A stretch of 64,000 nucleotides of DNA from assembly GCA_963718845.1 (NCBI GenBank), contig CAVRAD010000001.1, forward strand, positions 47,434 to 111,433, in the 5' to 3' direction. Shown here one piece after another: positions 1-64,000 of the stretch. The first letter of the stretch is position 1. The number at the start of each line of letters is the position of its first letter. This DNA comes from an uncultured Acidobacteriota bacterium (GTDB taxonomy: Bacteria > Acidobacteriota > UBA6911). Below the pieces are notes generated by a model. It worked only from the letters and a program-made list of their open reading frames with translations. It was not told the origin of the DNA and ran no database searches. Both the position numbers and the translations under genes were made by a program.

Positions 1-1
1 G

Positions 2-148
2 CCTGCTTTCGCCGAGAACAATCAGCAAGCGATGGTGTTCGATACGACGCCCAGCGCCAGGCCTGTGCCTAATCTGGATAAGCTGAAAGCATTTGATGCT
101 TATATCTCCTGGCGCAGGGAAGAGGCGAAGAAAAACGGCGGGCAGTAG
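2..148 (+). CDS. 3' end of an unidentified CDS entering from upstream of the window
   Basis: Frame 2 is open from base 2 to TAG at 146-148 (...NLDKLKAFDAYISWRREEAKKNGGQ*). No recognisable domain. Confidence 0.25.
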   Translation, partial: PAFAENNQQAMVFDTTPSARPVPNLDKLKAFDAYISWRREEAKKNGGQ

Positions 149-259
149 GCAATCGACAGGGATTTGATTTTGAATGCCAGTGTAGTGCGTCGTAGGTCCT
201 TTGACAGCCGTACGCCGATAAATAGCCAGGAATGAGCTAACTCGTCAGGTCAAGCCGAA

Positions 260-1255
260 ATGTGTGCTGAAAGGATAAGCGAAGTTGCGCCGGGTATTTT
301 CAAAATTACCATTCAGATACCAATCCCTGAAGTCGGATCCATGAATTCGTATGTGATTTTGGATGGCAGCCGGAATCTCATCGTCGATCCGGGGATGGCT
401 CATACTGACTGCTACGAAATAATGGAGAAGGCGATCGGAGACCTCGGCTTGGACCTGGGACGCACCGATTTCTTCATCACACATCACCATCTCGATCATT
501 TTAGCGCTGTTTCCAGATTTCTTAGCGGGACATCCTGTATCTATATAAGCAAGCCCGAAGCCGAATTCATTGGGCGAATTGCCTCGGGAGAGGCCGAAAC
601 GGAGATTGCAGTCTTCCTTGAGCGGATGGGTTTCCCGGAGAACAATTCGCAATTTATATTTTCTCAGTTCTTCAGCGATGAATACAGGCAACGACGTTCC
701 TGGCCCTTTCGCTGCATCGCCGATGGTGATTTCATTATGCGAGGCAGCCACACCTTCACCTGCCTGGTAGCCCCCGGCCACAGCATCGCTCACAGCTGTC
801 TCAATGAATCGAATAGCGGTGTTCTAATGGCGGGGGACCAGGTTACCGCGGGCATCCAGTTTCTGCTGGATCGGGCCAACCCCTTAGCCGACCACTTTCA
901 GAGCCTTACTCGAATTAGGGAGATGGATCTGAAGCTTTTGCTTCCTGGCCACGGTTCCCCGTTCAGCGACTACAGGAAAAGAATCGATACCCTGCGAGCT
1001 CACCACCAGCGGAGGTTGGATGCCACTTGCGCCGCTCTAGGGGACGATGGGAAAGATGCCTATGCGATGACCCTTGCGCTGGATGGGCTGCTTTTGGATC
1101 GGGATCCCCTCGATACGTTGACGCCCATCAGGAGGTTCATCCATACAAGGCACACTTTTGCCTACCTTCAGCACCTCACGGCCCAGGGAAGGGCAAGAAG
1201 AGAACATCACCACGAACGGGTCCTCTTTTTTCATGCCAACCATTGTAGATCTTAA
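260..1255 (+). CDS. MBL-fold metallo-hydrolase
   Basis: 331-aa ORF with the HxHxDH zinc motif (FFITHHHLDHFSAV) and downstream His/Asp ligand motifs (APGHSIAH, LPGHGSPF). Confidence 0.8.
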   Translation: MCAERISEVAPGIFKITIQIPIPEVGSMNSYVILDGSRNLIVDPGMAHTDCYEIMEKAIGDLGLDLGRTDFFITHHHLDHFSAVSRFLSGTSCIYISKPEAEFIGRIASGEAETEIAVFLERMGFPENNSQFIFSQFFSDEYRQRRSWPFRCIADGDFIMRGSHTFTCLVAPGHSIAHSCLNESNSGVLMAGDQVTAGIQFLLDRANPLADHFQSLTRIREMDLKLLLPGHGSPFSDYRKRIDTLRAHHQRRLDATCAALGDDGKDAYAMTLALDGLLLDRDPLDTLTPIRRFIHTRHTFAYLQHLTAQGRARREHHHERVLFFHANHCRS

Positions 1256-1433
1256 AACTATTATATTAGTTCCAAATTCAACGGAAATCTGATAGTACTT
1301 CCTATAGAAAAAAAGTGTATTAACCGTTTTAGCCGCGATGGGTATTTGATGCAATTCTGAGCGGGAGGCCGCTGATTTAGCCTATCCGCTTCTCATACAT
1401 TTGTTGCGACAGTGTGCCTTCTACAATGAGGAG

Positions 1434-3779
1434 ATGAAGATGAAGCCATCCCGCTCTATGGGTCTGTTGCTCGGAGGGACGTTAGCTCTGAGCGTGTTTT
1501 CGACAGGCTGGTCTGCGGATGATCCTTTGCCCCGCGCCGATGGGGGTGCCAAGGGAAAGATCTCGCCCAAACCCGAAGAGTCGGTTCCGTCCTGGCCGGA
1601 ATCCGCAAAGGCCACGGCCGGTGCGCCCAATGTAGTCCTGATTCTGCTGGATGATGTGGCGTTTGGCGATACCAGTCTCATGGGGGGAATGGCTCAGACC
1701 CCCGTCATCGAGAAGCTCGCAGCCCAGGGCTTGCTCTACAACCGTTTCCACGTGTGTCCCCTGAGCTCGCCTACGCGAGCGTCATTACTGACCGGGCGGA
1801 ATCCCCATCAGGTTGGCTTTGGCAACATTCCCGAAATCGCGGCAAGTTTTCCCGGATACACCTCCGTGTTGCCCAAATCGGCGGCGTCTATAGCCGAGGT
1901 GTTGAAACAGAATGGGTACAGCACGGCCGCTTTTGGCAAATGGCACAACACTCCCGTTTGGGAGGTCAGTCCCACTGGCCCCTTTGATCGCTGGCCGACC
2001 GGCCAGGGATTCGAATACTTCTATGGATTTATGGGAGGCGCCACCAGCCAGTGGCAGCCTAGGCTTTACCGAAATACTATTGCGGTAGAGCCGCCGGCTG
2101 CGCCGCAACAGGGTTATCACCTCACTACGGATTTAGCCAACGAGGCCATCCGCTGGCTCCATCAGCATGAAGCGACTGCCATGGACAAGCCCTTCTTTCT
2201 CTATTTCGCCACCGGCGCCGCGCATGCCCCACTTCACGTGGCGAAGGAGTGGATTGAGAATTACCGGGGCAAGTTCGATCAAGGGTGGGACAAGCTGCGC
2301 GAGGAGACCTTCGCCCGGCAGAAGAAGCTCGGCGTCATTCCCGCGGACACCAAACTCACGCCCCGCCCGTCCGGAATGCCTGCCTGGTTCCTCCTCCGCT
2401 CCGAGCAGAAGAAGTTGATGGCGCGCCAGGCCGAGGTCTACGCGGGCTTCCTGGAGCAAACCGACTATGAGGTTGGCCGCGTTCTGCAAGCTATCAAAGA
2501 TGCGGGAAAGAGCGATAATACCCTTGTCCTCTATATCGTGGGTGACAACGGCGGCTCCGGCGATGGCACGCTGGACGGCTTCGAATACGGCGGCCCCTAT
2601 GGCCAAACGGCCAGTGTGGCGACACGCCTGCAACACGCCGACAAGTTCGGCAGCGAATTATTTGTCAACGCGTACTCTGCCGCCTGGGCCTGGGGCATGA
2701 ACTCTCCCTTGCAGTGGATGAAACAAGTGGCATCCCACCTCGGCGGCACTCGCGATCCACTGGTAGTCTCCTGGCCGGCACGCATCAAAGCCAAGGGCGA
2801 AATACGCAGCCAGTTCGCTCATGTGGTCGACATAGCTCCCACCATCTACGAACTGGCCGGCATTCGCTTCCCGGACGCGGTCAGCGGAGTGAAGCAGATT
2901 CCGCTGGAGGGAAAGAGTATGGCCGATACCTTCGATAATCCGCTGGCGCCCGATGTCAGAACGTTGCAGTACTTCGAAATGCTGGGCAGTCGCGGCATTT
3001 ATAAAGATGGCTGGTGGGCTGGCGTGCGTAATCGGCTGCCGTGGAATCCGACCCGTCTGTTTGATGGATTAGACGAGTATCCCTGGGAACTCTATGACCT
3101 GACCAAGGACTACAGCCAAGCTGAGAATCTGGTGGCCAAGTATCCGGAAAAACTCAAAGAGATGCAGGACGCTTTTGACAGCGAAGCCCGGCGAAACCAG
3201 GTCTATCCGTTGGCGCCCGCGTGGAACGTAAACCGTCCATCACCCATAAGTGGCAAGAACACGATCACCTACTACTCAGGAGTCAACCGGATCGCAGGCG
3301 GAGTTGCTCCCGACTTGAATGGCCGGATGCGGAAGGTTGTTGCCGTTCTGAACCTGCCGGGTGCGCGAACGGAAGGGGTAATTCTCGCCAATGGAGGACG
3401 CTGGAAAGGATTCAGTATATATGTAAAGGACGGTCATCTCGTCTGCGAGAGCGATGGCTTCAGCCCCAACCACCAGAAGATTGTTTCTTCCGAAGCGCTG
3501 CCTGCGGGCAGGGTGGAGGTTGTTTTCGAAGTCGAGAAGGGAGCCTTGAGCCCTCAGGATCCGATCGGTCCCTTCGATAACTCGGGGGATATCGGACGCC
3601 TTGGGCGCCTCTTTATCAACGGCAAACTGAACGGAGAGGCTCAGTTCAAGAGCTTCGGTTCCCTGGGATGGGAGACGCTGGACATCGGCAGCGATACCGG
3701 CACCCCGGTTAGCGACGCGTATTCTGTGCCCTTTGCATTTACCGGCCAGATTGAGAAAGTGACCGTGGAGCTGCAATAA
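1434..3779 (+). CDS. Arylsulfatase, apparently Ser-type (S-x-P-x-R in place of C-x-P-x-R), secreted
   Basis: About 780 aa. N-terminal signal peptide (MKMKPSRSMGLLLGGTLALSVFS). Sulfatase core NVVLILLDDVAFGD and signature SSPTRASLLTGRN. ATG at 1434 or 1440 follows GAGGAG. Confidence 0.85.
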   Translation: MKMKPSRSMGLLLGGTLALSVFSTGWSADDPLPRADGGAKGKISPKPEESVPSWPESAKATAGAPNVVLILLDDVAFGDTSLMGGMAQTPVIEKLAAQGLLYNRFHVCPLSSPTRASLLTGRNPHQVGFGNIPEIAASFPGYTSVLPKSAASIAEVLKQNGYSTAAFGKWHNTPVWEVSPTGPFDRWPTGQGFEYFYGFMGGATSQWQPRLYRNTIAVEPPAAPQQGYHLTTDLANEAIRWLHQHEATAMDKPFFLYFATGAAHAPLHVAKEWIENYRGKFDQGWDKLREETFARQKKLGVIPADTKLTPRPSGMPAWFLLRSEQKKLMARQAEVYAGFLEQTDYEVGRVLQAIKDAGKSDNTLVLYIVGDNGGSGDGTLDGFEYGGPYGQTASVATRLQHADKFGSELFVNAYSAAWAWGMNSPLQWMKQVASHLGGTRDPLVVSWPARIKAKGEIRSQFAHVVDIAPTIYELAGIRFPDAVSGVKQIPLEGKSMADTFDNPLAPDVRTLQYFEMLGSRGIYKDGWWAGVRNRLPWNPTRLFDGLDEYPWELYDLTKDYSQAENLVAKYPEKLKEMQDAFDSEARRNQVYPLAPAWNVNRPSPISGKNTITYYSGVNRIAGGVAPDLNGRMRKVVAVLNLPGARTEGVILANGGRWKGFSIYVKDGHLVCESDGFSPNHQKIVSSEALPAGRVEVVFEVEKGALSPQDPIGPFDNSGDIGRLGRLFINGKLNGEAQFKSFGSLGWETLDIGSDTGTPVSDAYSVPFAFTGQIEKVTVELQ

Positions 3780-3810
3780 GAGACTTCGGTTGGTGGGATG
3801 AGATTGATGT

Positions 3811-3975
3811 TGAAGCAAAAAAAAGCTTGCCACGAATTACACAAATTTCACAAATAAGATTGAAGCAGTTATGGACAGTGCGCAGTGCTGCCGCCCATAG
3901 CACGTATTCGTGGAATTCGCGCAATTCGTGGCAAGCTTTTGTCTTTAATAGGCAAAGATCTGTTACGCACTACAC
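3811..3975. repeat. About 165-bp intergenic repeat element, copy 1 (second copy at 53318-53480), with internal inverted repeat aaaagcttgccacgaatt / aattcgtggcaagctttt
   Basis: Direct by-eye alignment of the two loci in the same orientation. Shared core is ttatggacag.gcg.ag.gc.gccgcccata...attcgtggcaagcttttgtcttt...ctgtta.gcactacact. Confidence 0.75.
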
Positions 3976-4129
3976 TGGATGGCTTCTCAGTTACGAATAG
4001 GTATTGTTCAACGGTTTCAGTTTTGGGACTATTATGCCTCTTTGAGATTTCGGATTCCGGATTTTGGTTTCGATTGCGAAAAGTGAAATATTTTTTTTGT
4101 CTGTAGGGCAAGAATTAGGACTTTAAAAA

Positions 4130-5218
4130 ATGCAAATGACAATTGCGGTTTTGGAAGGTGACGGGATCGGTCCGGAAATTGTTGCTGAATCCATAAAAGT
4201 CTTGAAAGCGGTCGAAAAAAAGTACGGACATAAATTTGAACTGATATACGCGCCCTTTGGTGCAGAAGCCTACTTTTCCGAAGGATCTCCTTTTCCTGAA
4301 AAGACCGTAGAAATATGCGACCGGGCAGATGCGATTATTAAGGGCCCGGTGGGCCTTGCCGTTGATAAAATGAGTCAAATCCCGCAAAACATGCGTCCGG
4401 AACTCGGCGCCATTCTTCCCCTGCGCAAACGATATGACACTTTCGCCAATTACAGGCCCGTTCGGTTGCCCAAGGCATTGGCGTCTTTTTCTCCTCTAAA
4501 AGAAAGCCTGATTGGCGAGGGACTCGACATTTTAATGATTCGCGAACTGGTGGGAGGCATTTATTTCGGGGAGAAAACAGAAGGCAGCCAGACGGGAATG
4601 AAATACGCCGAAGACGACTGTAAATATACCGACGAACAGGTAAGACGTGTGGCGGTCGTCGCTTTTGAAGAGGCTCGCAAACGGAAAGATCCCCTGATCA
4701 ACATCCATAAGGCCAACGTGCTGGCGACCTCGCGTTTCTGGCGGGAAGTGGTGGAGGATGTGGGGAAGTCCTATCCGGATGTGGAATACCGCTCCATGCT
4801 TGTGGACAATGCGGCATTCCAATTAGTGAAGAATCCGACCCAGTTTAACGGGGTTGTCCTGCTAGAAAATATGCAGGGGGACATACTAACCGATGAAGCC
4901 GGAGGCGTTCTCGGATCCCTTGGGTTGATGCCTTCTGCCTGTATTGGGCCTCAAAAGGGATATGTAGAGGCAGCCCATGGCTCGGCCCCGGATATCGCGA
5001 ATCAGAATAAAGCCAATCCATATTCCATGATCGGCAGTGTGGCGTTCTTATTCGAGAAATGCATGAATCTTCATCAGGAATCGGAAGATATCTGGAATGC
5101 CCTATTCGGGGTTTTTGAGAAGGGCTATCGTACTTCGGAACTGGCAGCGCCTGACTGCGACAAATCAATGATCCTATCCACCAGGGAATTCGGCGACCTT
5201 GTGGTGGATATGATTTAG
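4130..5218 (+). CDS. Isocitrate/3-isopropylmalate dehydrogenase family enzyme (LeuB- or tartrate-dehydrogenase-like)
   Basis: 362 aa. N-terminus IAVLEGDGIGPEIV and later LVDNAAFQLV, GDILTDEAGGVLGSLGL and AAHGSAPDIA are typical of the beta-decarboxylating dehydrogenase family. Confidence 0.85.
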   Translation: MQMTIAVLEGDGIGPEIVAESIKVLKAVEKKYGHKFELIYAPFGAEAYFSEGSPFPEKTVEICDRADAIIKGPVGLAVDKMSQIPQNMRPELGAILPLRKRYDTFANYRPVRLPKALASFSPLKESLIGEGLDILMIRELVGGIYFGEKTEGSQTGMKYAEDDCKYTDEQVRRVAVVAFEEARKRKDPLINIHKANVLATSRFWREVVEDVGKSYPDVEYRSMLVDNAAFQLVKNPTQFNGVVLLENMQGDILTDEAGGVLGSLGLMPSACIGPQKGYVEAAHGSAPDIANQNKANPYSMIGSVAFLFEKCMNLHQESEDIWNALFGVFEKGYRTSELAAPDCDKSMILSTREFGDLVVDMI

Positions 5219-5567
5219 CTTGAAGCCTGCCAAACCGGCAATAACGAGAAGCGTAAAATGCCTTTTTGAGAATAAGTTGTTTTGCTATTAATCCTTTCGT
5301 AGTATGATCGCTGTAATTTGAGACCAAAGGCTAGAGGTCGCGATTATGGATGAGTCCTACATTGATAGGCTTAGAGCAAAAAAAATTCTAAGATACCGCA
5401 TTCGGCGGATGTGCTTTCAAATCATCTCAATCATTGCGATTTTATCAGCCGGATATATCGGCTGGGCTTCGCGCGCGCTTGTTGCTTCATCCCTTAGCAT
5501 GGTGAAGCAACAAATCTCTTCCCTCAGCCTATAATCGTATCCTAAAATTTCAGACTTCTTGCTAAGG

Positions 5568-5727
5568 CCCTGGGAGCGCCGGCGTCCCTCCCAATGCCGC
5601 ATATTTTTTGCGCCCAGAGGGCGCTTTCGGAGTGCGGCAGCTTGCTGCCGCTTTTGACAACGGCCCAATGTGCCTGTTTTTCAAGGGTTCGCCTGAAAGC
5701 GGCAGCGAGCTGCCGCACTCCGAAGGC
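5568..5727. repeat. REP-like palindromic element (family with core ggagtgcggcag..tgctgccgcttt); right arm truncated
   Basis: Inverted arms ggagtgcggcagcttgctgccgcttt / aaagcggcagcgagctgccgcactcc. The left flank is colinear with the element at 60119-60332. Confidence 0.7.
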
Positions 5728-5861
5728 TAAAATTCCCATTTAATTATCGGTAATTTGTAGTATAAGCACTCCGGCCTGTTGTCGTGGACAGGCGGAGGTC
5801 GCCGATTTTCAGGTGATAGTAGAAAGATAGCATCCTATCAAAGAACTAGAGAGGGAAGTGC

Positions 5862-7166
5862 ATGCCAGTTGTCGCTACCGTGGAGCCGGATTTCTCGGCG
5901 CGTAAGTTAAAAATTGCCGGCATCTGCCTGATGGGGCAGCTATTTGGCAGCAGCATGCTGCTCATCGGTCCGCTGTCGATGCTGATGCTGCCGGTGATCA
6001 AAGAGTTTGGTTGGAGCCGATTGCAGTTTTCTTTCTCGACTTCTGCCGTCATGTGGGCCGGCGCGCTTGCCTCGCCTATATTGGGCCGCCTCATCGATCG
6101 CCGGGGCGTACGTCCCGTGATCCTGGCCGGAACCGGCGCATTGGGCCTGCTCAGCCTGGCACTAGCGCATCAAACGGCCAGCCTTTGGATCTTCTATCTG
6201 CTTTACGCCCTGGTAGGTTTCTTCGGCGCGATTGCAATCGGCTATGGCAAGATCATAGGATCGCTGTTTACGCAGCACCGCGGCAAAGCGATGGCCCTTA
6301 TCACTGTCTGCTCTTCCATCATCGCCTCGATCTTTCCGCAGATCTCGAACCAGTTGCTCATGGCTTTCGGCTGGCGTGGTATTTTCACCGGCTACGGCAT
6401 TGTCATCCTGGCAACCGGTGTTCTCCTCTACTTTTTTTTAGAGGAACCGGGCGGTACATTCGCATCAACTGTGCCCATGCGTTCGGCGGCAGAGAAGGAC
6501 GATGGCCAGCCGGCAATCGTGCCAACGAAGATGGAAGGCCTGACGGTCGCCGAAGCCCTGCGCGGCAGAACCCTCTGGATTATGATGGGAAGTGGCGTGG
6601 TTGCAGGGATTTTGGGTGCCGGTTGGACGCAGCATTCGTGGGCTTTCCAACTCAGCCGGGGGTTCAGTTCGCAGGCGGCAGCCAACGCTATGAGCGTATC
6701 CTTGCTCATCGCTCAAATAGCCACCATGCTTGGCGGCTGGCTGTTGGACAAAGTGCCAACGGCAAAAATCAAGGCTCCGTTTATTCTGTTAGCCGCCCTG
6801 AGCATCTATCTCCAGAGCATCGTTTGGGCGAACTATGGAGGCATGCCCCTGTTGTTTGTCGCGGTTACCTTGAGTACCATGGCTGTTAATGCGCAGATGC
6901 CGATGCTCGCCTACTTTTACACCCGCTTCTTTGGGATGAAGGCCTACGGTGAGATTGCCGGCATCAATATGGCTGTTCTTTATGTAGTCGCGGGTTTCTC
7001 CACGCCCCTGGTCGGCAATCTGTTTGACCGCACGGGATCCTATGATCTGGCCATGGTCGGCATGATCGTGGGCTATGTGCTTTCCGCCCTGTTGTATCTG
7101 ACCATCGGCCGCTACCGCTACACGACCGATTTCAAAGTTATGGCTGTGCCGGAAAAGGCGGCTTAG
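5862..7166 (+). CDS. MFS transporter
   Basis: 434 aa, about 12 hydrophobic segments, MFS loop motif GRLIDRRGVRP between TM2 and TM3. Confidence 0.8.
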   Translation: MPVVATVEPDFSARKLKIAGICLMGQLFGSSMLLIGPLSMLMLPVIKEFGWSRLQFSFSTSAVMWAGALASPILGRLIDRRGVRPVILAGTGALGLLSLALAHQTASLWIFYLLYALVGFFGAIAIGYGKIIGSLFTQHRGKAMALITVCSSIIASIFPQISNQLLMAFGWRGIFTGYGIVILATGVLLYFFLEEPGGTFASTVPMRSAAEKDDGQPAIVPTKMEGLTVAEALRGRTLWIMMGSGVVAGILGAGWTQHSWAFQLSRGFSSQAAANAMSVSLLIAQIATMLGGWLLDKVPTAKIKAPFILLAALSIYLQSIVWANYGGMPLLFVAVTLSTMAVNAQMPMLAYFYTRFFGMKAYGEIAGINMAVLYVVAGFSTPLVGNLFDRTGSYDLAMVGMIVGYVLSALLYLTIGRYRYTTDFKVMAVPEKAA

Positions 7167-7401
7167 CCAAATTCCTTCAAAAACACTCCGGGATAATCGC
7201 TTAATAGCATCCGATTAAAATTGTCACATAGGTGTGCTCAAATTTCCGAGACTTGTGTTAACGTGGAATAGCAGACAGAGTTGCGTATTGCTGCTCCGGC
7301 GCGGCTTATTCTTAATGGAGGTGCCGCGGAGCTGAAGTTAAAGCTCGGAACACGTCGGTGCAAAAAATGATGTCGACATGACTTTTTGAGAGGAGATTTT
7401 C

Positions 7402-8077
7402 ATGAGTTCTAATGAAACCAGCGACAAGGGCGAAACCAGAAGGGCCTTTTTTCAGGACGTGACAGCCGGCGCTGCCGGCGTTGCGATTCGCAGGCGCTTT
7501 GGCCCAGTTGGGCGTTCCAATCGTATCGGCTGCCCAGGATGCAAAAGCCCCGGAAGCCAAGAAAGCCGAATCGAAATTTTTTAGAAATCCGCCACCGTGG
7601 CCCACGGGGACCATTGGCAACAAATATGACCATCTATTCAGCACCAAGCTCAGAGAAAATTCCATGGTGCCGGATATAGTTCCGGGTCCTCAAGCCTATT
7701 TTCGGGGCGAAAGCGATCTTCCCGGAGCAAAAATCAACATGGGCTGGCAGATATTTGTGAAGCCATACAGGCTGGAAATGGAATCGCATCACCACGATAC
7801 CGATGAATATCTGTTCTTCCTGGGTTCAACGTTTCCGGATCTCGTGGGCTCCTTCGATGCGGAAATTGAGTACTTTATTGGCAAAGAGTATGAAAAGAAA
7901 ACCATAACCCAGGCTACGGTTCTCTATATACCCGCGGGACTGGAACATAACCCTTGTGACATCAAGAGAGTCGGCAAACCATTGTTCTTCAGCGCGCTTG
8001 CGCTGGCGCCCTATTTTAACGGAGTCTACCAGTCGATGGGCTACAGCGAATTCAGAAGCGGTGTGAAAATTAAGTAA
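7402..8077 (+). CDS. Cupin-domain protein with Tat signal; apparent frameshift near 7483 inside the signal peptide
   Basis: ORF 7402 encodes MSSNETSDKGETRRAFFQDVTAGAAGVA (twin-arginine). ORF 7481 in the next frame continues FAGALAQLGVPIVSAAQDA and carries the cupin motif HHHDTDEYLFFLG...AGLEHNP. Confidence 0.55.
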
Positions 8078-8085
8078 TTAAGTTC

Positions 8086-8277
8086 AGATTCCAGATTCCG
8101 ATTCCGGTTTCCGCGAGTCCGATTCCTGATTCCTGATTCCTGATTCCTGAATCAGGAATCAGCTATCAGATGTCATTAGTCGGGAATCTAAATCCGGAAT
8201 CTCGGAATCAGGAATCAAGAAAAAGCCTATTAAACTGACTCCACGGCCATATCGAATCGGAATCAGGAATCAGGAAT
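8086..8277. repeat. Tandem-heptamer hairpin: GATTCCT-type units followed by inverted AGGAATC units
   Basis: gattcctgattcctgattcctgattcctga|atcaggaatcag at 8121-8162, degenerate units on both sides, and an extra ggaatcaggaatcaggaat block at 8253-8277. Lies between the stop at 8077 and the start at 8295. Confidence 0.8.
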
Positions 8278-8294
8278 TATTTATCGGAGACTTC

Positions 8295-9428
8295 ATGGAA
8301 AACTATTCATCGCGCAGAAAGTTTCTGCAGGCGGGGCTGGTTCTGCCTGCCGCTGGCTTTGTGGCTGCGTACCATCCGGATGTTTTCAGTCAGGCGCCTG
8401 CTGGCGTAGCCTACCGAACGCTTGGCAAAACCGGATTGAAAGTGTCCAGCGTCGGCTCCGGCGTAGGCGTCATGCCCGATCCCGACGTTATTACTCGAGC
8501 CATTGACCTGGGTGTCAATTACTTCGACACCGCCCGTGGCTATGGCGAAGGCAAAAGCGAACAGATCACGGGCGCTGCGATCAAAGGGAAGAGAGACAAG
8601 GTTGTACTGGCCAGCAAGACGGATGCAAGAACCAAGGCAGACGTTTTCAAGGACATGGACGCGAGCCTGAAAGCTCTGGGCACGGACCACCTCGATATCT
8701 GGCATCTGCATTCCAGAGACACGCCAGACACAATTACCGATGAGGCGGTGGAAGCCTGTGAGATGCTTAAGAAACAGGGAAAAACCCGCTTCATCGGCGT
8801 CAGCGCGCATGACATTAATGCGGTGGTGGATACGATCCTCAAGATTGGCAAGTTCGATGTCGTGCAGACAACATATAGCTATGCCATCGGTGCGCCTTTC
8901 CGCAGTGGAGCCATATCCAGGCTGCATAATGCGGGAATTGGCGTTGTGGCAATGAAAGTGATTATTGCGGTGGCCGGATTTGTTCCCAGAGAAATCAAGC
9001 TTCCTAACGAGGGACCGCTGGCGGCCATCAAATGGGTCCTGTTGAATCCCGCGATATCAACTACCGTTCCCTATGCAAAAAACATAGCGGAGCTTGAAAT
9101 GAACGTCCGGGCGATGAAGGAGCCTTACACTGCCCAGGATGAAAAAATGCTGTATGTGAGAAACCAGGAGATCCGCCCGCTTTATTGTCGGATGTGCTAT
9201 GAATGCAAAGGTCAGTGCCCGAACGGTGTGCCCGTTACCGACGAATTGCGTTTCCTGGCCTATCATGACTTTGGAGGCAACCTCAATCAGGCTCAAGCAA
9301 ACTTCAAACTTCTGCCGAAGGACATACGGGATGTGCGGTGCAGTGATTGCTCATCCTGCTCTATCGTTTGTCCCAACGGAGTTCGTGTTCGCAGCCGCCT
9401 GATTAAAGCCCAGAGCCTCTTGGCTTAA
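8295..9428 (+). CDS. Tat-exported aldo/keto reductase with C-terminal Cys-rich (4Fe-4S-like) extension
   Basis: 377 aa. SRRKFLQAGLVLPAAG twin-arginine signal. AKR core (YRTLGKTGLKVS, NYFDTARGYGEG, DIWHLHS). C-terminal CRMCYECKGQCP ... CSDCSSCSIVCP. Confidence 0.85.
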   Translation: MENYSSRRKFLQAGLVLPAAGFVAAYHPDVFSQAPAGVAYRTLGKTGLKVSSVGSGVGVMPDPDVITRAIDLGVNYFDTARGYGEGKSEQITGAAIKGKRDKVVLASKTDARTKADVFKDMDASLKALGTDHLDIWHLHSRDTPDTITDEAVEACEMLKKQGKTRFIGVSAHDINAVVDTILKIGKFDVVQTTYSYAIGAPFRSGAISRLHNAGIGVVAMKVIIAVAGFVPREIKLPNEGPLAAIKWVLLNPAISTTVPYAKNIAELEMNVRAMKEPYTAQDEKMLYVRNQEIRPLYCRMCYECKGQCPNGVPVTDELRFLAYHDFGGNLNQAQANFKLLPKDIRDVRCSDCSSCSIVCPNGVRVRSRLIKAQSLLA

Positions 9429-9455
9429 GCCTGAACTATTTATTTCATAGGATAC

Positions 9456-10220
9456 ATGCTGAGCGGATTAGATTTCATGGTGTTGGGGTTTGCTGCTGTC
9501 GCGGCGGGCGCGATCAATGCGATTGCCGGCGGCGGTACCTTAGTCACTTTTCCGACGCTGCTGGCGCTGGGCGTTCCGCCGATTACCGCAAATGTTACAA
9601 ACACGGTGGCGCTATGCCCTGGATTTATGGGGGGAATCCTGGCGCAGCTTAGGGATTTGAGAGGTCAGAAACGGCGCTTTTGGACATTCCTCAGCGCAAG
9701 CATGATAGGGGGCGTGATTGGCAGCATTTTACTGCTGCGCACGGGAGAACGGTCCTTTATGGCGATTGTGCCATTTCTGATTCTGGGCGCTTCCGGCCTG
9801 CTCGCAGTTCAGGGCGTGATTCGAATGTGGCTGGCGCGGCGATCCGTCAAGGCAGATGCCAAACCTCAGTCCGAGACCTGGGCGCTGATCCTGGTCGGCC
9901 TAGCTGCTATCTATGGCGGCTATTTCGGCGTGGCCATGAGCGTCGTCGTGTTGTCACTGTTGGGTTTGATGATTAACGATTCATTAACCCGGCTGAACGC
10001 AATTAAACAGACCGTGGCATTCGGTGCTAACGGCGCCGCTGCCGTCATATTTATTTTCTCGGGCAAGATTGCATGGACAATTGCGCTCGTGATGGCTGCG
10101 GGAGCATTAATCGGCGGAACTCTGGGCGGCCGCCTGGCAGGTCATATCAAACCGGATGCCCTGAGATGGACCGTCGTCTCGATTGGAATTGCCCTGGCCA
10201 TCATCTATTTCTCGCGCTAA
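9456..10220 (+). CDS. TauE/SafE (TSUP) family anion exporter
   Basis: 254 aa polytopic membrane protein. N-terminal AGAINAIAGGGTLVTFPTLLALGVPPITANVTN is typical of the family. Confidence 0.85.
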   Translation: MLSGLDFMVLGFAAVAAGAINAIAGGGTLVTFPTLLALGVPPITANVTNTVALCPGFMGGILAQLRDLRGQKRRFWTFLSASMIGGVIGSILLLRTGERSFMAIVPFLILGASGLLAVQGVIRMWLARRSVKADAKPQSETWALILVGLAAIYGGYFGVAMSVVVLSLLGLMINDSLTRLNAIKQTVAFGANGAAAVIFIFSGKIAWTIALVMAAGALIGGTLGGRLAGHIKPDALRWTVVSIGIALAIIYFSR

Positions 10221-10249
10221 AAATCCGTGCCTGGTTATACTGTCCCCCT

Positions 10250-12076
10250 ATGATGCAATCCCTTGAACTTCTAGCACCTGCGGGCAACGCCCATATCGGT
10301 ATCGCCGCCATCGATCACGGGGCCGACGCCGTGTACGTCGGCGCTCCGCGCTTCAGTGCCAGGGCTAGCGCAGGGGTGGATACGCGAGAAATCGCGCGCT
10401 TGATCCGGCATGCGCATCTCTACTATGCCAGGGTCTATGTCGCTCTCAATACCATCCTTACCAACGAGGAGCTCCCTGCGGCCCTTGATGTCATCCGGGA
10501 GATCTATGATTTAGGCGCGGATGGACTGATTATCCAGGATACGGGACTTCTGGAAATGGATCTTCCCCCCATTCCCCTCATCGCAAGCACTCAGATGCAC
10601 AACGACACTCCGGAGAAGATCCGCTTCCTTGAGGATGTGGGTTTCAAACGAGTCATCCTGGCGCGTGAGCTTTCCCTTGAAGAGATTGCCGCAATTCGGC
10701 AAGGAACGCGCATTGAACTGGAATGCTTTGTTCATGGTGCTCTATGTGTCTCCTACAGCGGACAGTGCTACATGAGCCAGGCCGTGACAGAGCGCAGCGG
10801 AAACCGCGGTGTCTGCGCCCAGCCCTGCAGGTCGCGGTACGCGCTTACGGACGGCGACGGCAATCGTATTCTTACCGACCGATTCCTGCTTTCCCTGAAA
10901 GATCTCAATCTGATGCGCGATATCCCGGATCTGGTTGCCGCCGGAATCACGTCCTTCAAGATTGAAGGGAGATATAAAGAGATCGATTATGTGAAAACTG
11001 TTACGGCTGCCTATAGCAGGGAACTGGATGCCTTCATCCAGGATCATTCGAATTATCGCCGCAGCAGTTCCGGCAGGAGCGACCCGGCATTTTCGCCCGA
11101 TCCGGCAACGACATTTAACCGGGGATTTACCCGATACTTCATCTCCAGCCAAAGAGAGAAGATTGCTTCCATGGATACACCGAAGTCCATCGGCCAGCCC
11201 GTCGGGACCGTTACCTCCGTGGGGAAGGGATTCTTCAGGACAGATTGCACGGACTTAAAAAACGGAGATGGGCTCTGCTTCTTCACCAAAGAGAAGGCGC
11301 TTGCAGGATTCCGCGTTGAGCGTATTGAGAACGCACGCATAGTTCCCAATACCATGAAGGATCTGGCGCAAGGCATCCTATTGTATCGCAACCATAACAG
11401 CGCCCTGACGCGCATGCTGCACAAGGTCTCCAGTCGAAGGCAGATCCATGTGGAAATGGATTTCCGGCATGAAGGCGATACTGTCCACCTTGCGGTCACG
11501 GATGAAGACGGCAATAGGGCGGAATTGACTGTTACCATGCCTTATGAAGAGCCCAGGAATCCGTCGATGGCAGAGGAACAGGTTGAAAAACACCTTTCAA
11601 GCACGGGGAACACACCGTTCAAAGTAATAAAGATACGCATCTCTCGCCGCATCGGCTTTTTATCCATAAGCTTTTTGAACAGTATCAAACGAAGTGTCCT
11701 GGCGGAACTCGAGAGGATCAGGTTTGAAAGATGCCCTCGCGAGACCGCGACATTTATGCCTAACAGTATGCCTTATCCTGAAAAGCGGCTGGATTATCGT
11801 GCCAATGTTCTTAATGAACATGCCCGGCATTTTTATGAACGCCACGGAGTGGAGATTTTGGAGCCTGCTTTTGAGACCCTTTCGGAAAAGACCAAAAAAG
11901 AGGTGATGCGAACCAGGTACTGCCTCCGGTATGAGCTGGATGCGTGTGCTAGGTTCGGTCCATCCCGCTGTCAGCTCAAGGAGCCGCTGCAGATCAGCGA
12001 CGGGCATCATGCATACCTGCTGAAATTCGACTGTGAAGCATGCAAGATGTCTCTGATCTTTTTGGGGCGGAAATAG
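10250..12076 (+). CDS. Peptidase U32 family protein (collagenase-like / RlhA-UbiU-type fold)
   Basis: Starts MMQSLELLAPAGN...GADAVYVGAPRFSARA. Conserved ELECFVHGALCVSYSGQCYMS and KIEGRYK. The upstream part of ORF 10073 overlaps the TauE gene and is discounted. Confidence 0.85.
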   Translation: MMQSLELLAPAGNAHIGIAAIDHGADAVYVGAPRFSARASAGVDTREIARLIRHAHLYYARVYVALNTILTNEELPAALDVIREIYDLGADGLIIQDTGLLEMDLPPIPLIASTQMHNDTPEKIRFLEDVGFKRVILARELSLEEIAAIRQGTRIELECFVHGALCVSYSGQCYMSQAVTERSGNRGVCAQPCRSRYALTDGDGNRILTDRFLLSLKDLNLMRDIPDLVAAGITSFKIEGRYKEIDYVKTVTAAYSRELDAFIQDHSNYRRSSSGRSDPAFSPDPATTFNRGFTRYFISSQREKIASMDTPKSIGQPVGTVTSVGKGFFRTDCTDLKNGDGLCFFTKEKALAGFRVERIENARIVPNTMKDLAQGILLYRNHNSALTRMLHKVSSRRQIHVEMDFRHEGDTVHLAVTDEDGNRAELTVTMPYEEPRNPSMAEEQVEKHLSSTGNTPFKVIKIRISRRIGFLSISFLNSIKRSVLAELERIRFERCPRETATFMPNSMPYPEKRLDYRANVLNEHARHFYERHGVEILEPAFETLSEKTKKEVMRTRYCLRYELDACARFGPSRCQLKEPLQISDGHHAYLLKFDCEACKMSLIFLGRK

Positions 12077-12114
12077 AAGTCGGCCTGCATTTCCGTCATC
12101 TTAAACCGGAAAGT

Positions 12115-12400
12115 CATGTGGGTAGGGGCTTCAGCCCATTGCTTTTAAGTTAAGTCAGAAAATATGATATTGCGCCGCGCAGCGGCGCTGTGAGTTTAGG
12201 CCGGCCTTTCAAGGCCGGTAATCTGAATTCGATGAATAGTGCGTCGCGTGAGCGACGGTTGAATTCAACCGTCGCTCACGCGACGGAACGTTTATTAGGC
12301 TCCCCATTCCGGGCCTTAAAAGGCCCGGCTAAACTCACCAGGCCGCTGCGCGGCCCACACCTTAAGTTAACACCTATGGGCTTCAGCCCCGACACACATG
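12115..12400. repeat. Multi-shell nested palindrome (outer arms gtgggt.ggggcttcagccc family)
   Basis: Outer arms at 12115-12137 / 12378-12400. Inner arm pairs at 12174-12218 / 12310-12356 and 12241-12289 (gcgtcgcgtgagcgacggttgaattcaaccgtcgctcacgcgac). Confidence 0.8.
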
Positions 12401-12419
12401 TTCTTATCTTTACAGATTC

Positions 12420-14702
12420 TCAGGCCATGCCTAGCGCTTTCAGTATTTTGTCGGGTGTGACCGGCGGAACAATCCACTTTCCTATGGCATTGGCTACGGC
12501 GCAAACAGGGAAATAAGGGGCGGCCATGCAGTGACTGATGCCGGATGCGCCATAGCAGGCGTTCCCGGATCGAGTCTCGACAGCGTATGTTTCAATCGGC
12601 CCAAAATCCAGGATCGTGGGCTTCTTATACTCCAACATGTTCGTGCTGAGTTTTACACCTGTCGCCTTGTCGTAAATAAACTCCTCCGACAATCCCCCTT
12701 GACTGAAAAACATTGCCTGATGCAGCTGGCCTTCAAACGAGGTCATCCTGAGTACCTTGCCGGGATCGCAGACGACGACAAATTTGGTCACCTCGACGCC
12801 TCCGGTTTCGGGATCCACGGCCACTTCGCAGAAACTCGCATTCATTACATCCAGGACTTTCCCGGCCTGGTTCCACGTAGTGGCCGGCGGCCGCCCAAAG
12901 AATGTTGCGGTGATATCCAAATCGTGATCGCCGAATCCTTCATCCGCGATAAATTTCCCAAACGGAAAGGATTTACCGGGATCCGACTTCAGATAGACCG
13001 TCGTATCCTTTGTATTAAGATCTTCCGGTTTGGCTTTGAACTTTGGAGCGGCCAGATCCAGAAGCAGTTTTTTGCAGGCCAAGGCTGCCTCTTTCATTAC
13101 CCATGTTGATGCGGTGCTGCCATCGCTTCCTCCTCCAACAGGAGTGAAGATAGCTTTTTCGTCATACTCGAGAATCACATCCTCAACCTTTGCGCCCAAC
13201 TCCTCGGCGACGACTAGGGCATTAGCCTCTGCAGAGTAGACCCCGCACCAGGGGCCCTTGAGGGGCACATACACTTTATTGTCCCCTCGAATTGTCACAG
13301 TCGCGGTGTATGGTTGGAATGCGTGTCGGGGCGACATCGCGTATCTGAAAGCCAAGCCGTGCATTCTGCCGTCAGGGAGCTTTTGGGTTCCGGCCGGATG
13401 CCATTTCCAGTTCATAGCCTTCTTGCCCTTTTCGATGCATTGCAGCAGACCCGGAGGGATTCCGGGATCGGTCTGGGATGAAGGTCCGTGGACATTCTTG
13501 AGCGCCACATCTGTTACATCCATGCCAAGTCTTTCTGCCACAAGCTGCTCGGCTACGGTCATGGCGTCCCAGTTAAATGGAGAGGTCTGACTAAGGGTAT
13601 TGCGGCCCGAATTGGTATATACCGACTGGAAAGTGCTCTTCTGATGGACGCACCGGGTTGTATTGAAAGGACTGAATCTGGCTTCGAATCCCCCCCACAT
13701 GGAAGGCGTTTCGTCTGGAGATCCCTGATCCGCGATGGTACTCTCCTCGACCGCTGTAATCCTTCCATCCTTTTTGAAGCCGATTTTAGCGTGAGAATAT
13801 CGCTGCGGATTTGCAGGATAATAATCGTTTTGCCTTTCATTTGCGCATCGGACAGGTCTCCCCGTTCTCCTGGCGAGCAAAGGCGTAATGAGCTGGGAGC
13901 GGCGTATGATCCAGTCGCAGTATTTGCCCCCTTGGAACAGGGTGCCGCGATGGAGTTTGTCGAAATTGACATTGTACATAGGGCGCAGCGAAAATGCGCC
14001 CCACGTAGGGCTTATTCCCTCGATATGCAGGGTAGGGCCCTCGACGCCCCACGGATCCTGCGCCCACCAGGAGACGCTCCCGTTAGGATTCGGCGGGTGA
14101 GAAGCCGTGCGTGAGTGAACCCAGTCGAATTCGAGGATATCGTCGGACTCTCTGAACCCGGCCTCAACATCCCCCTGGGTGTAATTCGAAGCCAGTTTTT
14201 TGGGGTCGTGTCGAATGATCGGCGCGCCGGGTTTCAAGGCATCCAGAGCATCCACAATGCATGGCAGCACATCCCATTCCACTTTGATCAGTTTTAGGGC
14301 CTCATCGCAAATTTCCGGTGTCACGGCGACAACAACTGCGCCTATCTCCTCATCTTCTGTCTCCGCTTCGTTGGGGACCATAGACCCCTGGATGCCGGCC
14401 ATTGGCTTGACCTCCGCATTGGCCGTGGCTGTGTTCATGGCTTGGATATCGGGATCGTCCCAGGTAACGATGTCCACCACGCCCTCTAGAGCCTTTGCTT
14501 TGCTGATATCCATACTCTTTATTTTCGCGCGGCCATGAGGGCTTCTGAGGAATTTGGCATGGAGCATGTTGGGCAGAACCGCATCGGTGCCGAACTTGGC
14601 TCCGCCGGTAGCTATGGTATACGACAGCCGACCGGGCACATTGGCTCGACCGACAGCTTTGAATTCCGTTCTTTGTCCGTTGCTGCCTTCGATGTCTGCC
14701 AT
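12420..14702 (-). CDS. Xanthine dehydrogenase/aldehyde oxidase family molybdopterin-binding subunit, divergent (paralog 1)
   Basis: 760 aa. a/b-hammerhead-like N-terminus (GRLSYTIATGGAKFGTDAVLPNMLHAKFLRSPHGRAKIKSMDISKAKALEGV) and C-terminal ...AVANAIGKWIVPPVTPDKILKAL. GGGAGG RBS upstream. Confidence 0.8.
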   Translation of the reverse strand: MADIEGSNGQRTEFKAVGRANVPGRLSYTIATGGAKFGTDAVLPNMLHAKFLRSPHGRAKIKSMDISKAKALEGVVDIVTWDDPDIQAMNTATANAEVKPMAGIQGSMVPNEAETEDEEIGAVVVAVTPEICDEALKLIKVEWDVLPCIVDALDALKPGAPIIRHDPKKLASNYTQGDVEAGFRESDDILEFDWVHSRTASHPPNPNGSVSWWAQDPWGVEGPTLHIEGISPTWGAFSLRPMYNVNFDKLHRGTLFQGGKYCDWIIRRSQLITPLLARRTGRPVRCANERQNDYYPANPQRYSHAKIGFKKDGRITAVEESTIADQGSPDETPSMWGGFEARFSPFNTTRCVHQKSTFQSVYTNSGRNTLSQTSPFNWDAMTVAEQLVAERLGMDVTDVALKNVHGPSSQTDPGIPPGLLQCIEKGKKAMNWKWHPAGTQKLPDGRMHGLAFRYAMSPRHAFQPYTATVTIRGDNKVYVPLKGPWCGVYSAEANALVVAEELGAKVEDVILEYDEKAIFTPVGGGSDGSTASTWVMKEAALACKKLLLDLAAPKFKAKPEDLNTKDTTVYLKSDPGKSFPFGKFIADEGFGDHDLDITATFFGRPPATTWNQAGKVLDVMNASFCEVAVDPETGGVEVTKFVVVCDPGKVLRMTSFEGQLHQAMFFSQGGLSEEFIYDKATGVKLSTNMLEYKKPTILDFGPIETYAVETRSGNACYGASGISHCMAAPYFPVCAVANAIGKWIVPPVTPDKILKALGMA

Positions 14703-14770
14703 AGTGTTGCCTCCCGATTGGAATATTTGGCGCTAATTATGAGGGGGATGGTACCGATATCCCGCGCAGT

Positions 14771-17044
14771 TTAAGCCATGCCTAGCGCTTTCAGTATTTT
14801 GTCCGGCGTTACCGGCGGAGCGATCCACTTTCCTATGGCGTTGGCCACGGCGCAAACAGGAAGCAAGGGAGCGGCCATGCAGTGGCTGATCCCTGTTCCG
14901 CCATAGCAGGCGTTCCCCGAACGAGTCTCAACGGCGTACGTTTCGATCGGTCCCAAATCCAGCATCGTGGGTTTCTTGTACTCCCACATGTTCGTGCTGA
15001 GTTTCACACCCGTCGCCTTGTCATAAATAAATTCCTCGGACAACCCCCCACCATGGCCGAAGAACATCGCCTGGTGCAGCTGGCCTTCAAACGACGTCAT
15101 CCTCAGTACCTTGCCCGGATCGCAGACAACCACATATTTGGTCACTTCCACGGCGCCGGTTTCAGGGTCCACGGCCACTTCGCAGAAGCTCGTATTCATG
15201 ACATCGAGGACCTTTCCGCCTAAACTCCACGTGGTTTCCGGCGGCCTGCCAAAGAAAGTTGCGGCGATATCCAGATCATGATCGCCAAACCCTTCGTCCG
15301 CGATAAATTTCCCGAACGGAAAGGATTTGCCGGGATTCGATTTCAGATAAACCATCGTGTCCTTTGTATCAAGATCTTCGGGCCTGGCTTTGAACTCCGC
15401 AAACACGCGATTTTGAGCGGCCAGCTCCAGAAGCGCTTTTTTGCAGGCCACGGCTGCTTCTTTCATCACCCAGGCGGATGCGGAAGTGCCGTCGCTTCCT
15501 CCTCCAACCGGAGTGAAGAGAGCCTTGTTATCGTAGAGGAGAATCACATCCTCAACTCTTGCGCCCAGCTCTTCGGCGACAACCAGTGCGCAGGCGTCCG
15601 CGGCGTAAACCCCGATCCAGGGACCTTTGGTCGGCACGTATACTTTGTTGTCCGCCTGAATTGTCACCGTTGCCGTGTACGGTTGTTTGGCGTGCCTGGG
15701 CGACAGGGCATACCGGAAACTCAAGCCATGCAGCCTGCCGTCCGGGAGCTTTTTGGTTCCGGCAGGATGCCACTTCCAATTCATGGCCTTCCTGCCCTTT
15801 TCAATGCACATCTGCAAACTGGGAGGGACTCCGGGATCGGTCTGGGATGCAGGGCCGTGGACATTTTTGAGTGCGACATCGGTCGGGTCCGTGCCCAGCT
15901 TTTCCGCGATGATCTGCTCGGCGATGGTCATGGCGTCCCAGTTGTACGGGGAGGTCTGGCTGCCCGTCACCTTGCCTGAACTGGTATAGACTCCCAAAGA
16001 CTCGCTCTTCAGATTGAGGCACCGGGTGGTATTGAAAGGACTGAACATAGCCTCCCAGGATCCTCCTCCGAGAGGACGGGCACCTTTGCCCGGGGCTCCT
16101 GCATCCGAGATCGTGCTCTCTTCGATCGCAGTCAGCGTCCCGTCGTTTTTGAATCCGATCTTAACATGCGTGTACCGCTGTGGATTCGAAGTGTAGAAAT
16201 CATCCTGCCTGGTATTCATGCAGCGGACGGGCCGGCCCGTTCTCCTGGCCAGCAATGGCGTGATGAGTGAGGCGCGGCGGAGCATCCAGTCGCAGTATTT
16301 CCCGCCCTGGAATGTGGTGCCTCGGTAGAGCTTATCGTAATTGACGTTATACATGGGACGCAGCTCAAATGATCCCCACGTAGGATATACGCCCTCAATA
16401 TATAGAGCTGGCCCTTCGACCCCCAAGGGGTCCTGCGCCCACCAGGCGACGCTCCCGTTGGGATTTGGTATGTGAGACGCCATCAAAGATTGCGCCCAGT
16501 CGAATTCCACGATCTGATCCGCTGCCTTGAAACCAGCCTCAACATCTCCCGTCATAAAAGGCTTTGATGCCACCCCTTTGGGATTGAAGCGAACGAACGG
16601 GGCGTCGGGTTTCAGGCTATCCCGGGGATCCACTACCGTAGGGAATACTTCCCAATCTACCTTGATCAGTCTGAGCGCCTCATCGCAAATCTCCGGGGTC
16701 ACGGCGACAACAATTGCGCCTATCTCTTCGTTTTCCGTATCCGATTCGTCAACGAGCAGAGGCTCCCGGGTTCCTTTTATGTTTTTAATGTCCGGGTCTT
16801 CCCAGGTGAGGATATCCATCACGCCCTCGAGCGCCTTCGCTTTGCTGATGTCGATGCTCTTTATTTTCGCGCGGCCGTGGGGGTTCCTGAGGAATTTGGC
16901 GTGGAGCATGTCGGGTACAACAAAATCGCTGCCGAACTTGGCTCTGCCGGTGGCTATGCCATAGGAAAGCTTGCCGGGTACATTTGCTTTACCGACAGCC
17001 TTGAATTCCGTTCTCTGTCCGTTGCTGCCTTCAATGTCTGCCAT
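14771..17044 (-). CDS. Xanthine dehydrogenase/aldehyde oxidase family molybdopterin-binding subunit, divergent (paralog 2)
   Basis: 757 aa, colinear with 12420-14702 over the full length. First 18 residues are identical and the last ~30 nearly so. Confidence 0.8.
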   Translation of the reverse strand: MADIEGSNGQRTEFKAVGKANVPGKLSYGIATGRAKFGSDFVVPDMLHAKFLRNPHGRAKIKSIDISKAKALEGVMDILTWEDPDIKNIKGTREPLLVDESDTENEEIGAIVVAVTPEICDEALRLIKVDWEVFPTVVDPRDSLKPDAPFVRFNPKGVASKPFMTGDVEAGFKAADQIVEFDWAQSLMASHIPNPNGSVAWWAQDPLGVEGPALYIEGVYPTWGSFELRPMYNVNYDKLYRGTTFQGGKYCDWMLRRASLITPLLARRTGRPVRCMNTRQDDFYTSNPQRYTHVKIGFKNDGTLTAIEESTISDAGAPGKGARPLGGGSWEAMFSPFNTTRCLNLKSESLGVYTSSGKVTGSQTSPYNWDAMTIAEQIIAEKLGTDPTDVALKNVHGPASQTDPGVPPSLQMCIEKGRKAMNWKWHPAGTKKLPDGRLHGLSFRYALSPRHAKQPYTATVTIQADNKVYVPTKGPWIGVYAADACALVVAEELGARVEDVILLYDNKALFTPVGGGSDGTSASAWVMKEAAVACKKALLELAAQNRVFAEFKARPEDLDTKDTMVYLKSNPGKSFPFGKFIADEGFGDHDLDIAATFFGRPPETTWSLGGKVLDVMNTSFCEVAVDPETGAVEVTKYVVVCDPGKVLRMTSFEGQLHQAMFFGHGGGLSEEFIYDKATGVKLSTNMWEYKKPTMLDLGPIETYAVETRSGNACYGGTGISHCMAAPLLPVCAVANAIGKWIAPPVTPDKILKALGMA

Positions 17045-17174
17045 GTTGTCGCCTCACAATGAAATTTTCGCCGCTGGTTATGACAGGGATTGTACTACTA
17101 AATGCCAGTTTCAGGTTAAAATGCATTTGAATATTATTCCACAGGTTTCAGGTCTTTTATTCGGGGGGAGATAC

Positions 17175-18104
17175 ATGGCATTAAGGTTTAGGATCTTTCT
17201 GCATAGCTACCTGGGTTTCAACAGCAACTCAACGCTGATCTACGGGGAACGGGATGCGATTCTGGTCGACGCGTCGCAACTGCTGAGCGATACCCATCGG
17301 ATGATCGCCGACATTATTCCCATGCGCAAAAACCTTACGCACATCTATGTGTCGCACTTTCACCCTGATCACCATTTCGGGCTGCTGGTCCTCGAGCATG
17401 CTTTTCCAAAAGCAAAAATTGTGGCGCTGCCCAGCGTGGTCAAGGATATCGTCGTCACGTCGAGCGACAAAGTCGAGCTTTGGGCCATCGACCGTTTCGG
17501 GCCGGACGACATCCCCCATAGAACCACAATTCCTATGCCGCTGAATGAACCGCGGCTCGTGCTTGAAGGAGAGGAATTGCTGTTCTCCGACGATTGGGAA
17601 GGGGATAGCGCCAACAACTCCGCAGTCTGGATCCCATCCATCAGTGTAGTCTGCGCCACGGACATCGCGTTTCACGACTGCCACCTGTGGCCCATTGAGA
17701 GTACTGTTGCCCGCCGTGTGAAGTGGCGCGCATCGCTTGATAAACTCAGGGAGTTCGATGCGCGCATCGTCATCCCCGGTCATTGCGACGATGACAAAAT
17801 CCGGATCATGGATGAGGTCCAGGGCAATGGCGCGCGCTCCTATGACGCATGCATCGATTGGTCGCGGACGTATCTCGATAACTATGAAGAAGTGTACCGC
17901 ACGGCCAGGACGGGAGAGGCGATGGTATCGGCTATGACGAAGCTTTATCCCGATGTCAAAGCCGAGGACTTTGCCATTCACTGGCAGGCCAGGCTGCTAT
18001 TTCCGCACAGCAGTCCCGACTGGCTCACGCCGCTGCCGGGCACGCCGGGAAAGATTTTTCTCAGCCCGGGCGGCACCTACGACGGAGATCCGCCCCGCGA
18101 ATAG
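17175..18104 (+). CDS. MBL-fold metallo-hydrolase
   Basis: Starts MALRFRIF... with the HxHxDH motif (YVSHFHPDHHFGL) and later IPGHCDD. The upstream part of ORF 16971 overlaps the Mo-enzyme gene and is discounted. Confidence 0.7.
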   Translation: MALRFRIFLHSYLGFNSNSTLIYGERDAILVDASQLLSDTHRMIADIIPMRKNLTHIYVSHFHPDHHFGLLVLEHAFPKAKIVALPSVVKDIVVTSSDKVELWAIDRFGPDDIPHRTTIPMPLNEPRLVLEGEELLFSDDWEGDSANNSAVWIPSISVVCATDIAFHDCHLWPIESTVARRVKWRASLDKLREFDARIVIPGHCDDDKIRIMDEVQGNGARSYDACIDWSRTYLDNYEEVYRTARTGEAMVSAMTKLYPDVKAEDFAIHWQARLLFPHSSPDWLTPLPGTPGKIFLSPGGTYDGDPPRE

Positions 18105-18120
18105 GATCCTGGGCAAGAAA

Positions 18121-18513
18121 CTAAACGCGACGCTTCTTAATCAACGCATCGATGCTCAGGCGGCCCGATCCTCTGGATGCAATAAAGAGAAAGACAAAGC
18201 AATAGAGAACCGCTAGTTCGCCCTTGTTCACGATTGGCCAGAATCCTCCGGGCGCATGCATCATAAAATAGGCTGCAGACATCTGGCCGCTTGTGATGAA
18301 TGCGGCATATCCGGCCCAAAGCCCGAGGGCAATGAGCGCGCCGCCGAAGAACTCAATGACTCCTGCTGCCGTAATCAGCGGATTGGCGGATGCGCCTATG
18401 CCTCCGAACAAGCCGAATAATTTCTGTGCTCCGTGGCAGGCAAATAGCAAACCAACCACGATTCTCATAAGCCCGTAGCACACATCTGAATATTTCCCCA
18501 GCCAACGTTCCAT
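18121..18513 (-). CDS. DoxX family membrane protein
   Basis: 130 aa, 4 hydrophobic segments. LMRIVVGLLFACHGAQKLFG motif is typical of DoxX. Confidence 0.8.
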   Translation of the reverse strand: MERWLGKYSDVCYGLMRIVVGLLFACHGAQKLFGLFGGIGASANPLITAAGVIEFFGGALIALGLWAGYAAFITSGQMSAAYFMMHAPGGFWPIVNKGELAVLYCFVFLFIASRGSGRLSIDALIKKRRV

Positions 18514-18781
18514 CGTCTGCCTCCGATCTTTCGAGAATGGGATTGACTAGTATTTGCACAGTTGTCGTATTCTAAGTCGGGTTCCAGAGAGCAGCAATGA
18601 AATTGTATATGAACAAGCTCTGCGCACTTGAGCGCGACAGCATGTGTTATGTCTGGAACGTTGCTTTTCGCATACGCTTGCGCAAGAATGCTGGGTGCCG
18701 GCTTTGCTCGGATAGACTCCTGGCTGACGGCAGCAGCAGAATTTCCTTGCTGTTCGACATCCAAATTCTTAAGGAGGTTTT

Positions 18782-19616
18782 ATGATTCGGGCGATTGTCA
18801 GTATCGCACTTTTGCTGAGCAGCGTAACACTGGTTCGCGCACAGGCAGGATGCACTCGATCGATGCTTCAGGCGGCAGCGGACAGCTACATTGCCGCTCA
18901 GACGGCAGGGGAATCTGTCCAAAATGTCGCTCGCTCCAAAGGTGAAGTATCTTGAGAACATGAAAGAAACCACTCAAGAGAAGGGGCTGTGGAATACCGC
19001 TTTGCCCATCGCCTTTCACCGCAGCATTTATGATGTTGGACGGTGCATGACATTCTCTGAAGTGATCGTCACCGAGGGTGGCCATCCCTATGTTCTTGGG
19101 ACCCGCTTGAAAGTTAACGACGGGAAAGTTTCGGAGATCGATAGCCTGGTAACCGACCAGGGCGACTGGCTGTTCAATGCTCAGGATTATCTGAAATATT
19201 CGAAGGCGGAGGATTGGCCTGTCCTGCCTGTCGATGATCGCGTCAGCCGCCAGGATTTGATCGATGCGGGCAACCAGTACCTGGATTTTGTGTTCATGGA
19301 TAAGGGCATCCGGCCGCCCTGGGGCACTCCTTGCGCCAGGCTCGAGGGCGGTGCGTATACCAATGATAAAAATGAACCCAAGGATACCTGCCAGATTGAT
19401 GGTCCCCTCGGCAACATGTTTATCGTGAACCGGACGTATGTGGTCGATGAAGAGATGGGAACCGTCAATATTTTCTGCCGCTTTGGCGACAACACCGGCA
19501 TGCCTGATTCGCATATGTTCCGGTTGGTGCGCGGGAAATACCGCTGGATCCACACGCTGAGCGTGAACTTAACCGACAAGCCCGTCGTCGTCCCAAAGAT
19601 GCTGCCGGAGAAGTAA
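18782..19616 (+). CDS. Secreted protein of unknown function (paralog family with 22407-23382 and 23475-24332); apparent frameshift at G-run ~18909
   Basis: ATG at 18782 gives signal peptide MIRAIVSIALLLSSVTLVRAQAGCTRSML..QTAG. The reading frame then continues in ORF 18891 (NLSKMSLAPKVKYL...). Body is homologous to ORFs 23686 and 23475 on the minus strand. Confidence 0.5.
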
Positions 19617-19623
19617 GCCATCA

Positions 19624-19691
19624 AAAATGGTGTCAGGTTAGATTTCCCCCAATTCCCAGCAATTAGGGGAAATCTAACCTGACACCATTTT
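19624..19691. terminator. Perfect 26-bp-stem hairpin
   Basis: aaaatggtgtcaggttagatttcccc (19624-19649) / ggggaaatctaacctgacaccatttt (19666-19691), flanked by A/T runs. Sits between the stop at 19616 and the start at 19713. Confidence 0.6.
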
Positions 19692-19712
19692 ATATGAAAG
19701 AAGGAATGCGAT

Positions 19713-22126
19713 ATGTATGAATTCAGTTCTGTAAGCGACCGCGTGACACGATTGAAGGAACGCTACCGAAATGCGCCGTTTACTCTCGACGCCGAACGGG
19801 CCTTGATCGTCACCGAGACCTACAAAAAGCATAAACATGCTCCGGCCGAGCTTAAAAAAGCCCAGTCGCTTTATGACGTGTGCGAAAAGATGACCGTGCG
19901 CATCGAAGAAGACGAACGGATCGTCGGCAACATCGGCAAGCACTACAAAGGCACTACCATGTGGCCCGAGAACGACGGCATGGTCTGGCTGTACAACGAG
20001 CTCGAGTCCGGGGTTTTTGATGCACGCGAGTTCCAGGACGAACCCATGAACTTCCCGCAGGAAGAAAGGGAACTCCTCTATACCATCCGCGATTTCTGGC
20101 GCGACAACTGCTTCACTTGCGTTATGGATGCCGCAATGCCCGAAGATACGATGTCTCTTGTGGATGCCGGTGTGTGTATGGTGTTTCCCTCCGGGATGGG
20201 GCAGATGCCCACCGGACATCTGTCTCCCAACTACCGGAAGGTCATTGACAAGGGATTCGGCGCCGTTCGCAGGGAAGCGAAGCAAAAGCTTGATGCGATG
20301 CATGGCCACATGGTATGGAGACGCAGCGGAGAAGATATTATTTTTACCGATCCATCGTAATAGTGTGCGATGCCTATATTTTGCTGGCCAGGCGATACGC
20401 CGCGGCGTGCCGCGACACGGCCGCAGCCACGCGTGACGCAAATCGCAAGGCAGAGCTGCTCGATATGGCGGACTCCCTTGATTGGATTGCCGAAAACCCC
20501 GCGCGCTCATTCTACGAAGCGGTTCAGGCTACTTTCCTGTATCAGACCTACTTGTACCTGGACGGGAACTTTCAGGGACTTTCCTTCGGCCGCTTTGATC
20601 AATATACCTATCCCTGCCTCAAGGCTGAACTGGATGCCGGAACCATCACCAGGGCCGATGCGCAGGAGATTGTGGACTGTTTCTGGCTGAAAGTCGGTGC
20701 CTTGTTTGGTGCAAGGGTTGTGCTCGTCGCGCGCGTCACCGGCGCGTATTCCACTTTCCAGCATCTCACGCTCGGTGGTGTGGACCGGGACGGCAATGAT
20801 GCGACGACCCCCGTGACCTTCATGGCGCTCGAAGCACCCGCGCGGCTTCAACTCCACGAACCTCCTGTCTCCCTCCGTGTCAGCAGGAAGACGCCTGACA
20901 GGCTGTTTGAGTGCGCATTCGAGTCATCCAGGCGCGCTGGCGGGATTCCTTGCTTTCAAAATGAAACTCTTATCATCGACGCCCTGGTCGAAGGCAATCA
21001 CTATGCGCTCGAGGATGCGAGAGATTTCTGCATCATCGGCTGCCAGGAAATCGGCGGTTCTGGAAACGACTATCCGGCGACCGGCGGCGTCCACTCCCTG
21101 GCGGATGTCAACTTTGCCAATGTGCTGCTTCTTGCCATCAACAACGGCATCAATCCCATGGTCGGGAAGAAGTGTGCGCCGGAAACCGGCTGTCTATACG
21201 AAATGCAGACCTTCGACGATGTCCTTGCCGCCGTTAAAACGCAGATGGACTATTTCGTCGACTGGCTGCTCACGCTGAACAACTGCTCCGAATATGTGAC
21301 CATGCGAGAAAGACCGATCCCCGCGCTTTCCGCGATGCTGGATGGCTGCATGGAGTCGGGCAAGGACTGCGTGTGCGGCGGAGCCAAATACAATTCCTTC
21401 GGAGTTCCCGGCACCGGAAGCGCAACTCTTGCCGAAAGCCTTCTGGCTATCAAGTACATGTGCTACGACGCGAGACTATTCACCACGAGGCAGATGCACG
21501 ATGCCGTCATGGCCAACTGGGTAGGCTACGAAGAAATGCGCCAGCAAATCCTGAACATGCCGCATCACTACGGCAACAACGATCCGTACGCGGATGCGCT
21601 ATTCAAATGGGCGATGGATACATTTGCCGCAGCCGTGTGCCGGGGCTACAGCACACGCGGCCGTTTCCGGCCCGGTCTGTTCACCGCGTCCTCCCACGTC
21701 TTCGCCGGAGGGCGCGCCTGGGCGACTCCCGACGGCAGAGTCGCCGGCGAATCTCTGTCGGACTGCATCTCGCCCAAGCAGGGCGCGGATGGCAACGGTC
21801 CTACCGCCGTCCTGGCTTCCGCATGCTGCTTCGATCACAAGCCGTTTACGAACGGTCTCGCCCTGAACATGAAATTCGCTCCCGTCACCTTGGCGAGCGA
21901 CGACAGCATGGCGAAAATGAAGAACCTGCTGCAAACCTATTTCGATTTGGGCGGGATGGAGGTCCAATACAACATCGTAACGTCCAAAACCCTGCGAGCG
22001 GCGCAGGAAGATCCAGACACATATAAGAATTTGGTGGTGCGTGTGGCAGGTTTCTCGGCTTACTTCGTGGAACTGCATAGAAGTTTGCAGAACGATATTA
22101 TCGCAAGGACCGAAAACCAGCTTTAG
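19713..22126 (+). pseudogene. Glycyl radical enzyme (PFL2/dehydratase-like branch), reading frame broken twice near 20313-20335; no adjacent activase
   Basis: ORFs 19713, 20128 (short stretch GDAAEK) and 20315 together are colinear with the intact GRE at 50858-53275. Cys loop IIGCQEIGG and Gly-radical motif VVRVAGFSAYFVEL. Confidence 0.75.
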
Positions 22127-22167
22127 AGCCAGAGCATCGCTGTTTCGACACTCACACCAAATATGAA

Positions 22168-22249
22168 AATGTGGGTCGGGGCTTCAGCCCCGATGCCTTC
22201 CGACTAAACAGAACTAACAAAGCGTCGGGGCTGAAGCCCCGACCCACAG
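22168..22249. repeat. REP-like hairpin (gtgggtcggggcttcagccccga family)
   Basis: atgtgggtcggggcttcagccccga / tcggggctgaagccccgacccacag inverted arms. Same family as the outer arms at 12115 and 25194. Confidence 0.8.
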
Positions 22250-22406
22250 GTTCTTGTCTACAATGAACAAGATCCGTATATAGTTCTGAGCAAGCAGTCT
22301 CTGAAAGAGTTCGTCTTCACAGTTGATTGGAGTGCCTGCGCTGAGTATGATGGACGGGCAAAAATCCCGAAAACGTATCTAGTTTCAATCTAAAAGGAGG
22401 AGCAGC

Positions 22407-23382
22407 ATGCGGATAAGAATTCTCGTTGTTGCAATTGTTCTGGTTTATTGCCGGCGGCGTTCGCACAACAGACGGCCAAAGTCGCCTGCGATCGGGCCTG
22501 CCTGGAAAATTATGTCGATCGATACATGGATGCGATGCAGGCTCATGAGGCGAGCCTTAAACTTTTTACTCGCGACTGCAAGTTTACGGAAAATGGCGTA
22601 AGACTGCCCCTTGGCAATGAAGGGCTCTGGTTTGGTATGTCAGGGAAGGGAACCTATAAGTTTTACATTCCCGATGTCGAGACCCAACAGGTCGCATTTA
22701 TAGGGACTGCCAAAGAGGGAGGGTCTGCTCCCGGCGCGAAAACCGCTGCCGGTGCGAAGCCGGCAGAGGCTACTTTGTGGCCATCGCGCTGCGCTTGAAG
22801 ATAGTGAACGGATTGATCTCCGAGGCGGAGCAACTCGTAATGCGTCCGGAGTCTAATCTGACGGGCGGAGGAACCGCTTCCAAATTTCCGCCGACTGGAG
22901 AGGCTGTCGATAAAATGGGTTCCCCCCATAAGGTCTATACCGAAGTTATTCGCGAGTCTGAACGGCCTTCTCGCGAGGAACTGGTGAAGACAGCCAATTA
23001 TTACTTCACGGGATTGCAGCGCAATGACACCAAAGGCTATTACCCTTTCACCGACGACTGTGACCGTTTTGAAAATGGCATGTTGTCAACCAAGACGGAT
23101 TGCAAGAAGCAGTTTGAGTCCGGGCAGCTGCGAAATATCGTGTCGCGGATCCGCGATCGTCGTTTCGTAGCGGTAGATCGTGAGCGCGGCATTGTCTTTG
23201 CTTTCGGTTTCTTCGATCATGAGTCGATCAACTGGACCTGGCAGATCGCCGAACTCTTTAAGATTGAAAAGGGCTTGATCCGGCGGATTGAAGCCGTGTT
23301 CCTCCGAAGCGCCTACGGGTTGAATTCCGGATGGAGCACCTATGAGCAGGGAATGTCGGATCAAATCCAGAGCATAAGGTAA
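22407..23382 (+). CDS. Secreted protein of unknown function, distant member of the 18782 family; two apparent frameshifts (~22445, ~22775)
   Basis: Signal MRIRILVVAIVLV in ORF 22407. LPAAFAQQTAKVACDRACLENYV... in ORF 22448. GYFVAIALRLKIVNGLISEAE... in ORF 22777. Shares the (A/T)xRLK(I/V)xxGx(I/V)SE(A/I)(E/D) motif with the paralogs. Confidence 0.45.
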
Positions 23383-23387
23383 TTTCT

Positions 23388-23445
23388 AATTACGAATTAC
23401 GAGTGACGAATGACGGATGGAGACATGCGTCGTTCGTCACTCGAA
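23388..23445. terminator. Heptamer-built hairpin immediately after the stop at 23382
   Basis: Units ttacgaa ttacgag tgacgaa tgacgg. Stem is cgagtgacgaatgacg (23400-23415) / cgtcgttcgtcactcg (23428-23443) with one G-T pair. Confidence 0.6.
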
Positions 23446-23474
23446 GGAGCATAAACAGACTGCATAAACAAAGC

Positions 23475-24332
23475 CTATTGCGGCGGTTCCTTCGGCATCG
23501 GGATTTTGGGACAGCCGTTGGGACACAGCGTTATCACATGAACATACCGCAGTTTCCCGTTTTCCAGCCGGAAAGTGTGCGCGTCGGGCAATCCTTTTTC
23601 TCCGCCAAAATCCACCTGGCCGATGACCGTGCCCATGTCGAGGTCCACGATATAGCGCCGGTTCGTCATCGGCACACCGCCGCCTTTAGGGTACTCCGAC
23701 TGTGCAGGAAGGATTGGGTTCATTTTTGGGATTGGTATACATGCCACCCTCAATACGGACACAGGGGGTGCTCCAGGGCACTTTGTTGAAGGCGGAGTAA
23801 TCCTGAAAGATATCGAAATAGTCGCTCGCCACTTTGATCAAGGTCTGCCGGTCGCTGCGCTTTTCCGGCGGGAGTATGTCCCATTTTTCCGTGGATGAAT
23901 ATTTTAAATAGTCGACGGCGTTGAAAAGCCAGTCGTTCTTATCGCTGACAAGGCTTTCAATCTCCGCGATCTTGCCATCGACAACCTTCAGACGAGTTCC
24001 GATAACATAGTGATTGCTGCTGCTTGTGTGGATAATTTCGGTAAAAGATTCGCAAATATCCACGTCAAAAAAACTGCGGCTGAAATCCACAATCAAAGGT
24101 TTCTGCCAGATGCCCTGCCCAATCGGAACTTCTTTCCTTCTTTCGATGTATTTCGCCTGGGAGTAAGGGGCATCGGGATGGTTTCCCTTTTTTCAGCGCT
24201 TCGAGGTATTTGTTGGTTATTTTCTGAAGGCTTGCGCGGGTGCATCCTTTTGCGGCAGTCGCCGGGACAGTTTCCGCCCATGCAGGCGCAGATGCAGCAG
24301 AGAAACACACACATAGAGATCGATCGAATCAT
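23475..24332 (-). pseudogene. Decayed paralog of the 18782-19616 secreted protein (at least three frame breaks)
   Basis: Signal MIRSISMCVF (ORF 24093). AAKGCTRASLQKITNKYLEALKKG (ORF 24065). Frame change at the T6/A6 run 24188-24193 into ORF 23686 (NHPDAPYSQAKYIE...VIGTRLKVVDGKIAEIESLV). Further break ~23700 into ORF 23475. Confidence 0.6.
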
Positions 24333-24519
24333 AGATCCTCCTTAAGTGCCATTTTCCAAATTGCATGATTTCGAACATAGTACAATTGGGAGCTCAAAGG
24401 GCACAAGAATTCTAAAGCACAAAATATTTGATAGGGTATATAATCCGCCTGCTCACAGCGATGCGTGTAATGAACAGAGCTTGCGGCTGCTTAATATTTT
24501 GCTGATATTGGAGGGGTTT

Positions 24520-25168
24520 ATGCAATCGTTTTGGTTTAGAAAGTCAGCGTTCTTTGTGCTTTTCCTGGCTGGCATCGCTTCAGCTCCTGCACAGGAAATC
24601 GTCAAACTGCCGGCCCCGAAAATGGAAGGCGGGATGCCTCTGATGCAGGCGTTGAAGGAGCGACGGTCAGGACGCGAGTTCAGTTCAGAAAAACTCCCCA
24701 TCGAAATAGTATCCAATCTGTTATGGGCGGCGTGGGGAGTCAATCGCCCCGATGGGCATCGCACGGCGCCCTCGGCCCGGAACATGCAGGAGATCGATGT
24801 CTACGTCGCGCTCAGCGACGGTTTGTTTCTCTACGAGCCGAAGCAGCATCAGCTGCTAGAAGATTCTTTCGGAAGACATCCGCGCCGCAACGGGCAACAA
24901 TCCCTACGTTAAAGATGCTGCCGTGAACCTCGTGTATGTAGCCGATCCTGCCCGAGGAAATTTGACGGATCCGGTTGCAATCGAGTTTTACACCGGCGCC
25001 GACACTGCGTTTCTGGCGCAGAATGTGTATCTATTTTGCGCTTCGGAAAAGCTCGAAGTGGTAGTGCGGGGAAGCATCGACAGGCCTGCGCTGGCGAAAC
25101 TGATGAAACTGCGGCCGGACCAGAAAATCACGATGGCGCAGTCTGTGGGATTTCCGAAAAAGAAATAG
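24520..25168 (+). CDS. Nitroreductase-family protein with N-terminal signal-like segment; apparent frameshift ~24858
   Basis: MQSFWFRKSAFFVLFLAGIASAPAQE... RRSGREFS ... LLWAAWGVNR. Continues in the frame of ORF 24923 (KILSEDIRAATGNNPYVKDAAVNLVYVAD...). Confidence 0.6.
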
Positions 25169-25193
25169 AACTGCAGATTTGATGAATTAGGAA

Positions 25194-25933
25194 CATGTGG
25201 GTCGGGGCTGAAGAGTCTGTCTCAAAACATGAGCCAGCCATCATAAAGAGATAGCTGTGTTAGACCCCGGAGGGGTCTGCAGATAGTAGCCGGGGGCGCA
25301 AGCCCCCGGAAACAGTGTGCAGTTAAAGAGCCCCGGCAGGGGCGAAGGTTTTTTTGCTTATAATGTATTAATGTTTCGCCCTATCAGGCATCCGGTCAAG
25401 CTAAGGACAATAAAAGCGCTGAAAGCGCGATACAGCTAAGCCCAGGGTGGAGGCCGCCAAGCGGCCGAAACCCTGGGGTGGGAGATGCAGAATGTAAAAG
25501 CCCTGTAAGGGCGGCGCAGTTCTGCTGCATCGCCCTTGCAGCATCAAGCCCACCTGCGGTGCTCCCAACATGAAGGGAACTTGTCTTTTGGCCCCCGGCT
25601 TGATGCGTTTCGCCTATTTTATTGATATGAATCAACATACGGCTATGAACCTTAATTCAAGTGCCTTAGGAGGGCTTGACCTTTATGTCGCCCTGTATCC
25701 CAGGGTTTCAGAGCCCGCTTCGCGTGCTCTTCCACCCTGGGCTGTGCTGCTCCGCGCTTTCAGCGCTTCCTCTTAGCTTAACGCGCATGCCTATCAGGGC
25801 TCTGGTTTACCGTTCAGCAAACTCCGGGCTTTCGCCCGGAGCTACTGTCTGCGGGCCCTTCCGGGCCCGACCATGCATGTTCGTCACAAGATGTCAGGTT
25901 TTGAGACAGACTCTTCAGCCCCGACCCGCACGA
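25194..25933. repeat. About 740-bp multi-shell nested palindrome
   Basis: Concentric inverted arm pairs at 25194-25228 / 25899-25933, 25261-25310 / 25822-25870 and 25378-25453 / 25729-25800. The shells belong to families seen separately elsewhere in the window. Confidence 0.8.
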
Positions 25934-25937
25934 TTGT

Positions 25938-27560
25938 CTATTTTTTGCTTTTCGCCTCGATGTGCTGTTTTAGCTTGCCCCACTCCGGATAAAAGATCTC
26001 TTCCGGCATCAGCTTGAGATCGGGTGAAATGCGGGGCTTGAAATCCATGTGCGGCAGGATGTCTTTTTCCAGATCGATGCCCGGTGCGATCTCCACCAGT
26101 GTCACCTCCCCGTCGATCAACTCGAACACGGCGCGTTCGGTGACATAGAGGATAGGCTTTTTCGCCTTAGCTGCATACTTTCCGCTGAAGGTGATCTGTT
26201 CGACGTGGTCGAGGAATTTCTTGTGATTGCCTTCCTGGAGAATCTGCACCTTCCCATCCTTGGCCGTCACTTTAAGGCCGCCCGTAGTGAAAGTGCCGCA
26301 ATAGACAACCTTTTTAGAGGCTGTGGTGATATTGATAAAGCCGCCGCATCCGATAGGCCTGCCATTGAACTTGCTCACGTTCACGTTGCCGAATTTATCG
26401 ACTTCGCCCATTCCCAGGAATGCCTGGTCGATGCCGCCGCCGTCGTACCAATCGAACATGTTCGGGTGGCAAACAAAGGCTTCGGCGTTGTAGGTCATGC
26501 CGAAGTTGGGCCAACCGGCAGGTACGCCGCCAACGCCGCCAACCTCAGTGGTGAGCGTCAACATGTCCGTTACGCCTTCATGCGCAGCGACCGTTGCGAG
26601 GCGGTCGGGTATCCCGATTCCCAGATTAACCACGGATTTTGCCGAGAGTTCCAGGGTTGCACGGCGCAGGATGAACAATCTCTCGTCGAAGGGAAGTTTG
26701 GGGAGCGTGCCGAGAGGCATGACCACGTCCCCGCTGAATGCAGGCTGATAGTAAATGCCTTCGCTCTGCATATGAAATTCCTGCGGGTTCTTGGCAACGA
26801 CGACATAATCGACGAGAACTCCCGGTACCTGAATCGACTTGGCATGGAGTGTGCCTGCCTTCGCCACATATTCCACCTGGGCTATGATGATGCCTCCGGA
26901 ATTTCTAGCCGCCTGGGCTACCTGAAGGGCTTCAAGATTGGCTCCCTCTTTTTCCATGGAGATGTTGCCCCGTTCGTCGGCTTTTGTGCCGCGAATCAGA
27001 CCCACATGAATAGGGAAGGGTTTGTACCACAGATACTCCTCGCCGCCGAAGGTCACGACTTCGTTCAGGTCGGGTTCCTTCCGGGTCACGTCGTTCATCT
27101 TTCCGCCTTCAATGCGGGGATCCACGAAAGTTCCGAGACCCACTTTGCTGATCATGCCTGCGCGTTTTGCGGCGATTTCGCGGTAGAGTTGTATGACCAT
27201 TCCCTGAGGGAAACAATAGGCAAGCATCTTATTGCCCTGGATGAGTGCTCCGATATTTGGGGACCCGTGGGTATGGGCTCCAATGTACTTTGTGATCAAT
27301 CCTTCCAGACCAATCACATGAGGGCCTTTGTCTTTGTGATTTCCCATCGCGGATCCGCAAACCAGGGTGAGTCCCTTTGGATGCCCGGTTTCTATAAATC
27401 GCTGGGCGATCGCACGCCCGATTTCTTCGGGCCAGCCGGCCAATCCTATAATAGGCGCACAAATTGTGACTCCATCCTGAATCAAGGCTGCGGCCTCTTC
27501 GGCACTTATTACTTTTGACCCGCTGCCTTTTGAGGCATCGGCCATTTCGGTTTCAATCAT
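25938..27560 (-). CDS. Acyl-CoA:acetate/propionate CoA-transferase (family I, YdiF/Pct-like)
   Basis: 540 aa. ISAEEAAALIQDGVTI..., fused alpha/beta CoA-transferase organisation, and TTEVGGVGG with the conserved Glu region. Confidence 0.8.
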   Translation of the reverse strand: MIETEMADASKGSGSKVISAEEAAALIQDGVTICAPIIGLAGWPEEIGRAIAQRFIETGHPKGLTLVCGSAMGNHKDKGPHVIGLEGLITKYIGAHTHGSPNIGALIQGNKMLAYCFPQGMVIQLYREIAAKRAGMISKVGLGTFVDPRIEGGKMNDVTRKEPDLNEVVTFGGEEYLWYKPFPIHVGLIRGTKADERGNISMEKEGANLEALQVAQAARNSGGIIIAQVEYVAKAGTLHAKSIQVPGVLVDYVVVAKNPQEFHMQSEGIYYQPAFSGDVVMPLGTLPKLPFDERLFILRRATLELSAKSVVNLGIGIPDRLATVAAHEGVTDMLTLTTEVGGVGGVPAGWPNFGMTYNAEAFVCHPNMFDWYDGGGIDQAFLGMGEVDKFGNVNVSKFNGRPIGCGGFINITTASKKVVYCGTFTTGGLKVTAKDGKVQILQEGNHKKFLDHVEQITFSGKYAAKAKKPILYVTERAVFELIDGEVTLVEIAPGIDLEKDILPHMDFKPRISPDLKLMPEEIFYPEWGKLKQHIEAKSKK

Positions 27561-27636
27561 CGAAGTTCTCCCTCACTGTTTTAAAGTCTGTTCCATGTGG
27601 CCACCCGACCCTGAGGTCGGTTGGGCTATTAAAGTC

Positions 27637-28661
27637 CTAATGTCTTTGTCTTCCAACCGGCTCTGCATGAAAAATCCGCAGCAATTCTCTGCTTGCTGCA
27701 AACGGCGTCATTTGTCCCCGCCGCACTTCTTCTTGAAGCAACGGCAACCGTGATGCCACACCGCGATCGGAGCGAAACGATGCTTCAAGACCCAGCGTCA
27801 TCAGTTCGTTCATCCACTCCAGAGCCTGGCGGCTGCGCCGTTGATTGAGGAAGCCACTGTTTTCCAACAACTCCCGATGGTCCAGCACCATCTGCCAGAC
27901 TGCCGCGATTCCATCTCCGTTGAGTGACGAACAGGTTACCACAGAAGGGGTCCATCCGTCAGCCGAAGCAGGAAAAAGGTGCAATGCGTTGGAGTACTCG
28001 ATCCGCGCGCGCTCCGCTTTCCTCGTATTGTCGCCGTCGGCCTTGTTGATTGCCATGCCGTCCAGCATCTCGATGATGCCGCGCTTCATGCCCTGCAGTT
28101 CGTCGCCGGCTCCGGCCAGCATCAGGAGCAGGAAAAAATCGGTCATGGATCGAACGGCGGTTTCTGACTGCCCGACTCCTACTGTTTCCACAAGGATGTT
28201 GCGATACCCTGCCGCCTCGCACAGGAGGATCGTTTCGCGTGTCCTGCGCGCCACGCCGCCCAGGTGCCCGCGCGACGGCGATGGGCGGATGAATGCGCGC
28301 TCCTCGATCGCCAGACGCTCCATGCGGGTTTTGTCGCCGAGAATGCTGCCGCCCGAAATCGGGCTTGAGGGATCAACGCTCAGCACTGCGACGTTCTCGC
28401 CGCAGTCGCGAATCAGGTGCATGCCGAGCGCATCGATGAAAGTGCTCTTGCCCACGCCGGGCACGCCCGTGATCCCCACGCGTCGCGATTGGCCCGAATG
28501 AGGCAGGACTTTGTCGAGCAGGCGAGCCGCAAGGTCGCCATCGGCGGGAAGATCGCTTTCAATTATGGTGATGGCGCGCGCCAGGACCACCCGGTCTCCG
28601 GCCAGGACCCCGTCGACATAGCGCTCCAGCGGCAGTCGTTTCCGTGCCGTCGCAGTGTCAT
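27637..28661 (-). CDS. meaB: Methylmalonyl-CoA mutase-associated GTPase MeaB/ArgK; apparent frameshift ~28640 near the N-terminus
   Basis: P-loop GITGVPGVGKSTFIDALG. LARAITIIES. ATG at 28661 (MTLRRHG) joins the main frame if the run ggaaacg gains one A. Confidence 0.85.
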
Positions 28662-28796
28662 GCTTAGCGGTTGTTTTAGGAGTTGCTCACGTCTTTCCCA
28701 GGAACTGCGCAAAACAGCCACTATATTTCACGGATTACTCATTTATCTTTTTTCAGTAATCCGTGAAATCCTGGCAGAGCCCTTTATCGGACGTGA

Positions 28797-30943
28797 TTAT
28801 ACATGAACGTTCCCGATCAGCGCTTTCAGAATCTTTTGGGCGCAAACCGGAATTACCGAGCCCGGACCAAACACGTCGGTCACACCCGCCTGGAACAGCT
28901 CTTCGTAAGCCTGCGGGGGAATAACGCCGCCGACGAATACCAGGATATCGCCGCGATCCAGCTTCGCGCAATTCTGAGATCACTTCCGGCACCAGCGTGG
29001 AATGACCGCCTGCCAGGCTCGAGACTCCGAGCACATGGACGTCATTTTCTACCGCCATGCGCGCAGCCTCGCGCGGAGTTTGAAATAGCGGGCCGACGTC
29101 AACGTCAAACCCGAGATCAGCAAACGCCGTGGCGATGACTTTCGCGCCGCGGTCGTGACCGTCCTGTCCCATCTTGGCAATCAGGATGCGCGGGCGGCGC
29201 CCTTCGGTTTTAGCGAATTCCTCGGCCAGCGCGACCGCCTTCAGGAATTCGGGGTCCTCGCGGCTTTCGGAAGAATACACGCCGGAGATGGTGCGGTTTA
29301 CCGCCTGGTATCTTCCAAAGACCTGTTCGAGAGCGGAGGAGATTTCGCCCAGCGTCGCCCGCTGCCGCGCGGCATGGATCGAGAGTTCGAGCATATTGCC
29401 CTCTCCCGTTTCCGCGCACCGGGTCAGTGCCGCCAGCGCGGCATTCACCGCTGCGGGGTCGCGCCCGGATTTTGTCTGTGCCAGTCTGCGCAATTGGGAT
29501 TGGCGCACCGCCTGATTGTCCACCACCAGGACATCGAGCGGTTTTTCTTCGGCAAGCCGATATTTGTTCACGCCGACGATGGTTTCGCGGCCGGAGTCGA
29601 TGCGCGCCTGACGGCGTGCGGCCGCTTCTTCAATGCGCATCTTGGGGATACCGGTCTCAATCGCTTTGGCCATGCCGCCCAGCGCCTCGATTTCCTGAAT
29701 GTGATGCCACGCCTTGTGCATCAATTCGTGGGTCAGGGCTTCCACGTAATAGCTGCCGGCCCACGGATCAACCGCTTTGGTGACGTCGGTTTCTTCCTGC
29801 AGGAAAATTTGCGTGTTGCGCGCGATGCGGGCGGAAAAATCCGAAGGCAGCGCGATCGCTTCGTCCAGCGCGTTGGTGTGCAGCGACTGCGTGTGTCCGA
29901 GCACGGCAGCGAGCGCTTCCACGCAGGTGCGGGGCACGTTGTTGAACACGTCCTGCGCCGCGAGGCTCCATCCGGAAGTCTGCGAGTGCGTGCGCAGCGC
30001 CATGGATTTTTCGCTCTTCGGTTTGAATCCTTTGATGAGCTTCGCCCAGATTATCGCGCGCGGCGCGCATCTTGGCGATCTCCATGAAGTGGTTCATGCC
30101 GATTCCCCAGAAGAAGCTCAGGCGCGGTGCGAAACTGTCGATATCCAGGCCGGCCTGAATGCCCGTGCGGATATATTCGAGCCCGTCGGCCAGCGTATAT
30201 CCGAGTTCGATATCCGCGGTGGCGCCAGCCTCCTGGATGTGATATCCGCTGATTGAAATGCAGTTGAACTTCGGCATGTTTGCCGCGCAATACTGGAAGA
30301 TGTCGCCGATGATCCGCATCGATGGCAGCGGCGGATAGATATAGGTGTTGCGCACCATGAACTCTTTCAGAATGTCGTTCTGAATCGTCCCGTTCAGCTC
30401 CTGCGTGCTCACACCCTGTTCCTGGGCTGCGACGATGTAGAAGGCCATCACCGGCAGCACCGCGCCGTTCATTGTCATCGACACGGACATCTGTCCCAGT
30501 GGAATCTGGTCGAAGAGAATTTTCATGTCTTCGACCGAGTCGATCGCCACTCCTGCTTTGCCGACGTCGCCAACCACGCGCTCGTTGTCCGAGTCGTATC
30601 CGCGATGCGTGGCCAGGTCGAAGGCGACCGAAAGGCCTTTCTGTCCCGCCGCCAGATTGCGCCGGTAAAACGCGTTCGATTCCTCGGCAGTCGAAAACCC
30701 TGCATACTGCCGGATCGTCCACGACTGCATGGCGTACATGGTGGAATAGGGGCCGCGCAGGAATGGAGGGATGCCGGCGGCATATTCCAGGTGCTGCATG
30801 CCGCCGAGGTCGTCTGCCGTATACAGCGGTTTAACGGGAATGCCCTCGGCCGTCAGCCACGCTGGCGCGCTGTTCTCCGGCGCTGCGGCCGCGGTCTTCT
30901 GCGGGCGAATTTTGTATTCGATCTTCGTAAAGTCCGGTTTCAT
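28797..30943 (-). CDS. mutB: Methylmalonyl-CoA mutase large (alpha, B12-binding) subunit; two apparent frameshifts (~30055, ~28965)
   Basis: ORF 29768 ([30 protein letters not shown]...) and ORF 28753 ([15 protein letters not shown]... [23 protein letters not shown]). A third frame gives [28 protein letters not shown]...NVHV*. Confidence 0.85.
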
Positions 30944-30953
30944 TGCCCGCTCC

Positions 30954-32365
30954 TCACTCTAAGATTCCAAGTCTGTTCTGCCATTCGGTAAGCGTCTCGA
31001 CTGCGTCGCTGAATACGATGGATGAAGCCCTGAACCCCGGCCGCCTGAAGCGCGGCGATTTGTTCCTTCGGATTTCCGGCCACCAGCACCGGCACGCTGA
31101 CCTTCGGACAAACTTCCTGCGCAAGCGCAAGATACTCGGGGTCGGAGCTGCACAAAATGATCAGGTCCGCATCGGTGCCTTCGTACTCTTCCGATTGCGT
31201 TATGTCGAAAGCGGCGCAGCCGAAAAAGTTCAGGCAGAAATTCGAACGGGCACCCTTCATCTTCACGTCGCCGCGCATGAGCAGAAGCACCTTCGGGTAT
31301 CGCCCGGTGATGAGCGCATGCTCGACGGTGCGCTGCCGTATTTTCTCAAAGGGCTCCGCGATGCGGTATTGAGGAAGCGGACCCGGTTGCGGCTGTGTCT
31401 CGGTTTCAGACTTCTTTTCCGTCAGGTCGGGGTAGTTGTTCACACCCACAAGTACGCGGCGGCGGCTGGACATCGCTTTGTCGCGCGCGGCGCGCGGAGC
31501 AGCCAGCGCCTTTTCTATGGAACCGGACGCCAGCGCTTTGGCATAGCCGCCTTCGGCTTCGACTTGCTGGAAGAGTTTCCATGCTGCGCGGGCAATGGAA
31601 TCGGTCAGGGTTTCGATGTAATAGGATCCTCCGGCGGGATCGGCCACTGTATCGAGGTGCGTTTCCTCGCGCAGGATCCGCTGAATGCTCAGCGCGAGAT
31701 GTTCGTCGATGCCGAACGGCTCGATAGTCAGTTGATCGCAGCCGCCGATCACGGCCGAAAGCGCTTCGGTGGTCGCGCGCAACAGGTTGGTGTAGCGGTC
31801 GCAAAGGCTCTTGTTCCGTCGCGGCGTGCGCACGTGCAAGTGCATGGCGCAGGATTCGGCGTCGTTCGATCCGAAGGCGGCGACGGCCTGCGCCCATAGA
31901 AGACGGGCGGCGCGCAGCTTCGCGATCTCCATGAAATAGCTCGGGCCGACCGCCATGACAAATTCTATTTCGCGCGCGGCGGCATCCACAGGCTGCGCCG
32001 GCGCTGCGTGCGGCCAGGAGTTCTACGCCCGCGGCAATCGCATATCCCAGCTCCTGTATGGCGTGCGCCCCGGCTTCGTGCAGCAGGTCCGCTCGAATCG
32101 CATCCGCGGCGGGCTTGCCGTCCGCAACGGTTTCCCACCCGCAGCGTGTACGGCGCACGGAGAGCTGATCTTCCAGACCGGCCAGATTTTCTTTTCGATA
32201 ATAGGGTCGGACTGCCAGTCCCTCCTCGGTGCGCCAAACCAACTTCTTATCGTAGTCGGCGCCCTTGAGGTCTTTCGCAATCACGGCTTCCCATGCGGCG
32301 GTCGGAACCGCGGGGAATTCCTGGCCCAGATTCAAACTTTCGGTGCCCGGTGCAGATTCAGGCAT
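30954..32365 (-). CDS. mutA: Methylmalonyl-CoA mutase small (beta) subunit; two apparent frameshifts (~32000, ~31012)
   Basis: ORF 31406 N-terminal part, then ORF 30940 ([16 protein letters not shown]...). An alternative frame at the end gives [18 protein letters not shown] followed by GGAG and the mutB ATG at 30943. Confidence 0.75.
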
Positions 32366-32829
32366 GGGAACCCTCCTGTACCACTTCTATTAGATACCCG
32401 AATGCCGCCGTCTCTGTGGCCTTGGGATGGATGAAAAAAACCATCGTGCCGCGCGATCCTTTCCGCGGAGCCTTGTCGACGAGCTTGAATCCGTTCTCTT
32501 TCAGATAATCGAACGCCTTCTGTATGTCCGCCACGCGCAGGGCGACGTGCGCCAGTCCGCCGCGCCCGCCATTCTTCTCAATCTGCTTGGCGACCGGCGA
32601 TTCCGCATTCAGCGGCTCAATCAGCTGCACCAGGTTCGGGCCGGTGCCCACCTGCAGCAGCACTTCCCGCACCTGATCCGTGCCCAGCACATCCTCGCGG
32701 TGCATTTTCTTGGAATCCCATGGTCTTGTAGGCGTGGACATGGGCTTCGAGTTCACCGGGTTTGACCGATATGGCCACGTGATCGAAAAATAGAAATCCG
32801 GGTACTTGTTCCAGTTGTGAATTCATCAT
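32358..32829 (-). CDS. mce: Methylmalonyl-CoA epimerase (VOC/glyoxalase fold); apparent frameshift ~32705
   Basis: N-terminus FDHVAISV..LEAHVHAYKTMGFQE (ORF 32617), then VLLQVGTGPNLVQLIEPL...GGLAHVALRVADI...FFIHPK (ORF 32358). ATGA overlap with the upstream gene. Confidence 0.75.
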
Positions 32830-33212
32830 TCAAACTCCACTACCACCTGTCCCGACTGGACACCGTCCCCCTCTTTTACCGGGATGGCGGCAATCTTGCC
32901 GGGATTGGGGGCTGTAATATTCGTTTCCATTTTCATCGCTTCGAGCACCAGCATCACATCGCCGGTCTGCAGGCTCTGTCCCACCTGCGCCGCCACGCGT
33001 ATCACGATACCGGATACGGGGCTGCGGCATACCTTGGCTTCGTCTACCGGTTTATTGTCGCCGGCTGCGGGAGCGGGCGCGGGCGCTGCCGGGACTCGCA
33101 CAGCCGCGGACCCGACCGGGATGCCGCGTAGAATAGGTGAGGGCGCCGTGGGTTCTACGGCTTCAACTTCGACTTCATATGTTTTTCCATCAATAGCAAT
33201 ATTCAATTTCAC
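32826..33212 (-). CDS. Biotin carboxyl carrier (1.3S-type biotinyl subunit)
   Basis: GTG at 33212 follows GGAGG. C-terminal biotinylation motif VLEAMKMETNI. Ala/Pro linker. Confidence 0.8.
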   Translation of the reverse strand: MKLNIAIDGKTYEVEVEAVEPTAPSPILRGIPVGSAAVRVPAAPAPAPAAGDNKPVDEAKVCRSPVSGIVIRVAAQVGQSLQTGDVMLVLEAMKMETNITAPNPGKIAAIPVKEGDGVQSGQVVVEFE

Positions 33213-33220
33213 GGCGCCTC

Positions 33221-33578
33221 CTAAGTATGCAAGTAGTGGGACGCCTGGATCGACGCGCGCCCCTGCTGCGCCCACGCATGTGAGCTGAGCAATCGAATCT
33301 GTTTTATGCGGATGCGAACTCCCAGGTACGCACCCAGCGCGGCCGAAATGGCGATCAGTTCTTCTTCCGTAATTTCTTCTTTTTGCGGTTCGGGCTGCGG
33401 CGCCGTTTCCAGCGCCACCGGGACCGGAATCGTTTCCAGGGCGGCGGGCTGCTTCGGTCCGGTCGCTTCCAGCTGCTCCACTCGCTCGGAGAGCGCCAGC
33501 GAGTTGAGCCTGAACTTTTTCCAGCAGTTCCGCCAAACCCTGCATTGTTATTTTGTTTGTCTTTGTTATTTTGGCCAT
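33221..33578 (-). CDS. Small OadG-like/decarboxylase-gamma-like subunit; apparent frameshift ~33500
   Basis: ATG at 33578 has a GAGGGGAG RBS (MAKITKTNKITMQGLAELLEKV). Continues in ORF 33221 (EEITEEELIAISAALGAYLGVRIRIKQIRLL..AWAQQGR). Confidence 0.5.
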
Positions 33579-33592
33579 ACTCTCCCCTCGCT

Positions 33593-35161
33593 CTATAGCG
33601 GAATCAGGCCATGTTTCTTGGCCGGTCTCAGCTCGCGCTTGGTATGCACATATTCCAATGCCTGCGTTATGTGATGCCGCGTCATGGAGGGCTCGATAAT
33701 GGCGTCCACCAGCCGGCGACCGGCGGCTACGTATGGATTGGAGAAAGTCTCGCGGTACTTCTCGATCAGTTCCTTGCGCTTGGCCGCTTTATTGTCCGCT
33801 TCCTGAATCTCCTTACGGAAAACGATTTCAGCCGCGCCTTCCGCGCCCATTACGGCAACTTCCGCCGTTGGCCATGCGTATACGCGGTCTGCGCCCAGGT
33901 CTTTGCCGCACATTGCCAGGTACGCGCCGCCATAGCTTTTGCGCAGGTTCACCGTGATCTTCGGGACCGTCGCGGCGGAGTACGCGAACAGCATTTTTGC
34001 TCCGTGGCGGATGATGCCGCCGTACTCCTGCTGTACTCCCGGCAAAAAGCCCGGCACATCGACGAAAGTAAGCAGTGGGACATTAAAGGCGTTGCAGAAA
34101 CGGATAAAGCTCGCGGCTTTGTTGGAAGCGTTGATGTCGAGCACGCCTGCCTGCACCGAGGGCTGATTTGCAATGATCCCCATAGAGCGGCCGGAAATGC
34201 GCGCAAATCCGATGACGATATTGGCGGCATACCCTGCCTGCACTTCCAGGAAATCGGCAAAGTCCACCACTCGGGTGATTACCTCGCGCACATCGTATCC
34301 CTTTTTAGTATCCGTGGGCACCACCTTGTCCAATTCCGGATTGGCTTCGAAATTGGGATCGCCTTCCACTTGCGGCGGATCCTCCAGGTTATTGGACGGC
34401 AGGAAGCTGAGCAGCTTCTGGCATATTTCTATGGCATGGTGGTCGTCTTCGGCGATGAAGTGAATCACGCCGGAATAGGCCATATGCGATTCCGGGCCGC
34501 CCAACTGTTCGGCGGTCACACTCTCGCCGGTAACGCTCTTGATTACCGACGGACCGGTGATGAACATCTGGGCCTGACGGGTCTGGATGATGAAGTCGGT
34601 TAAGGCGGGGCTGTAGGCTGCGCCGCCTGCGCAGGGGCCGCAGATAAGCGATATTTGCGGCACTGCGCCCGAGAGCATCACATTCGTATAAAATACTTTT
34701 CCGTAGGCTGAAAGGGAATCAATGCCTTCCTGAACACGAGCGCCTCCCGAATCGTTGATGAAGATGAACGGCGATCCTGTCTTCAAGGACTGCACCATGA
34801 TCTCGGCCACCTTAGTGGAATGGACTTCGCCGGCCGAACCGCCGGAGACAGTGAAGTCCTGGCTGGCAAGATGCACCAGCCGGCCGTGGACCGATGCTGC
34901 GCCGGTCACTACGCCGTCCGCGGGAAAACTTTTTCCGGCCATGCCGAACAGCACTGCGCGATGCTCGGCGAACAGGCCGGCTTCTTCGAAACTGCCCGGA
35001 TCCACCAACTGATCAATTCGTTCTCTGGCGGTCAGCTTGCCTTCTTCATGCTGCTTTTCCTGTTTGTCGGCCCCGCCTCCCTGCATGGCGCGGTCCCGCC
35101 GCTTCCGCAATTCCGTGATCTTTTCCTGCATTGTATGTATAGCCATTGTTCGTGACTCCAT
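33593..35161 (-). CDS. Carboxyltransferase (propionyl-CoA carboxylase beta / transcarboxylase 12S type)
   Basis: 522 aa. KLTARERIDQLVDPGSFEE, GGARVQEG and PQISLICGPCAGGAAYSPALTDF are typical of acyl-CoA carboxyltransferases. The start may be the ATG at 35146. Confidence 0.85.
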   Translation of the reverse strand: MESRTMAIHTMQEKITELRKRRDRAMQGGGADKQEKQHEEGKLTARERIDQLVDPGSFEEAGLFAEHRAVLFGMAGKSFPADGVVTGAASVHGRLVHLASQDFTVSGGSAGEVHSTKVAEIMVQSLKTGSPFIFINDSGGARVQEGIDSLSAYGKVFYTNVMLSGAVPQISLICGPCAGGAAYSPALTDFIIQTRQAQMFITGPSVIKSVTGESVTAEQLGGPESHMAYSGVIHFIAEDDHHAIEICQKLLSFLPSNNLEDPPQVEGDPNFEANPELDKVVPTDTKKGYDVREVITRVVDFADFLEVQAGYAANIVIGFARISGRSMGIIANQPSVQAGVLDINASNKAASFIRFCNAFNVPLLTFVDVPGFLPGVQQEYGGIIRHGAKMLFAYSAATVPKITVNLRKSYGGAYLAMCGKDLGADRVYAWPTAEVAVMGAEGAAEIVFRKEIQEADNKAAKRKELIEKYRETFSNPYVAAGRRLVDAIIEPSMTRHHITQALEYVHTKRELRPAKKHGLIPL

Positions 35162-35163
35162 TT

Positions 35164-35292
35164 AGGTTCCAGGTTCCAGGTTGCAGGTTCCAGGTTGCAG
35201 GTTGCATGTTCCATGTTTCATGTTAAAAACCGCACTCTGTAACCTGTAACCTGCAACCTGTAACTTGTAACCTGTAACTTGTAACCTGGAAC
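35164..35292. repeat. Tandem-heptamer hairpin: AGGTTSC units followed by inverted GTAACCT units
   Basis: aggttcc aggttcc aggttgc aggttcc aggttgc aggttgc atgttcc atgtttc ... gtaacct gtaacct gcaacct gtaactt gtaacct gtaactt gtaacct. Lies between two co-directional minus-strand genes. Confidence 0.8.
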
Positions 35293-35332
35293 TAATTATT
35301 AGTACGAAATCCCGCTAGAAATGCGGATTAGT

Positions 35333-36850
35333 CTATGCCGGCGAAACTGTTACCCTGTGCGTGGTCTCGTTCAGTTTCACATCATACGTGATTGTTTTGC
35401 GCACCGGACCTTTGCCGCTGTCCTCTGACGAGCCCGGCGCGCCTTGTGATGGAGACGCGGCCTGCTGCGCGTTCGGGTCCTTGCCCAGGTTTTTCGGGCC
35501 TGCGTCGCGCGTGGAAAAAAACTTAGGAGCCACCTGAGGAAACATGGCAAAAGTGAGCACGTCTTCATCCGAGCCATTGCAGCCGGGCAATTCCAGCGCC
35601 GCTTCGCGCAGATCCTGCCACTCCGGCTTCAGGAGATCCGCGGGACGGCACGTGATCGGAGGCTTGCCAGTCTGTTTGGCTGCCAGATCGATGACCTCTG
35701 GATTGCGCGGCCCTATGGTTTCACCGTAGTAACCCAGCATCAGGTCGGCAAACTCCCCGGTCATGACTTTGTATTTTCCCATCAGCACATTGAAGACCGC
35801 CTGCGATCCCACAATCTGGCTCGATGGCGTAACCAGCGGCGGGAAGCCGGCGTCCTTGCGCACTTTCGGAACCTCGGCCAGCACTTCATCCGTTCGGTCG
35901 TCCGCCTTCTGCTGTTTTAGCTGGCTTTCCATGTTGGAGAGCATGCCGCCGGGAATCTGGCTTTCGAAGATCTCAGTTTCCACGCCGGTGATGTTCGAGA
36001 TGAATTCCTTATAGCGAGGGGCTATTTTCAGGAAGTGCTTCTTGATTTTCAGTAGCCGTGCTTTGTCGATCTTTGTATCGAAACCCGTGCCTTCGAGCAT
36101 TTCCACCAGGCTCTCCGTGGGATTGTGGCCGGGCCCGAGGCTGAGGGCGCTGATCGCCGTATCGACTCCATCCGCGCCGGCTTCGATGGCTTTCATCAGG
36201 CTGACCATGGTGACGCCGGTGGTGGCGTGCACGTGGACCTGAACGCGCACATTCTGTCCGCAGGCGTCCTTGATTCCACGGACAAGATCATAGGCCGGTT
36301 GCGGTTTGAGAAGCGCCGCCATGTCCTTGATGCAGATGGAATCGCAGCCCAGCGCGACGAGTTTCTCTGCATGCTCCACGAACTGTTTGATGGTATGCAG
36401 CGGGCTGGTGGTATAGGAGATGGCGCCCTGGGCATGTTTGCCTGTCTTCTTCACGGCGGCAATGGCGCGCTGCAAGTTGCGAATGTCGTTGAGCGCGTCG
36501 AAAATCCGGAACACATCGATGCCGTTGTTGGCCGCTTTTTCGACAAAGCGATCGACGACCGTGTCTTCGTAATGGCGGTAGCCGAGCAGGTTCTGGCCGC
36601 GCAGCAACATCTGGAGCCGCGTGTTCGGCATGAGCTTGCGGAAGGTGCGCAGGCGTTCCCATGGGTCCTCATTGAGAAACCGGATGCAGGAGTCGAAAGT
36701 CGCGCCTCCCCAGCACTCAACGGACCAGAAACCCGCCTTGTCTATATCCTCACACGCAGGGGCCATATCCTCGGTCGCCATACGCGTCGCCATCACACTC
36801 TGATGCGCATCGCGGAGAATGAGTTCGGTAATGTCAATTATCTTGGGCAT
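35333..36850 (-). CDS. Pyruvate/oxaloacetate carboxyltransferase (transcarboxylase 5S / OadA-type) without C-terminal biotinyl domain
   Basis: MPKIIDITELILRDAHQS..., HVHATTG, and no AMKM motif at the C-terminus. ATG at 36850 follows AAGGAAGA. Confidence 0.85.
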   Translation of the reverse strand: MPKIIDITELILRDAHQSVMATRMATEDMAPACEDIDKAGFWSVECWGGATFDSCIRFLNEDPWERLRTFRKLMPNTRLQMLLRGQNLLGYRHYEDTVVDRFVEKAANNGIDVFRIFDALNDIRNLQRAIAAVKKTGKHAQGAISYTTSPLHTIKQFVEHAEKLVALGCDSICIKDMAALLKPQPAYDLVRGIKDACGQNVRVQVHVHATTGVTMVSLMKAIEAGADGVDTAISALSLGPGHNPTESLVEMLEGTGFDTKIDKARLLKIKKHFLKIAPRYKEFISNITGVETEIFESQIPGGMLSNMESQLKQQKADDRTDEVLAEVPKVRKDAGFPPLVTPSSQIVGSQAVFNVLMGKYKVMTGEFADLMLGYYGETIGPRNPEVIDLAAKQTGKPPITCRPADLLKPEWQDLREAALELPGCNGSDEDVLTFAMFPQVAPKFFSTRDAGPKNLGKDPNAQQAASPSQGAPGSSEDSGKGPVRKTITYDVKLNETTHRVTVSPA

Positions 36851-37162
36851 GTCCGGTTCTTCCTTAAAGAATTTAGTTGATCCATCGTTTTCTTCCTGAG
36901 TCTTAGGGTGGGCCATGATAGAAGGCGCCAGCTCTGAAATCCCATCTCCGGCAACGCGGAAAATGTGACTCGGGCAAAATTGGTAATTCTTAGCCTAAAG
37001 CGCCTCGAATTCAAGACCCAATACGCGAGATAAGTGAAAGAAAGACATGATTTATTTCTGCCGCTAAGTTGTTGATCTGATTAAATAAGCTGTTCCGCTC
37101 TGTGGAAAGTGCATGGCAGGGACGTCCAGGTAACACAATGTAGTAGTGCAGCCTAAAGAGGC

Positions 37163-37591
37163 TTATTTCACGACCCACCAGGGAACTTTTAGGATGGGTT
37201 CAATGCCGGATCTATCGCTCATAAGTTGTTGAGTTTTTCCAATGTTGGCAGAATCTTGCCTGTTAATAGCGCGCGTAAGCATTTGGCGCTCGGCAAGCTG
37301 TCGCGCGACTTCTGCTAAGGTTAATCTGTGCGCCTCTCTTAAGATCTTTTAAGCATGAGAGCAATCATTGCACTTTCCCGGCTTGCTCCGACAGTAAAAG
37401 ATTCCCGGTCAAGAGGGCGAACATCTACCTTAAATCCTTTCTGATTTACCAGGCCTTCGATCGCATCTGATATCATGAAATAGGCATCGTTTTTTGAGGT
37501 TCCTTGAGTCATAACTTCTAGCAACGACACTTCGACGAGCCAATATTTGCTGCCTTTGTCTTTCCAAATCCGCACCTTCAGAAAATCTCAT
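37163..37591 (-). CDS. hicB: HicB-family antitoxin with C-terminal HTH; two compensating homopolymer frameshifts (~37583, ~37348)
   Basis: ATG at 37591 follows AGGAGG. Removing one T gives MRFLKVRIWKDKGSKYWLVEV...TQG. Adding one A to the A4 run joins KILREAHRLTLAEVARQLA..., ending at the TAA at 37163. Confidence 0.6.
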
Positions 37592-37594
37592 GCT

Positions 37595-37783
37595 TTACCT
37601 CCTATGCCCCGGAAATGCTTCGGCCTTTCTAAGAATTTTCTGCGCGAGCGGATCCGACACTTCACGGTGTCTTGGGACCGGCTCGGTTTCTTTGCCATTT
37701 GTCCAGATTTCATGATTACCGCCTTCTCGTAGCAGCCACCACCCAAGAGACTTTAGTGATAATTCCAAGTCTCACTTTTTCAT
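37595..37783 (-). CDS. hicA: HicA-family toxin with an in-frame TGA at codon 4
   Basis: ATG AAA AAG TGA GAC TTG ... reads MKK*DLELSLKSLGWWLLREGGNHEIWTNGKETEPVPRHREVSDPLAQKILRKA. A TTG two codons after the TGA could serve as an alternative start. Confidence 0.5.
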
Positions 37784-37876
37784 ATCTTTATATTACACAT
37801 ATATGTGTAAATAGGGCAATAGAAGTTGATACGAATAGTTATTGGCGTAAATATTCCGCGACCAGGTTGATTTTAA

Positions 37877-39030
37877 CTATGCCAGGAGTTGCTGGGCTCG
37901 AATCAAACGATCCTGGACCCGCACTCCATTCGGACACTGAATGGCGCAGGTTTCACAGTCGATGCAACGCATATCACGAACTTCTCTTGCAAGATCTCTG
38001 AAGCTTACGACCGCATGATGGTAGTCGCCGTAGAAATCATGATACGAGAGAAAACGCAGCACGTCCGACACGGGCATGCCCTTCGGACACGTCCCTTTGC
38101 ACTGGTAACACATGCGGCAGTAATCCGGCCGGATCTGCTCGTTTATTAAGCCCAGTAATTTCTCATCCGCTGGAGTATAGGATTCCGACATCGCCCGGAA
38201 ATTCATTTCGAGCTGTGGAATGGTCCGCATATTGGGGACGGTTGTGCCGATTGCCGGATTCTGTAAAACCCATTTAATGCCTGCGACCGGGCCGTCACCG
38301 TTTGGCCTGGCGGGCGGGTTTTCGACGCTTTTTAAATTAAAGCCCGACAGCGCGACCACGACTTTCATGGCAATGACGCCGATGCCGGCTTCATGGAGCT
38401 TGGCAATTGCCGGTTCTCGGTAGCGTCCGCCGATCGGGAAAACTGTAGGTAGTCTGAATGACATCGAATTTCCCGGTTTTCAGAATGAAGGGAACCATGT
38501 TGTTGATATCGTGGCAGCTGAAGCCGATGAAGCGGGCTTTCCCCGATTTCTTGCATTGTCTCCAAAGCCTCGATCGCCTCATCCGGGATTTGGGCCGGGT
38601 TATCCCTTCCATGCAGATGCCAGATGTCGACGTGATCCGTGCCAAGTACTTGAAGACTCGTGTCCAAGTCCTCCAATATGTGCGCTTTCTTCGTCCTGCC
38701 GGACTTGCTGGCGATTATTATCTTGTCTCTTTTGCCTTTGATCACACCGGAAAAGATTTTTTCGCTGTCGCCGTAATCGCGGGAGGTGTCGAAGTAATTA
38801 ATGCCCATGTCAATGGCGCGCGCGACAACATCCGGAACCGGCACGAATCCTATGCCGTAACCGACCCCGGTAACCTTTAATCCTGTTTTTCCCAAAGTCC
38901 GATATACGACCTGGGGAGCGCTCGAACTCCCCTGAAATGCCGAGTGCAAGCCGCCCGATGAGACAAGCCCTACAGCAGGCAGAGCCAAGCCCGCCTGCAG
39001 AAACTTCCTTCGTGATTGATGGGAATCCAT
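37877..39030 (-). pseudogene. Decayed paralog of the Tat aldo/keto reductase-FeS protein (two frame breaks ~38550 and ~38440)
   Basis: ORFs 38365, 38391 and 37877 read consecutively and are colinear with 8295-9428 (SRRKFLQAGLALPA; KARFIGFSCHDINN; FPIGGRYREPAIAKLHEAGIGVIAMK; CRMCYQCKGTCP...CIDCETCAIQCP). Confidence 0.7.
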
Positions 39031-39160
39031 AAACCCTCCTTAGGTCTATTATGAGGAACAATTAAATATGTCTGTTTTTCAAAGCGTTTTCCTTAAAGGG
39101 ACACTATAACCAGGTAGAAGTCTGAAGGAGCTCAACGTCTTCGTTGATATGCACACGCTA

Positions 39161-39212
39161 TTTGTAGTAGCATGCCCCCATTTTATGTGTACTCGTTTGT
39201 GGTAGTATGCCC
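39161..39212 (+). promoter_or_regulatory. 17-nt direct repeat upstream of the cytochrome operon (candidate regulator site)
   Basis: tttgtagtagcatgccc (39161-39177) and tttgtggtagtatgccc (39196-39212), 15/17 identical, 35 nt start-to-start, 50-100 nt upstream of the first cytochrome gene. Confidence 0.3.
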
Positions 39213-39260
39213 ACTCTGAAACATACTTGTTGGGGGATGGATTGAATCCGACATCTTTAT

Positions 39261-42215
39261 TTGCAGGAGCCGGGCTTGAGGGATCGCTGCACAACCAGTT
39301 CTTCAGGATCACTCCTGGCTGCGGCATTGTGTGTCCTCGCGCTTTTAAGTGCAGCTTCATTCGACCATCTCCTTGCGCAAGACAGGGGGCAGAAAAACGA
39401 ACAGAAGCCACGGAATGGCAAGGAGCCGCCACGAGATCTGAGGCTTCCCGCAGTGGGGAGTGAAAGGGTCTGTCTGGGCTGCCACGGACCCGAGAAGGAT
39501 CCGGCAATGGTGCGTGAGGGACGAACGAGTTCCATCGAAATCAATGGCAAGCGCTTTGCCAAGTCAGCCCACGGTTCTCACGATGTTGGCTGCGTAAAGT
39601 GTCATTCAGAATTGCCCCACAAGTTCGGCCTGCCGCTGGTGAAGTGCGGTTCCTGCCACGAGAAGGAGGCGAACGTCTATAGCCGGAGCATCCACGGCAA
39701 ACAGCTTGCGGCCGGGGATAAGCTGGCGCCAACCTGTCAGGAATGCCATGGGGAGCATTACATCGTTCCGCTGCGTGATCCCGAATCGCCCGCTGCCCCT
39801 CTCAATATTTCACAGATGTGCACCAAGTGCCACGCGGAGGGACAGCCCGTGCAACGGGCTGCGAACATCCCCAAAGAACAGCTCCAGAAGCGCTACACCC
39901 AGAATATTCACAAAGACGGATTGTTCAAGCAGGGATTGGTCGTAACGGCGGTCTGCACTAGTTGCCATACGAGCCACAGCGTTCTACCCCATACGGATCC
40001 GGCCTCGAGTATTTCCAGACAAAACGTCGTTCGGACCTGCATGAAGTGCCACGGAATGATTGAGGTGGTTCATCGCAAAATCGTCCGAGGCACGCTATGG
40101 GAAAAGGAACCTCACAAAGTACCTGTCTGCGTGGAGTGCCACTCTCCACACGAAGCACGCAAGGTCCTTTATGACACCCAGATGGCCAACTCGGATTGTC
40201 TTGCCTGTCATGGCAAAAAGGATCTTCGAGCCGCCAAGGGCGGGCCGTCTCTTTTTGTGCGTGCAGAGGAATACGCGGCATCGATTCACGGGCGGAAAGT
40301 AGTCGCCTGCACGCAGTGTCATACTGGTGTAACTGTCACGGCGGAACGTCCCTGCTCGACTATCGAAAAGAAGGTGGATTGCTCCATCTGCCATGAGGCT
40401 GAGGTATCCAATTATTCTGCGGGAATCCACGGCCGATTGCACGCCAAGGGTGATACGAAAGCCCCGTACTGCACCGACTGTCACGGCACGCATGAAACCC
40501 TGGAGCACTCGACCAGCGCGGATTCGCCGGATTCTGTGAAGCAAATGGTTTACGAGTCTCCGACCTTTGCACTCAAAGTGCCCCTACTTTGCGCCCGGTG
40601 CCACCAGCGGGGCGGCCAGGCCGCAGTGCGCTATCAGGGCGCAGTGAAAAACATGGTCGAGAACTATGCCGAGAGTATCCATGGAAAAGGGCTTCGGGAG
40701 AGCGGCCTGACCGTGACGGCTACCTGCGCCGACTGCCACACCCCGCACAAAGAGCTCCCACGGAGTGATCCCCAGTCCACTGTTCATCCGGACAACATCG
40801 CCAAGGTCTGCGGCAAGTGTCATCAGGGAATCGAGGAGCAATACGCCGGGAGCGTCCACTCGCGCGCCAATAACACCGAATACAAGCGCCTACCGGGCAA
40901 GCCGGACCTGCCTGGATGCAGCGACTGCCACTCATCCCATGAAATTACCCGCGCCGACGCCACAGGCTTCAATCTCGCCGTTATGGACCAATGCGGCAAC
41001 TGCCACAAAGATGTGGTCGAGACTTACCTGGACACCTATCACGGAAAGGCGTCCAGGTTGGGAAAGGCCAACGCAGCGAAGTGTTATGACTGTCATGGCG
41101 CGCACGATATTCTGGCGCTAAACAATTCCCGGTCACGACTCAGCCAGGGAAATATTGTAGAGACCTGTGCAAAATGCCACCCGCGGGCCCATCCCGGTTT
41201 TAAAGGCTACTTGACCCACGCGACCCACTACGATTCCAAAAAGTATCCGGCGCTTTTCTTCGCGTTTTGGGGCATGACGGGCCTGTTGGTGGCAACCTTT
41301 GCATTCTTTGGCTGCCATACCCTGTTGTGGCTGCCCACGTCGTTGAGAATGCGCAAACATGCAAAAGAGATTTTGGCTGGCAGCGATCCAAATGCGAAGC
41401 ATGTCCTGCGGTTTACAATCCGCCAGCGAGCCATGCACCTGATCATGATTATAAGTTTCTTCGGGTTGGCCCTTACGGGGATGACGCTGAAGTTCAGTTA
41501 CATGGCCTGGGCGAGATTTATCGCCTGGAGCATCGGGGGCGCCGCATTTGCGGGTTACATCCATCGGGTGTGCGCTGTAGCGATGTTTAGTCTGTTCGCT
41601 TATCACCTCTGGGAATCATTCCAGCTGTATAAAAAAAGTGGCAAGAAACCCATAGATTTTCTGCTGGGTCCCGACACCATTGTGCCGACTCTGGCAGACG
41701 CCAAGGAGTTCATGGCGACGTTCAAGTGGTTTCTGGGCCGGGGGCCGCGGCCCCAATACGGGCGTTGGACCTATTGGGAGAAGTTCGACTACTTCGCGGT
41801 CTTTTGGGGTATAGGAATCATTGGCTCTACCGGCTTGATGTTGTGGTTTCCAGAACTGACCACCTGGATTCTGCCGGGATGGGTCCTTAATGTGGCGACC
41901 ATCATTCACAGCGACGAAGCGCTGCTGGCAACGGGATTTATCTTCACGATTCATTTTTTCAACACTCACTTCCGCCCCGAGAAGTTTCCCATGGACTTCG
42001 TTATGTTGACCGGCAGGGTGCCGCTGGAGGAATGGAAGCACGAAAGACCTCGCGAGTATGAGGATAGGGTTGCTACGGGAAAGATGGAGGAAATCCTCGC
42101 CGATCCAATGCCGACAGTCGTAACGCATGTGGGAAGGTTTTTCGGTATCCTGGCATTAGCGATCGGTTTGAGTCTCGTTGCCCTAATTCTTTACGCCATG
42201 CTGTTTGGTGGCTGA
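39261..42215 (+). CDS. Fusion of a 19-haem c-type cytochrome with a C-terminal FdnI/HydC-like cytochrome b membrane domain (CbcL-like architecture)
   Basis: 984-aa ORF. Signal-like SLLAAALCVLALLSAAS. 19 CXXCH counted. Last ~340 aa hold 5-6 hydrophobic helices with conserved His (AMHLIMIISFFGLALTG, YIHRVCAVAM, IIHSDEALLATGFIFTIHFFNTHF). No ATG at the 5' end; start is TTG at 39261 or 39276. Confidence 0.85.
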   Translation: MQEPGLRDRCTTSSSGSLLAAALCVLALLSAASFDHLLAQDRGQKNEQKPRNGKEPPRDLRLPAVGSERVCLGCHGPEKDPAMVREGRTSSIEINGKRFAKSAHGSHDVGCVKCHSELPHKFGLPLVKCGSCHEKEANVYSRSIHGKQLAAGDKLAPTCQECHGEHYIVPLRDPESPAAPLNISQMCTKCHAEGQPVQRAANIPKEQLQKRYTQNIHKDGLFKQGLVVTAVCTSCHTSHSVLPHTDPASSISRQNVVRTCMKCHGMIEVVHRKIVRGTLWEKEPHKVPVCVECHSPHEARKVLYDTQMANSDCLACHGKKDLRAAKGGPSLFVRAEEYAASIHGRKVVACTQCHTGVTVTAERPCSTIEKKVDCSICHEAEVSNYSAGIHGRLHAKGDTKAPYCTDCHGTHETLEHSTSADSPDSVKQMVYESPTFALKVPLLCARCHQRGGQAAVRYQGAVKNMVENYAESIHGKGLRESGLTVTATCADCHTPHKELPRSDPQSTVHPDNIAKVCGKCHQGIEEQYAGSVHSRANNTEYKRLPGKPDLPGCSDCHSSHEITRADATGFNLAVMDQCGNCHKDVVETYLDTYHGKASRLGKANAAKCYDCHGAHDILALNNSRSRLSQGNIVETCAKCHPRAHPGFKGYLTHATHYDSKKYPALFFAFWGMTGLLVATFAFFGCHTLLWLPTSLRMRKHAKEILAGSDPNAKHVLRFTIRQRAMHLIMIISFFGLALTGMTLKFSYMAWARFIAWSIGGAAFAGYIHRVCAVAMFSLFAYHLWESFQLYKKSGKKPIDFLLGPDTIVPTLADAKEFMATFKWFLGRGPRPQYGRWTYWEKFDYFAVFWGIGIIGSTGLMLWFPELTTWILPGWVLNVATIIHSDEALLATGFIFTIHFFNTHFRPEKFPMDFVMLTGRVPLEEWKHERPREYEDRVATGKMEEILADPMPTVVTHVGRFFGILALAIGLSLVALILYAMLFGG

Positions 42216-42231
42216 CACCAGAGGCGACACA

Positions 42232-44350
42232 ATGATAATGCCACGGCGACGAAGGAGATGGATTTTACGGGCTGGAATTTTTGTCTTCTTCTCCCTGCTA
42301 CCTTTATCAGAACCGAGTTCAGGCCAGACACAGGAAAGAGGAGCTGACCAGCGTTGCCTGAACTGCCATGAACAAAAGCATATTACCGCGCTCTCCCGCG
42401 AGGAGCGGGAGATGATGGTCGTTGTGCCTGAGCCCGGTCTCCCGGAGCGGAAAAATCCTGCGAGCCTGCTATGTCGAACAAAGTATTCTTGCGCAAGGAT
42501 TCCACAGCAATGTGACCTGCGAGCAGTGCCACACGGGGGTGGAATCGCTTCCTCATGCCGCCCGTTTGTCCGAGCCCCAGTGCGAAACCTGCCACCAGGA
42601 GCAAGTCGCGGAGGTTTCGCGAAGCATGCACGCAAAGGTGATTCGGACCTCGGAACCGATGCCCCCTCGATGCTGGGATTGCCACGGTGCTCACGAGATT
42701 CGTCTTCAAAGCAAGGTGAATCCACTAGAAAAGATCAGGGTCTGTGCTTCCTGCCACCAGACGTATTCGGGCCAGATGGCGGGCCTGAAGAATGGAGGCG
42801 TGCTGGTGCGATCCTACCTGGACAGTGTTCATGGCCGGAGAAAGCCCGGCACTGCGGAGGTAGGAGCCACCTGCGAGGATTGTCATGGTCACCATGAGAT
42901 CCTGCCTGTTCAAGACCCTCGCTCCAGGGTTCATCGTTTAAACATCCCGGAAACTTGCGGGCGCTGCCACGCTGATATTTTGAAAGAGTTCGAGTCGACG
43001 GTTCACGCGGAGGTGGCGCGCCGGAATGATCCGTCGGTCCGGGCCGCCCTTTGCAACGATTGCCACACGGCGCATGCCATTACGCATACCAATACACCCG
43101 AATTTATGCTGGATATCGTCAGCGAGTGTGGGGTTTGTCACAAGGAGCTCTATCGGACCTATCGGGAGACGTATCATGGCCAAGTACAGCAGCTCGGCAG
43201 CGTGCGTGCTGCACGGTGCAGTGACTGCCACGGGACCCACAACATACGGCGCCCGTCAGATCCTAAATCATTATTGTCGGCCGCCAACCGTCCCGAGACC
43301 TGTTCGCGCTGCCATCAGGAGATCAAAACAATGGCGGCATCGGGCCGCGAAAATTTCGTCGCCTACCACCCGCATGCAGACTTTCGCGATGGGCAAAAAC
43401 ATCCCGCGCTGCTTTTAATCTGGCGTTTTACTCTTATTGTCGGTGCTATCCTGCTGGCGATCTGGGGCTTGCACTGGATGGGGTGGCTCAATCGGGATTT
43501 GCGGAAGAGATCGGATCTGTCGGAGGATGGACCAGTGCATGCAATGCTCCGGTTCAAGGCGCTGCATCGCTGGACCCATCTTCTAGCGACCGCCTGTGTG
43601 CTGGGATTGGCTCTGACGGGCATGCCCCTGAAGTTCAGCCGTCAGCCCTGGGTTGTGGCCTCAATGGCGCTTTTCGGCGGGCCTGACGGAGCGGCTCTCC
43701 TTCATCGCCTGTTCGCAATTTTTTTGGTTGGCATCGGCCTGTTTTATGGATTCTATGCCTTGATTCTGCGGGGAGATCGAAAACAGCCGCTCCGGAAGCG
43801 GATCGTGGGGCCCGATAGCCTGGTGCCGAGCATCAGGGACATTCGACAATTTATAGGAATGTTTCGGTGGTTCACCGACCGGGGAGGCCGTCCGGAACTG
43901 GACCGCTGGAGCTACAGGGAAAAGTTCGACTACTGGGCCCTAGTGATCTCGGTGAACGCCCTTGCCTTTTCCGGTGCGTTTCTCTGGTTCCCCACTTTTT
44001 TCGCCAGATTCCTCTCCGGTTACTGGTTTAACGTGGCCATGGTTGTCCACAGCTATGCCGGACTGATGGCCATAGGCTGCGCCATCATGATCCATCTTTT
44101 CAATACCAGCCTTCGTAGGGAAGGATTCCCTGTGAACGATGTGATGCTCACAGGACAGCTTTCCGAGAAAGAGCTCCAAGAGGGGCGATCCGCACAGTAC
44201 GCGCGTCTGGCCAAAGAGGATACGCTGAGCCAATTGAGAGTGCAGCCAGCGTCAGACCGAAAGCGAAAGATTGCATTTTATGGTACGGTCGCATTACAGA
44301 TTCTGGGATTAGGAACTTTTATATTAATCGTTATTGCAGCGTTGATATAG
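42232..44350 (+). CDS. Fusion of an 11-haem c-type cytochrome with a cytochrome b-like membrane domain (paralog of the C-terminal half of 39261); apparent frameshift ~42468
   Basis: ATG at 42232 gives MIMPRRRRRWILRAGIFVFFSLL...CLNCH in the frame of ORF 42205, then continues in ORF 42422. 11 CXXCH in total. Membrane domain is colinear with the preceding gene (ALHRWTHLLATACVLGLALTG, REKFDYWALV, VVHSYAGLMAIGCAIMIHLFNTS). Confidence 0.8.
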
Positions 44351-44368
44351 TTATCGATAGGAAACACA

Positions 44369-45787
44369 TTGAGACCTGGCTGCTACAAATTGGAGATTGG
44401 ATCTTTGATTCCTTGGGTAGTTGTTCTTCTTGTCACGTTCTTCAGGCTTCCCCTTGCAGCTGCCCAGACAGGGCCCCAGGAGCGTCCAACCGCGCCAACG
44501 AAGAATTGCACGGCCGGTGGTTGCCATTCGAACGTGACTGCTTATCCGGTTCTGCATGGGCCTATGAGGGCGGGTGCCTGCTCCGGATGCCATAGGCAAA
44601 GTGACGCAGTAAAGCACACATTCCAACTGACCCGTGAAGGAGGCAGTCTCTGCCTTTTTTGTCACAAGCTCGAAACCGGCAAGTATTCCCATAAGCCAAT
44701 GACGGAAAAGACCTGTCTCGAATGTCACAATCCCCACGGCGGGGAGACGCGCCCGCATCTGCGTGCGAAGACTACGCGGGCATTGTGCGAGAAGTGTCAT
44801 GCAAAGACGATCAAGGGAAAGATGGTGCACAAACCGGTTGCCGATGGGGGGTGCCTGGGGTGTCACACTGCGCACGTTTCGAATTATCCGAAATTGCTTC
44901 GTCAGGAACCGAACACAGTGTGTCTGGACTGCCATGTAGTCTTCGCCAACCGGATAAAGCAGGCGCGATCCATTCACAAGCCCATGGGGGAAGGTTGCCT
45001 GAAATGTCATAACGCACATGCTTCGGATAGGCCGAAATTGCTGGGAAAACCGATGCGAGAGCTTTGTTATTCCTGCCACGAGAACATTCGATTGACTGTG
45101 GAGCATGCTAAAGTCCGCCACGGGGCACTTGAGGAAATTCGGGAGTGCATGAACTGTCACGACGCCCACGCGACCCGTTATTCGAAGCTTCTCCGGAACA
45201 ATGCGAGAGCCCTATGTCTGAAATGCCACGACAAGGAGATCACGACCTCTAAAGGGAAGATCCGGGACATGAGCAAGATACTTGCGTCCGGCAAAAGCCT
45301 TCACGTGCCGAATACAGCAAACGAGTGCAGTGCATGTCACCAGATTCACGGAGGAGACCTGTTCGATCTGCTGAACAAGGAGTATCCTTCCGAGTTTTAT
45401 TCGTCGTTCCGGGAAGAGAACTACGCGCTTTGTTTTTCCTGCCACGATCCCAGGCTAGCCGTAGTCTCGAAGACAACGAATCTGACTGGATTTCGGAATG
45501 GCGATATGAATTTGCACTCCGTGCATGTCAACCAGAAAACCAAAGGCCGAACCTGCCGCGCTTGTCACGAAATACACGCGATGGATCGGGAACAGTACAT
45601 CCGGGATTCCGTGCCCTTCGGCGACTGGATATTCCAAACTGGATATGCGAAAACGGCCGCGGGCGGATCCTGTGCCCCGGGCTGCCACCAGCATTTCTCC
45701 TATGATCGACAGAATCCCGTGAAGTACGAGCAGGATTCGGGGAAATCAGGAGAGGGTGGCAAAGAGGGAATCCAAGGTGAAAAATAA
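44369..45787 (+). CDS. Periplasmic multihaem cytochrome c (13 CXXCH + CX4CH + CX3CH), c7/c3-type repeats
   Basis: 472 aa. N-terminal hydrophobic segment. Repeating H.P.....C..CH..H motif. TTG start at 44369. Confidence 0.85.
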   Translation: MRPGCYKLEIGSLIPWVVVLLVTFFRLPLAAAQTGPQERPTAPTKNCTAGGCHSNVTAYPVLHGPMRAGACSGCHRQSDAVKHTFQLTREGGSLCLFCHKLETGKYSHKPMTEKTCLECHNPHGGETRPHLRAKTTRALCEKCHAKTIKGKMVHKPVADGGCLGCHTAHVSNYPKLLRQEPNTVCLDCHVVFANRIKQARSIHKPMGEGCLKCHNAHASDRPKLLGKPMRELCYSCHENIRLTVEHAKVRHGALEEIRECMNCHDAHATRYSKLLRNNARALCLKCHDKEITTSKGKIRDMSKILASGKSLHVPNTANECSACHQIHGGDLFDLLNKEYPSEFYSSFREENYALCFSCHDPRLAVVSKTTNLTGFRNGDMNLHSVHVNQKTKGRTCRACHEIHAMDREQYIRDSVPFGDWIFQTGYAKTAAGGSCAPGCHQHFSYDRQNPVKYEQDSGKSGEGGKEGIQGEK

Positions 45788-45834
45788 AAAGTGACTGTCA
45801 CTGGAGCGTCTTATCGCGTTTGGAAAAGAGCGAG

Positions 45835-47481
45835 ATGAATCGAATGCGCTGGAAATCTATCCGATCATTCGGAATTAATCGTTGGCTAGTGGGCATGTTG
45901 CTTGTGTGCGCCTGTGGACAAGAATTTGCGCGCGTTGCGTATAGCCAGGACAATTCAATGATCAAGCTGATTGAGACCCTGAGCGATACCAATCGCGATC
46001 TTCGTGATGAAGCCGTTAATGCTCTGGTAAAGCTGGGCCCGGCCGCCATTGAATCTCTCGTTGCCGCGCTGAAAAGCAAGAATGATGTTGTTCGACAGGA
46101 GGCTACCGGCGCATTGGGGCGTATACGGGATCCACGAGCGGTGGAGCCCCTCATCGGCGCTTTGAAGGATGCGGATTCTATTGTCAGCTATAGAGCAGCC
46201 GACGCGTTGGGGGACATCAAAGATCCGCGATCAGTGGAACCCCTCATCGCCGCCCTGAAGGATAAAAAACTGCTGTTGAGAACTCAGGCTGTCGCCGCCT
46301 TAGGGCGTATCCACGATCCCCGTGCGGTGGATGCCCTCATTGCTGCTCTGAAGGATGAGGATCCCCTCGTGAGCTATAGGGCGGCCGATGCATTGGGGGA
46401 ATTCAAAGATCCACGTGCGATAGAACCGCTTATTGTCGCGCTGAAGGATAAAAATCTCCTACTGAGAACTCAGGCTGCCGGCGCGCTTGCAAAGCTGGGT
46501 TCGGCAGTCGTTAATCCTCTCGTCGTTGCGCTGAAAAGCCATGCGGATGATGTTGCTCGCAGGGAAGCCGTCGGCATTTTGGGGCGCATCCACACTCCTG
46601 ATGCGATTGATGCCCTCATCGCTGCTCTGAAGGATTCAGATTCCATCGTGAGCTCGAGAGCAGCCGATGCATTGGGGGAAATCAAAGATTTGCGCGCTAT
46701 AGAACCCCTTATTTCCGCCATGAGGGATAAAAATCTCCTGCTGAGAACGCACTCTGCCGCCGCACTGATAAACTTGGGCCCGGCAGCCCTTGATCCTGTC
46801 GTTGCTGCGGTAAGAAAACAGGATGATGATGCTCTCCGGGAGGTTGCCACCGCCTTAATACACATCAAAGATCCGGATGCGGTTCAATCCCCGACGGCAA
46901 GCATGACGGCTCAAGATAAGGATGTTCGCTCCGCAGCCTCCAAGAAATCGGATAGCGTCAAAGATTCCCTTGGGGACCAACCCCCCGTGGACAGGCTTCT
47001 GGTTCTTAAAAAGAATCCGCTACTGAAACAGAGGCTGTTGGAATCGGAGCAGGCGGTATCGGAACCAGTGTCCATGCAGATCAAGATCCTAAGGAGCGGA
47101 GATATACGCGCCAGGGCCGACGCTGCATTTCAGTTGAGGAAAATGGGGCCGTCGGCCCAGGGGGCGATCTTGGTGCTGATCGAGACGCTGTATGATCCGA
47201 AAATTGAAGAACAGAATACCCATTGGGGAGAGGGAGTTCAGAACATAACCACGATTTCCCCGGCCATGGAAGCTGCCGAGACGCTTGTGATGTTTGGAAA
47301 TCCGGCGGTAGAGCCGCTGGTAGCGGTTCTAGAGGATTCCAATCCGAGTGTCCGGAAATCAGCCGCTCGGATACTAAGACAAATCAAAGATCCGCAGACC
47401 GTGGAACCCCTTATCGCCGTTTTGAAAGATGCGGATCCGGATACCCGGCAGATGGCAATCCAGGCGTTAGGTCGAGATTAA
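45835..47481 (+). CDS. Secreted HEAT-repeat (PBS-lyase-type) protein
   Basis: Signal-like MNRMRWKSIRSFGINRWLVGMLLVCACG. More than 10 repeats of A..ALG.I.DPRAVEPLIAALKD.D..VR. Confidence 0.8.
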   Translation: MNRMRWKSIRSFGINRWLVGMLLVCACGQEFARVAYSQDNSMIKLIETLSDTNRDLRDEAVNALVKLGPAAIESLVAALKSKNDVVRQEATGALGRIRDPRAVEPLIGALKDADSIVSYRAADALGDIKDPRSVEPLIAALKDKKLLLRTQAVAALGRIHDPRAVDALIAALKDEDPLVSYRAADALGEFKDPRAIEPLIVALKDKNLLLRTQAAGALAKLGSAVVNPLVVALKSHADDVARREAVGILGRIHTPDAIDALIAALKDSDSIVSSRAADALGEIKDLRAIEPLISAMRDKNLLLRTHSAAALINLGPAALDPVVAAVRKQDDDALREVATALIHIKDPDAVQSPTASMTAQDKDVRSAASKKSDSVKDSLGDQPPVDRLLVLKKNPLLKQRLLESEQAVSEPVSMQIKILRSGDIRARADAAFQLRKMGPSAQGAILVLIETLYDPKIEEQNTHWGEGVQNITTISPAMEAAETLVMFGNPAVEPLVAVLEDSNPSVRKSAARILRQIKDPQTVEPLIAVLKDADPDTRQMAIQALGRD

Positions 47482-48500
47482 TGACCCTCGGGTTGTTGAC
47501 GCCCCTCATCGCGGTGCTTGCGGATAGTGATGCCCAGACTCGAAATATCGCGATTCAAACATTAGGCATAATCCGGGAGTTCAAGACTGTGGATCTCATA
47601 ATATCCGCTCTCAAGGATGAAAATCCCATGATACGGAGCGGCATCGCTCAGGCATTAGGGCAGATCAGAGTTCCACGCGCGGTGGACCCTCTCGTTGCCG
47701 CTTTGAAGGATAGCGATCGCAATACGAGGCTAATGGCAATCCAAGCATTAGGGCGGGCAAAAGATCCGCGCGCGGTGGAACCCCTCCTTGCTACTTTGAG
47801 GGATAACGATCTTGACATCAGGCTTACGGCGATGCAATCCCTGGGACAGATCCAAGACCCGCGTGCCGTGGAATTCATCATCGCGTTTCTAAGAGACAGC
47901 AATCCCATTGTCCGGCGCATGGCGGTTCAGGCATTACGGCAAATCAAAGACCCGCGCGTTTCGAAGTCCCTTATCCCGGTCCTTGCGGATGAGGATGCCC
48001 AGACTCGTGCCCTGGTCATTCAAGCATTAGGGAACATCAAGGGTTCCCAGGCTTTGGATCTCCTCCTGGCCGCTCTAAAGGATGCGCAACCCTTGATTCG
48101 GATTGGCGCATTCCAGGTTCTAGGGCAGATCAGGGATTCCTATGTTGTAGAACCTCTCATGGTTATTTTGAAAGATTTAAATCCCGAAACCCGGAATATG
48201 GCAGCCCTTGCATTAGGGCGGATCCGTGATCCGCGCGCCGTGGAATCCCTCATCGCGGCTTTGAATGATAAAGATCAGAACGTACAGATATCAGCCGTGA
48301 GAGCATTGGGGGAGATCAATGATCCGCGTGCTGTGGAGCCCCTCATCGCTGCCTTGCAGGGTAAGCCAGAGGTTGTTCGTACTGAGGTGGCGTGGGTTCT
48401 AACAAAACTCACCGATAAGGATTTCGGCATTAATTATAATCTCTGGAAACAGTGGTGGAGTTCCCAAGCGCCGGTCGGGCTTAATACCTCAAAACCATAA
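47481..48500 (+). CDS. HEAT-repeat protein: either a separate gene (TAATG stop/start overlap) or the C-terminal half of 45835 if the junction is a frameshift
   Basis: About 10 further repeats of the same consensus. The third frame across the junction reads NDPRVVD, which fits the repeat consensus, so the boundary is ambiguous. Confidence 0.65.
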   Translation: MTLGLLTPLIAVLADSDAQTRNIAIQTLGIIREFKTVDLIISALKDENPMIRSGIAQALGQIRVPRAVDPLVAALKDSDRNTRLMAIQALGRAKDPRAVEPLLATLRDNDLDIRLTAMQSLGQIQDPRAVEFIIAFLRDSNPIVRRMAVQALRQIKDPRVSKSLIPVLADEDAQTRALVIQALGNIKGSQALDLLLAALKDAQPLIRIGAFQVLGQIRDSYVVEPLMVILKDLNPETRNMAALALGRIRDPRAVESLIAALNDKDQNVQISAVRALGEINDPRAVEPLIAALQGKPEVVRTEVAWVLTKLTDKDFGINYNLWKQWWSSQAPVGLNTSKP

Positions 48501-48516
48501 TAGGAAGCCTCGGTTC

Positions 48517-49797
48517 ATGCATATGGAAGGATCGGACGCGAAATATCATCGGCAAAAGGATAGCAAACGCTTCCAGCCTCGACTTGCGTACGTGCTTATC
48601 GGCCTGCTGGCATGCGTTGCGCTTTGTGGAGTGTGCGCGGCCATTTCTGCGCCCCAAAAGAATCCCCAGGCTTCCGCCGCGCGACAGGACAAGAAGCCAC
48701 ACCCCCCCCTGGCGGGCAAAGCGTGCGTCGATTGCCACGAACAGAATGTGTCGTCAACGGTGCGCTGCCTGGTGGCTAAAGAACCGTTGTGCGTACTCTG
48801 TCACGATATCCCGGATGTCGGAGGCACTTCGCGCCTGGTGAACTCAGACAATCCGCTCTGCTTCAAGTGCCATGCGAAAGAAAAATTCAAAAGCAGCTTT
48901 AGTCACGGGCCATTTGTTTTCGGGGCATGTGTTGCCTGTCACGATCCGCACGGAGGTAATGAACCACGCATGTTGCGGATTTCCGGCCGGCAACTGTGCT
49001 TGACCTGCCATAGGGACATGGATACCAGGTTCACGAATGCAAGATTTCGGCACCAGGCCTTAGCGACCGGATGCACCGAATGCCATTCCCCGCATTCATC
49101 GGAGCAGCGCTACGAGTTGAAGGCGGCCGTTCCCGTACTTTGCGCCAAATGTCACGAAAAAACTCTCCACGAACAGGAAGCGGTAAAAGTAAAACATTCT
49201 CCGGTCACAGAGGCGCCCGCTTGTATGAATTGTCATAATCCGCATCTGTCCGAGAACGATCATTTACTCCTTTCCGAGGAGCCGGATACTTGTCTGAGAT
49301 GCCACGATGAGCCCATCAAGATCGGCAAAAATGAATTGGAGCCAATGGGACAATTCCTGGCGGCGAATCCAAGGCAGCACGGGCCCATGCAAAGCAAGGA
49401 ATGCTCAGGATGCCACAAACCGCACGGGTCCTCCCATTTCCGACTCTTGACCGATGCATATCCGAAAGAGTTTTATGCTCCCTTCCAGGTATCGAAATAC
49501 GATCTCTGCTTTCGTTGCCATGAGTCCACCCTGGTGAAAGAAGAGCGCACGGCAACGTTGACTGGATTTCGAGATGGCGACCGCAATCTTCATTTTGTTC
49601 ATGTCAGCAAGGTCCCGGCAGGACGAACTTGCCGGTTTTGTCACGAGACTCACGCGAGCACTTTGCCCAAACACATCCGGGTGTTCGTGCCCTTCGGGAC
49701 ATGGAAGCTGCCGGTAGGATTTAGTCAGACCGAAAATGGCGGAAGCTGTGCGCCCGGCTGTCATGAATTAAAGAAATACGAACGGAAGGCCGGGTAA
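48517..49797 (+). CDS. Periplasmic multihaem cytochrome c (12 CXXCH + CX3CH), paralog of 44369-45787
   Basis: 426 aa. TM/signal segment LAYVLIGLLACVALCGVCAAISA. C-terminal module LCFRCH..LTGFRDGDRNLHFVHV...GRTCRFCHE.H...GGSCAPGCH is shared with 44369. Confidence 0.85.
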   Translation: MHMEGSDAKYHRQKDSKRFQPRLAYVLIGLLACVALCGVCAAISAPQKNPQASAARQDKKPHPPLAGKACVDCHEQNVSSTVRCLVAKEPLCVLCHDIPDVGGTSRLVNSDNPLCFKCHAKEKFKSSFSHGPFVFGACVACHDPHGGNEPRMLRISGRQLCLTCHRDMDTRFTNARFRHQALATGCTECHSPHSSEQRYELKAAVPVLCAKCHEKTLHEQEAVKVKHSPVTEAPACMNCHNPHLSENDHLLLSEEPDTCLRCHDEPIKIGKNELEPMGQFLAANPRQHGPMQSKECSGCHKPHGSSHFRLLTDAYPKEFYAPFQVSKYDLCFRCHESTLVKEERTATLTGFRDGDRNLHFVHVSKVPAGRTCRFCHETHASTLPKHIRVFVPFGTWKLPVGFSQTENGGSCAPGCHELKKYERKAG

Positions 49798-49803
49798 TTC
49801 AAA

Positions 49804-49873
49804 AAATCCGTACCTGGTTATACTGTCCCTCCTCCTCCTCGGGACACGGGACAGTATAACCAGGTACGGATTT
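49804..49873. terminator. Perfect 26-bp-stem hairpin between convergent genes
   Basis: aaatccgtacctggttatactgtccc (49804-49829) / gggacagtataaccaggtacggattt (49848-49873). Single related half-copies at 10223-10248 and about 39093-39118. Confidence 0.65.
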
Positions 49874-49877
49874 CGGA

Positions 49878-50834
49878 TTAATGCACCGTTACCGGTAGGC
49901 CAAGGGCTTCCAGTGCTTCTTTCAAGGACTGGATCTTTTCATCCGAAGGAGGTTCGGCTTCCAGAACGAGTTTGCTGTCATCGATCCGCGGGTATTTCAT
50001 AACTCCCAGGTTGTGATAGGGCAGCAGCTGAATCATGGCGACCGCCTCCCCGAGAGATTTGCAAAACAAACCGGTTGCGCGGATGCTTTCTTCCGAGTCG
50101 CTGAAATCCGGGATTACAGGAAGGCGGATCTGCATTTTTCCGCCCGCCCGCGCGATTTTGGCGGCATTCTCCAGGATCAGCCCATTCGGCACGCCGGTCA
50201 CCCGGCGGTGCTGCTCGCTGTCCATATGCTTCAGGTCGTATAAGAACAAATCCGTATAAGGCAAAATCTGTTCTACTATTTCGTATCGTGCATAGCCGGT
50301 GGTGTCCACTGCGGTGTGGATGCCGGACTTCTTCAGGCTTTTCAGTACCTGCAGAACGAACTCCGGCTGGCATAGCGGTTCTCCGCCGGAGATGGTGACG
50401 CCGCCGCCGGAGTGTTCATAAAAAGGCATATCCTTGCGCAGTCGCCGTACCAGTTCATCCACGGTATATTCGGTGCCGCAGATCACCAGCGCTTTCGCGT
50501 AGCATACGCCTGCGCAATCCCCGCAATTATTACATTGGGAGCGGTCGATATGAATGTGCTGAATGTTTTCCTGAGTGGCTGCATGCCGGACCCATGTGCC
50601 GGGAGCGATCGCTCCTTTGGGGCAGGCGCTCAGGCACTTTCCGCATTTTTCGATGCCCACGCAGCGGAGGGACATCCAGCTCAGTTGCTTATAGAACTGC
50701 TGGGATTCAGGGCTGTGGCACCAGGGACAACGCAGGGGGCACCCCTTTAAAAAGACCGTCGTGCGGATGCCGGGGCCATCCTGCACAGAAAATCCCTGTA
50801 TGTCGTAGACAATTCCCGTTAACGGCTTTTCCAT
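49878..50834 (-). CDS. Glycyl-radical enzyme activating protein (radical SAM with two extra 4Fe-4S motifs)
   Basis: 318 aa. DGPGIRTTVFLKGCPLRCPWCHSPES (CX3CX2C), then CGKCLSACP and CNNCGDCAGVC clusters. Confidence 0.9.
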   Translation of the reverse strand: MEKPLTGIVYDIQGFSVQDGPGIRTTVFLKGCPLRCPWCHSPESQQFYKQLSWMSLRCVGIEKCGKCLSACPKGAIAPGTWVRHAATQENIQHIHIDRSQCNNCGDCAGVCYAKALVICGTEYTVDELVRRLRKDMPFYEHSGGGVTISGGEPLCQPEFVLQVLKSLKKSGIHTAVDTTGYARYEIVEQILPYTDLFLYDLKHMDSEQHRRVTGVPNGLILENAAKIARAGGKMQIRLPVIPDFSDSEESIRATGLFCKSLGEAVAMIQLLPYHNLGVMKYPRIDDSKLVLEAEPPSDEKIQSLKEALEALGLPVTVH

Positions 50835-50857
50835 GATTTTCGAGTCCGCCTGGATGG

Positions 50858-53275
50858 TTACAGACTCAGCTCCGTGCGCCGGATGATATCGTCCTGGCTG
50901 GCCTTGTAGAGTTCTACGAAGTACGCGCTGAAGCCGGCGATCCGCACTACCAGATCCCTGTATTCTTCCGGATGCTCCTGCGCCCTGCGCAAAACTTTTC
51001 CGCTGACGATGTTGAACTGCATCTCCATGCCGCCCAGAGCGAAGTAGGTTCGGATCAGAGCGATCAGTTTTCCTTTGCCCGTTTCGTTGCTCAGCGCTGT
51101 CGGATGAAAACGCATGTTCAGCAAGGTGCCGTTTGAAAACTTCTTCTGGTCAATGGCCGACACGGACTTGAGCGTGGCGGTGGGGCCGCTCTTGTCGAGT
51201 TGCTGAACAGGGGAGATCCCGTCTGCGAGAGGTTCGCCGGCTTTCCTGCCGTCAGGCGACGCTGCAGTCGACATGCCGAACAGAACATGGGTCGTGACAG
51301 GATACAAACCGGCGGCATATCTGCCGCGAGGCCCTGTCGCGGAGTTCACGGCATCGCCATAAACATCGGACGCCCATTTTGCGAACTGGTCTGTGTACTC
51401 ATTGTCGTTTCCATAATGGGGCGCTTCGTTCAGGATAGTCTGTCTCAGTTCCTCTTTGCCTTCCCAGTTTGTCATGAGCGCGTCATAGAGTTCTCGCGCG
51501 GAAATGAGCTTTTTATCGTAGACCATGTACTTTACTACCGCCAGGCTGTCTGCGATGTTCCCGACGGCTATGCCGGCGTTGCCGGTCGAGTTATATTTTG
51601 CGCCGCCCTTCATAACGTCCTTGCCCGACTCCATGCAGCCGTCAATCGTTGCCGAAAGCAGCGGCAGCTGCATGTGTTCTGAGGCAACATATTCCCACAT
51701 GTTCACCAGGCTGATGTGCCAGCGGACGAAGTATTCCAGCTGCTTTCTGACGGCGCAGAGGACATCGTCGAAAGTTGCCATCTCATAGAGATACCCTGTC
51801 GGCAGGCCGACCTGCCCGCCAAGCTTTCCGTCGCGGCCGGGCATCGGGTTGTAGCCGTTGTTGATGGCCAGCAGGAAGGCGTTGAGCATATTGAAAAAAG
51901 ATTCCGTGCCGGTGCCGCCCGGGCACGCCCATTCGTCGCCGCAGCCTTGCGGCTCCACGCAGCCGATGAGACAGTAGTTACTCGCGCTCTCCATCGGCAG
52001 GCCTCTGGCCATGAGCGCCGGAATGATGACATCGTCATTTTCGAAGGTGGGCACGCCACCGGCGATTTGCGTCGTTTCGATTGCCGCTTCCCACAATTTC
52101 TGCGGAGTGCCTTTGTGGATGCGCAGGGACTGGGGTGGGTCATGCAGCACGAGGCGCCCGGCGGACTGAAGCATCATGTAGGATACGGCGTTGGTTGCAT
52201 CCTTGCCTTCTTTGGTCACTCCGCCAATGGTCATCAATTGACCGCTCGTGTAGCCTGGCCCGGAGAGTGTGGCAAAGTAGGGCCATATTTTGTTCATTTC
52301 AGCTACTTTTAGATAAAACATATCAAGTAGTTCTTGAGCTTTTTCGTGCGTGATTCTGCCTGCGGCGATGTCTGCGTCATAGTAGCCGCCCAGGTACTGA
52401 TCGACGCGGCCGAAACTGATTCCATGTTGTTGTGCGTCCAGGCACAAGCCGATCTGGTAGAGGAACATGCACTGTATCGCCTCATGGAAGGTCCGGCAGG
52501 GATTTTCCATAATCCAGTTCAGCGAATCGGCCATTGCCTCAAGTTCTTTTCTTCTCTCTGAATCTGTTTCCAGGGAAGCCAGCCGTGCGCATTCCCGGGC
52601 ATATCTTTTGGAGAGAGTGATCATGCCGTCGCAGACAATGGTCACGGCGCGATAGAAGTTGTATTTGGCTGCGCCGTCGCCGAACAGGACGCCTTCCAGT
52701 GCGTCCATTTTCGCCTGTGCTTCCTCGCGGATGGAGCCAAAGCCCTGGTGCATCGCTTTTTCAAAGTTCGCGACAAAATGGCCGACAGGCGACGAGCAGG
52801 TGTCCTTCGTGCCGAAGTAGGTGACGCCACTACCCGCGACATTAAAGTATCCAAGCGGGATATGTTCGTCCACTTTCGCGCTCAGGCACTCTTTGCGCCA
52901 CAGGTCGCCGGTGCTCAGAACATATTCAGCGTCCTTCGCGTCTATATCATAGGGATCCGTTTCTCTGAGCGGGATAGTGCCTGCTCTGAGTTCGTCCAGA
53001 AACCATCCGAACGAAGTTTCGGGGTAGAGCGCGCAAGCGCGATATTTCGCGGCCTGCCAACCGACGATCACTTCGTCCTTGTTAACGAGGACGGGAAGTT
53101 TTTCGCAGATATTCCTGAAGTTTTTGGCTCTTTTCAAAATGCCCTGCAGCTGCGGATTTTCCTTATAAAACTCCGTCACAATTTTATAGCGCGCGATGCA
53201 GATACTGGGTCTCGTCGTGCGATATTTCTCGCGCATCTTTGCAACGCGGTCCGTAACAGGGCTCAGCACGTACAT
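50858..53275 (-). CDS. Glycyl radical enzyme, Cys-x-Glu (eliminase/dehydratase-type) branch, substrate unknown
   Basis: ATG at 53275 follows AAGGAGG (MYVLSPVTDRVAKMREKY). Cys loop LIGCVEPQG. Gly-radical motif VVRIAGFSAYFVEL. The ORF-track N-terminal extension runs through a repeat element and is discounted. Confidence 0.9.
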   Translation of the reverse strand: MYVLSPVTDRVAKMREKYRTTRPSICIARYKIVTEFYKENPQLQGILKRAKNFRNICEKLPVLVNKDEVIVGWQAAKYRACALYPETSFGWFLDELRAGTIPLRETDPYDIDAKDAEYVLSTGDLWRKECLSAKVDEHIPLGYFNVAGSGVTYFGTKDTCSSPVGHFVANFEKAMHQGFGSIREEAQAKMDALEGVLFGDGAAKYNFYRAVTIVCDGMITLSKRYARECARLASLETDSERRKELEAMADSLNWIMENPCRTFHEAIQCMFLYQIGLCLDAQQHGISFGRVDQYLGGYYDADIAAGRITHEKAQELLDMFYLKVAEMNKIWPYFATLSGPGYTSGQLMTIGGVTKEGKDATNAVSYMMLQSAGRLVLHDPPQSLRIHKGTPQKLWEAAIETTQIAGGVPTFENDDVIIPALMARGLPMESASNYCLIGCVEPQGCGDEWACPGGTGTESFFNMLNAFLLAINNGYNPMPGRDGKLGGQVGLPTGYLYEMATFDDVLCAVRKQLEYFVRWHISLVNMWEYVASEHMQLPLLSATIDGCMESGKDVMKGGAKYNSTGNAGIAVGNIADSLAVVKYMVYDKKLISARELYDALMTNWEGKEELRQTILNEAPHYGNDNEYTDQFAKWASDVYGDAVNSATGPRGRYAAGLYPVTTHVLFGMSTAASPDGRKAGEPLADGISPVQQLDKSGPTATLKSVSAIDQKKFSNGTLLNMRFHPTALSNETGKGKLIALIRTYFALGGMEMQFNIVSGKVLRRAQEHPEEYRDLVVRIAGFSAYFVELYKASQDDIIRRTELSL

Positions 53276-53317
53276 GGTCAATCCTCCTTGTGATATTCTA
53301 CAGTGAATTATTTGATG

Positions 53318-53480
53318 TCGAAGCAAAAAAAAGGCAGGACACGAATTATCACGAATTCCACAAATGAGCTTGAAGAAATTATGGACAGCGCGAAGCGCCG
53401 CCGCCCATATGTGGAATCCGTGTAATTCGTGGCAAGCTTTTGTCTTTGAAATACAAAGAACTGTTAGACGCACTACACTC
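53318..53480. repeat. About 165-bp intergenic repeat element, copy 2 (see 3811-3975)
   Basis: Colinear with 3811-3975 in the same orientation. Lies in the divergent promoter region between the GRE and the Mo-oxidoreductase gene. Confidence 0.75.
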
Positions 53481-53517
53481 GCACCATATTCGGGCTATAA
53501 TGATAGCGGGGTACAAA

Positions 53518-54237
53518 ATGAAGAACGGGCGCCAGAGCATTACACGAAGGTTTGTTTTAAAGATGACCGGAGGGTTGATTATTATGCCGTCTTTACCTTC
53601 TTCCATTTTTGACTTTTTTATCAAACCGCTGCCCATCCGGACCGTGGAGCAGACCAGGTTTAAGTTCGACACCGGCAAGGGTTTTATCGAATGGGAAAAA
53701 AAGGCAAAAGAAGAATATCGGCTGATTGTCGACGGGATGGTGAAGGAAACCAAACGATACTCCTACGTCGATCTGCGCGCGTTTCCGCAGGTGGAACAAG
53801 TGTCCGATTTCCACTGCGTGGAGGGTTGGTCTGTAAAAGATCTGACGTGGGGCGGATTCCGTTTCAAAGAAATCCTGAACAGAGTGGAACCGGCACCGGA
53901 AGCCACGCACGTCCTGTTTCATTCCTTCGGAACAACCGGGTCCTCTCCAAAAGGGCAAAGCCACTACATTGAATCCTTGCCGCTGGGCGAACTATTGGAC
54001 TCCACGAGAGAGATTCTGTTGGTTCTTGCCATGGACCGGAAGCCTTTGCCTGAAGAGTATGGCGGGCCTTTACGGCTGATCGCTCCCTATGATCTTGGCT
54101 ACAAAAGCATCAAATTCGTTTCGAGGATAGAGTTCATCAAGGGCGCACGCCCGGGATGGTGGACTCTGGCGAATCCCATCTACACGATAGAGGCAAGGGT
54201 CCAGAAAAACAGATTGCGGCGGCTTCCAGGCAAATAA
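53518..54237 (+). CDS. Tat-type SUOX-fold molybdopterin-dependent oxidoreductase (MsrP/YedY-like catalytic domain)
   Basis: MKNGRQSITRRFVLKMTGG... signal. FHCVEGWSVKDLTWGGFRF and GGPLRLIAPYDLGYKSIKFVSRIEF are typical of the oxidoreductase molybdopterin-binding domain. Confidence 0.8.
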   Translation: MKNGRQSITRRFVLKMTGGLIIMPSLPSSIFDFFIKPLPIRTVEQTRFKFDTGKGFIEWEKKAKEEYRLIVDGMVKETKRYSYVDLRAFPQVEQVSDFHCVEGWSVKDLTWGGFRFKEILNRVEPAPEATHVLFHSFGTTGSSPKGQSHYIESLPLGELLDSTREILLVLAMDRKPLPEEYGGPLRLIAPYDLGYKSIKFVSRIEFIKGARPGWWTLANPIYTIEARVQKNRLRRLPGK

Positions 54238-54289
54238 TGCGCCGTCGAGACGGCGAAATCCGCATAGTTGGTTTGGTGGCGAAGCCTTT

Positions 54290-54638
54290 GGAGTGCGGCA
54301 GCAAGCTCTGCTCCTTACCCGCATCTTTGAAAATGAATCGAGCGATCGAAGCGCTGAAAGCGCGGTGCAGCAAAGCCCAGGGCGCAAGCCCTGGGTTATG
54401 AGAAGCAAGAAAAGGAGTCCTGAAAGGACGAAGCAGCCTGCGCCGCCCTTTCAGGGCTTTATCTTCTCCGCCTCCGACCCAGGGTTACGGCCGCTGCGCG
54501 GCCTCCGCCCTGGGCTTTGCTGCACCGCGCTTTCAGCGCTGGAGTTCTCGTTAGCATGATGCCTGTGATGCAATACTCACACGCAAATGCTTACCGATAG
54601 GAAGATGCGTGCAAGGAGCAGAGCTTGCTGCCGCTTTT
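54290..54638. repeat. Nested palindrome (outer ggagtgcggcag family arms, inner gcgctgaaagcgcg...cccagggc family arms)
   Basis: Outer arms 54290-54328 / 54602-54638. Inner arms 54350-54383 / 54507-54540. Confidence 0.8.
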
Positions 54639-54694
54639 GAGTTCCCAGTTATAGATGGCCAGACAACATATTACTTTTTCACGGGAGACATGAC

Positions 54695-55267
54695 GTGATA
54701 GAAATATTGTCGGCGTTCGGACTATCGGCGGCTACCGGCCTTAACGCGTATCTGCCCCTGCTTATCGTTGGATTGTTGTCGAGGTTCACCGACTGGATCA
54801 CGCTGAAAGCCCCGTGGAACGCTTTGGAAAATACATGGGTTTTGCTGGTGCTGGCCATCCTGCTTATCATTGAAATGACCGTCGATAAGATTGCGGCGGT
54901 CGACACCCTGAATGATGTAATTCAGACATTTATCCGGCCGGTGGCAGGAGCGATTTTGTTTGCTGCCGGCAGCAATTGGATCAGCGAAATAAGTCCTGTG
55001 GCGGCGATGATCTGCGGCCTTGTGGTCGCCGGAAGCGTGCACGCCGCAAAAGCTTCCGCGCGGCCTATGATTACGGCAGGCACGGCCGGGATGGGCAATC
55101 CGGTGGTCAGTGTCGTAGAAGACGTGATCTCCGGAGTTGCGGCTTTTGTCTCTGTTGTTCTTCCGGTTCTGGCCGCTGTCTTTATAGCCATTCTCCTGGG
55201 CTTGTTTATCTGGTGGAGAGTTCGTTGGAAGAAGGCTGACAACGCGCGAGCGCACCAGGAAATATAA
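54695..55267 (+). CDS. DUF4126-like membrane protein
   Basis: 190 aa. FGLSAATGLNAYLPLLIVGLLSRF... followed by several hydrophobic helices. Confidence 0.6.
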   Translation: MIEILSAFGLSAATGLNAYLPLLIVGLLSRFTDWITLKAPWNALENTWVLLVLAILLIIEMTVDKIAAVDTLNDVIQTFIRPVAGAILFAAGSNWISEISPVAAMICGLVVAGSVHAAKASARPMITAGTAGMGNPVVSVVEDVISGVAAFVSVVLPVLAAVFIAILLGLFIWWRVRWKKADNARAHQEI

Positions 55268-56326
55268 ATGCTTGTTGGAATCAATTATCCTTGGATCGAT
55301 TACGGGTGGGACTTTGGCGACCCGCCTCCTGCATGGGTGGCGGGCGAATCCGCAGCCGCATGGCGCGAAAACAAGCGAAAACAGATCGAAGAGGATTTCA
55401 GACTTTTTGCGTCCCAGGGAATCGGCGCTGTCCGCTGGTTTGTAATGGCCGACGGTTCGAACTACGGAACCGGTGCATTGGCTCCCCGGAAAGCTGCCAA
55501 CGGCTGGACATTCGACCCCTTACCGGACGGAGATTCCTTTTATAGTCGCTTCGTCAACGATTTTGAATTCGTACTGCAGGTCTGCAGGAACAACAATCTT
55601 AAGCTCTTTCCTTCACTGATAGATTTTTCCTGGTGTTGGCAGGGAAATCCTGTGGCAGGCAATTCGGGAATCATCAAGGGCGGAAGATATGACATCGTTC
55701 GGGATCCGGAAAAGAGACAGAAGTTCTTTGATCGGATTCTGGATCCTTTGCTTGAGCTGTCCATGCAATACCTGGATTCAATCTACGCATGGGAGCTAGT
55801 CAATGAGCCGGAATGGGTTGTTCGGCATTTTTGGCCCTGGTGGAAACGGGACAGGGATCGCATGGTATCGCGAAGGGAAATGAAGGCGTTCATTGCGGAG
55901 GGGATCTGCCGGATTAACGGAAAGCGGCTGTCTGATGGAGGCAGCGCGTTTCAAACCTCGGTCGGATTTGCCCATTGGAAAAGCTTGGATGAATGGGATG
56001 CGGGAAGGCTCGGTATAACGCTGCATCAGTTCCACTATTATGCGCAACAAAACCGCGAGTTGCCTCAATGTGCCGATGCTGCAGACCCGCCGTGCATCGT
56101 GGGTGAATTTGCGACCGCAGCGGGAAAGGACTGGCCGGATCTGCTGGCTCGAGGTTCGGGGCAAACCACGACCAACAAGCTTTTCTGTATTGAGAAAAAA
56201 GGATATCTTGCTTGTTTTTTATGGTCGGCCAAAGCCGTGGACCCGGCAACCAGGTGGACGGCGGAAGAACACCTGGAGGTTGTTGCATACACGGGTTCAA
56301 AACAGGAAAACAGCTTCAAAGTTTGA
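55268..56326 (+). CDS. Clan GH-A-like TIM-barrel glycoside hydrolase (putative), no signal peptide
   Basis: 352 aa. ATG immediately follows the upstream TAA. WELVNEPEW contains the NEP acid/base motif typical of GH5-like enzymes. Assignment from motif only. Confidence 0.45.
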   Translation: MLVGINYPWIDYGWDFGDPPPAWVAGESAAAWRENKRKQIEEDFRLFASQGIGAVRWFVMADGSNYGTGALAPRKAANGWTFDPLPDGDSFYSRFVNDFEFVLQVCRNNNLKLFPSLIDFSWCWQGNPVAGNSGIIKGGRYDIVRDPEKRQKFFDRILDPLLELSMQYLDSIYAWELVNEPEWVVRHFWPWWKRDRDRMVSRREMKAFIAEGICRINGKRLSDGGSAFQTSVGFAHWKSLDEWDAGRLGITLHQFHYYAQQNRELPQCADAADPPCIVGEFATAAGKDWPDLLARGSGQTTTNKLFCIEKKGYLACFLWSAKAVDPATRWTAEEHLEVVAYTGSKQENSFKV

Positions 56327-56337
56327 TTTAGCCTGAC

Positions 56338-56565
56338 CTATATCTGTCTCATGCCGTCCTGGCCGTTCGCCGTTTTTCGGTTTTTCCACATGCCAAACAG
56401 AACGGTCAGCAGTGCCAGACCGATCTCATCAAGGAAGGGAATGAAATCCGGGACCAGCACATCGATCAGCGTGAGAGCTCCAAGGATAAGAAAAAGCGCG
56501 GGAAACCGGAGATTAAGACGATTCAAAATGCGAGCTAAGGCAGATACCCGTAGTGGCGATGTCAT
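56338..56565 (-). CDS. Small two-helix membrane protein, unknown function
   Basis: 75-aa ORF with two hydrophobic segments (FPALFLILGALTLIDVLV, IGLALLTVLFGMW). Confidence 0.4.
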   Translation of the reverse strand: MTSPLRVSALARILNRLNLRFPALFLILGALTLIDVLVPDFIPFLDEIGLALLTVLFGMWKNRKTANGQDGMRQI

Positions 56566-56862
56566 GACGGCTTCTCTCCAACAAATGCTCTGGCTTTATG
56601 AACTCGAGTGAATCTATTATCTCATCCCATTGCTGAAACCGGCCAGTTTAAAAAACGGATAGGGCGCGCCGATGCAGCCTGAATGATGTCGGATAGGGTT
56701 TTTTATCTTTTTCGTGTAATGCGGCACCTTGATTCAAATCACGACGGATCAATCGCGGATGACGCGATGGGGATGGCTTCCCGGTTTTCAAGAAGTGATG
56801 GGAGCCGGCAAATTCCTGCGCCCTCACGCACTGCAAACCGTAGCCACAAATTTGAACTGATT

Positions 56863-57126
56863 TCACGACGCGCTGGGCGCCTTTTTCTTGAATAGACGGT
56901 AGAGCACCAGCAGGAGTATGGCTCCCACGATGGCCGCGATAAAACCGGCAGATTCGCCCTGGCCATACCAGCCGATCAACCGGCCGAGGAATGTGGCCAG
57001 CAGCGCTCCGACCACACCCAGAACGATTGTGATGATGAATCCTCCTGGATCCTTTCCCGGCATAACAAGTTTTGCAACTGCGCCCGCAACGAAACCTATG
57101 ATAATAACTCCGAGCAGATTCAGCAT
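56863..57126 (-). CDS. GlsB/YeaQ/YmgE family (transglycosylase-associated) stress membrane protein
   Basis: 87 aa. IIIGFVAGAVAKLVMPGKDPGGFIITIVLGVVGALLATFLG is typical of the family. Confidence 0.85.
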   Translation of the reverse strand: MLNLLGVIIIGFVAGAVAKLVMPGKDPGGFIITIVLGVVGALLATFLGRLIGWYGQGESAGFIAAIVGAILLLVLYRLFKKKAPSAS

Positions 57127-57207
57127 GTCTTCTCCTTATTCAGGCAAAGGGTTTTCATCTGTTCAGCGCATGGAATTCTGACATGATTCCCCGGATGCGA
57201 GTTAAGC

Positions 57208-58944
57208 CTAATTCACTGAATACGCCGACAATTCTTTTTCATTCTTAAAGTTAAATATCCGACCTGAAATTTCATCTATTTCATAATCCGGTTCCTTGTC
57301 CTTGAACATGATCTGCCGTTCAGCCTCGCCATTCGCCATATTCACACCGACGATGCCCGCGCCTTTGTCATTTCCTTCTTTCACATCCGTAAGGATATAG
57401 GTGTAGAGAGAGGAAGCTTTGGTGGCGGAATAGCGCTTGCTGCTGAATGCAGAATAGTTCTGGATCAGGTTTGCGCGGTTTTGGTTGGCCCAACTGTTTT
57501 CCATCGTGCCGGCGTAGCTATTGGCAGCCTGCGCCGTTGAAGCCGCATAGGCAGCCGCCGTGATCGCTCCCATCACAATTTTTTGCCAGCCTGCCACTCC
57601 GGGAGCTTCATATTGTACGGACCAGACGATCTGCTGTGTTTGAGGGGCGAAAGCAAGAAGATGCTGTTTCCCTTGAACTACGGCGATATCGTTTTTCTGC
57701 ATCGTAATCGCCACCGGAGCATCGTCGCTTCCGCCGCCCTTGGAGCTCAAACCGCGGATCCCGCCAAGAGCGAAACGGCTGGCTCCGGCGGCGATAGCTC
57801 CGGCTCCAATCTTCTTCTTGAATTCCAATTTGACTTTGAACTTTTCTTTGATGTCTCCCTTGCCATTCATGTCGAGACCGATCAGGTTTTTCGCATCCGC
57901 TATCAGGACGGTGGCGATGCCATCCAGAATTACCATATTGGTGATGCTGTCCTTGGCATCGTCGTAGCGCCACAAAACATTTCCCGTTTGCTTGTCCAGG
58001 GTACCCACCCCAAGCGGTTTCTTGAGCTCCCATTCCTTTTTGGTTCGATCGTAAAACTGACCTCCCAGCCGGCCATAGATGACGTCCCCCCGCACTTCCA
58101 TTTCCGCGACAGCGCCGCCAAAATCCTTGGATGTCCACAATAACTGGCCGTTTGATTTGTCAAATGCTTTGAGCTGGCCTTTTGCCGATACGTAGATGAC
58201 ATTGCCGTCTATGATGGATTGCGCATTCCCTCGTTTGAGTTGTCCCTCGGTGACATCATAGGCAGACTTCCAGATCAGTTTCCCCGAGGTGATGTCAAAC
58301 ACATGCATTCCGGCGTAGCTGAAATAGAGTGCTTTGTCGTCATGAAGCGGAGGTTGATGGCCGCTCAAGTCGTAGGATTTAATGAAACGGCCTGAAGCTT
58401 CCGCTTCGTGCAAATCCACTTTGTCCTCAAATTCCGATTCCCATGCGATTTTCCCCGTCGCCATGTCGAGCGCCATGATGTCGAGCTTATCCCTGGTTGC
58501 GGAGCGATTGGCGGAAGTGACAACAAGAACCAAATTCTTATCGTAGATCGGCTCGATCTGAACGGTAAATCCTTTGAGCTTGTCCGTGTCCCAAATGGTT
58601 TTTCCCGTCATCACGTCAAGGGCAGAGAGCTTTGTTTTCGACTGTCCGAAACCGCTATTCTCGCTTACCAGCAGGAGCGGTGTTCCTTTGACCTCTTCCG
58701 CCATGGTAGAAGGAACCTTTTTGAGGTCCTCCCTCTTCCATGCCGGCTGGCCGTTCTCCGGATTAAGGCAGAGGATAGCGTCATCGGTTCCCACCAGCAG
58801 AGTCCCCAGGTCCGTCAGCCGGTGCCACCGGACCTCCTGGTCCGATTTATAGGTCCACAGTGCGGAATCCGCGTAAACACCAGTGGACACTGCAAACAAA
58901 AGAAACGAACACAGGGCGATTGTAACAACCCTCGCTTTTTGCAT
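57208..58944 (-). CDS. Secreted PQQ-like / BamB-like beta-propeller repeat protein
   Basis: 578 aa. Signal peptide MQKARVVTIALCSFLLFAVSTGVYA. Recurrent G.(I/L)(I/L)W motifs spaced about 40 aa apart. Confidence 0.7.
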   Translation of the reverse strand: MQKARVVTIALCSFLLFAVSTGVYADSALWTYKSDQEVRWHRLTDLGTLLVGTDDAILCLNPENGQPAWKREDLKKVPSTMAEEVKGTPLLLVSENSGFGQSKTKLSALDVMTGKTIWDTDKLKGFTVQIEPIYDKNLVLVVTSANRSATRDKLDIMALDMATGKIAWESEFEDKVDLHEAEASGRFIKSYDLSGHQPPLHDDKALYFSYAGMHVFDITSGKLIWKSAYDVTEGQLKRGNAQSIIDGNVIYVSAKGQLKAFDKSNGQLLWTSKDFGGAVAEMEVRGDVIYGRLGGQFYDRTKKEWELKKPLGVGTLDKQTGNVLWRYDDAKDSITNMVILDGIATVLIADAKNLIGLDMNGKGDIKEKFKVKLEFKKKIGAGAIAAGASRFALGGIRGLSSKGGGSDDAPVAITMQKNDIAVVQGKQHLLAFAPQTQQIVWSVQYEAPGVAGWQKIVMGAITAAAYAASTAQAANSYAGTMENSWANQNRANLIQNYSAFSSKRYSATKASSLYTYILTDVKEGNDKGAGIVGVNMANGEAERQIMFKDKEPDYEIDEISGRIFNFKNEKELSAYSVN

Positions 58945-59158
58945 GGCAAAAAATCTCCTTGGGCAAATAAAGGAATCCTGAAAATCTGATTCTTAAGGGG
59001 GGTATTTTGATTGTACCAATATCCGGGGCAAAGACAAGGGCCACAACCTGCGGTAAATGAAAATCGCGCAGCAACTGGTATTCCTCGCACATAGCGTGTT
59101 CATTGTAGAACAGAACGTGCCGGTCGAGGCCGCAGCGGCTGTATCAAAACTGGGCACG

Positions 59159-60001
59159 CTACTCGGGGGCGGTATCGGCTTTTTTTTGCCTGAATGCGGG
59201 CAGACAGCGCAACGTTACGGCTAGAAGAACAATGATCCCTCCTAAAACCGCCCATGCGCCCGGTTGTTCCTTGAGCAGCATAAAAACCCAGATGGGGTTT
59301 AGGATGGGTTCAATCACCGGAATCAGCGTGGCTTCAAGCGCAGTTACATGTTTTATGGCTTCGGCGTAAAGGATGTAGGAAAAGCCCAGCTGGAAGACAC
59401 CAAGCAGAACCAGTCCCAGCCAGCCGGCCGCAGTGGGGGAAGAGCGCAGGATGAAGGGGAGTCCGATCAGAAACGCAATGATATTCCCGATGAAAAGGGA
59501 TTCCAGCGGGGAGCCGTCTTTCTGCTTTCTCAAACACAATGCCGTGCCTGCAAATGCGACTCCGCTCAGGATGGCGATAGCGTTTCCCCAAAGGCCGCCA
59601 CTGGACAGGTCATCCAGGAAGAATAGGATCATGCCTCCGAATGCGGCAAAAACGGCTATCAGGTCCGATCTGGAAATGCGTTCTTTTAAAAGCCATGTGC
59701 TGAGCAACGCGACATAAACCGGAGCCGTGTATTGCAGAAGTATCGCATTGGCAGCGGTCGTCCACTTGTTGGCGATGACAAAAAGGATCACGGTGGCGGC
59801 ATAGCACGCTGCGCCGCCCAGCTGGGCCGGACCCAGGTTGAAGTGCATCTTGCGCCGGAAAGCCAACATAACCAGCGCTGCAATCGCGCTGCGCGTCCCG
59901 GCAATAGCAAGCGGATTCCAGGAGACCAGCTTAATCAAGAGACCGCCTGAGCTCCAAAGCAAGGCGGCAACAACGAGAAATAAAACAGCCCGGAATTTCA
60001 T
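59159..60001 (-). CDS. DMT superfamily (EamA-like) transporter
   Basis: Starts MKFRAVLFLVVAALLWSSGG. 10 hydrophobic segments in two EamA-like halves. Confidence 0.8.
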   Translation of the reverse strand: MKFRAVLFLVVAALLWSSGGLLIKLVSWNPLAIAGTRSAIAALVMLAFRRKMHFNLGPAQLGGAACYAATVILFVIANKWTTAANAILLQYTAPVYVALLSTWLLKERISRSDLIAVFAAFGGMILFFLDDLSSGGLWGNAIAILSGVAFAGTALCLRKQKDGSPLESLFIGNIIAFLIGLPFILRSSPTAAGWLGLVLLGVFQLGFSYILYAEAIKHVTALEATLIPVIEPILNPIWVFMLLKEQPGAWAVLGGIIVLLAVTLRCLPAFRQKKADTAPE

Positions 60002-60118
60002 CTGCACTCCGATGCCCACAAACATAAAAACAAATACTACATGCGCGCAACAGCCACAATATCCTACACCTGAACCTTCAAGTCCGATGCCTAGATTTCA
60101 GCTTGCGTCCTGGGAACG

Positions 60119-60332
60119 CCGCCGTCTCGGCAAATGCCGCAAAGTTTTTGGGAGGCGAAGCTTTCGGAGATGGGCGGCCGTTCGCTGCCGCTTTCAATAA
60201 AGAGGTAAAAAACATGGATTTTGAGCGTTTTTAAAAGCGGCAGCGAACAGCCGCCCATCTCCGAAGGCGCCCTGCGGGCGCAAAAAGTATGCGGCATTAG
60301 GTGAGACGCCGGCGCTCCCAGGAATCTAAACT
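60119..60332. repeat. Long REP-like palindrome (ggag.gggcggc...gctgccgcttt family)
   Basis: Arms of about 86 nt at 60119-60204 / 60244-60332. Colinear with the element at 5568-5727. Confidence 0.8.
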
Positions 60333-60499
60333 GTTGGACAACATCTTCAGCCCGGACACTTCATGCGTGAGGACTCGCGGGAAATCACCTTTTGTGGTAC
60401 GTTCACCCCTCACAGGCTGATGAAGGCATGCCCTGTGAAAGGATCGCGTTTGAGACGCAATCCGTGAGCTTTCGTACTCCTTGTGGTGACGGGAAGTCC

Positions 60500-62182
60500 A
60501 TGCGCATTGGTATTGTTCGTACGGTTGGTTCTCCTTGCCGTTGTGCTGAATCTGTGATTTGCGGACTTGAGGCTCTTGGTCACGAAGCGATTCTCGCGGA
60601 CTCCGCGGAGATTGAGGCTCAAGCGATTGCTCTGGCAGAATCGTGCGATCTTGTCATCGACCATACGGACACCTTTCACGGCCGAGGATTGTTCCGCCCG
60701 CTCGTCCGGCTTCTGCTGGAAAATTGCGGAGCCCGGGTTGTGGGATCTGATTCAAGAGCCTGCTTTCTTGCAGACAATAAAGCCATCGCGAAAGCCCGTC
60801 TCGCGGAAGCGGGCATTCCTGTTCCTCCGGGAATCGTGGTCGGTTCAAAGACATGGGAGCTTCCCGCCTGGCTTCGCCCCCCTCTTGTGCTTAAGCCTGC
60901 ATTCGAACACATGAGCCGAGGTGTGCGGGTGGTCCACGCCGAACACGACGCGCATACCGCTGCCGCGCATCTTCTGGAAACGATGCGGCAACCTGTTTTG
61001 GTGGAGTCGTACATCCGCGGACGCGAGCTGGCCGTCTCTCTGCTCGCCGGGCCGGAGGGTGTGCAGATGCTGCCGCCATTGGAATGGGGCATTGACACGG
61101 GTGAAACGGGCATCTTAACGGAAGAATTCAAACTCATGGATCCCGTAGGTGCGAACCGCGGCATCGCGCCGGCCAATCTTGCGCAGGACCTGTATCGTGC
61201 AATCGAGGCCATGGCGCGGCAGGCTTTCGATGTGCTCGGGCTTCGCGATTACGGGCGCTTTGACATCAGGCTTTCTCCGGGTGGAACGCCCTTTTTCCTT
61301 GAGGCTAATACCACGCCAAGCCTGGAACCCCTGGAGGCGTTAGCCGTTTCCGCCCAATGGGCCGGGTTTGAATATCCGGCGCTGGTGGACCGCATGCTTT
61401 CCGCGGCGCGTCATCGCTACCAGTCTTCGCGACCGGCGGAGATAGAGCGTCTTCGTTTTCCTTTTCCCAAGGGAGACATTGAACTGGAAACCCCAGCGGG
61501 TGTTTGGCCGCCTCCCGATTCTTCGATTGAATTGGCTGGACTGCTGGATATTCAGCCCGGGGACAAAGTGCTGGAACTGGGCTGCGGTTCGGGACTGCTT
61601 TCGATCGCGGCCGCAAAACTTGGCGCCGGCCGTGTGGTGGCGACCGATCTGGATTCCCGGGCATTGCGGGCGGCAGAAGGGAACGCGCTGCGGAATGGAG
61701 TGGGCGACAGGATCGAGTTTTATGCCGGTTCCTGGTATGAGGCTTTGGGCAGTGCGGATCCGCGCAGCATTTGTGCGGAACGCTTTGATGTGATCCTGGC
61801 AACTCCTCCACAAACGCCGGGGCTACAGCCGTTCGGCCCGAAATATGGCGGACCGGACGGCACTATAAATCTTTTCAAAATCATCCGGGACGCGCAGGCA
61901 TTTTTAAATCCGGACCGGGGCAGGCTATGGTTGATGGCTATTTCTCTGGCTAATCCCAACGAACTCTGGATTCGCCTTCAAGAGCGTTTTTCCGAAGTGT
62001 CTCTGATCCGTGAAACGGATCGCATTTTTACTGCCGGCGAATACGAAGCAATGCAGCCCGGACTGTTTGAATATTTCTGCAGACTTCGTTCTTCAGGAAA
62101 GGCAAATTTCGCCGACGTTGGAAACGGACGCTACGCCTTCCGCAATCTGTTCATACGAGCGGCTAGGCCACGAGGACTATGA
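60500..62182 (+). CDS. Fusion protein: Ddl-like ATP-grasp ligase (N) + class I SAM-dependent methyltransferase (C)
   Basis: MRIGIV... DNKAIAKARLAEAGIPVPPG, LVLKPAFEHMSRGV, VESYIRGRELAVSLL, FFLEANTTPS. Then VLELGCGSGLLSIAAAKLGAGRVVATDLD and ILATPPQTP. Confidence 0.75.
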   Translation: MRIGIVRTVGSPCRCAESVICGLEALGHEAILADSAEIEAQAIALAESCDLVIDHTDTFHGRGLFRPLVRLLLENCGARVVGSDSRACFLADNKAIAKARLAEAGIPVPPGIVVGSKTWELPAWLRPPLVLKPAFEHMSRGVRVVHAEHDAHTAAAHLLETMRQPVLVESYIRGRELAVSLLAGPEGVQMLPPLEWGIDTGETGILTEEFKLMDPVGANRGIAPANLAQDLYRAIEAMARQAFDVLGLRDYGRFDIRLSPGGTPFFLEANTTPSLEPLEALAVSAQWAGFEYPALVDRMLSAARHRYQSSRPAEIERLRFPFPKGDIELETPAGVWPPPDSSIELAGLLDIQPGDKVLELGCGSGLLSIAAAKLGAGRVVATDLDSRALRAAEGNALRNGVGDRIEFYAGSWYEALGSADPRSICAERFDVILATPPQTPGLQPFGPKYGGPDGTINLFKIIRDAQAFLNPDRGRLWLMAISLANPNELWIRLQERFSEVSLIRETDRIFTAGEYEAMQPGLFEYFCRLRSSGKANFADVGNGRYAFRNLFIRAARPRGL

Positions 62183-63027
62183 AGCGACTTATTGTGAATG
62201 CGGACGATTTGGGTGCCGGCGAATCGAGGAACGCAGGCATCTTCGACGCAATTGAGGCCGGCAGCGTGACAAGCGTCAGCATACTTCCAAACGGCCCGGC
62301 GCTGAAGGATGCGCTGCGCGGAATTCGCGCGCTGCGTTTAAGAAGCGTATCTTTTGGCGTCCACTTCAATATTTCCGAAGGCAAACCGATTGCGTCCGCG
62401 GCGCGTTGCATCCTGGGCCCCGATGGATGTTTTAGGGGAAAGGCGCGCACGCAAAACCTGCTCCTGCGCCGAGAGAACTCAGAACTTGAAAAGGAGATTC
62501 GCAAAGAACTTTCGGCTCAAATTATGTTGATCCAGGATGCAGGCATACCAGTGGATCATCTGGACGGGCATCAACACGTGCATATTTTACCGGCAGTTGT
62601 TCGTGCGGCTGCCGAAGCGGCGATTACGCACGAAATTCCGTGGGTGAGAATTCCTGAAGAGCCGTGTCCGGACTCGGTTTCCGCACATGTGATGGAGGAG
62701 GCCTGTTTTTTCAGCGGGCACGCATCCGCGGCGCGCGCGTTTTATGCGGCCATGGGAATTCATGCGACCGATCATTTTCGGGGTTTGCTGCTAAAAGGAG
62801 AATTGCCGGCTGAAACCTGGTTGGATTTTTTGGAATCCATTCCTGTTGGGCTTACGGAGCTTATGGTTCATCCCGGACGTGCCGCTGCGGCCGACTCCGG
62901 CCCGTTTGCCGGCTTTTCAACGGCGGCCAGAGAAAGGGAACTGACGGCTTTAACCGACGGGCGTTTTCTTGCTGCGCTCTTAAAAGCGCAGGTGTCGCTC
63001 ATCCCGTATCCAAATATTAAGGATTGA
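62179..63027 (+). CDS. YdjC/ChbG-family carbohydrate deacetylase
   Basis: MKRLIVNADDLGAGESRNAGIFDAIEAGSVTSVSILPNG and DHLDGHQHVH are typical of YdjC. ATGA overlap with the upstream gene. Confidence 0.8.
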   Translation: MKRLIVNADDLGAGESRNAGIFDAIEAGSVTSVSILPNGPALKDALRGIRALRLRSVSFGVHFNISEGKPIASAARCILGPDGCFRGKARTQNLLLRRENSELEKEIRKELSAQIMLIQDAGIPVDHLDGHQHVHILPAVVRAAAEAAITHEIPWVRIPEEPCPDSVSAHVMEEACFFSGHASAARAFYAAMGIHATDHFRGLLLKGELPAETWLDFLESIPVGLTELMVHPGRAAAADSGPFAGFSTAARERELTALTDGRFLAALLKAQVSLIPYPNIKD

Positions 63028-63034
63028 GATTTGC

Positions 63035-64000
63035 CATGCGTGTCCTGATTATTGCGCCCAATGTTTTCCCCGGTATATCAGGCAACGCCATCACCGTAGA
63101 GCGATGGCGAAGATTTCTGACCGGCAAAGGGATTATCGTGGAAGTTCTGAACAGCCAAGCGCTGACCGCATCTGCGTTTGTAGCGCACCTGGGGCGATTT
63201 GATCCGAACATAATTCACGTGCATCACGCTTTCCGGGCGGGATCGGTGCTTTTGCATCCTGTCGTCGCGGAAAAACCTGCGCGTTTCTCCCTGGTTGTGT
63301 CTCCCGGAGGAACGGATATTAACCAGGATTTGGAAGTGCCGGAAAGAAGAGATGCGGTCGAACGGGTGTTTCGCATGGCCGGAGCGATTGTCACGCAAAG
63401 CGCAGAAACCGCAGAACGTCTTCTGCGGCACATGCCTGATCTGGATCGTCGGATTGTTCATGTGCCCAAGGCCGTTTGCTGGTTTGGGAATGAATCGTGC
63501 GATCTCAGAAAAATTGCGGGATGCAATGACCGGAATATACTTTTTTTCCTGCCGGCCGGAATCCGGCCGGTGAAGGGAAATCTCGAATGCCTTATGGCTA
63601 TGCAAAAAGTGTATTCGATCCGGCCCCACATCCGTTTTGTTGCGGCAGGACCGGCGATCGATTTGGAATATGCAGATCATTTTGAACGGGAAGTGAAGAA
63701 GCTTTCCGCATTCGCGGTTTGGATAAGCGGCATTCCGCCCGCTGCCATGCGGTCTGCGTACGATGCGTCGGACATTGTTTTGAACTCTTCCTTTTCGGAG
63801 GGGCGCTCCAACTCTCTTCTCGAGGCGGTTGCAAGCGCACGACCGGTTCTGGCATCCAATATCCCGGGGAATCTGTGGCCGGTTTTGGGCGATAGCGGGG
63901 ATGAGCAGACGGGTCTGCTGTACGAGCTTTCGGATGCCGATGATTTTGTGGCAAATGCCGTACGACTGATTGATGACGCTAGCCTCAGAATCCGCTTTGG
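63035..64000 (+). CDS. GT4-family (GT-B, retaining) glycosyltransferase, 3' end beyond the window
   Basis: My own translation from the ATG at 63035 is open to the window end: MRVLIIAPNVFPGISGNAITVERW... SFSEGRSNSLLEAVASARPVLASNIPG (E-x7-E region). Absent from the ORF track because it is unterminated. Confidence 0.75.

Follow-up and report, generated by a model that had tools for sequence, protein, structure and literature searches.

A conserved five-gene cluster of two cytochrome c/b fusions, two MtrA-like multihaem cytochromes and one predicted exported HEAT-repeat protein in an Acidobacteriota lineage

A 64,000-nucleotide stretch of DNA from an uncultured Acidobacteriota bacterium (hereafter the window; GCA_963718845.1, CAVRAD010000001.1:47434-111433) was analysed, and a cluster of five genes was characterized at positions 39261-49797 on the + strand. 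The cluster may form a self-contained module between the quinone pool and a large periplasmic haem network. A probability of about 0.6 was assigned to this reading, in which the direction of electron flow, the partnership of the products and what the HEAT protein does are predictions. The two c/b fusions belong to an already catalogued family. What is new is the role of the HEAT protein only. The undescribed element, a conserved link to one exported HEAT protein in one lineage, is narrower than the novelty claimed in an earlier note on this DNA. Six genes were also claimed in that note. The unit has five, of which two (gene 2 and the HEAT gene) are frame-broken in this assembly and were repaired by deleting three bases; the five-gene unit was intact in the relative loci L090 and L094/L095. 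The features are as follows.

39031 to 39260, + strand: upstream intergenic region, presumed promoter and 5' UTR (by position only)
39261 to 42215, + strand: gene 1, fusion of a 19-haem cytochrome c with a dihaem cytochrome b (Pfam, AF2, Foldseek)
42232 to 44350, + strand: gene 2, fusion of an 11-haem cytochrome c with a dihaem cytochrome b, paralogous to gene 1 (repaired ORF of 705 aa)
44369 to 45787, + strand: gene 3, exported MtrA-like multihaem cytochrome with 13 CXXCH (motifs, phmmer, Foldseek)
45835 to 48500, + strand: single HEAT-repeat gene (repaired ORF of 887 aa; Pfam HEAT_2, HEAT_PBS)
48517 to 49797, + strand: last gene (gene 5), exported MtrA-like multihaem cytochrome with 12 CXXCH (motifs; gene 3 paralog)

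The co-directional + strand ORFs were separated by 16, 18, 47, -1 and 16 nt, as first described. The intergenic region at 39031-39260 separated gene 1 from a divergent AKR/Fer4 gene. One sigma-70-like match was detected there (39144-39173, 9 of 12 positions), which was not above the shuffled expectation. The conserved gene order, the short spacers (16-47 nt) and the finding of no convincing terminators inside the cluster suggest that the genes are functionally linked. The four cytochrome genes contained 19, 11 (1 + 10), 13 and 12 CXXCH motifs. The total of 55, together with one CX4CH (gene 3 residue 47) and two CX3CH (gene 3 residue 435 and last-gene residue 411), was the same on a recount as in the earlier note. 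The other ORFs of the window contained 1 CXXCH in approximately 13,000 aa. Moreover, six-frame translation gave 59 CXXCH in the cluster region and 3 in the remainder of the window, and the motif density of the cluster is far above the background.

The product of gene 1, which likely starts at TTG 39276 with AGGAG 6 nt upstream, comprised, after a signal peptide, ~650 aa of periplasmic c domain and an FdnI-type domain at the C-terminus. Its Pfam matches were Cytochrom_c3_2, Cytochrome_C7, Paired_CXXCH_1 and, weakly, Ni_hydr_CYTB. The Ni_hydr_CYTB score was 28.6 bits for gene 1, just under the cut-off of 30.1, and 32.5 bits for gene 2, above it. Six long helices were present in the AF2 model of the b domain of gene 1 (mean pLDDT 85.9), and the sole significant PDB match in Foldseek was E. 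coli FdnI (1kqf_C, E 1.4e-5, target-normalised TM 0.79). Genes 1 and 2 had homologous C-terminal domains (34% identity), both of FdnI type, and hydrophobic signal sequences were found at the N-termini of both fusions. His726, His768, His883 and His898 were invariant in 38 sequences, gene 2 among them, and fell on four aligned FdnI haem b His in the profile alignment. Hence, the fold and the four haem b ligands are common to FdnI (PDB 1KQF chain C) and the fusions, whereas the fusions have two extra helices, one N-terminal that joins the c domain and one C-terminal, and lack FdnG/FdnH partners. In the earlier note, genes 1 and 2 were described as CbcL-like inner-membrane c/b fusions ending in homologous FdnI/HydC-type dihaem cytochrome b domains, and loss of the b-haem His in an alignment was named as evidence against this. 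All four ligands were conserved, and the description stands. Gene 2 orthologs were intact, with 705-706 aa, in L001-L004, L089, L092 and L094/L095; the ortholog in L087 had 692 aa and that in L090 was a 645-aa call. Identity as a formate dehydrogenase gamma subunit was rejected (TIGR01583 30.8 and 29.0 bits versus 115.85; NF007924 33.1 versus 341; no adjoining molybdopterin or FeS subunit genes). The JGI label "cytochrome b subunit of formate dehydrogenase" holds only at the level of the domain, because TIGR01583 scored far under its cut-off and FdnG/FdnH were absent.

Judged from sequence, both fusions belong to the CbcL/MtrH/MtoC family, whose homologs were surveyed across 15 phyla with 3-23 CXXCH (Zhong and Shi, 2018; PMC6295460). 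Table S2 of that survey already includes 19-haem (~950 aa) and 11-haem (~705 aa) forms. Gene 1 was 50% identical to the listed homolog OGU58019.1 (the 952-aa ORF of L049, with the same 19 motif positions), and the tie to Geobacter CbcL itself runs via this published listing of a gene 1 ortholog. The motif spacing of gene 2 agreed with the 11-haem entries of the same table. Three family features were found, namely, a signal peptide with a multihaem c domain, a six-helix HydC/FdnI-like domain and the b-haem His. CbcL of G. sulfurreducens (GSU0274) likewise starts with a periplasmic multihaem c domain and ends with a dihaem b domain of HydC/FdnI type, with six helices and conserved His. However, CbcL is a stand-alone 9-haem protein, whereas the paralogs here have 19 and 11 haems, lie in tandem and precede the MtrA-like cytochrome and HEAT genes; they are not CbcL in the strict, nine-haem sense of the Geobacter low-potential quinol oxidase, which is genetically required to reduce low-potential acceptors. 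Genetic evidence within the family exists for CbcL only, and no experimental study of any 19- or 11-haem member was found in the literature. The 19-haem form was confirmed in at least 598 pattern-matched stretches of species-representative genomes (598 of 600 among the matches listed). Among 70 distant loci, drawn from many phyla, ~24 had another fusion, with 11-17 haems, near the 19-haem one. Duplicated c/b entry points, put forward earlier as an unusual trait, are thus not unusual, being present in about a third of these loci.

The products of gene 3 and the last gene, which both carried signal peptides, were 37% identical. Besides its 13 CXXCH, gene 3 had a conserved CX4CH near the N-terminus and a CxPGCH near the C-terminus, for up to 15 haems, and the last gene had 12 CXXCH and a C-terminal CxPGCH, for up to 13 haems. 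The CX3CH and CX4CH sites were kept throughout the gene 3 family (37 sequences). Six Paired_CXXCH_1 stretches were assigned to gene 3 by Pfam. Residues 65-329 of gene 3 aligned to residues 61-323 of MtrA 6r2q_A (phmmer E 8.7e-13, best of three sequence matches), which was also the sole structural match in Foldseek (E 5.3e-8, 29% identity over 278 columns). The resemblance to MtrA in fold and sequence is real. Membership of the MtrA/DmsE decahaem family was rejected (TIGR03508 122.6 and 113.6 bits versus 192.2). Compared with DmsE and with MtrA of Shewanella MtrCAB (PDB 6R2Q chain A), the proteins have 13 + 2 and 12 + 1 haem motifs instead of 10, and an extra C-terminal domain of ~140 aa relative to MtrA. 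Furthermore, an MtrB-type porin or MtrC partner was not adjacent, and a porin-cytochrome conduit (MtrCAB, Pcc, Ext) was rejected, with no beta-barrel porin gene next to the cluster. In agreement with the earlier note, no porin, quinone-reductase partner, terminal reductase or dehydrogenase was found among the cluster ORFs or in the flanks. Porin-like ORFs were found neither anywhere in the 64-kb window nor within 10 kb in L094.

Two HEAT proteins (45820-47481 and 47481-48500, with a -1 overlap) were proposed in the earlier note. The frame walk, the repaired ORF and the single orthologs in relatives point to one exported HEAT gene of ~887 aa that was split in two by sequence errors. These orthologs had 873-915 aa, 47-70% identity over the full length and the same signal-peptide-like N-terminus. 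The protein had two blocks of ~31-residue PBS-lyase-type repeats joined by a conserved linker, and the mature form was without Cys. Beyond the repeats and the signal peptide, no diagnostic features and no redox motifs were found in it. The PF03130 (HEAT-like) scores were 173.7 and 143.4 bits. The repeat type is that of the PBS-lyase HEAT-like proteins CpcE/CpcF and NblB, whereas the protein here is about four times longer, carries a signal peptide and comes from a cytochrome gene cluster of a non-phototroph. Identity as a phycobiliprotein lyase or NblB was rejected (NblB 124.7 versus 300, CpcE 121.1 versus 330 and CpcF 100.7 versus 220 bits).

The order of the 19-haem fusion, the 11-haem fusion, the MtrA-like cytochrome and the HEAT gene was kept in nine relative loci besides the window (L001-3, L004, L087/88, L089, L090, L092, L093, L094/95), among which the HEAT identity went down to 47% and the flanking genes differed. 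This order was absent from 80 more distant loci. An ortholog of the last gene followed directly, in the same orientation, in L004, L089, L090 and L094, whereas in L001, L087 and L092 it lay downstream in convergent orientation. It was nearby in all loci with the kept order except L093, where only the gene 3 paralog was found by tblastn. The composition had not been recognised from any described system in the earlier note; no characterised complex with this gene order was found in the literature, nor was a paper naming both "HEAT repeat" and "multiheme". In the Phycisphaerae locus L091 (GCA_046350375.1), a c/b fusion and several MtrA-like paralogs were found, and the gene 3 homolog was immediately followed by an alpha-solenoid gene. 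This solenoid was a 351-aa TPR/AhpC-TSA protein, not HEAT. The locus also encoded an NHL protein and a candidate outer-membrane barrel of 709 aa, both missing here.

A quinol-linked periplasmic electron-transfer module, as proposed at the outset, is still the most reasonable function. The two paralogous fusions would pass electrons between menaquinol/menaquinone and the periplasm, and the two MtrA-like cytochromes may carry them onward or store them there. Any outer-membrane step would have to be encoded elsewhere. Extracellular electron transfer is an assumption, because no outer-membrane conduit or terminal acceptor was found in the window or within 10 kb in relatives. The direction of flow is not readable from the sequence because the family spans Fe(III) reducers and Fe(II) oxidisers, and no sequence feature separating the two directions was seen in the survey (PMC6295460). 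Outward flow, in which quinol oxidation would feed an extracellular or periplasmic acceptor, is the most likely. Inward flow, as proposed for MtoC in Fe(II) oxidisers, would reduce the quinone pool at the expense of a donor in the periplasm or outside the cell (Fe(II), reduced humics, a cathode or a partner cell). It is considered unlikely, even though the family distribution suits it too and FdnI, the structural template, passes electrons inward to menaquinone in Fdn-N. The genes of the window fit a fermentative or anaerobic heterotroph (glycyl-radical enzymes, methylmalonyl-CoA pathway), and carbon-fixation or oxidase genes were not seen; within 64 kb, both points argue weakly against inward flow.

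The HEAT alpha-solenoid is most likely a factor that scaffolds, docks or helps to assemble the cytochromes. CcmI and NrfG are TPR proteins that hold apocytochromes for haem ligation, and such alpha-solenoid chaperones are established. By analogy, the HEAT protein could lie outside the electron path itself and serve in the periplasm as a maturation factor or chaperone dedicated to the large apocytochromes, perhaps in connection with the conserved CX3CH/CX4CH sites. Its signal peptide, the TPR/AhpC-TSA protein in the equivalent place in L091 and the PBS-lyase HEAT-like repeats, which occur in lyases that make tetrapyrrole-cysteine thioethers, are consistent with such a factor. However, the CX3CH/CX4CH sites were kept family-wide, yet no HEAT gene occurred within 10 kb in the Planctomycetota locus L091 or in any of the 80 distant gene 1 loci. 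Moreover, the lyase NCBIfam models all scored far below their cut-offs, and the mature protein had no Cys; a dedicated maturation role is improbable. A structural part for the solenoid in the conduit, wrapping or docking the MtrA-like haem wire and tethering it to the tandem c/b fusions, is a speculative and quite improbable further reading. If true, an alpha-solenoid sheath or strut would do for MtrA-like proteins of this Acidobacteriota lineage the job of the MtrB beta-barrel, and, with no porin dedicated to it in the operon, a haem path anchored in the inner membrane would cross the periplasm.

The frame breaks were located by comparison with relatives. Gene 2 was split over two frames. The frame of ATG 42232 encodes the signal peptide and the first of the CXXCH motifs, whereas the b domain and the remaining ten CXXCH are read in a frame opening at 42416. 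The shift was located by tblastn with an intact 705-aa ortholog, and an extra C at ~42469 was missing from L089, L090 and L004 (single-base gap). In the HEAT gene, extra bases at ~47474 and ~47499, which were single-base gaps versus L089 and L090, sent the repeat through all three frames within 45 bp. Deletion of the three bases gave uninterrupted products of 705 and 887 aa. At least four unrelated genes of the window were also frame-broken (both methylmalonyl-CoA mutase subunits, a glycyl-radical enzyme and an AKR/Fer4 gene), so the three breaks are most likely assembly errors, as judged from assemblies rather than reads. Three frame-disrupting insertions in two of the five genes would also be expected of a decaying pseudogene cluster that is no longer functional in this organism, but this is very unlikely given the like breaks in central-metabolism genes, the frames that are otherwise open and conserved, the 93%-identical contig L089 with gene 2 intact and breaks at other places, and the intact Illumina-assembled relatives.

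The locus was first examined with respect to its layout and its density of haem-binding motifs. The tightly spaced row of open reading frames (ORFs) and its neighbours were arranged as follows.

37877-39030 (-): aldo-keto reductase/ferredoxin (AKR/Fer4) fusion, upstream neighbour, in opposite orientation to the row
39261-49797 (+): tightly spaced ORF row, with flanks in opposite orientation at both ends
Downstream neighbour: glycyl-radical enzyme activase, in opposite orientation to the row

The ORF spacers of 16, 18, 47, -1 and 16 nt given in the earlier note were reproduced, as were its motif counts (19, 1 + 10, 13 and 12 CXXCH, one CX4CH and two CX3CH). The CXXCH density of the cytochrome region did not arise by chance, since the other ORFs of the window had one CXXCH in approximately 13,000 aa, and six-frame translation gave 59 in the region versus 3 in the remaining 53 kb. 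According to Pfam, multihaem c domains were present in four products of the row. Moreover, the first two products carried Ni_hydr_CYTB C-terminally, and HEAT_2/HEAT_PBS were detected in the middle ORFs. NCBIfam gave an equivalog-level assignment for none of the products. Promoter and terminator scans of the locus returned matches at or below the shuffled expectation and were thus uninformative on co-transcription.

The row had been read as six genes, a count inflated by three single-base insertions that created extra boundaries. At the sequence level, the unit is composed of five genes, namely, two cytochrome c/b fusions (c/b19 and c/b11, genes 1 and 2), two multihaem cytochromes (MHC13 and MHC12, genes 3 and 5) and one HEAT-repeat gene. 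In the assembly, gene 2 was distributed over two frames, with the signal peptide and the first CXXCH following the ATG at 42232 and the remainder in a frame opening at 42416. The two HEAT ORFs joined at TAATG, around which one HEAT repeat spanned all three frames within 45 bp ("AIQALG", "EINDPRVVDAP" and "LIAVLADSD"). DNA alignment to the related loci L089 (93% identity) and L090 (81%), and to L004 for gene 2, revealed an extra C at ~42469, an extra G at ~47474 and an extra A at ~47499 in the window. The removal of these three bases yielded uninterrupted products of 705 aa (gene 2) and 887 aa (HEAT), each of which was colinear with its intact orthologs (705-706 aa for gene 2, 873-915 aa for HEAT). 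Hence, the unit was reduced to five genes, and the two HEAT proteins of the earlier note became one, split by the bases at ~47474 and ~47499. At least six genes of the window were frame-split.

19713-22126: PFL-like glycyl-radical enzyme
28753-32365: both methylmalonyl-CoA mutase subunits
37877-39030 (-): AKR/Fer4 gene; two single-base insertions in comparison with locus L005
42469 (+): gene 2
47474 and 47499 (+): HEAT gene

Programmed frameshifting was ruled out because the sites were single-base insertions relative to the related loci and unrelated genes of the window were also broken. The breaks in L089 were located elsewhere, with gene 1 split, the HEAT gene in six pieces and gene 2 intact. 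These comparisons are most simply explained by an assembly rich in indels, which probably derives from long reads, rather than by a pseudogenised operon. Such assemblies can yield "extra genes" and "overlapping starts" that mimic a novel operon architecture, and the number of frame-split genes calls for caution with gene calls anywhere in the window.

The b domains of the two fusions were evaluated via two alignments, one of gene 1 with 14 homologs and the other of both b domains with 36 homologs. Four histidines (726, 768, 883 and 898, gene 1 numbering) were invariant across both. The AF2 model of the b domain contained six long helices with a mean pLDDT of 85.9, and its sole significant PDB match was Escherichia coli FdnI (1kqf_C, E 1.4e-5, TM 0.79 on the target). 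In the profile-to-sequence alignment, the four invariant histidines fell on the four aligned histidines of FdnI, the first two of which were His18 and His57, as counted along the printed sequence. In the Fdn-N structure, the remaining two are His155 and His169, and all four serve as b-haem ligands. The b-haem ligands were therefore kept rather than lost, and the proposed dihaem cytochrome b domain stood. The two b domains shared 34% identity with each other. Gene 2 aligned to approximately residues 290-984 of gene 1 and is in effect a shorter paralog of gene 1 without the first eight haems.

The c/b fusions and their duplication are already known and are not new. Zhong and Shi (2018, PMC6295460) surveyed "CbcL/MtrH/MtoC homologs" in 15 phyla, with 3-23 haem motifs, 416-1034 aa and usually six transmembrane helices. 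Their Table S2 includes OGU58019.1 of Ignavibacteria GWF2_33_9 (952 aa, 19 motifs), which is identical with the ORF of locus L049 (equal length and all 19 motif positions shared) and had 50% identity to gene 1. The same table holds 11-haem entries of ~705 aa, with which the motif spacing of gene 2 agreed. Furthermore, a 19-haem fusion was accompanied by a second fusion of 11-17 haems, in tandem or nearby, in ~24 of 70 distant loci. Gene 1 had more than 3,000 database homologs at E <= 1e-10, and 19 CXXCH were present in 105 of the best 120. A scan of species-representative genomes gave at least 600 pattern-matched stretches, of which 598 of 600 were confirmed as the 19-haem form. The confirmed stretches listed came from Planctomycetota, Acidobacteriota, Myxococcota, Bacteroidota/Ignavibacteria, Zixibacteria, Eisenbacteria, Gemmatimonadota, Hydrogenedentes, Calditrichota and others. 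Outside Proteobacteria, few candidate electron gates from quinol to the periplasm are as widespread as the 19-haem fusions. No experimental work on family members of 19 or 11 haems was found in the literature. Two database proteins of the gene 1 family, P0009 (L086 2568-7478; 1636 aa, 32 CXXCH) and P0037 (1566 aa, 30 CXXCH), each had a single b domain, and their CXXCH numbers were well above the 3-23 range of the 2018 survey (PMC6295460). The possibility that P0009 joins genes 1 and 2 was rejected in view of its one b domain and 32 CXXCH.

Genes 3 and 5 encoded MtrA-like cytochromes. The sequence of gene 3 matched Shewanella MtrA (6r2q_A, E 8.7e-13) over residues 65-329 versus 61-323, and MtrA was the only PDB match of its fold (E 5.3e-8). 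The mean pLDDT of the model was 74.7, with weaker values in the C-terminal 140 residues. The gene 3 family had more than 2,000 members, chiefly from Planctomycetota and Acidobacteriota. Gene 5 was a paralog with 37% identity that lacked the CX4CH and one CXXCH. Both genes scored under the cut-off of the DmsE family, and no porin adjoined either of them. The atypical haem motifs were located at three positions.

44507-44527 (+): atypical haem motif
45671-45691 (+): atypical haem motif
49747-49764 (+): atypical haem motif

Among 37 family members, the C-terminal CxPGCH was invariant and the N-terminal CX4CH was at least 90% conserved. This family-wide conservation suggests that the atypical motifs are probably real extra haem sites, and that the true haem counts are probably 15 for gene 3 and 13 for gene 5.

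The repaired HEAT product of 887 aa had an N-terminal hydrophobic signal-like segment, which was also present in six orthologs, followed by two blocks of ~31-residue PBS-lyase type repeats with a conserved linker. Cysteine was absent outside the signal region, and the lyase and NblB models all scored far under their cut-offs. A homolog search with the N-terminal HEAT half was dominated by generic HEAT proteins, and the true orthologs were not among the matches listed. A metagenome scan with the linker alignment, using very degenerate patterns, recovered at least one true relative (L093), which shared the synteny. In phmmer, the linker had 891 matches among 1.84 billion representatives, mostly generic repeats covering part of the query. 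The whole linker was matched in one stretch in ~16 of the best 150, mostly fragments, which suggests a narrow ortholog group.

The order c/b19, c/b11, MHC, HEAT was conserved in the window and nine other loci (L001-3, L004, L087/88, L089, L090, L092, L093 and L094/95). L092 was an NCBI Acidobacteriota MAG. The closest named relative was an Acidobacteriota MAG. HEAT identity fell to 47% across these loci, and their flanking genes were wholly different. With the exception of L093, every one of these loci had an ortholog of gene 5 near the module. It shared the strand of the module in L004, L089, L090 and L094 and was convergent to it in L001, L087 and L092. In L094, the five genes were flanked by genes of lysine biosynthesis on one side and an aldehyde dehydrogenase gene on the other, and no porin-like gene was present in the 10 kb around them. 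None of 80 distant loci had a HEAT gene within 10 kb of the gene 1 homolog, indicating that the HEAT link is, among the loci compared, specific to one lineage. The literature searches returned no paper with both "HEAT repeat" and "multiheme", and those for CbcL with Acidobacteriota genera gave nothing relevant. A 2026 preprint on electron-transfer clusters of Acidobacteriota in peat reports architectures built on porins; cytochrome b fusions and HEAT repeats go unmentioned in it. The novelty of the locus had been overstated; what is undescribed is the conserved, lineage-specific tie of a porin-less operon to one large exported HEAT-repeat protein.

The reading of the locus as a CbcL-like quinol-linked periplasmic module was right at that level. 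The analysis showed that both dihaem b domains are of the FdnI type, that each forms one polypeptide with a long periplasmic haem chain, and that the fusions lie in conserved synteny with two MtrA-like haem wires and a single non-redox solenoid, all three of them exported. The b domains would oxidize menaquinol at a quinone site that the analogy with FdnI would place close to the cytoplasmic-side haem, so that outward electron flow would be helped by the membrane potential. Such assistance has been discussed in connection with CbcL and acceptors of low potential. The soluble cytochromes, which the HEAT protein may dock, organise or help assemble, would then receive the electrons through the 19-haem and 11-haem chains. 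Electrons may also flow in the reverse direction, as proposed for MtoC (PMC6295460). A final acceptor or outer-membrane step was not encoded in the window. A lineage with a conserved gene order of this gate, the MtrA-like wires and the large exported alpha-solenoid provides a defined partner set for testing. If the HEAT protein does act in the conduit or its assembly, it would be a new class of non-redox component for electron-transfer systems.

A partly parallel arrangement was observed in the Phycisphaerae locus L091 (MAG GCA_046350375.1).

1-21416 of L091: large cytochrome cluster with a c/b fusion and ~7 multihaem cytochromes

In this cluster, a TPR/AhpC-TSA protein directly followed the gene 3 homolog, in the position equivalent to that of HEAT, which hints that MtrA-like cytochromes may repeatedly be paired with alpha-solenoid proteins. 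A candidate outer-membrane barrel of 709 aa was also encoded in L091, as was an NHL-repeat protein, and a sigma-54 two-component system preceded the cluster. In L001 (3016-6982, -), and also in L002 and L003, a second putative quinol-linked module (MHC, NrfC-like FeS protein, NrfD-like membrane protein, MHC) was divergent and upstream of the c/b operon, from which it was separated by a 744-aa TPR protein.

Other features of the window were also recorded. The genes at 25938-36916 (-) comprised a methylmalonyl-CoA pathway or transcarboxylase set (CoA transferase, MeaB, mutase subunits, glyoxalase-type epimerase, carboxyltransferase, biotin carrier and 5S-like subunit), which suggests propionate fermentation. 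Together with the glycyl-radical enzymes, this neighbouring cluster indicates that the host is probably an anaerobic fermenter. The aldo-keto reductase/4Fe-4S ferredoxin fusion occurred as two paralogs, an intact one at 8295-9428 (+) and the frame-broken one directly upstream of the cytochrome operon. An Acido-Lenti-1 RNA motif (RF01687), which favours an origin in Acidobacteriota, was detected at 54350-54395 (-), flanked by genes for a molybdopterin oxidoreductase and a DUF4126 protein, with 47.7 bits against a gathering score of 37.

Follow-up and report, generated by a model that had tools for sequence, protein, structure and literature searches.

The window, i.e. the whole stretch of 64,000 nucleotides that was analysed, carries two neighbouring genes, A and B, which are best explained, with good confidence, as co-transcribed members of the CbcL/MtrH/MtoC family encoding predicted inner-membrane quinone-pool:cytochrome c oxidoreductases. 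Gene A is located at 39261-42215 (+) and encodes a 984 aa protein in which a signal peptide and a periplasmic c domain with 19 haems precede a di-haem cytochrome b domain of six helices at the C-terminus. Gene B is located at 42232-44350 (+) and encodes, after the removal of one base, a 705 aa protein with a signal peptide, an 11-haem c domain and a b domain like that of A. Leaving aside the model metal reducers, the 19-haem c/b fusion is among the most conserved and most widespread multihaem cytochromes of the inner membrane, with an identity of at least 46-57% across Planctomycetota, Acidobacteriota, Bacteroidota, Ignavibacteriota, Gemmatimonadota, Zixibacteria and others, and its only studied relative is the 9-haem cousin CbcL. 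An intact FdnI-type di-haem core, the duplication of a haem module and a frequent shorter companion paralogue make it a concrete target, which could explain how the quinone pool is linked to periplasmic or extracellular redox partners in uncultured bacteria of soil, sediment and groundwater.

Haem domains of A and B

The ORF of A contains exactly 19 CXXCH motifs, the same number that an earlier sequence-only reading had counted ahead of the membrane domain, while shuffling of its residues yields a mean of 0.11 motifs and a maximum of three. Pfam recognises cytochrome c3/c7 domains in it. That reading had named an assembly chimera as one way in which its proposal could fail. A chimeric origin was rejected, because the 19 motifs recur, at a like length, in 105 of the 120 best homologues, which come from independent assemblies; some of the 19-haem homologues lie on contigs that are complete or of megabase scale (CP070827.1, OY970178.1). 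The ORF represents a conserved family of full-length proteins. The best match in a species-representative genome reaches only 57% (Phycisphaerales), and the closest named relative, an Acidobacteriota MAG, reaches 71%.

Judging by the alignments, the eight-haem difference between A and B is one duplicated eight-haem module. Residues 38-705 of repaired B align with residues 309-982 of A (33% identity, E = 4e-122). The colinear membrane-domain peptides pointed out before are present, and the proposal that A and B are paralogues, both of them c/b fusions with one kind of membrane anchor, was supported. The CXXCH spacings run parallel between B and haems 9-19 of A (40197-41180, +; residues 313-640), which are colinear with all 11 haems of B. 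Haems 1-8 of A (39471-40154, +; residues 71-298) form the extra module, which is missing from B in the A/B alignment and matches A's own residues 313-561 (34% identity, E = 2e-40). Apart from the motifs, the haem domain of A has 18 invariant and two near-invariant His and that of B has 11 invariant ones. The AF2 model of A has a pLDDT of 77 overall and 85-93 within the b domain. A Foldseek search of the c-haem chain against the PDB gave nothing convincing (HAO at E 0.1-0.3, TM ~0.2), as is expected since the models are haem-free.

Membrane domain and relation to known systems

The membrane domain of A is located at 41241-42212 (+; residues 661-984) and starts with one helix (TM0), after which come a four-helix core like that of FdnI and one more helix at the C-terminus. 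The six helices of the AF2 model (663-706, 720-744, 761-793, 838-862, 874-903 and 952-982) agree with the hydropathy peaks and have equivalents in the model of P0121, an intact orthologue that is 92% identical to B (pLDDT 84). For A the best PDB match in Foldseek is FdnI (1kqf_C, TM 0.75), and FdnI is also the top fold match of P0121 (TM 0.77), both with a probability of 1.0. The proposed b-haem ligands, whose codons were verified on the + strand, are H726 (41436), H768 (41562), H883 (41907) and H898 (41952) in A, and H449 (43577), H491 (43703), H606 (44048) and H621 (44093) in B. In the phmmer alignment of B with FdnI (1kqf_C) all four ligand His are aligned; the correspondence of A H726/H768/H883/H898 to FdnI H18/H57/H155/H169 was read off this alignment and transferred to A through the A/B alignment. 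An alignment with FdnI was also the way in which the sequence-only reading had proposed to locate the four ligands, which turned out to be invariant in 239 of 239 homologues. A lack of conservation of these His was the other way in which that reading could have failed, and the result does not refute it. Concerning PF01292, B scores 32.6 bits, above the cut-off of 30.1, and A scores 28.6 bits, just under it. Both proteins thus have, as far as models and alignments go, the fold and ligand positions of the PF01292 FdnI/HydC four-helix di-haem family; binding of haem b is predicted and a quinone site is presumed.

The name used by JGI, "cytochrome b subunit of formate dehydrogenase", applies at the level of the domain only and is misleading. 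A and B do not belong to the formate dehydrogenase gamma subunit equivalog: no NCBIfam model reaches its cut-off with either protein (TIGR01583 and PRK10639 score 29-33 bits against 116-341), and the operon contains no formate dehydrogenase genes that could supply FdnG/FdnH partners. FdnI itself (cytochrome b556, the gamma subunit of E. coli formate dehydrogenase-N, 1KQF chain C) shares the four-helix di-haem core (TM 0.75-0.77) and has its four ligand His at equivalent positions; the core fold is also that of HyaC/HydC (TM about 0.5 to HyaC, 4gd3_A). However, FdnI is a subunit of its own (217 aa), supplied with electrons by the Fe-S subunit FdnH, which has a membrane helix itself, whereas in A and B the donor or acceptor is the covalently fused c-haem chain, TM0 replaces the FdnH helix and the sixth helix is extra. 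TM0 also bears an invariant, unexplained His (A H686) without a counterpart in FdnI. ImcH and the CymA/NapC/NrfH-type proteins likewise link the quinone pool to periplasmic multihaem cytochromes at the inner membrane, but they are structurally unrelated, have neither b haems nor an FdnI domain, and have their quinone site close to the periplasmic face, at a c haem.

A and B are largely ordinary members of the widespread CbcL/MtrH/MtoC family catalogued in 2018. The sequence-only reading had taken CbcL for the sole protein described with such a build, which did not hold, as Zhong and Shi (2018) listed CbcL/MtrH/MtoC homologues in 15 phyla, with 3-23 CXXCH motifs, 416-1034 aa and a homology to CbcL/MtrH/MtoC of 28.6-100%; their Table S2 includes many 19-haem (about 907-951 aa) and 11-haem (about 670-761 aa) proteins, and cultured carriers such as Opitutus terrae and Marinifilaceae SPP2 appear in it (PMC6295460). 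As described for this family, A and repaired B have an exported N-terminal domain with multiple CXXCH (19 and 11, within the range of 3-23), a C-terminal half with the usual six TM helices (AF2, hydropathy) and a HydC/FdnI-like b domain with conserved His (PF01292, phmmer, Foldseek, 239 sequences). The link to CbcL was drawn through the haem spacing in the published Table S2: A matches its 19-haem entries in 14-15 of 18 intervals, B matches the two 11-haem entries compared in 5-6 of 10, and P0296, a homologue of A (E = 5e-126), has the same spacing as entry OGQ81067.1 (PMC6295460). CbcL is built like A and B, with a multi-CXXCH domain in the periplasm at its N-terminus and, at its C-terminus, a HydC/FdnI-like di-haem b domain that has six helices and conserved His, and the haems of A and B appear to be bis-His, matching the nine bis-His low-spin haems measured in CbcL (PMC9129911). 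In contrast, CbcL (GSU0274, Geobacter sulfurreducens) has 9 haems in 619 aa, where A has 19 by means of the duplicated eight-haem module, and it has been studied experimentally, whereas the 19- and 11-haem members are known from sequence. The only literature found on tandem or 19-haem forms is the 2018 survey, whose description does not include a tandem A-B operon with a HEAT-repeat protein (PMC6295460); neither form is described in the Melioribacter, Caldithrix, MBNT15 and bioanode papers examined.

Operon, pairing and electron flow

Three genes follow A and B on the + strand, with intergenic gaps from A to E of 16, 18, 32 and 16 nt. Gene C (44369-45787) encodes a secreted multihaem cytochrome with 13 CXXCH and 2 CX3-4CH, in which Pfam detects Paired_CXXCH_1 six times and the MtrC/MtrF domain II/IV. 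Gene D (45820-48500) encodes a HEAT/PBS-lyase-like repeat protein of ~890 aa with a lipobox-like N-terminus (HEAT_2 and HEAT_PBS in Pfam); a frameshift near 47475 interrupts it, at which point the tblastn matches of the intact L001 and L002 orthologues change frame. Gene E (48517-49797) encodes a second secreted multihaem cytochrome (12 CXXCH and 1 CX3CH), the build of which resembles C. In the related loci L001, L002, L003 and L086, which are all the close relatives with enough sequence, A and B remain paired, C comes directly after B and the order A-B-C-D is kept. To judge from these loci, the operon of A, B, a cytochrome, a HEAT protein and a cytochrome is conserved in this lineage, a modestly new point. 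No outer-membrane porin or MtrB-like gene is present in the operon, and extracellular electron transfer is therefore only a conceivable end purpose.

Long and short c/b fusions also occur together elsewhere. In other phyla, a second c/b fusion is found within 10 kb of the 19-haem gene in 33 of 80 loci, about 20 of which have the two directly adjacent and co-directional. The usual partner there belongs to a different subfamily, referred to as III beside I for the 19-haem form and II for the B type, and is only 25-29% identical to B; a partner of a different subfamily, with an identity to B in that range, is also the case in two natural, independent fusions of a shorter and a 19-haem c/b protein in a single ORF (P0009, P0037). 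Their topology is consistent, since the first half, after its last helix, has come out on the periplasmic side. The pairing with a shorter fusion of a different subfamily and the two single-ORF fusions are modestly new as well. A-B pairing is probably present also in an Acidobacteriota MAG (P0006 and P0148, both reported on its longest contig of 11523 nt). The recurrent pairing and the two natural fusions make a functional link between long and short forms likely from comparative evidence, but a second c/b fusion was not found within 10 kb in 41 of the 85 loci analysed, i.e. about half, so a partner is not obligatory. Other neighbours of the 19-haem gene in these phyla are small tetrahaem cytochromes, NrfD, Rieske/cytochrome b and NrfH/ImcH-like genes, the last adjoining it in 16 of 88 loci.

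As for the way in which A and B most likely work, each protein would be exported by its signal peptide and would carry its 19 (A) or 11 (B) bis-His c haems as a chain in the periplasm. TM0 would bring the chain back to the cytoplasm, followed by the FdnI-type four-helix bundle with two b haems and the last helix; the b haem near the periplasm would be held by A H768 and H883 and the one near the cytoplasm by A H726 and H898. By analogy with FdnI and CbcL, the oxidation of menaquinol, or the reduction of menaquinone, would take place next to the b haem on the cytoplasmic side. The two b haems would carry electrons across the membrane, and the c-haem chain would conduct them on to partners in the periplasm, of which the operon cytochromes C and E are the probable ones. 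A follows the plan of B with an eight-haem module added by duplication, so that the wire is longer while the anchor stays the same.

The unequal arrays had been taken by the sequence-only reading to suggest either potential-specific entry points or a heteromeric assembly; its observations were confirmed and its interpretation as a whole was right in part, while these two options are both tentative. That A and B are independent gateways, each specific for a potential or a partner like ImcH, CbcL and CbcBA of Geobacter, is a tentative possibility that we would take seriously. In Geobacter, the inner-membrane cytochromes differ by acceptor potential, CbcL being off above -0.1 V (PMC5322298; bioRxiv 10.1101/2022.08.31.506072). 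Identity between the two b domains is just 32%, a position that is a His in 95% of the family (H782 in A, where the second core helix nears its cytoplasmic end) is a Tyr in B and its closest orthologues, B evolves faster than A (dN/dS 0.13-0.22 vs 0.07-0.09), and the similar soluble cytochromes C and E could be their separate partners. Against independent gateways, the genes form one operon in which separate regulation is not seen, as scans for promoters and terminators gave match counts at chance level, and the recurrence of the long and short pairing is left unexplained.

A membrane hetero-oligomer of A and B, with long and short chains on one assembly, e.g. a periplasm-spanning wire with a side branch, seems unlikely. 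The 16 nt between the two genes in one operon, the pairing kept in the four related loci and in the 33 of 80 loci of other phyla, and the topology of the natural fusions P0009 and P0037 are consistent with it, and FdnI reportedly forms trimers in the crystal structure of Fdn-N. However, the 41 of 85 loci lacking a second fusion nearby speak against it, the partners in other phyla and in the fusions are, at 25-29% identity, not informative for B itself, and independent enzymes would explain the co-transcription equally well.

Improbable to a similar degree is a reverse flow, in which a periplasmic or extracellular donor would feed A and B and through them the quinone pool, as proposed for MtoC of Fe(II) oxidisers and as in FdnI; given a cytoplasmic-side quinone site, proton-motive force would build up. 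The fold and the ligand pattern are those of FdnI, a cytoplasmic-side menaquinone reducer according to the Fdn-N mechanism that Jormakka and co-workers reportedly put forward in 2002. Both Fe(III) reducers and Fe(II) oxidisers possess homologues of CbcL/MtrH/MtoC, and the directions are indistinguishable by any sequence feature (PMC6295460). Nevertheless, CbcL, the sole member studied genetically and biochemically, is a menaquinol oxidase, and glycyl-radical enzymes and a methylmalonyl-CoA pathway, annotated by Pfam in part of the window, fit a fermentative or anaerobic organotroph, which suggests electron supply rather than electron need. Among these Pfam-annotated ORFs, which cover part of the window, no Fe(II)-oxidation marker (Cyc2, MtoAB) was seen.

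Less probable still, and the most speculative of the readings concerning function, is that 19-haem and short (9-17-haem) c/b fusions constitute a conserved module of two components. In it the 19-haem protein would serve as a wire, anchored in the inner membrane and crossing much of the periplasm, an idea based on haem counts, on which the shorter paralogue would assemble as a second entry to, or branch from, the quinone pool. Such pairs would have more than one origin: in many phyla the partner would come from subfamily III, and in this lineage it would be the A-derived paralogue B. Occasionally a pair would have been fixed as a single polypeptide of 30-32 haems and four b haems.

The frame break in gene B

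Concerning the annotation of the window, B should be read as one gene, not two. Its main ORF (42422-44350) has 10 CXXCH, and the upstream frame, from 42232, encodes the signal peptide and the 11th. A single frame correction near 42468 had been proposed for linking them, and DNA alignments with L001 and L086 locate the extra base at 42469 (+; AGCCTG[C]TATGTC). With this base removed, B has 705 aa and 11 CXXCH, as had been expected of it, while intact orthologues have 705-706 aa, and the repaired reading PASLYVEQS aligns gap-free with PAALFVDQS and PASLFVDQD. The break is most likely an assembly error, because at least six genes of the window are broken or have frame breaks, P0121 is intact and dN/dS is alike before and after the shift (0.17 and 0.23; also given as 0.22 on either side). 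Besides the break in B, the window has breaks near 20330, 29900, 31700, 38400 and 47475. The L086 relative (93%) also has several frame breaks, in other genes than those of the window. A further locus, L004, is 97% identical to A, and its contig stops 18 codons short of the frameshift site.

A genuine pseudogene, or a B in which programmed frameshifting is in use, is very unlikely: base 42469 lies outside any homopolymer run, which makes a real recent mutation conceivable, and frame 0 is open for 140 codons more, but there is a single indel only, the 11 CXXCH and the four ligand His are all intact, dN/dS is similar on both sides, the frame breaks of the window and L086 fall in different genes, and programmed frameshifting was rejected as no slippery or stop-stimulated site was found in the sequence at 42469 and the orthologues from L001, L002 and L086 are unshifted at the equivalent position. 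Regarding the long form, the 19-haem gene is split by an in-frame TAG, TAA or TGA in seven other genomes. Selenocysteine was rejected for these stops, which are not at a Cys position; they lie in a cytoplasmic loop, with a new start region after each.

Operon layout and the frame break in the second fusion

Five forward-strand genes (A to E) span 39261-49797, separated by gaps of 16, 18, 32 and 16 nt. Gene A (39261-42215) encodes a 984 aa cytochrome c/b fusion, i.e., a periplasmic multi-CXXCH domain followed by a C-terminal membrane cytochrome b domain. Its 19 CXXCH motifs lie within residues 71-640, and a motif scan of the protein found neither CXXCK nor longer-spaced haem motifs; residue-shuffled A averaged 0.11 motifs, with at most 3. 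Gene B, the neighbouring fusion, is split over two frames: the first, from the ATG at 42232, holds the signal peptide and the first haem motif (CLNCH), and the second (ORF 42422-44350) holds the other ten CXXCH together with the membrane domain. Aligned at the DNA level with the relatives L001 (69% protein identity) and L086 (93% DNA identity), B shows a single surplus base, at 42469 (AGCCTG[C]TATGTC). Removal of this base yields a 705 aa protein with 11 CXXCH, and intact orthologues have 705-706 aa and 11 motifs. The haem counts of 19 and 11 and the single frame correction near 42468, all proposed by the sequence-only reading, are thus borne out.

The B frameshift is most simply read as an indel error introduced by a noisy assembly. 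Frame breaks disrupt at least six window genes, B included. The others are a PFL-like glycyl-radical enzyme (20315-22126) near 20330, two methylmalonyl-CoA mutase subunits (28753-30943 and 30940-32365), an aldo/keto reductase-ferredoxin fusion (37877-39030) and gene D near 47475. In L086 (93% identical), A and D are broken and B is intact. Since so many genes are split, and the window and L086 are broken in different genes, an indel-prone assembly is indicated rather than gene decay. When the window B is compared with that of L086, dN/dS is 0.17 on the 5' side of the shift and 0.23 on the 3' side, and repaired B retains all 11 motifs and the four ligand histidines. A very recent real mutation is possible, as the extra base lies outside any homopolymer.

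Downstream, C (44369-45787) encodes a secreted multihaem cytochrome (13+2 motifs) with Paired_CXXCH and MtrC-type domains, and E (48517-49797) encodes another with 12+1 haem motifs. The two are of similar build, both have a terminal CAPGCH motif and both match DmsE/MtrA-type decahaem models and MtrC domain II/IV in part. They flank D (45820-48500), a HEAT/PBS-lyase-like repeat protein of ~890 aa whose N-terminus resembles a lipobox (…LLVCAC…). Operon A-E contains no porin or MtrB-like gene. Gene D follows C in L001, L002, L003 and L086 and is confined to the window's lineage (5/88 loci). Its conservation in the operon of this lineage is worth keeping in view; the protein could be a scaffold or have a role in haem or cytochrome handling.

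Haem chains and membrane domain

Repaired B (residues 38-705) aligns end to end with A (309-982) at 33% identity (E-value = 4e-122), confirming that the two are paralogues with colinear membrane domains; the 11 haems of B therefore correspond to haems 9-19 of A. Haems 1-8 of A (residues 71-298) in turn match its haems 9-16 (residues 313-561) with 34% identity (E-value = 2e-40). On these two alignments, A carries an eight-haem module twice, after which come three haems close to the membrane and then the b domain, while B carries the module once; this duplication, which accounts for 19 versus 11, is a point worth retaining. Conserved non-motif histidines in the haem domains (18 invariant and two near-invariant in A, 11 invariant in B) are about the number expected if every haem were bis-His ligated. 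The nine haems of CbcL have been measured as low-spin bis-His (PMC9129911). The haem domains of A and B, both exported, are best read as electron-transfer chains, with no sign of a catalytic haem.

The membrane domain matches PF01292 (Ni_hydr_CYTB) with 32.6 bits in B, above the gathering score of 30.1, and with 28.6 bits in A, just below it; NCBIfam formate-dehydrogenase gamma models matched weakly, far under their cut-offs. Against all PDB sequences (phmmer), the best match of B was Escherichia coli FdnI (1kqf_C), with histidines of B opposite FdnI H18, H57, H155 and H169. These four positions are histidine in 239/239 homologues of the membrane-domain alignment, so the candidate b-haem ligands (A H726/H768/H883/H898; repaired B H449/H491/H606/H621, codons checked) are fully conserved. 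AlphaFold2 models of A (pLDDT 77, membrane domain 85-93) and of P0121, an intact B orthologue (92% identical, pLDDT 84), each showed six long helices. Foldseek against the PDB ranked FdnI first for both (target-normalised TM 0.75 and 0.77, respectively; probability 1.0), with the hydrogenase-1 cytochrome b HyaC a weaker match. Sequence and fold searches found no solved structure of any family member in the PDB. The membrane domain of A and B is accordingly an FdnI-type cytochrome b, predicted to be di-haem, and the view that both proteins stand on the same type of anchor is upheld by the shared fold and four-His core.

In the Fdn-N structure of Jormakka et al. 2002, the periplasmic-side haem is reportedly ligated by H57 and H155 and the cytoplasmic-side haem, beside the menaquinone site, by H18 and H169; by analogy, the b haems of A and B would be paired in the same way. 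TM0, the helix before the b core, leads from the haem domain in the periplasm to the cytoplasmic side, comparable to the FdnH anchor helix of Fdn-N, and the sixth helix returns the C-terminus to the periplasm. A histidine near the cytoplasmic end of TM0 (A H686, 41316-41318; B H414, 43472-43474) is also invariant (239/239) but has no counterpart in FdnI, and together with the four-His core it deserves to be kept in mind. At a second cytoplasmic-side position, A H782 (41604) is histidine in 95% of sequences, whereas B and its closest orthologues have tyrosine (B Y505, 43745). The H686 and H782 positions may be part of a quinone site or ligate a further cofactor.

Distribution, pairing and published relatives

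A word-indexed search gave more than 3000 homologues of A. Exactly 19 CXXCH at ~940-980 aa were present in 105 of the 120 best, drawn from JGI, ENA, NCBI and Logan assemblies; an assembly chimera is ruled out by this conservation of the full-length protein across independent homologues. A scan with one genome per GTDB species confirmed at least 595 relatives, the best 80 of which (46-57% identity, some on complete chromosomes) come from many phyla, including Planctomycetota, Acidobacteriota, Bacteroidota, Ignavibacteriota, Myxococcota, Gemmatimonadota, Zixibacteria, Eisenbacteria, Hydrogenedentota, Calditrichota, KSB1, Omnitrophota and Elusimicrobiota. The wider superfamily comprises 984 clusters with the threshold set at E ≤ 1e-30, and 3495 when it is relaxed to E ≤ 1e-10 (exhaustive HMMER, 1.84 billion cluster representatives).

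CbcL has nine CXXCH, about half as many as A, as the sequence-only reading put it, and six helices (PMC6295460; PMC9129911). It is not the only described protein of this architecture: Zhong and Shi (2018) surveyed CbcL/MtrH/MtoC homologs across 15 phyla, with 3-23 CXXCH and 416-1034 aa (PMC6295460). In Table S2 of that survey, 19-haem proteins are numerous; they have 907-951 aa (Ignavibacteria, Gemmatimonadetes, Marinifilaceae SPP2, Marinilabiliales, Syntrophaceae and others), with CXXCH intervals equal to those of A at 14-15/18 positions. The table also contains 11-haem proteins, 670-761 aa long (Opitutus terrae, Lacunisphaera, Planctomycetes and others); in the two entries compared, the intervals are identical to those of B or differ by a few residues. 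Judged by these intervals, A and B are new members of catalogued, experimentally unstudied subgroups, tied to CbcL via the Table S2 entries. The finding is real and was correctly described, and its claim to novelty rested on an incomplete view of the literature.

The order A-B-C-D is kept in all contigs of the lineage with enough sequence (L001, L002, L003, L086), and probably the pairing also in an Acidobacteriota MAG, with P0006 and P0148 (longest contig for both 11523 nt). Within 10 kb of the 19-haem gene, a second c/b fusion (4-17 CXXCH, mostly 9-17) was found in 33/80 GTDB loci, a lower bound as some contigs are short, and ~20 of these partners are directly adjacent and co-directional; 41/85 loci analysed have no second fusion nearby. 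The partners share 25-28% identity with B over the whole protein (~23% in the membrane domains) and form a different subfamily, B being nearer to A (33%). By sequence, three classes can therefore be distinguished: the 19-haem proteins (I), whose b domains share at least 50% identity between phyla, the B type (II) and the usual partner (III). Classes III and I are joined in two single ORFs with two b domains each, P0009 (L005 2568-7478, 1636 aa, 13+19 = 32 CXXCH) and P0037 (L087 1008-5708, 1566 aa, 11+19 = 30 CXXCH), where the final helix of the leading half also serves the following half as its signal-peptide-like segment. Conversely, seven genomes (Acidobacteriota, Chlorobi/Ignavibacteria, Melioribacter) have the 19-haem gene divided in two, one gene for the haem domain plus TM0 and one for the b domain (L016 9803-12832; L020 11278-14391; L032 9989-12916; L053 9309-12479; L056 7823-10753; L069 9947-12865; L076 9899-12844). 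The split lies at a TAG, TAA or TGA in the cytoplasmic loop with the reading frame always kept, a gene fission mimicking the arrangement of FdnH anchor plus FdnI. These comparisons argue well for a functional link between long and short fusions and hint faintly at a physical association; the observation to keep is that long and short forms recurrently pair and, in rare cases, are naturally fused.

Proposed electron flow and metabolic setting

By analogy with FdnI and CbcL, the core of A and B would hold two b haems and exchange electrons with menaquinone on the cytoplasmic side, and electrons would pass through the membrane and then be relayed by the c haems to partners in the periplasm. The menaquinol oxidase CbcL has a low energy yield and is turned off above -0.1 V (PMC5322298; bioRxiv 10.1101/2022.08.31.506072), which fits a cytoplasmic-side quinol site. 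Inward flow through the same topology would conserve energy, as in Fdn-N, and is the less likely direction. The family occurs in Fe(III) reducers and Fe(II) oxidisers alike, and no sequence feature tells direction (PMC6295460). The window also encodes glycyl-radical enzymes with an activase, a methylmalonyl-CoA pathway, xanthine-dehydrogenase-type enzymes and a sulfatase, which point to an anaerobic or facultative organotroph, and we therefore favour outward flow with moderate confidence.

Respiratory genes also surround the 19-haem gene in other phyla. An NrfH/NapC-type (ImcH-like) membrane multihaem cytochrome of ~500 aa occurs in 16/88 loci (e.g., L030 1311-2828), so that a locus often encodes quinone-pool cytochromes of two distinct kinds; small tetrahaem cytochromes occur in 15 loci, and other neighbours are NrfD, Rieske/cytochrome b and a haem-containing histidine kinase with a sigma-54 regulator.

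Two PFL-like glycyl-radical enzymes are encoded in the window (49878-53473, reverse strand, and 19713-22126), one adjoining a radical-SAM activase. The methylmalonyl-CoA cluster (25938-36916) comprises CoA transferase, MeaB, mutase, carboxyltransferase, biotin carrier and an oxaloacetate-decarboxylase-type subunit, and with these enzymes it suggests an anaerobic, propionate-type fermentative metabolism. An aldo/keto reductase with a fused C-terminal 4Fe-4S dicluster domain is present in two copies (8295-9428 and 37877-39030); the frame-broken second copy is divergently oriented and lies just upstream of the cytochrome operon, the same place as in L086.

Follow-up and report, generated by a model that had tools for sequence, protein, structure and literature searches.

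For uncultured bacteria of sediments and wetlands, clusters of multihaem cytochrome genes are the main genomic marker of electron transfer that is extracellular or long-range, and it is non-cytochrome partners that make a conduit work. The window analysed here, the whole 64,000-nucleotide stretch of DNA, contains 2.6 kb of HEAT repeats between such cytochrome genes, and we asked how many proteins these repeats encode and what they might do there. Literature searches that paired HEAT or PBS-lyase repeats with c-type or multihaem cytochromes, with extracellular electron transfer or with Acidobacteria returned nothing. A conserved, exported, binder-type HEAT protein in operons of this kind in probable Acidobacteriota would add an accessory component not described before, and would rank among the few of the very abundant bacterial HEAT_PBS proteins with an assignable function.

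One repeat gene interrupted by two bases

In the window, the repeat region appears as two open reading frames on the forward strand. The 5′ part (45835-47481), identified from the list of open reading frames and by Pfam HEAT_2 and HEAT_PBS matches, encodes 548 aa from its ATG to a TAA stop at 47479-47481, and the 3′ part (47481-48500) encodes 339 aa if begun at the ATG overlapping this stop. The sequence-only reading had left two options for this junction: a coupled TAATG stop/start at 47479-47483 between two separate HEAT proteins, or a frameshift within a single protein of about 890 aa. Using relatives of the locus, we found that two bases of the window are absent from all of them, namely a frame-shifting extra G at 47474 and, 25 nt downstream, an extra A at 47499 that shifts the frame a second time. 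Both are missing from contigs of runs X1, X3, X4 and X7 and from the assembled locus L001, in which a gap stands opposite the G. Four independent metagenome samples supply short-read contigs across the junction, and seven assembled loci also cover it; the reading frame is unbroken in every one of these relatives.

The three frames read ALGR, INDPRVV and PLIAVLADSD across the junction. Deleting the extra G gives ALGQINDPRVV, and deleting both bases gives AIQALGQINDPRVVAPLIAVLADSD, which matches L001 (QIKDPRVVAPLITIL) and L003 (QMKDLRIVEPLMARL). The mended window protein has 887 aa, while relatives carry a single open reading frame of 886-890 aa (886 aa in L001, 890 aa in L003 and, with a shorter start call, 846 aa in L002) and more distant orthologues are shorter. 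End-to-end identity to the mended protein is 84% for L001 and L002 and 58% for L003. The 5′ part is collinear with residues 1-547 of the unbroken 886-aa and 890-aa orthologues, and the 3′ part with their C-terminal 339 residues. We conclude that 45835-48500 is one gene with a product of about 887 residues, that two single-base insertions divide it in the window sequence alone, and that the TAATG is a derived or artefactual state through which every relative reads.

The insertions are most probably assembly or sequencing errors, and otherwise a strain-specific disruption. Errors are likely because single-base frameshifts also affect the cytochrome gene cytB, which has one extra base near 42468-42470, and the upstream aldo/keto reductase gene, which is spread over three frames. 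Together these make at least five frame breaks in about 10 kb (two in the reductase gene, one in cytB and two in the HEAT gene), and further single-base excesses lie at 20315, 20331, 24857, 31017, 32704, 37047 and 38559. Frameshifts also abound in L084 and L085, the nearest assemblies of this locus, and among the public sequencing runs searched for the exact strain none was found (best word share 0.35). It is quite improbable that the split is real and functional, with TAATG coupling giving an exported 548-aa and a cytoplasmic 339-aa protein. In its favour, the two insertions together set the TAA exactly over an in-frame ATG, and across 39-50 kb there are no other in-gene single-base differences from runs X1, X3 and X4; however, the split state occurs in no relative, the 3′ part has no signal peptide of its own, and the density of frame breaks speaks for errors or decay, not for design. 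We also rejected a programmed frameshift at the junction, as it needs two +1 events 25 nt apart at sites found in no relative. The apparent pair of genes and their TAATG "coupling" thus stem from frame-breaking insertions, and any gene-by-gene annotation of the window needs a check for such breaks.

Architecture of the repeat protein

Both parts of the gene exceed the Pfam cut-offs for HEAT_2 (27.7 bits) and HEAT_PBS (20.9 bits). The first open reading frame (45820-47481) matches HEAT_2 with E=3e-70 (232.8 bits) and HEAT_PBS with E=1.5e-53 (173.5 bits), and the second (47481-48500) with E=2e-104 (342.4 bits) and E=8e-44 (143.4 bits), respectively. The 31-residue repeat is present in 21-24 copies within 45835-48500, in keeping with the roughly 20 copies over 2.6 kb noted before. 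By register, the second frame consists of 10 near-perfect units, and in the first a linker separates about 10 units from further ones; an HMM made from the repeats finds 11 + 10 units, and Tandem Repeats Finder reports DNA periods of 93, 186 and 279 nt. A near-threshold NCBIfam match to the "DVU0298 family" (70 bits, cut-off 75) is functionally uninformative. In the layout that we propose, a Sec-type signal peptide would precede about 10 repeats of the HEAT_PBS/alphaRep type; then come a flexible linker, a helical module specific to the lineage, about 12 further repeats and a Trp-rich tail.

The export-like hydrophobic start noticed from the sequence is present as a signal-peptide-like N-terminus (aa 1-27, 45835-45915, forward strand), which we assessed, like the lipobox, by simple rules of hydropathy and pattern rather than with a trained predictor. 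The segment MNRMRWKSIRSFGINRWLVGMLLVCA, followed by CGQ, has five K/R and no D/E ahead of 10 residues whose mean hydropathy is 2.8, and contains a possible lipobox, LLVCA-C, that fits a PS51257-type pattern (WLVGMLLVCAC). Every orthologue compared (five in all) retains the basic-then-hydrophobic segment, but not the lipobox Cys: L001, L003, L005 and L087 fail the PS51257-like pattern and have VYA-QG-type signal peptidase I sites in its place, and L005 is entirely Cys-free. The HEAT protein is probably exported by a Sec-type signal peptide, and a lipid anchor may be present in the window's lineage.

The N-terminal alpha-solenoid block of about 10 repeats (45967-46869, forward strand like the features that follow) is delimited by an AlphaFold2 model, the 186-nt period and the repeat register. 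It forms a 62-residue super-repeat in which SIVSYRAADALG alternates with LLLRTQAVAALG, and aa 45-345 are modelled entirely as helix pairs with pLDDT 80-95. A low-complexity linker (aa 350-383, 46882-46983) is predicted to be without secondary structure (pLDDT ~30), and is gapped and poorly conserved among orthologues. It is followed by an orthologue-specific helical middle module (46984-47310; LKQ.L.E.E ... AAFQLRK ... ETLYDP ... AVEAAETL) with 44 invariant columns across four orthologues. We adopted this module as search probe because with the full-length mended protein we retrieved no orthologues, just generic HEAT proteins that were at most 44% identical and in most cases longer; the module recovered nothing but orthologues. 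The C-terminal alpha-solenoid block of about 12 31-aa repeats (47311-48410) holds both insertions in the window. The protein ends in a Trp-rich tail, TDKDFGINYNLWKQWW... (48411-48500), conserved in L001, L003 and L005. We regard its W..WW motif as a recurrent module, since, among 120 long but unrelated HEAT proteins, 15 have it too.

In a PDB sequence search, the designed alphaRep proteins come top (E=5.6e-118), and in a fold search they reach TM scores up to 0.92 at 48-50% identity; the next matches are the PP2A-A and karyopherin scaffolds. The variable sites of alphaRep (18, 19, 22, 23, 26 and 30, in the second helix) form its concave binding face (PMC3754942). The highest-entropy positions of the window repeat, 12, 13, 16, 17, 20 and 24 in its own register, correspond to exactly these sites, so that the alphaRep concave face accounts for six of the eight repeat positions that vary most. 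The window protein therefore has both the 31-residue unit and the variability at six second-helix sites that mark the natural HEAT-like parent family of alphaRep. Between orthologues the variable positions are 51% identical, as against 17-19% expected were the repeats interchangeable. Shared ancestry could be part of the cause of this conservation.

Cytochrome neighbours and conservation of the linkage

Four cytochrome genes accompany the HEAT gene on the forward strand. cytA (39261-42215) combines 19 CXXCH motifs with a membrane domain of the cytochrome b type, in what appears to be a CbcL-like architecture, and cytB (42232-44350; 705 aa in L001) is a second multihaem c + cytochrome b fusion with 10-11 CXXCH; against the Ni_hydr_CYTB model (cut-off 30.1 bits), they score 28.6 and 32.6 bits, respectively. 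cytC (44369-45787) encodes an exported 13-haem Paired_CXXCH_1 cytochrome with 13 CXXCH, a CX4CH at 47 and a CX3CH at 435. cytD (48517-49797) encodes an exported 12-haem member with 12 CXXCH and a CX3CH at 411, whose N-terminus fits the lipobox pattern (GLLA-C). The genes are packed as tightly as first described, with 47 nt separating the HEAT ATG from the stop of cytC and 16 nt between the HEAT stop and the cytD ATG on a single strand. The conserved module is exactly cytA-cytB-cytC-HEAT-cytD, with flanks that differ among the window, L001 and L003, and the HEAT gene is the sole non-cytochrome member of this five-gene operon. Metatranscriptome contigs of relatives span all five genes, and promoter and terminator scans gave sites no more numerous than in shuffled sequence. 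No gene for a porin or other outer-membrane partner, as in porin-cytochrome (Mtr/Pcc) systems, was found in the cytA-cytD module, and DmsE-family models score 113-123 bits, below their cut-off of 192. Charge complementarity between HEAT protein and cytochromes followed no consistent pattern; the pI of the HEAT protein varies among orthologues (5.5 to 8.8), and most of the cytochromes are basic.

The conserved linkage anticipated by the sequence-only reading holds from one side and fails from the other. From the side of the HEAT gene, in each of the 10 informative orthologue loci, which come from probable Acidobacteriota, multihaem cytochrome genes lie next to it on its own strand; at least three different gene orders occur. 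This linkage survives rearrangement and thus supports a functional tie to the cytochromes. From the side of the flanking cytochrome family, a HEAT gene lies 10 kb or less away in just 1 of 80 genomic loci, and HEAT open reading frames are rare in these loci (one in 1.25 Mb). Since 79 of the 80 are without such a gene nearby, the role of the HEAT protein would be lineage-specific or dispensable.

Candidate roles and known systems

The constant place of the HEAT gene in multihaem cytochrome operons suggests that its product binds or scaffolds the cytochromes rather than attaching their haem. We see about an even chance that this single gene encodes an exported alpha-solenoid which acts as a periplasmic scaffold for the co-encoded multihaem cytochromes and is not a haem-attachment enzyme. 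The solenoid would bind at least one of these cytochromes through its repeat-specific concave surface and may keep its partners in place, as scaffold or adaptor between the membrane cytochromes linked to quinol and the 12-13-haem cytochromes, which are soluble or outer.

CpcE/CpcF lyases are small cytoplasmic heterodimer subunits of ~200-270 aa with phycobiliproteins as substrates. That the HEAT protein is a bilin-lyase-like enzyme of this type, forming thioethers between Cys and haem vinyl groups, appears extremely improbable. It has the HEAT_PBS repeat type in common with CpcE/CpcF and NblB, and weakly matches CpcE (5n3u, E=6e-8) and a bilin lyase-isomerase (7mc4, E=6e-7), but these matches are at the level of the repeat only: the match to the alphaRep consensus binders is better by about 110 orders of magnitude, and there are no lyases among the best 50 fold matches. 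The scores are also far below the NCBIfam cut-offs for CpcE (121.2 and 103.8 bits, cut-off 330), CpcF (101.4 and 85.8 bits, cut-off 220) and NblB (126.4 and 122.3 bits, cut-off 300), and the window protein is a single, exported 887-aa chain in a cytochrome rather than a phycobiliprotein context. The suggestion that it assists at the CX3CH and CX4CH sites is likewise unsupported. The C-terminal GGxCxxxCH (CX3CH) occurs in 36 of 37 cytochrome-family members, and the N-terminal CX4CH in 31 of 34 13-haem members, that are without a HEAT gene within 10 kb, whereas both motifs are missing from the 13-haem cytochromes that adjoin the HEAT orthologues of L005 and L087. The co-occurrence with these motifs that would mark a dedicated factor for non-canonical haem sites is thus not seen. 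Because the motifs occur without HEAT neighbours and the lyase models stay below their cut-offs, a lyase or maturation role is unsupported; of the original scaffold-or-chaperone proposal, the functional tie to the cytochromes is supported by the linkage and the likeness to binders.

The TPR proteins CcmI and NrfG hold apocytochromes for haem attachment, and the exported solenoid could similarly hold unfolded multihaem apoproteins, perhaps for haem attachment at the unusual sites. Its signal peptide would place it in the compartment of cytochrome c maturation, its repeats are of a binder type, and it is strictly linked to operons encoding 40-60 haem sites. Besides the distribution of the motifs, two points count against such a chaperone, which we consider improbable: a Pfam search of the called genes of L001-L003, L084, L085 and L087 found no ccm/nrf maturation genes, and a rigid 24-repeat solenoid with conserved repeat-specific surfaces is better suited to a folded partner than to an unfolded chain. 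We give a similarly low weight to a role facing the envelope or a substrate (mineral, polymer, peptidoglycan or an outer-membrane component), in which the gene would merely be co-transcribed with respiratory genes. The recurrence of the Trp-rich DFG..Y..W..WW tail in unrelated exported HEAT proteins and the porin-free module would fit such a role, but the linkage persists in three gene orders where nothing but cytochromes stays constant.

The scaffold that we favour resembles several known systems in part. Like CcmI and NrfG, the HEAT protein is a helical repeat protein that would act on periplasmic c-type cytochromes, but it belongs to another repeat class, is unlinked to ccm/nrf and is independent of unusual haem motifs. 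It has its 31-residue unit in common with alphaRep and its natural parent family of thermostable HEAT-like/HEAT_PBS proteins (e.g. Mth187). In contrast to alphaRep, it is natural, exported, about four times longer and encoded inside a cytochrome operon, and its two solenoid blocks are accompanied by a specific middle module and a Trp-rich tail.

CbcL joins a multihaem c domain to a HydC/FdnI-like b-type membrane domain (PMC9129911), and, compared by described architecture, cytA and cytB appear to do likewise, with 19 and 10-11 haem motifs as against 9 in CbcL. As in Geobacter CbcL-type clusters, cytA and cytB precede large periplasmic multihaem cytochromes; unlike those clusters, the module is porin-free and includes a HEAT solenoid gene, which we found described in no such cluster. 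It is conceivable, though on balance unlikely, that the solenoid docks and orders the 12-13-haem cytochromes into a fixed wire from the quinol-oxidising bc-type membrane cytochromes to the envelope, a new kind of conduit. If so, the solenoid would do the organising that in Shewanella and Geobacter falls to porin sheaths or to small, freely diffusing cytochromes.

Organization of the HEAT-cytochrome block

Five tightly packed genes lie on the + strand of the window in the order cytA, cytB, cytC, HEAT region and cytD. cytA (39261-42215) encodes 19 CXXCH motifs and a fused cytochrome-b-type membrane domain, and cytB (about 42232-44350) is a second multihaem-cytochrome b fusion of this kind. Besides 13 CXXCH motifs, cytC (44369-45787; Paired_CXXCH_1) has two non-canonical sites, CX4CH at residue 47 and CX3CH at residue 435; cytD (48517-49797) has one, CX3CH at residue 411, alongside 12 CXXCH. 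The HEAT region (45835-48500) is separated from these two cytochrome genes by gaps of 47 and 16 nt. Membership of HEAT_2 and HEAT_PBS (Pfam) is firm for both HEAT ORFs, the repeats align near-perfectly when set in a 31-residue register, and an HMM made from those repeats detects 11 and 10 HEAT units in the two ORFs. The N-terminus carries five basic residues, followed by a 10-residue hydrophobic core and a Cys in a lipobox-like context. These results together bear out three points of the sequence-only reading: HEAT repeats fill the region, the first ORF has an export-like start, and the genes are packed between multihaem cytochrome genes.

The HEAT N-terminal block (46100-46831) contains a 62-residue super-repeat (periods 186 and 279 nt, 77% DNA identity) whose units alternate between ..SIVSYRAADALG.. 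and ..LLLRTQAVAALG..; the orthologue on metagenome contig L003 keeps this alternation, indicating that it is old. Of 120 long HEAT proteins with no other relationship to this one, 15 (e.g. P0011 and P0012) also carry the C-terminal tail DFG..Y..W..WW (48411-48500), 12 of them having a hydrophobic N-terminus; the tail constitutes an uncharacterised module in exported HEAT proteins. The cytD N-terminus (48517-48620) fits the lipobox pattern LAYVLIGLLA followed by C, a Cys absent from the family consensus.

Directly downstream and convergent with cytD, a PFL-like glycyl-radical enzyme and a radical-SAM activase (49878-53473, - strand) were identified from the Pfam assignments of their syntenic counterparts in L084, another locus with a HEAT orthologue. 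The glycyl-radical ORF is listed at 871 aa, of which about 65, an N-terminal extension, precede a plausible Met. Synteny with L084 runs on into a Mo-oxidoreductase gene, with a catalase in addition in L084. An Acido-Lenti-1 RNA motif (Rfam; 54350-54395, - strand; 47.7 bits, gathering score 37) hints at Acidobacteriota as a taxonomic pointer. Two - strand ORFs of about 525 aa flank a gap at 34973-35623 where contig depth reaches 8,000-10,000 in sequencing runs X1 and X3; the gap may hold an element that is highly conserved, or present in many copies, and common to abundant organisms.

A single HEAT reading frame and the origin of its split

Across 47470-47510, successive frames read ...AIQALGRD (stop), INDPRVVD and (M)TLGLLTPLIAVLADSD, with a single repeat unit distributed across all three and two +1 shifts required. 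The sequence-only reading had offered either a TAATG coupled stop/start or a frameshift within one protein of about 890 aa. All contigs of relatives (short-read contigs from runs X1, X3, X4 and X7, about 95-99% alike to the window) lack a single base at each of 47474 and 47499, and deleting these two from the window yields an 887-residue ORF reading ...ALGQINDPRVVAPLIAVLADSD.... L001, L002 and L003, metagenome contigs reached via cytD homologues (cytD identity to the window 88%, 88% and 69%), contain the same five-gene block with an undivided HEAT ORF of 886, 846 and 890 aa, respectively. These align end to end with the mended protein, junction included, at 84%, 84% and 58% identity, upholding the single-protein alternative. 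A genuine two-protein split is quite improbable: the split form was found in none of the data sets compared, and the second half, if translated separately, would be without an export signal. The TAATG overlap is no conserved design, whether it reflects error or decay.

Frame breaks are also found outside the HEAT region. Using blastn, the cluster is 87% identical to L001 over 10.6 kb, and this comparison places a third frame-breaking extra base of the window in cytB near 42468. In L001 and L003, as in the contigs from X1 and X4, the cytB segment ERKNPxxLFVEQS is unbroken, and the window shifts frame there (42440-42500); ORF 42205-42897 provides the frame for the signal peptide and the first haem motif of cytB, and ORF 42422-44350 that for the remainder. 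Just upstream of the cluster, an aldo/keto reductase gene (37877-39030, - strand) occupies three frames, equivalent to two frameshifts, and its base at 38559 is missing in a relative. Altogether, reading frames are broken five times within about 10 kb. Extra single bases relative to contigs about 95% alike occur at 20315, 20331, 24857, 31017, 32704, 37047 and 27 more places, which suggests that single-base insertions are in general excess across this assembly. L084 and L085 (ENA), the closest assemblies to the window at this locus, contain frameshifts throughout, and the exact strain was not found in the public sequencing runs searched. Assembly or sequencing error is probably what split the HEAT gene, the alternative being genuine decay of this strain's operon.

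The aldo/keto reductase combines a TAT-like signal with a 4Fe-4S part at its C-terminus. Its gene also adjoins the cluster in L085 and L087, and in L087 a DDE transposase gene lies between it and the HEAT gene.

Linkage with multihaem cytochrome genes

The proposed co-occurrence of HEAT and multihaem cytochrome genes is strict from the HEAT side but not general from the cytochrome side. A survey of 80 cytD/cytC-family loci (1.25 Mb, many phyla), permissive thresholds included, yields a HEAT-type ORF within 10 kb at L005 alone. Probing for orthologues with the middle module, which lacks repeats (about residues 384-492) and has 44 columns invariant in an alignment of four orthologues, we retrieved L084-L090. 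In all 10 loci with enough flanking DNA, multihaem cytochrome genes adjoin HEAT on the same strand, in three arrangements. The window, L001-L003, L084 and L085 share the order cytA-cytB-cytC-HEAT-cytD. In L005 and L087, HEAT is followed by genes for NapC/NirT-type 5-haem, 10-11-haem (11 in L086 and L087), 12-haem and 13-haem proteins; L086 has the same order, its contig ending inside the fourth gene. In L088 and L089, HEAT precedes a gene for a 9-haem protein. Orthologues range from 717 to 890 aa and differ by complete 31-residue units; L005 and L087 show clean loss of whole repeats (717-726 aa, versus 887 aa in the window).

The nearest species-representative genomes by cytD are Acidobacteriota MAGs (52-60% identity), among them L005 with its HEAT orthologue, and the window probably derives from an Acidobacteriota genome. 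Metagenomes with related reads are from freshwater, wetland, soil and sediment. Relatives' metatranscriptome contigs, from a run that may contain DNA, span all five genes and lend weak support to their expression. Full-text literature searches gave no report in which HEAT or PBS-lyase repeats are tied to Acidobacteria, to electron-transfer clusters or to cytochromes of the multihaem or c type. The HEAT fold and the cytochrome families are already known; the conserved, lineage-restricted HEAT-cytochrome pairing appears, from genomic context, to be new.

Putative binding surface and candidate role

The best solved relatives of the HEAT protein by sequence are artificial alphaRep binders (E=5.6e-118), with CpcE (5n3u) at just 6e-8. 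An AlphaFold2 prediction covering the first 548 residues shows, with confidence, a regular helix-pair solenoid over residues 45-345, and disorder at 350-383. Foldseek ranks alphaRep proteins at the top (TM up to 0.92, 48-50% identity), followed by PP2A-A and karyopherin-beta scaffolds. Since the mature protein contains zero Cys and few His, it is unlikely, by composition, to carry a cofactor. Compared repeat for repeat between the window and L003, the eight most repeat-variable positions are 51% identical, against 17% expected from column composition and 19% when shifted by one repeat, indicating that each repeat retains its own surface. This pattern fits a specific, extended protein-binding surface.

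The sequence-only reading had also raised lyase-like chemistry and help at the CX3CH/CX4CH sites, and comparison supported neither. Relative to NCBIfam CpcE, CpcF and NblB, the HEAT protein scores 86-126 bits (first ORF 101-126, second 86-122), far under the family cut-offs of 220-330, and the top 50 Foldseek matches include no lyase; a true lyase is thus scarcely credible, and the name "PBS lyase HEAT-like repeat" denotes a repeat type, not a chemistry. In the cytochrome family alignment the C-terminal GGxCxxxCH (CX3CH) is invariant, and 36 of 37 members without a HEAT neighbour have it. Of the 13-haem members without HEAT, 31 of 34 have a CX4CH preceding the first CXXCH. Neither motif is present in the 13-haem proteins adjoining the L005 and L087 orthologues. 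Maturation genes of the ccm or nrf type are absent from the module's annotated loci. An apocytochrome chaperone is an unlikely role for the HEAT protein, and a role directed at something other than cytochromes is equally so.

What is observed is a single exported-looking solenoid gene kept inside multihaem operons, with a binder-type architecture and a variable face conserved between orthologues. We give about even chances to a role in periplasmic cytochrome binding and positioning, in which the solenoid would bind one or more co-encoded cytochromes and position them between quinol-linked membrane cytochromes and large soluble or outer cytochromes. Among known systems, the closest likeness is to alphaRep: six of the eight variable positions coincide with library positions 18, 19, 22, 23, 26 and 30, which make up the concave binding face (PMC3754942). 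The membrane cytochromes are NapC/NirT-like in the second arrangement and, in that of the window, may resemble the CbcL type, whose architecture served for the cytA/cytB comparison (PMC9129911).
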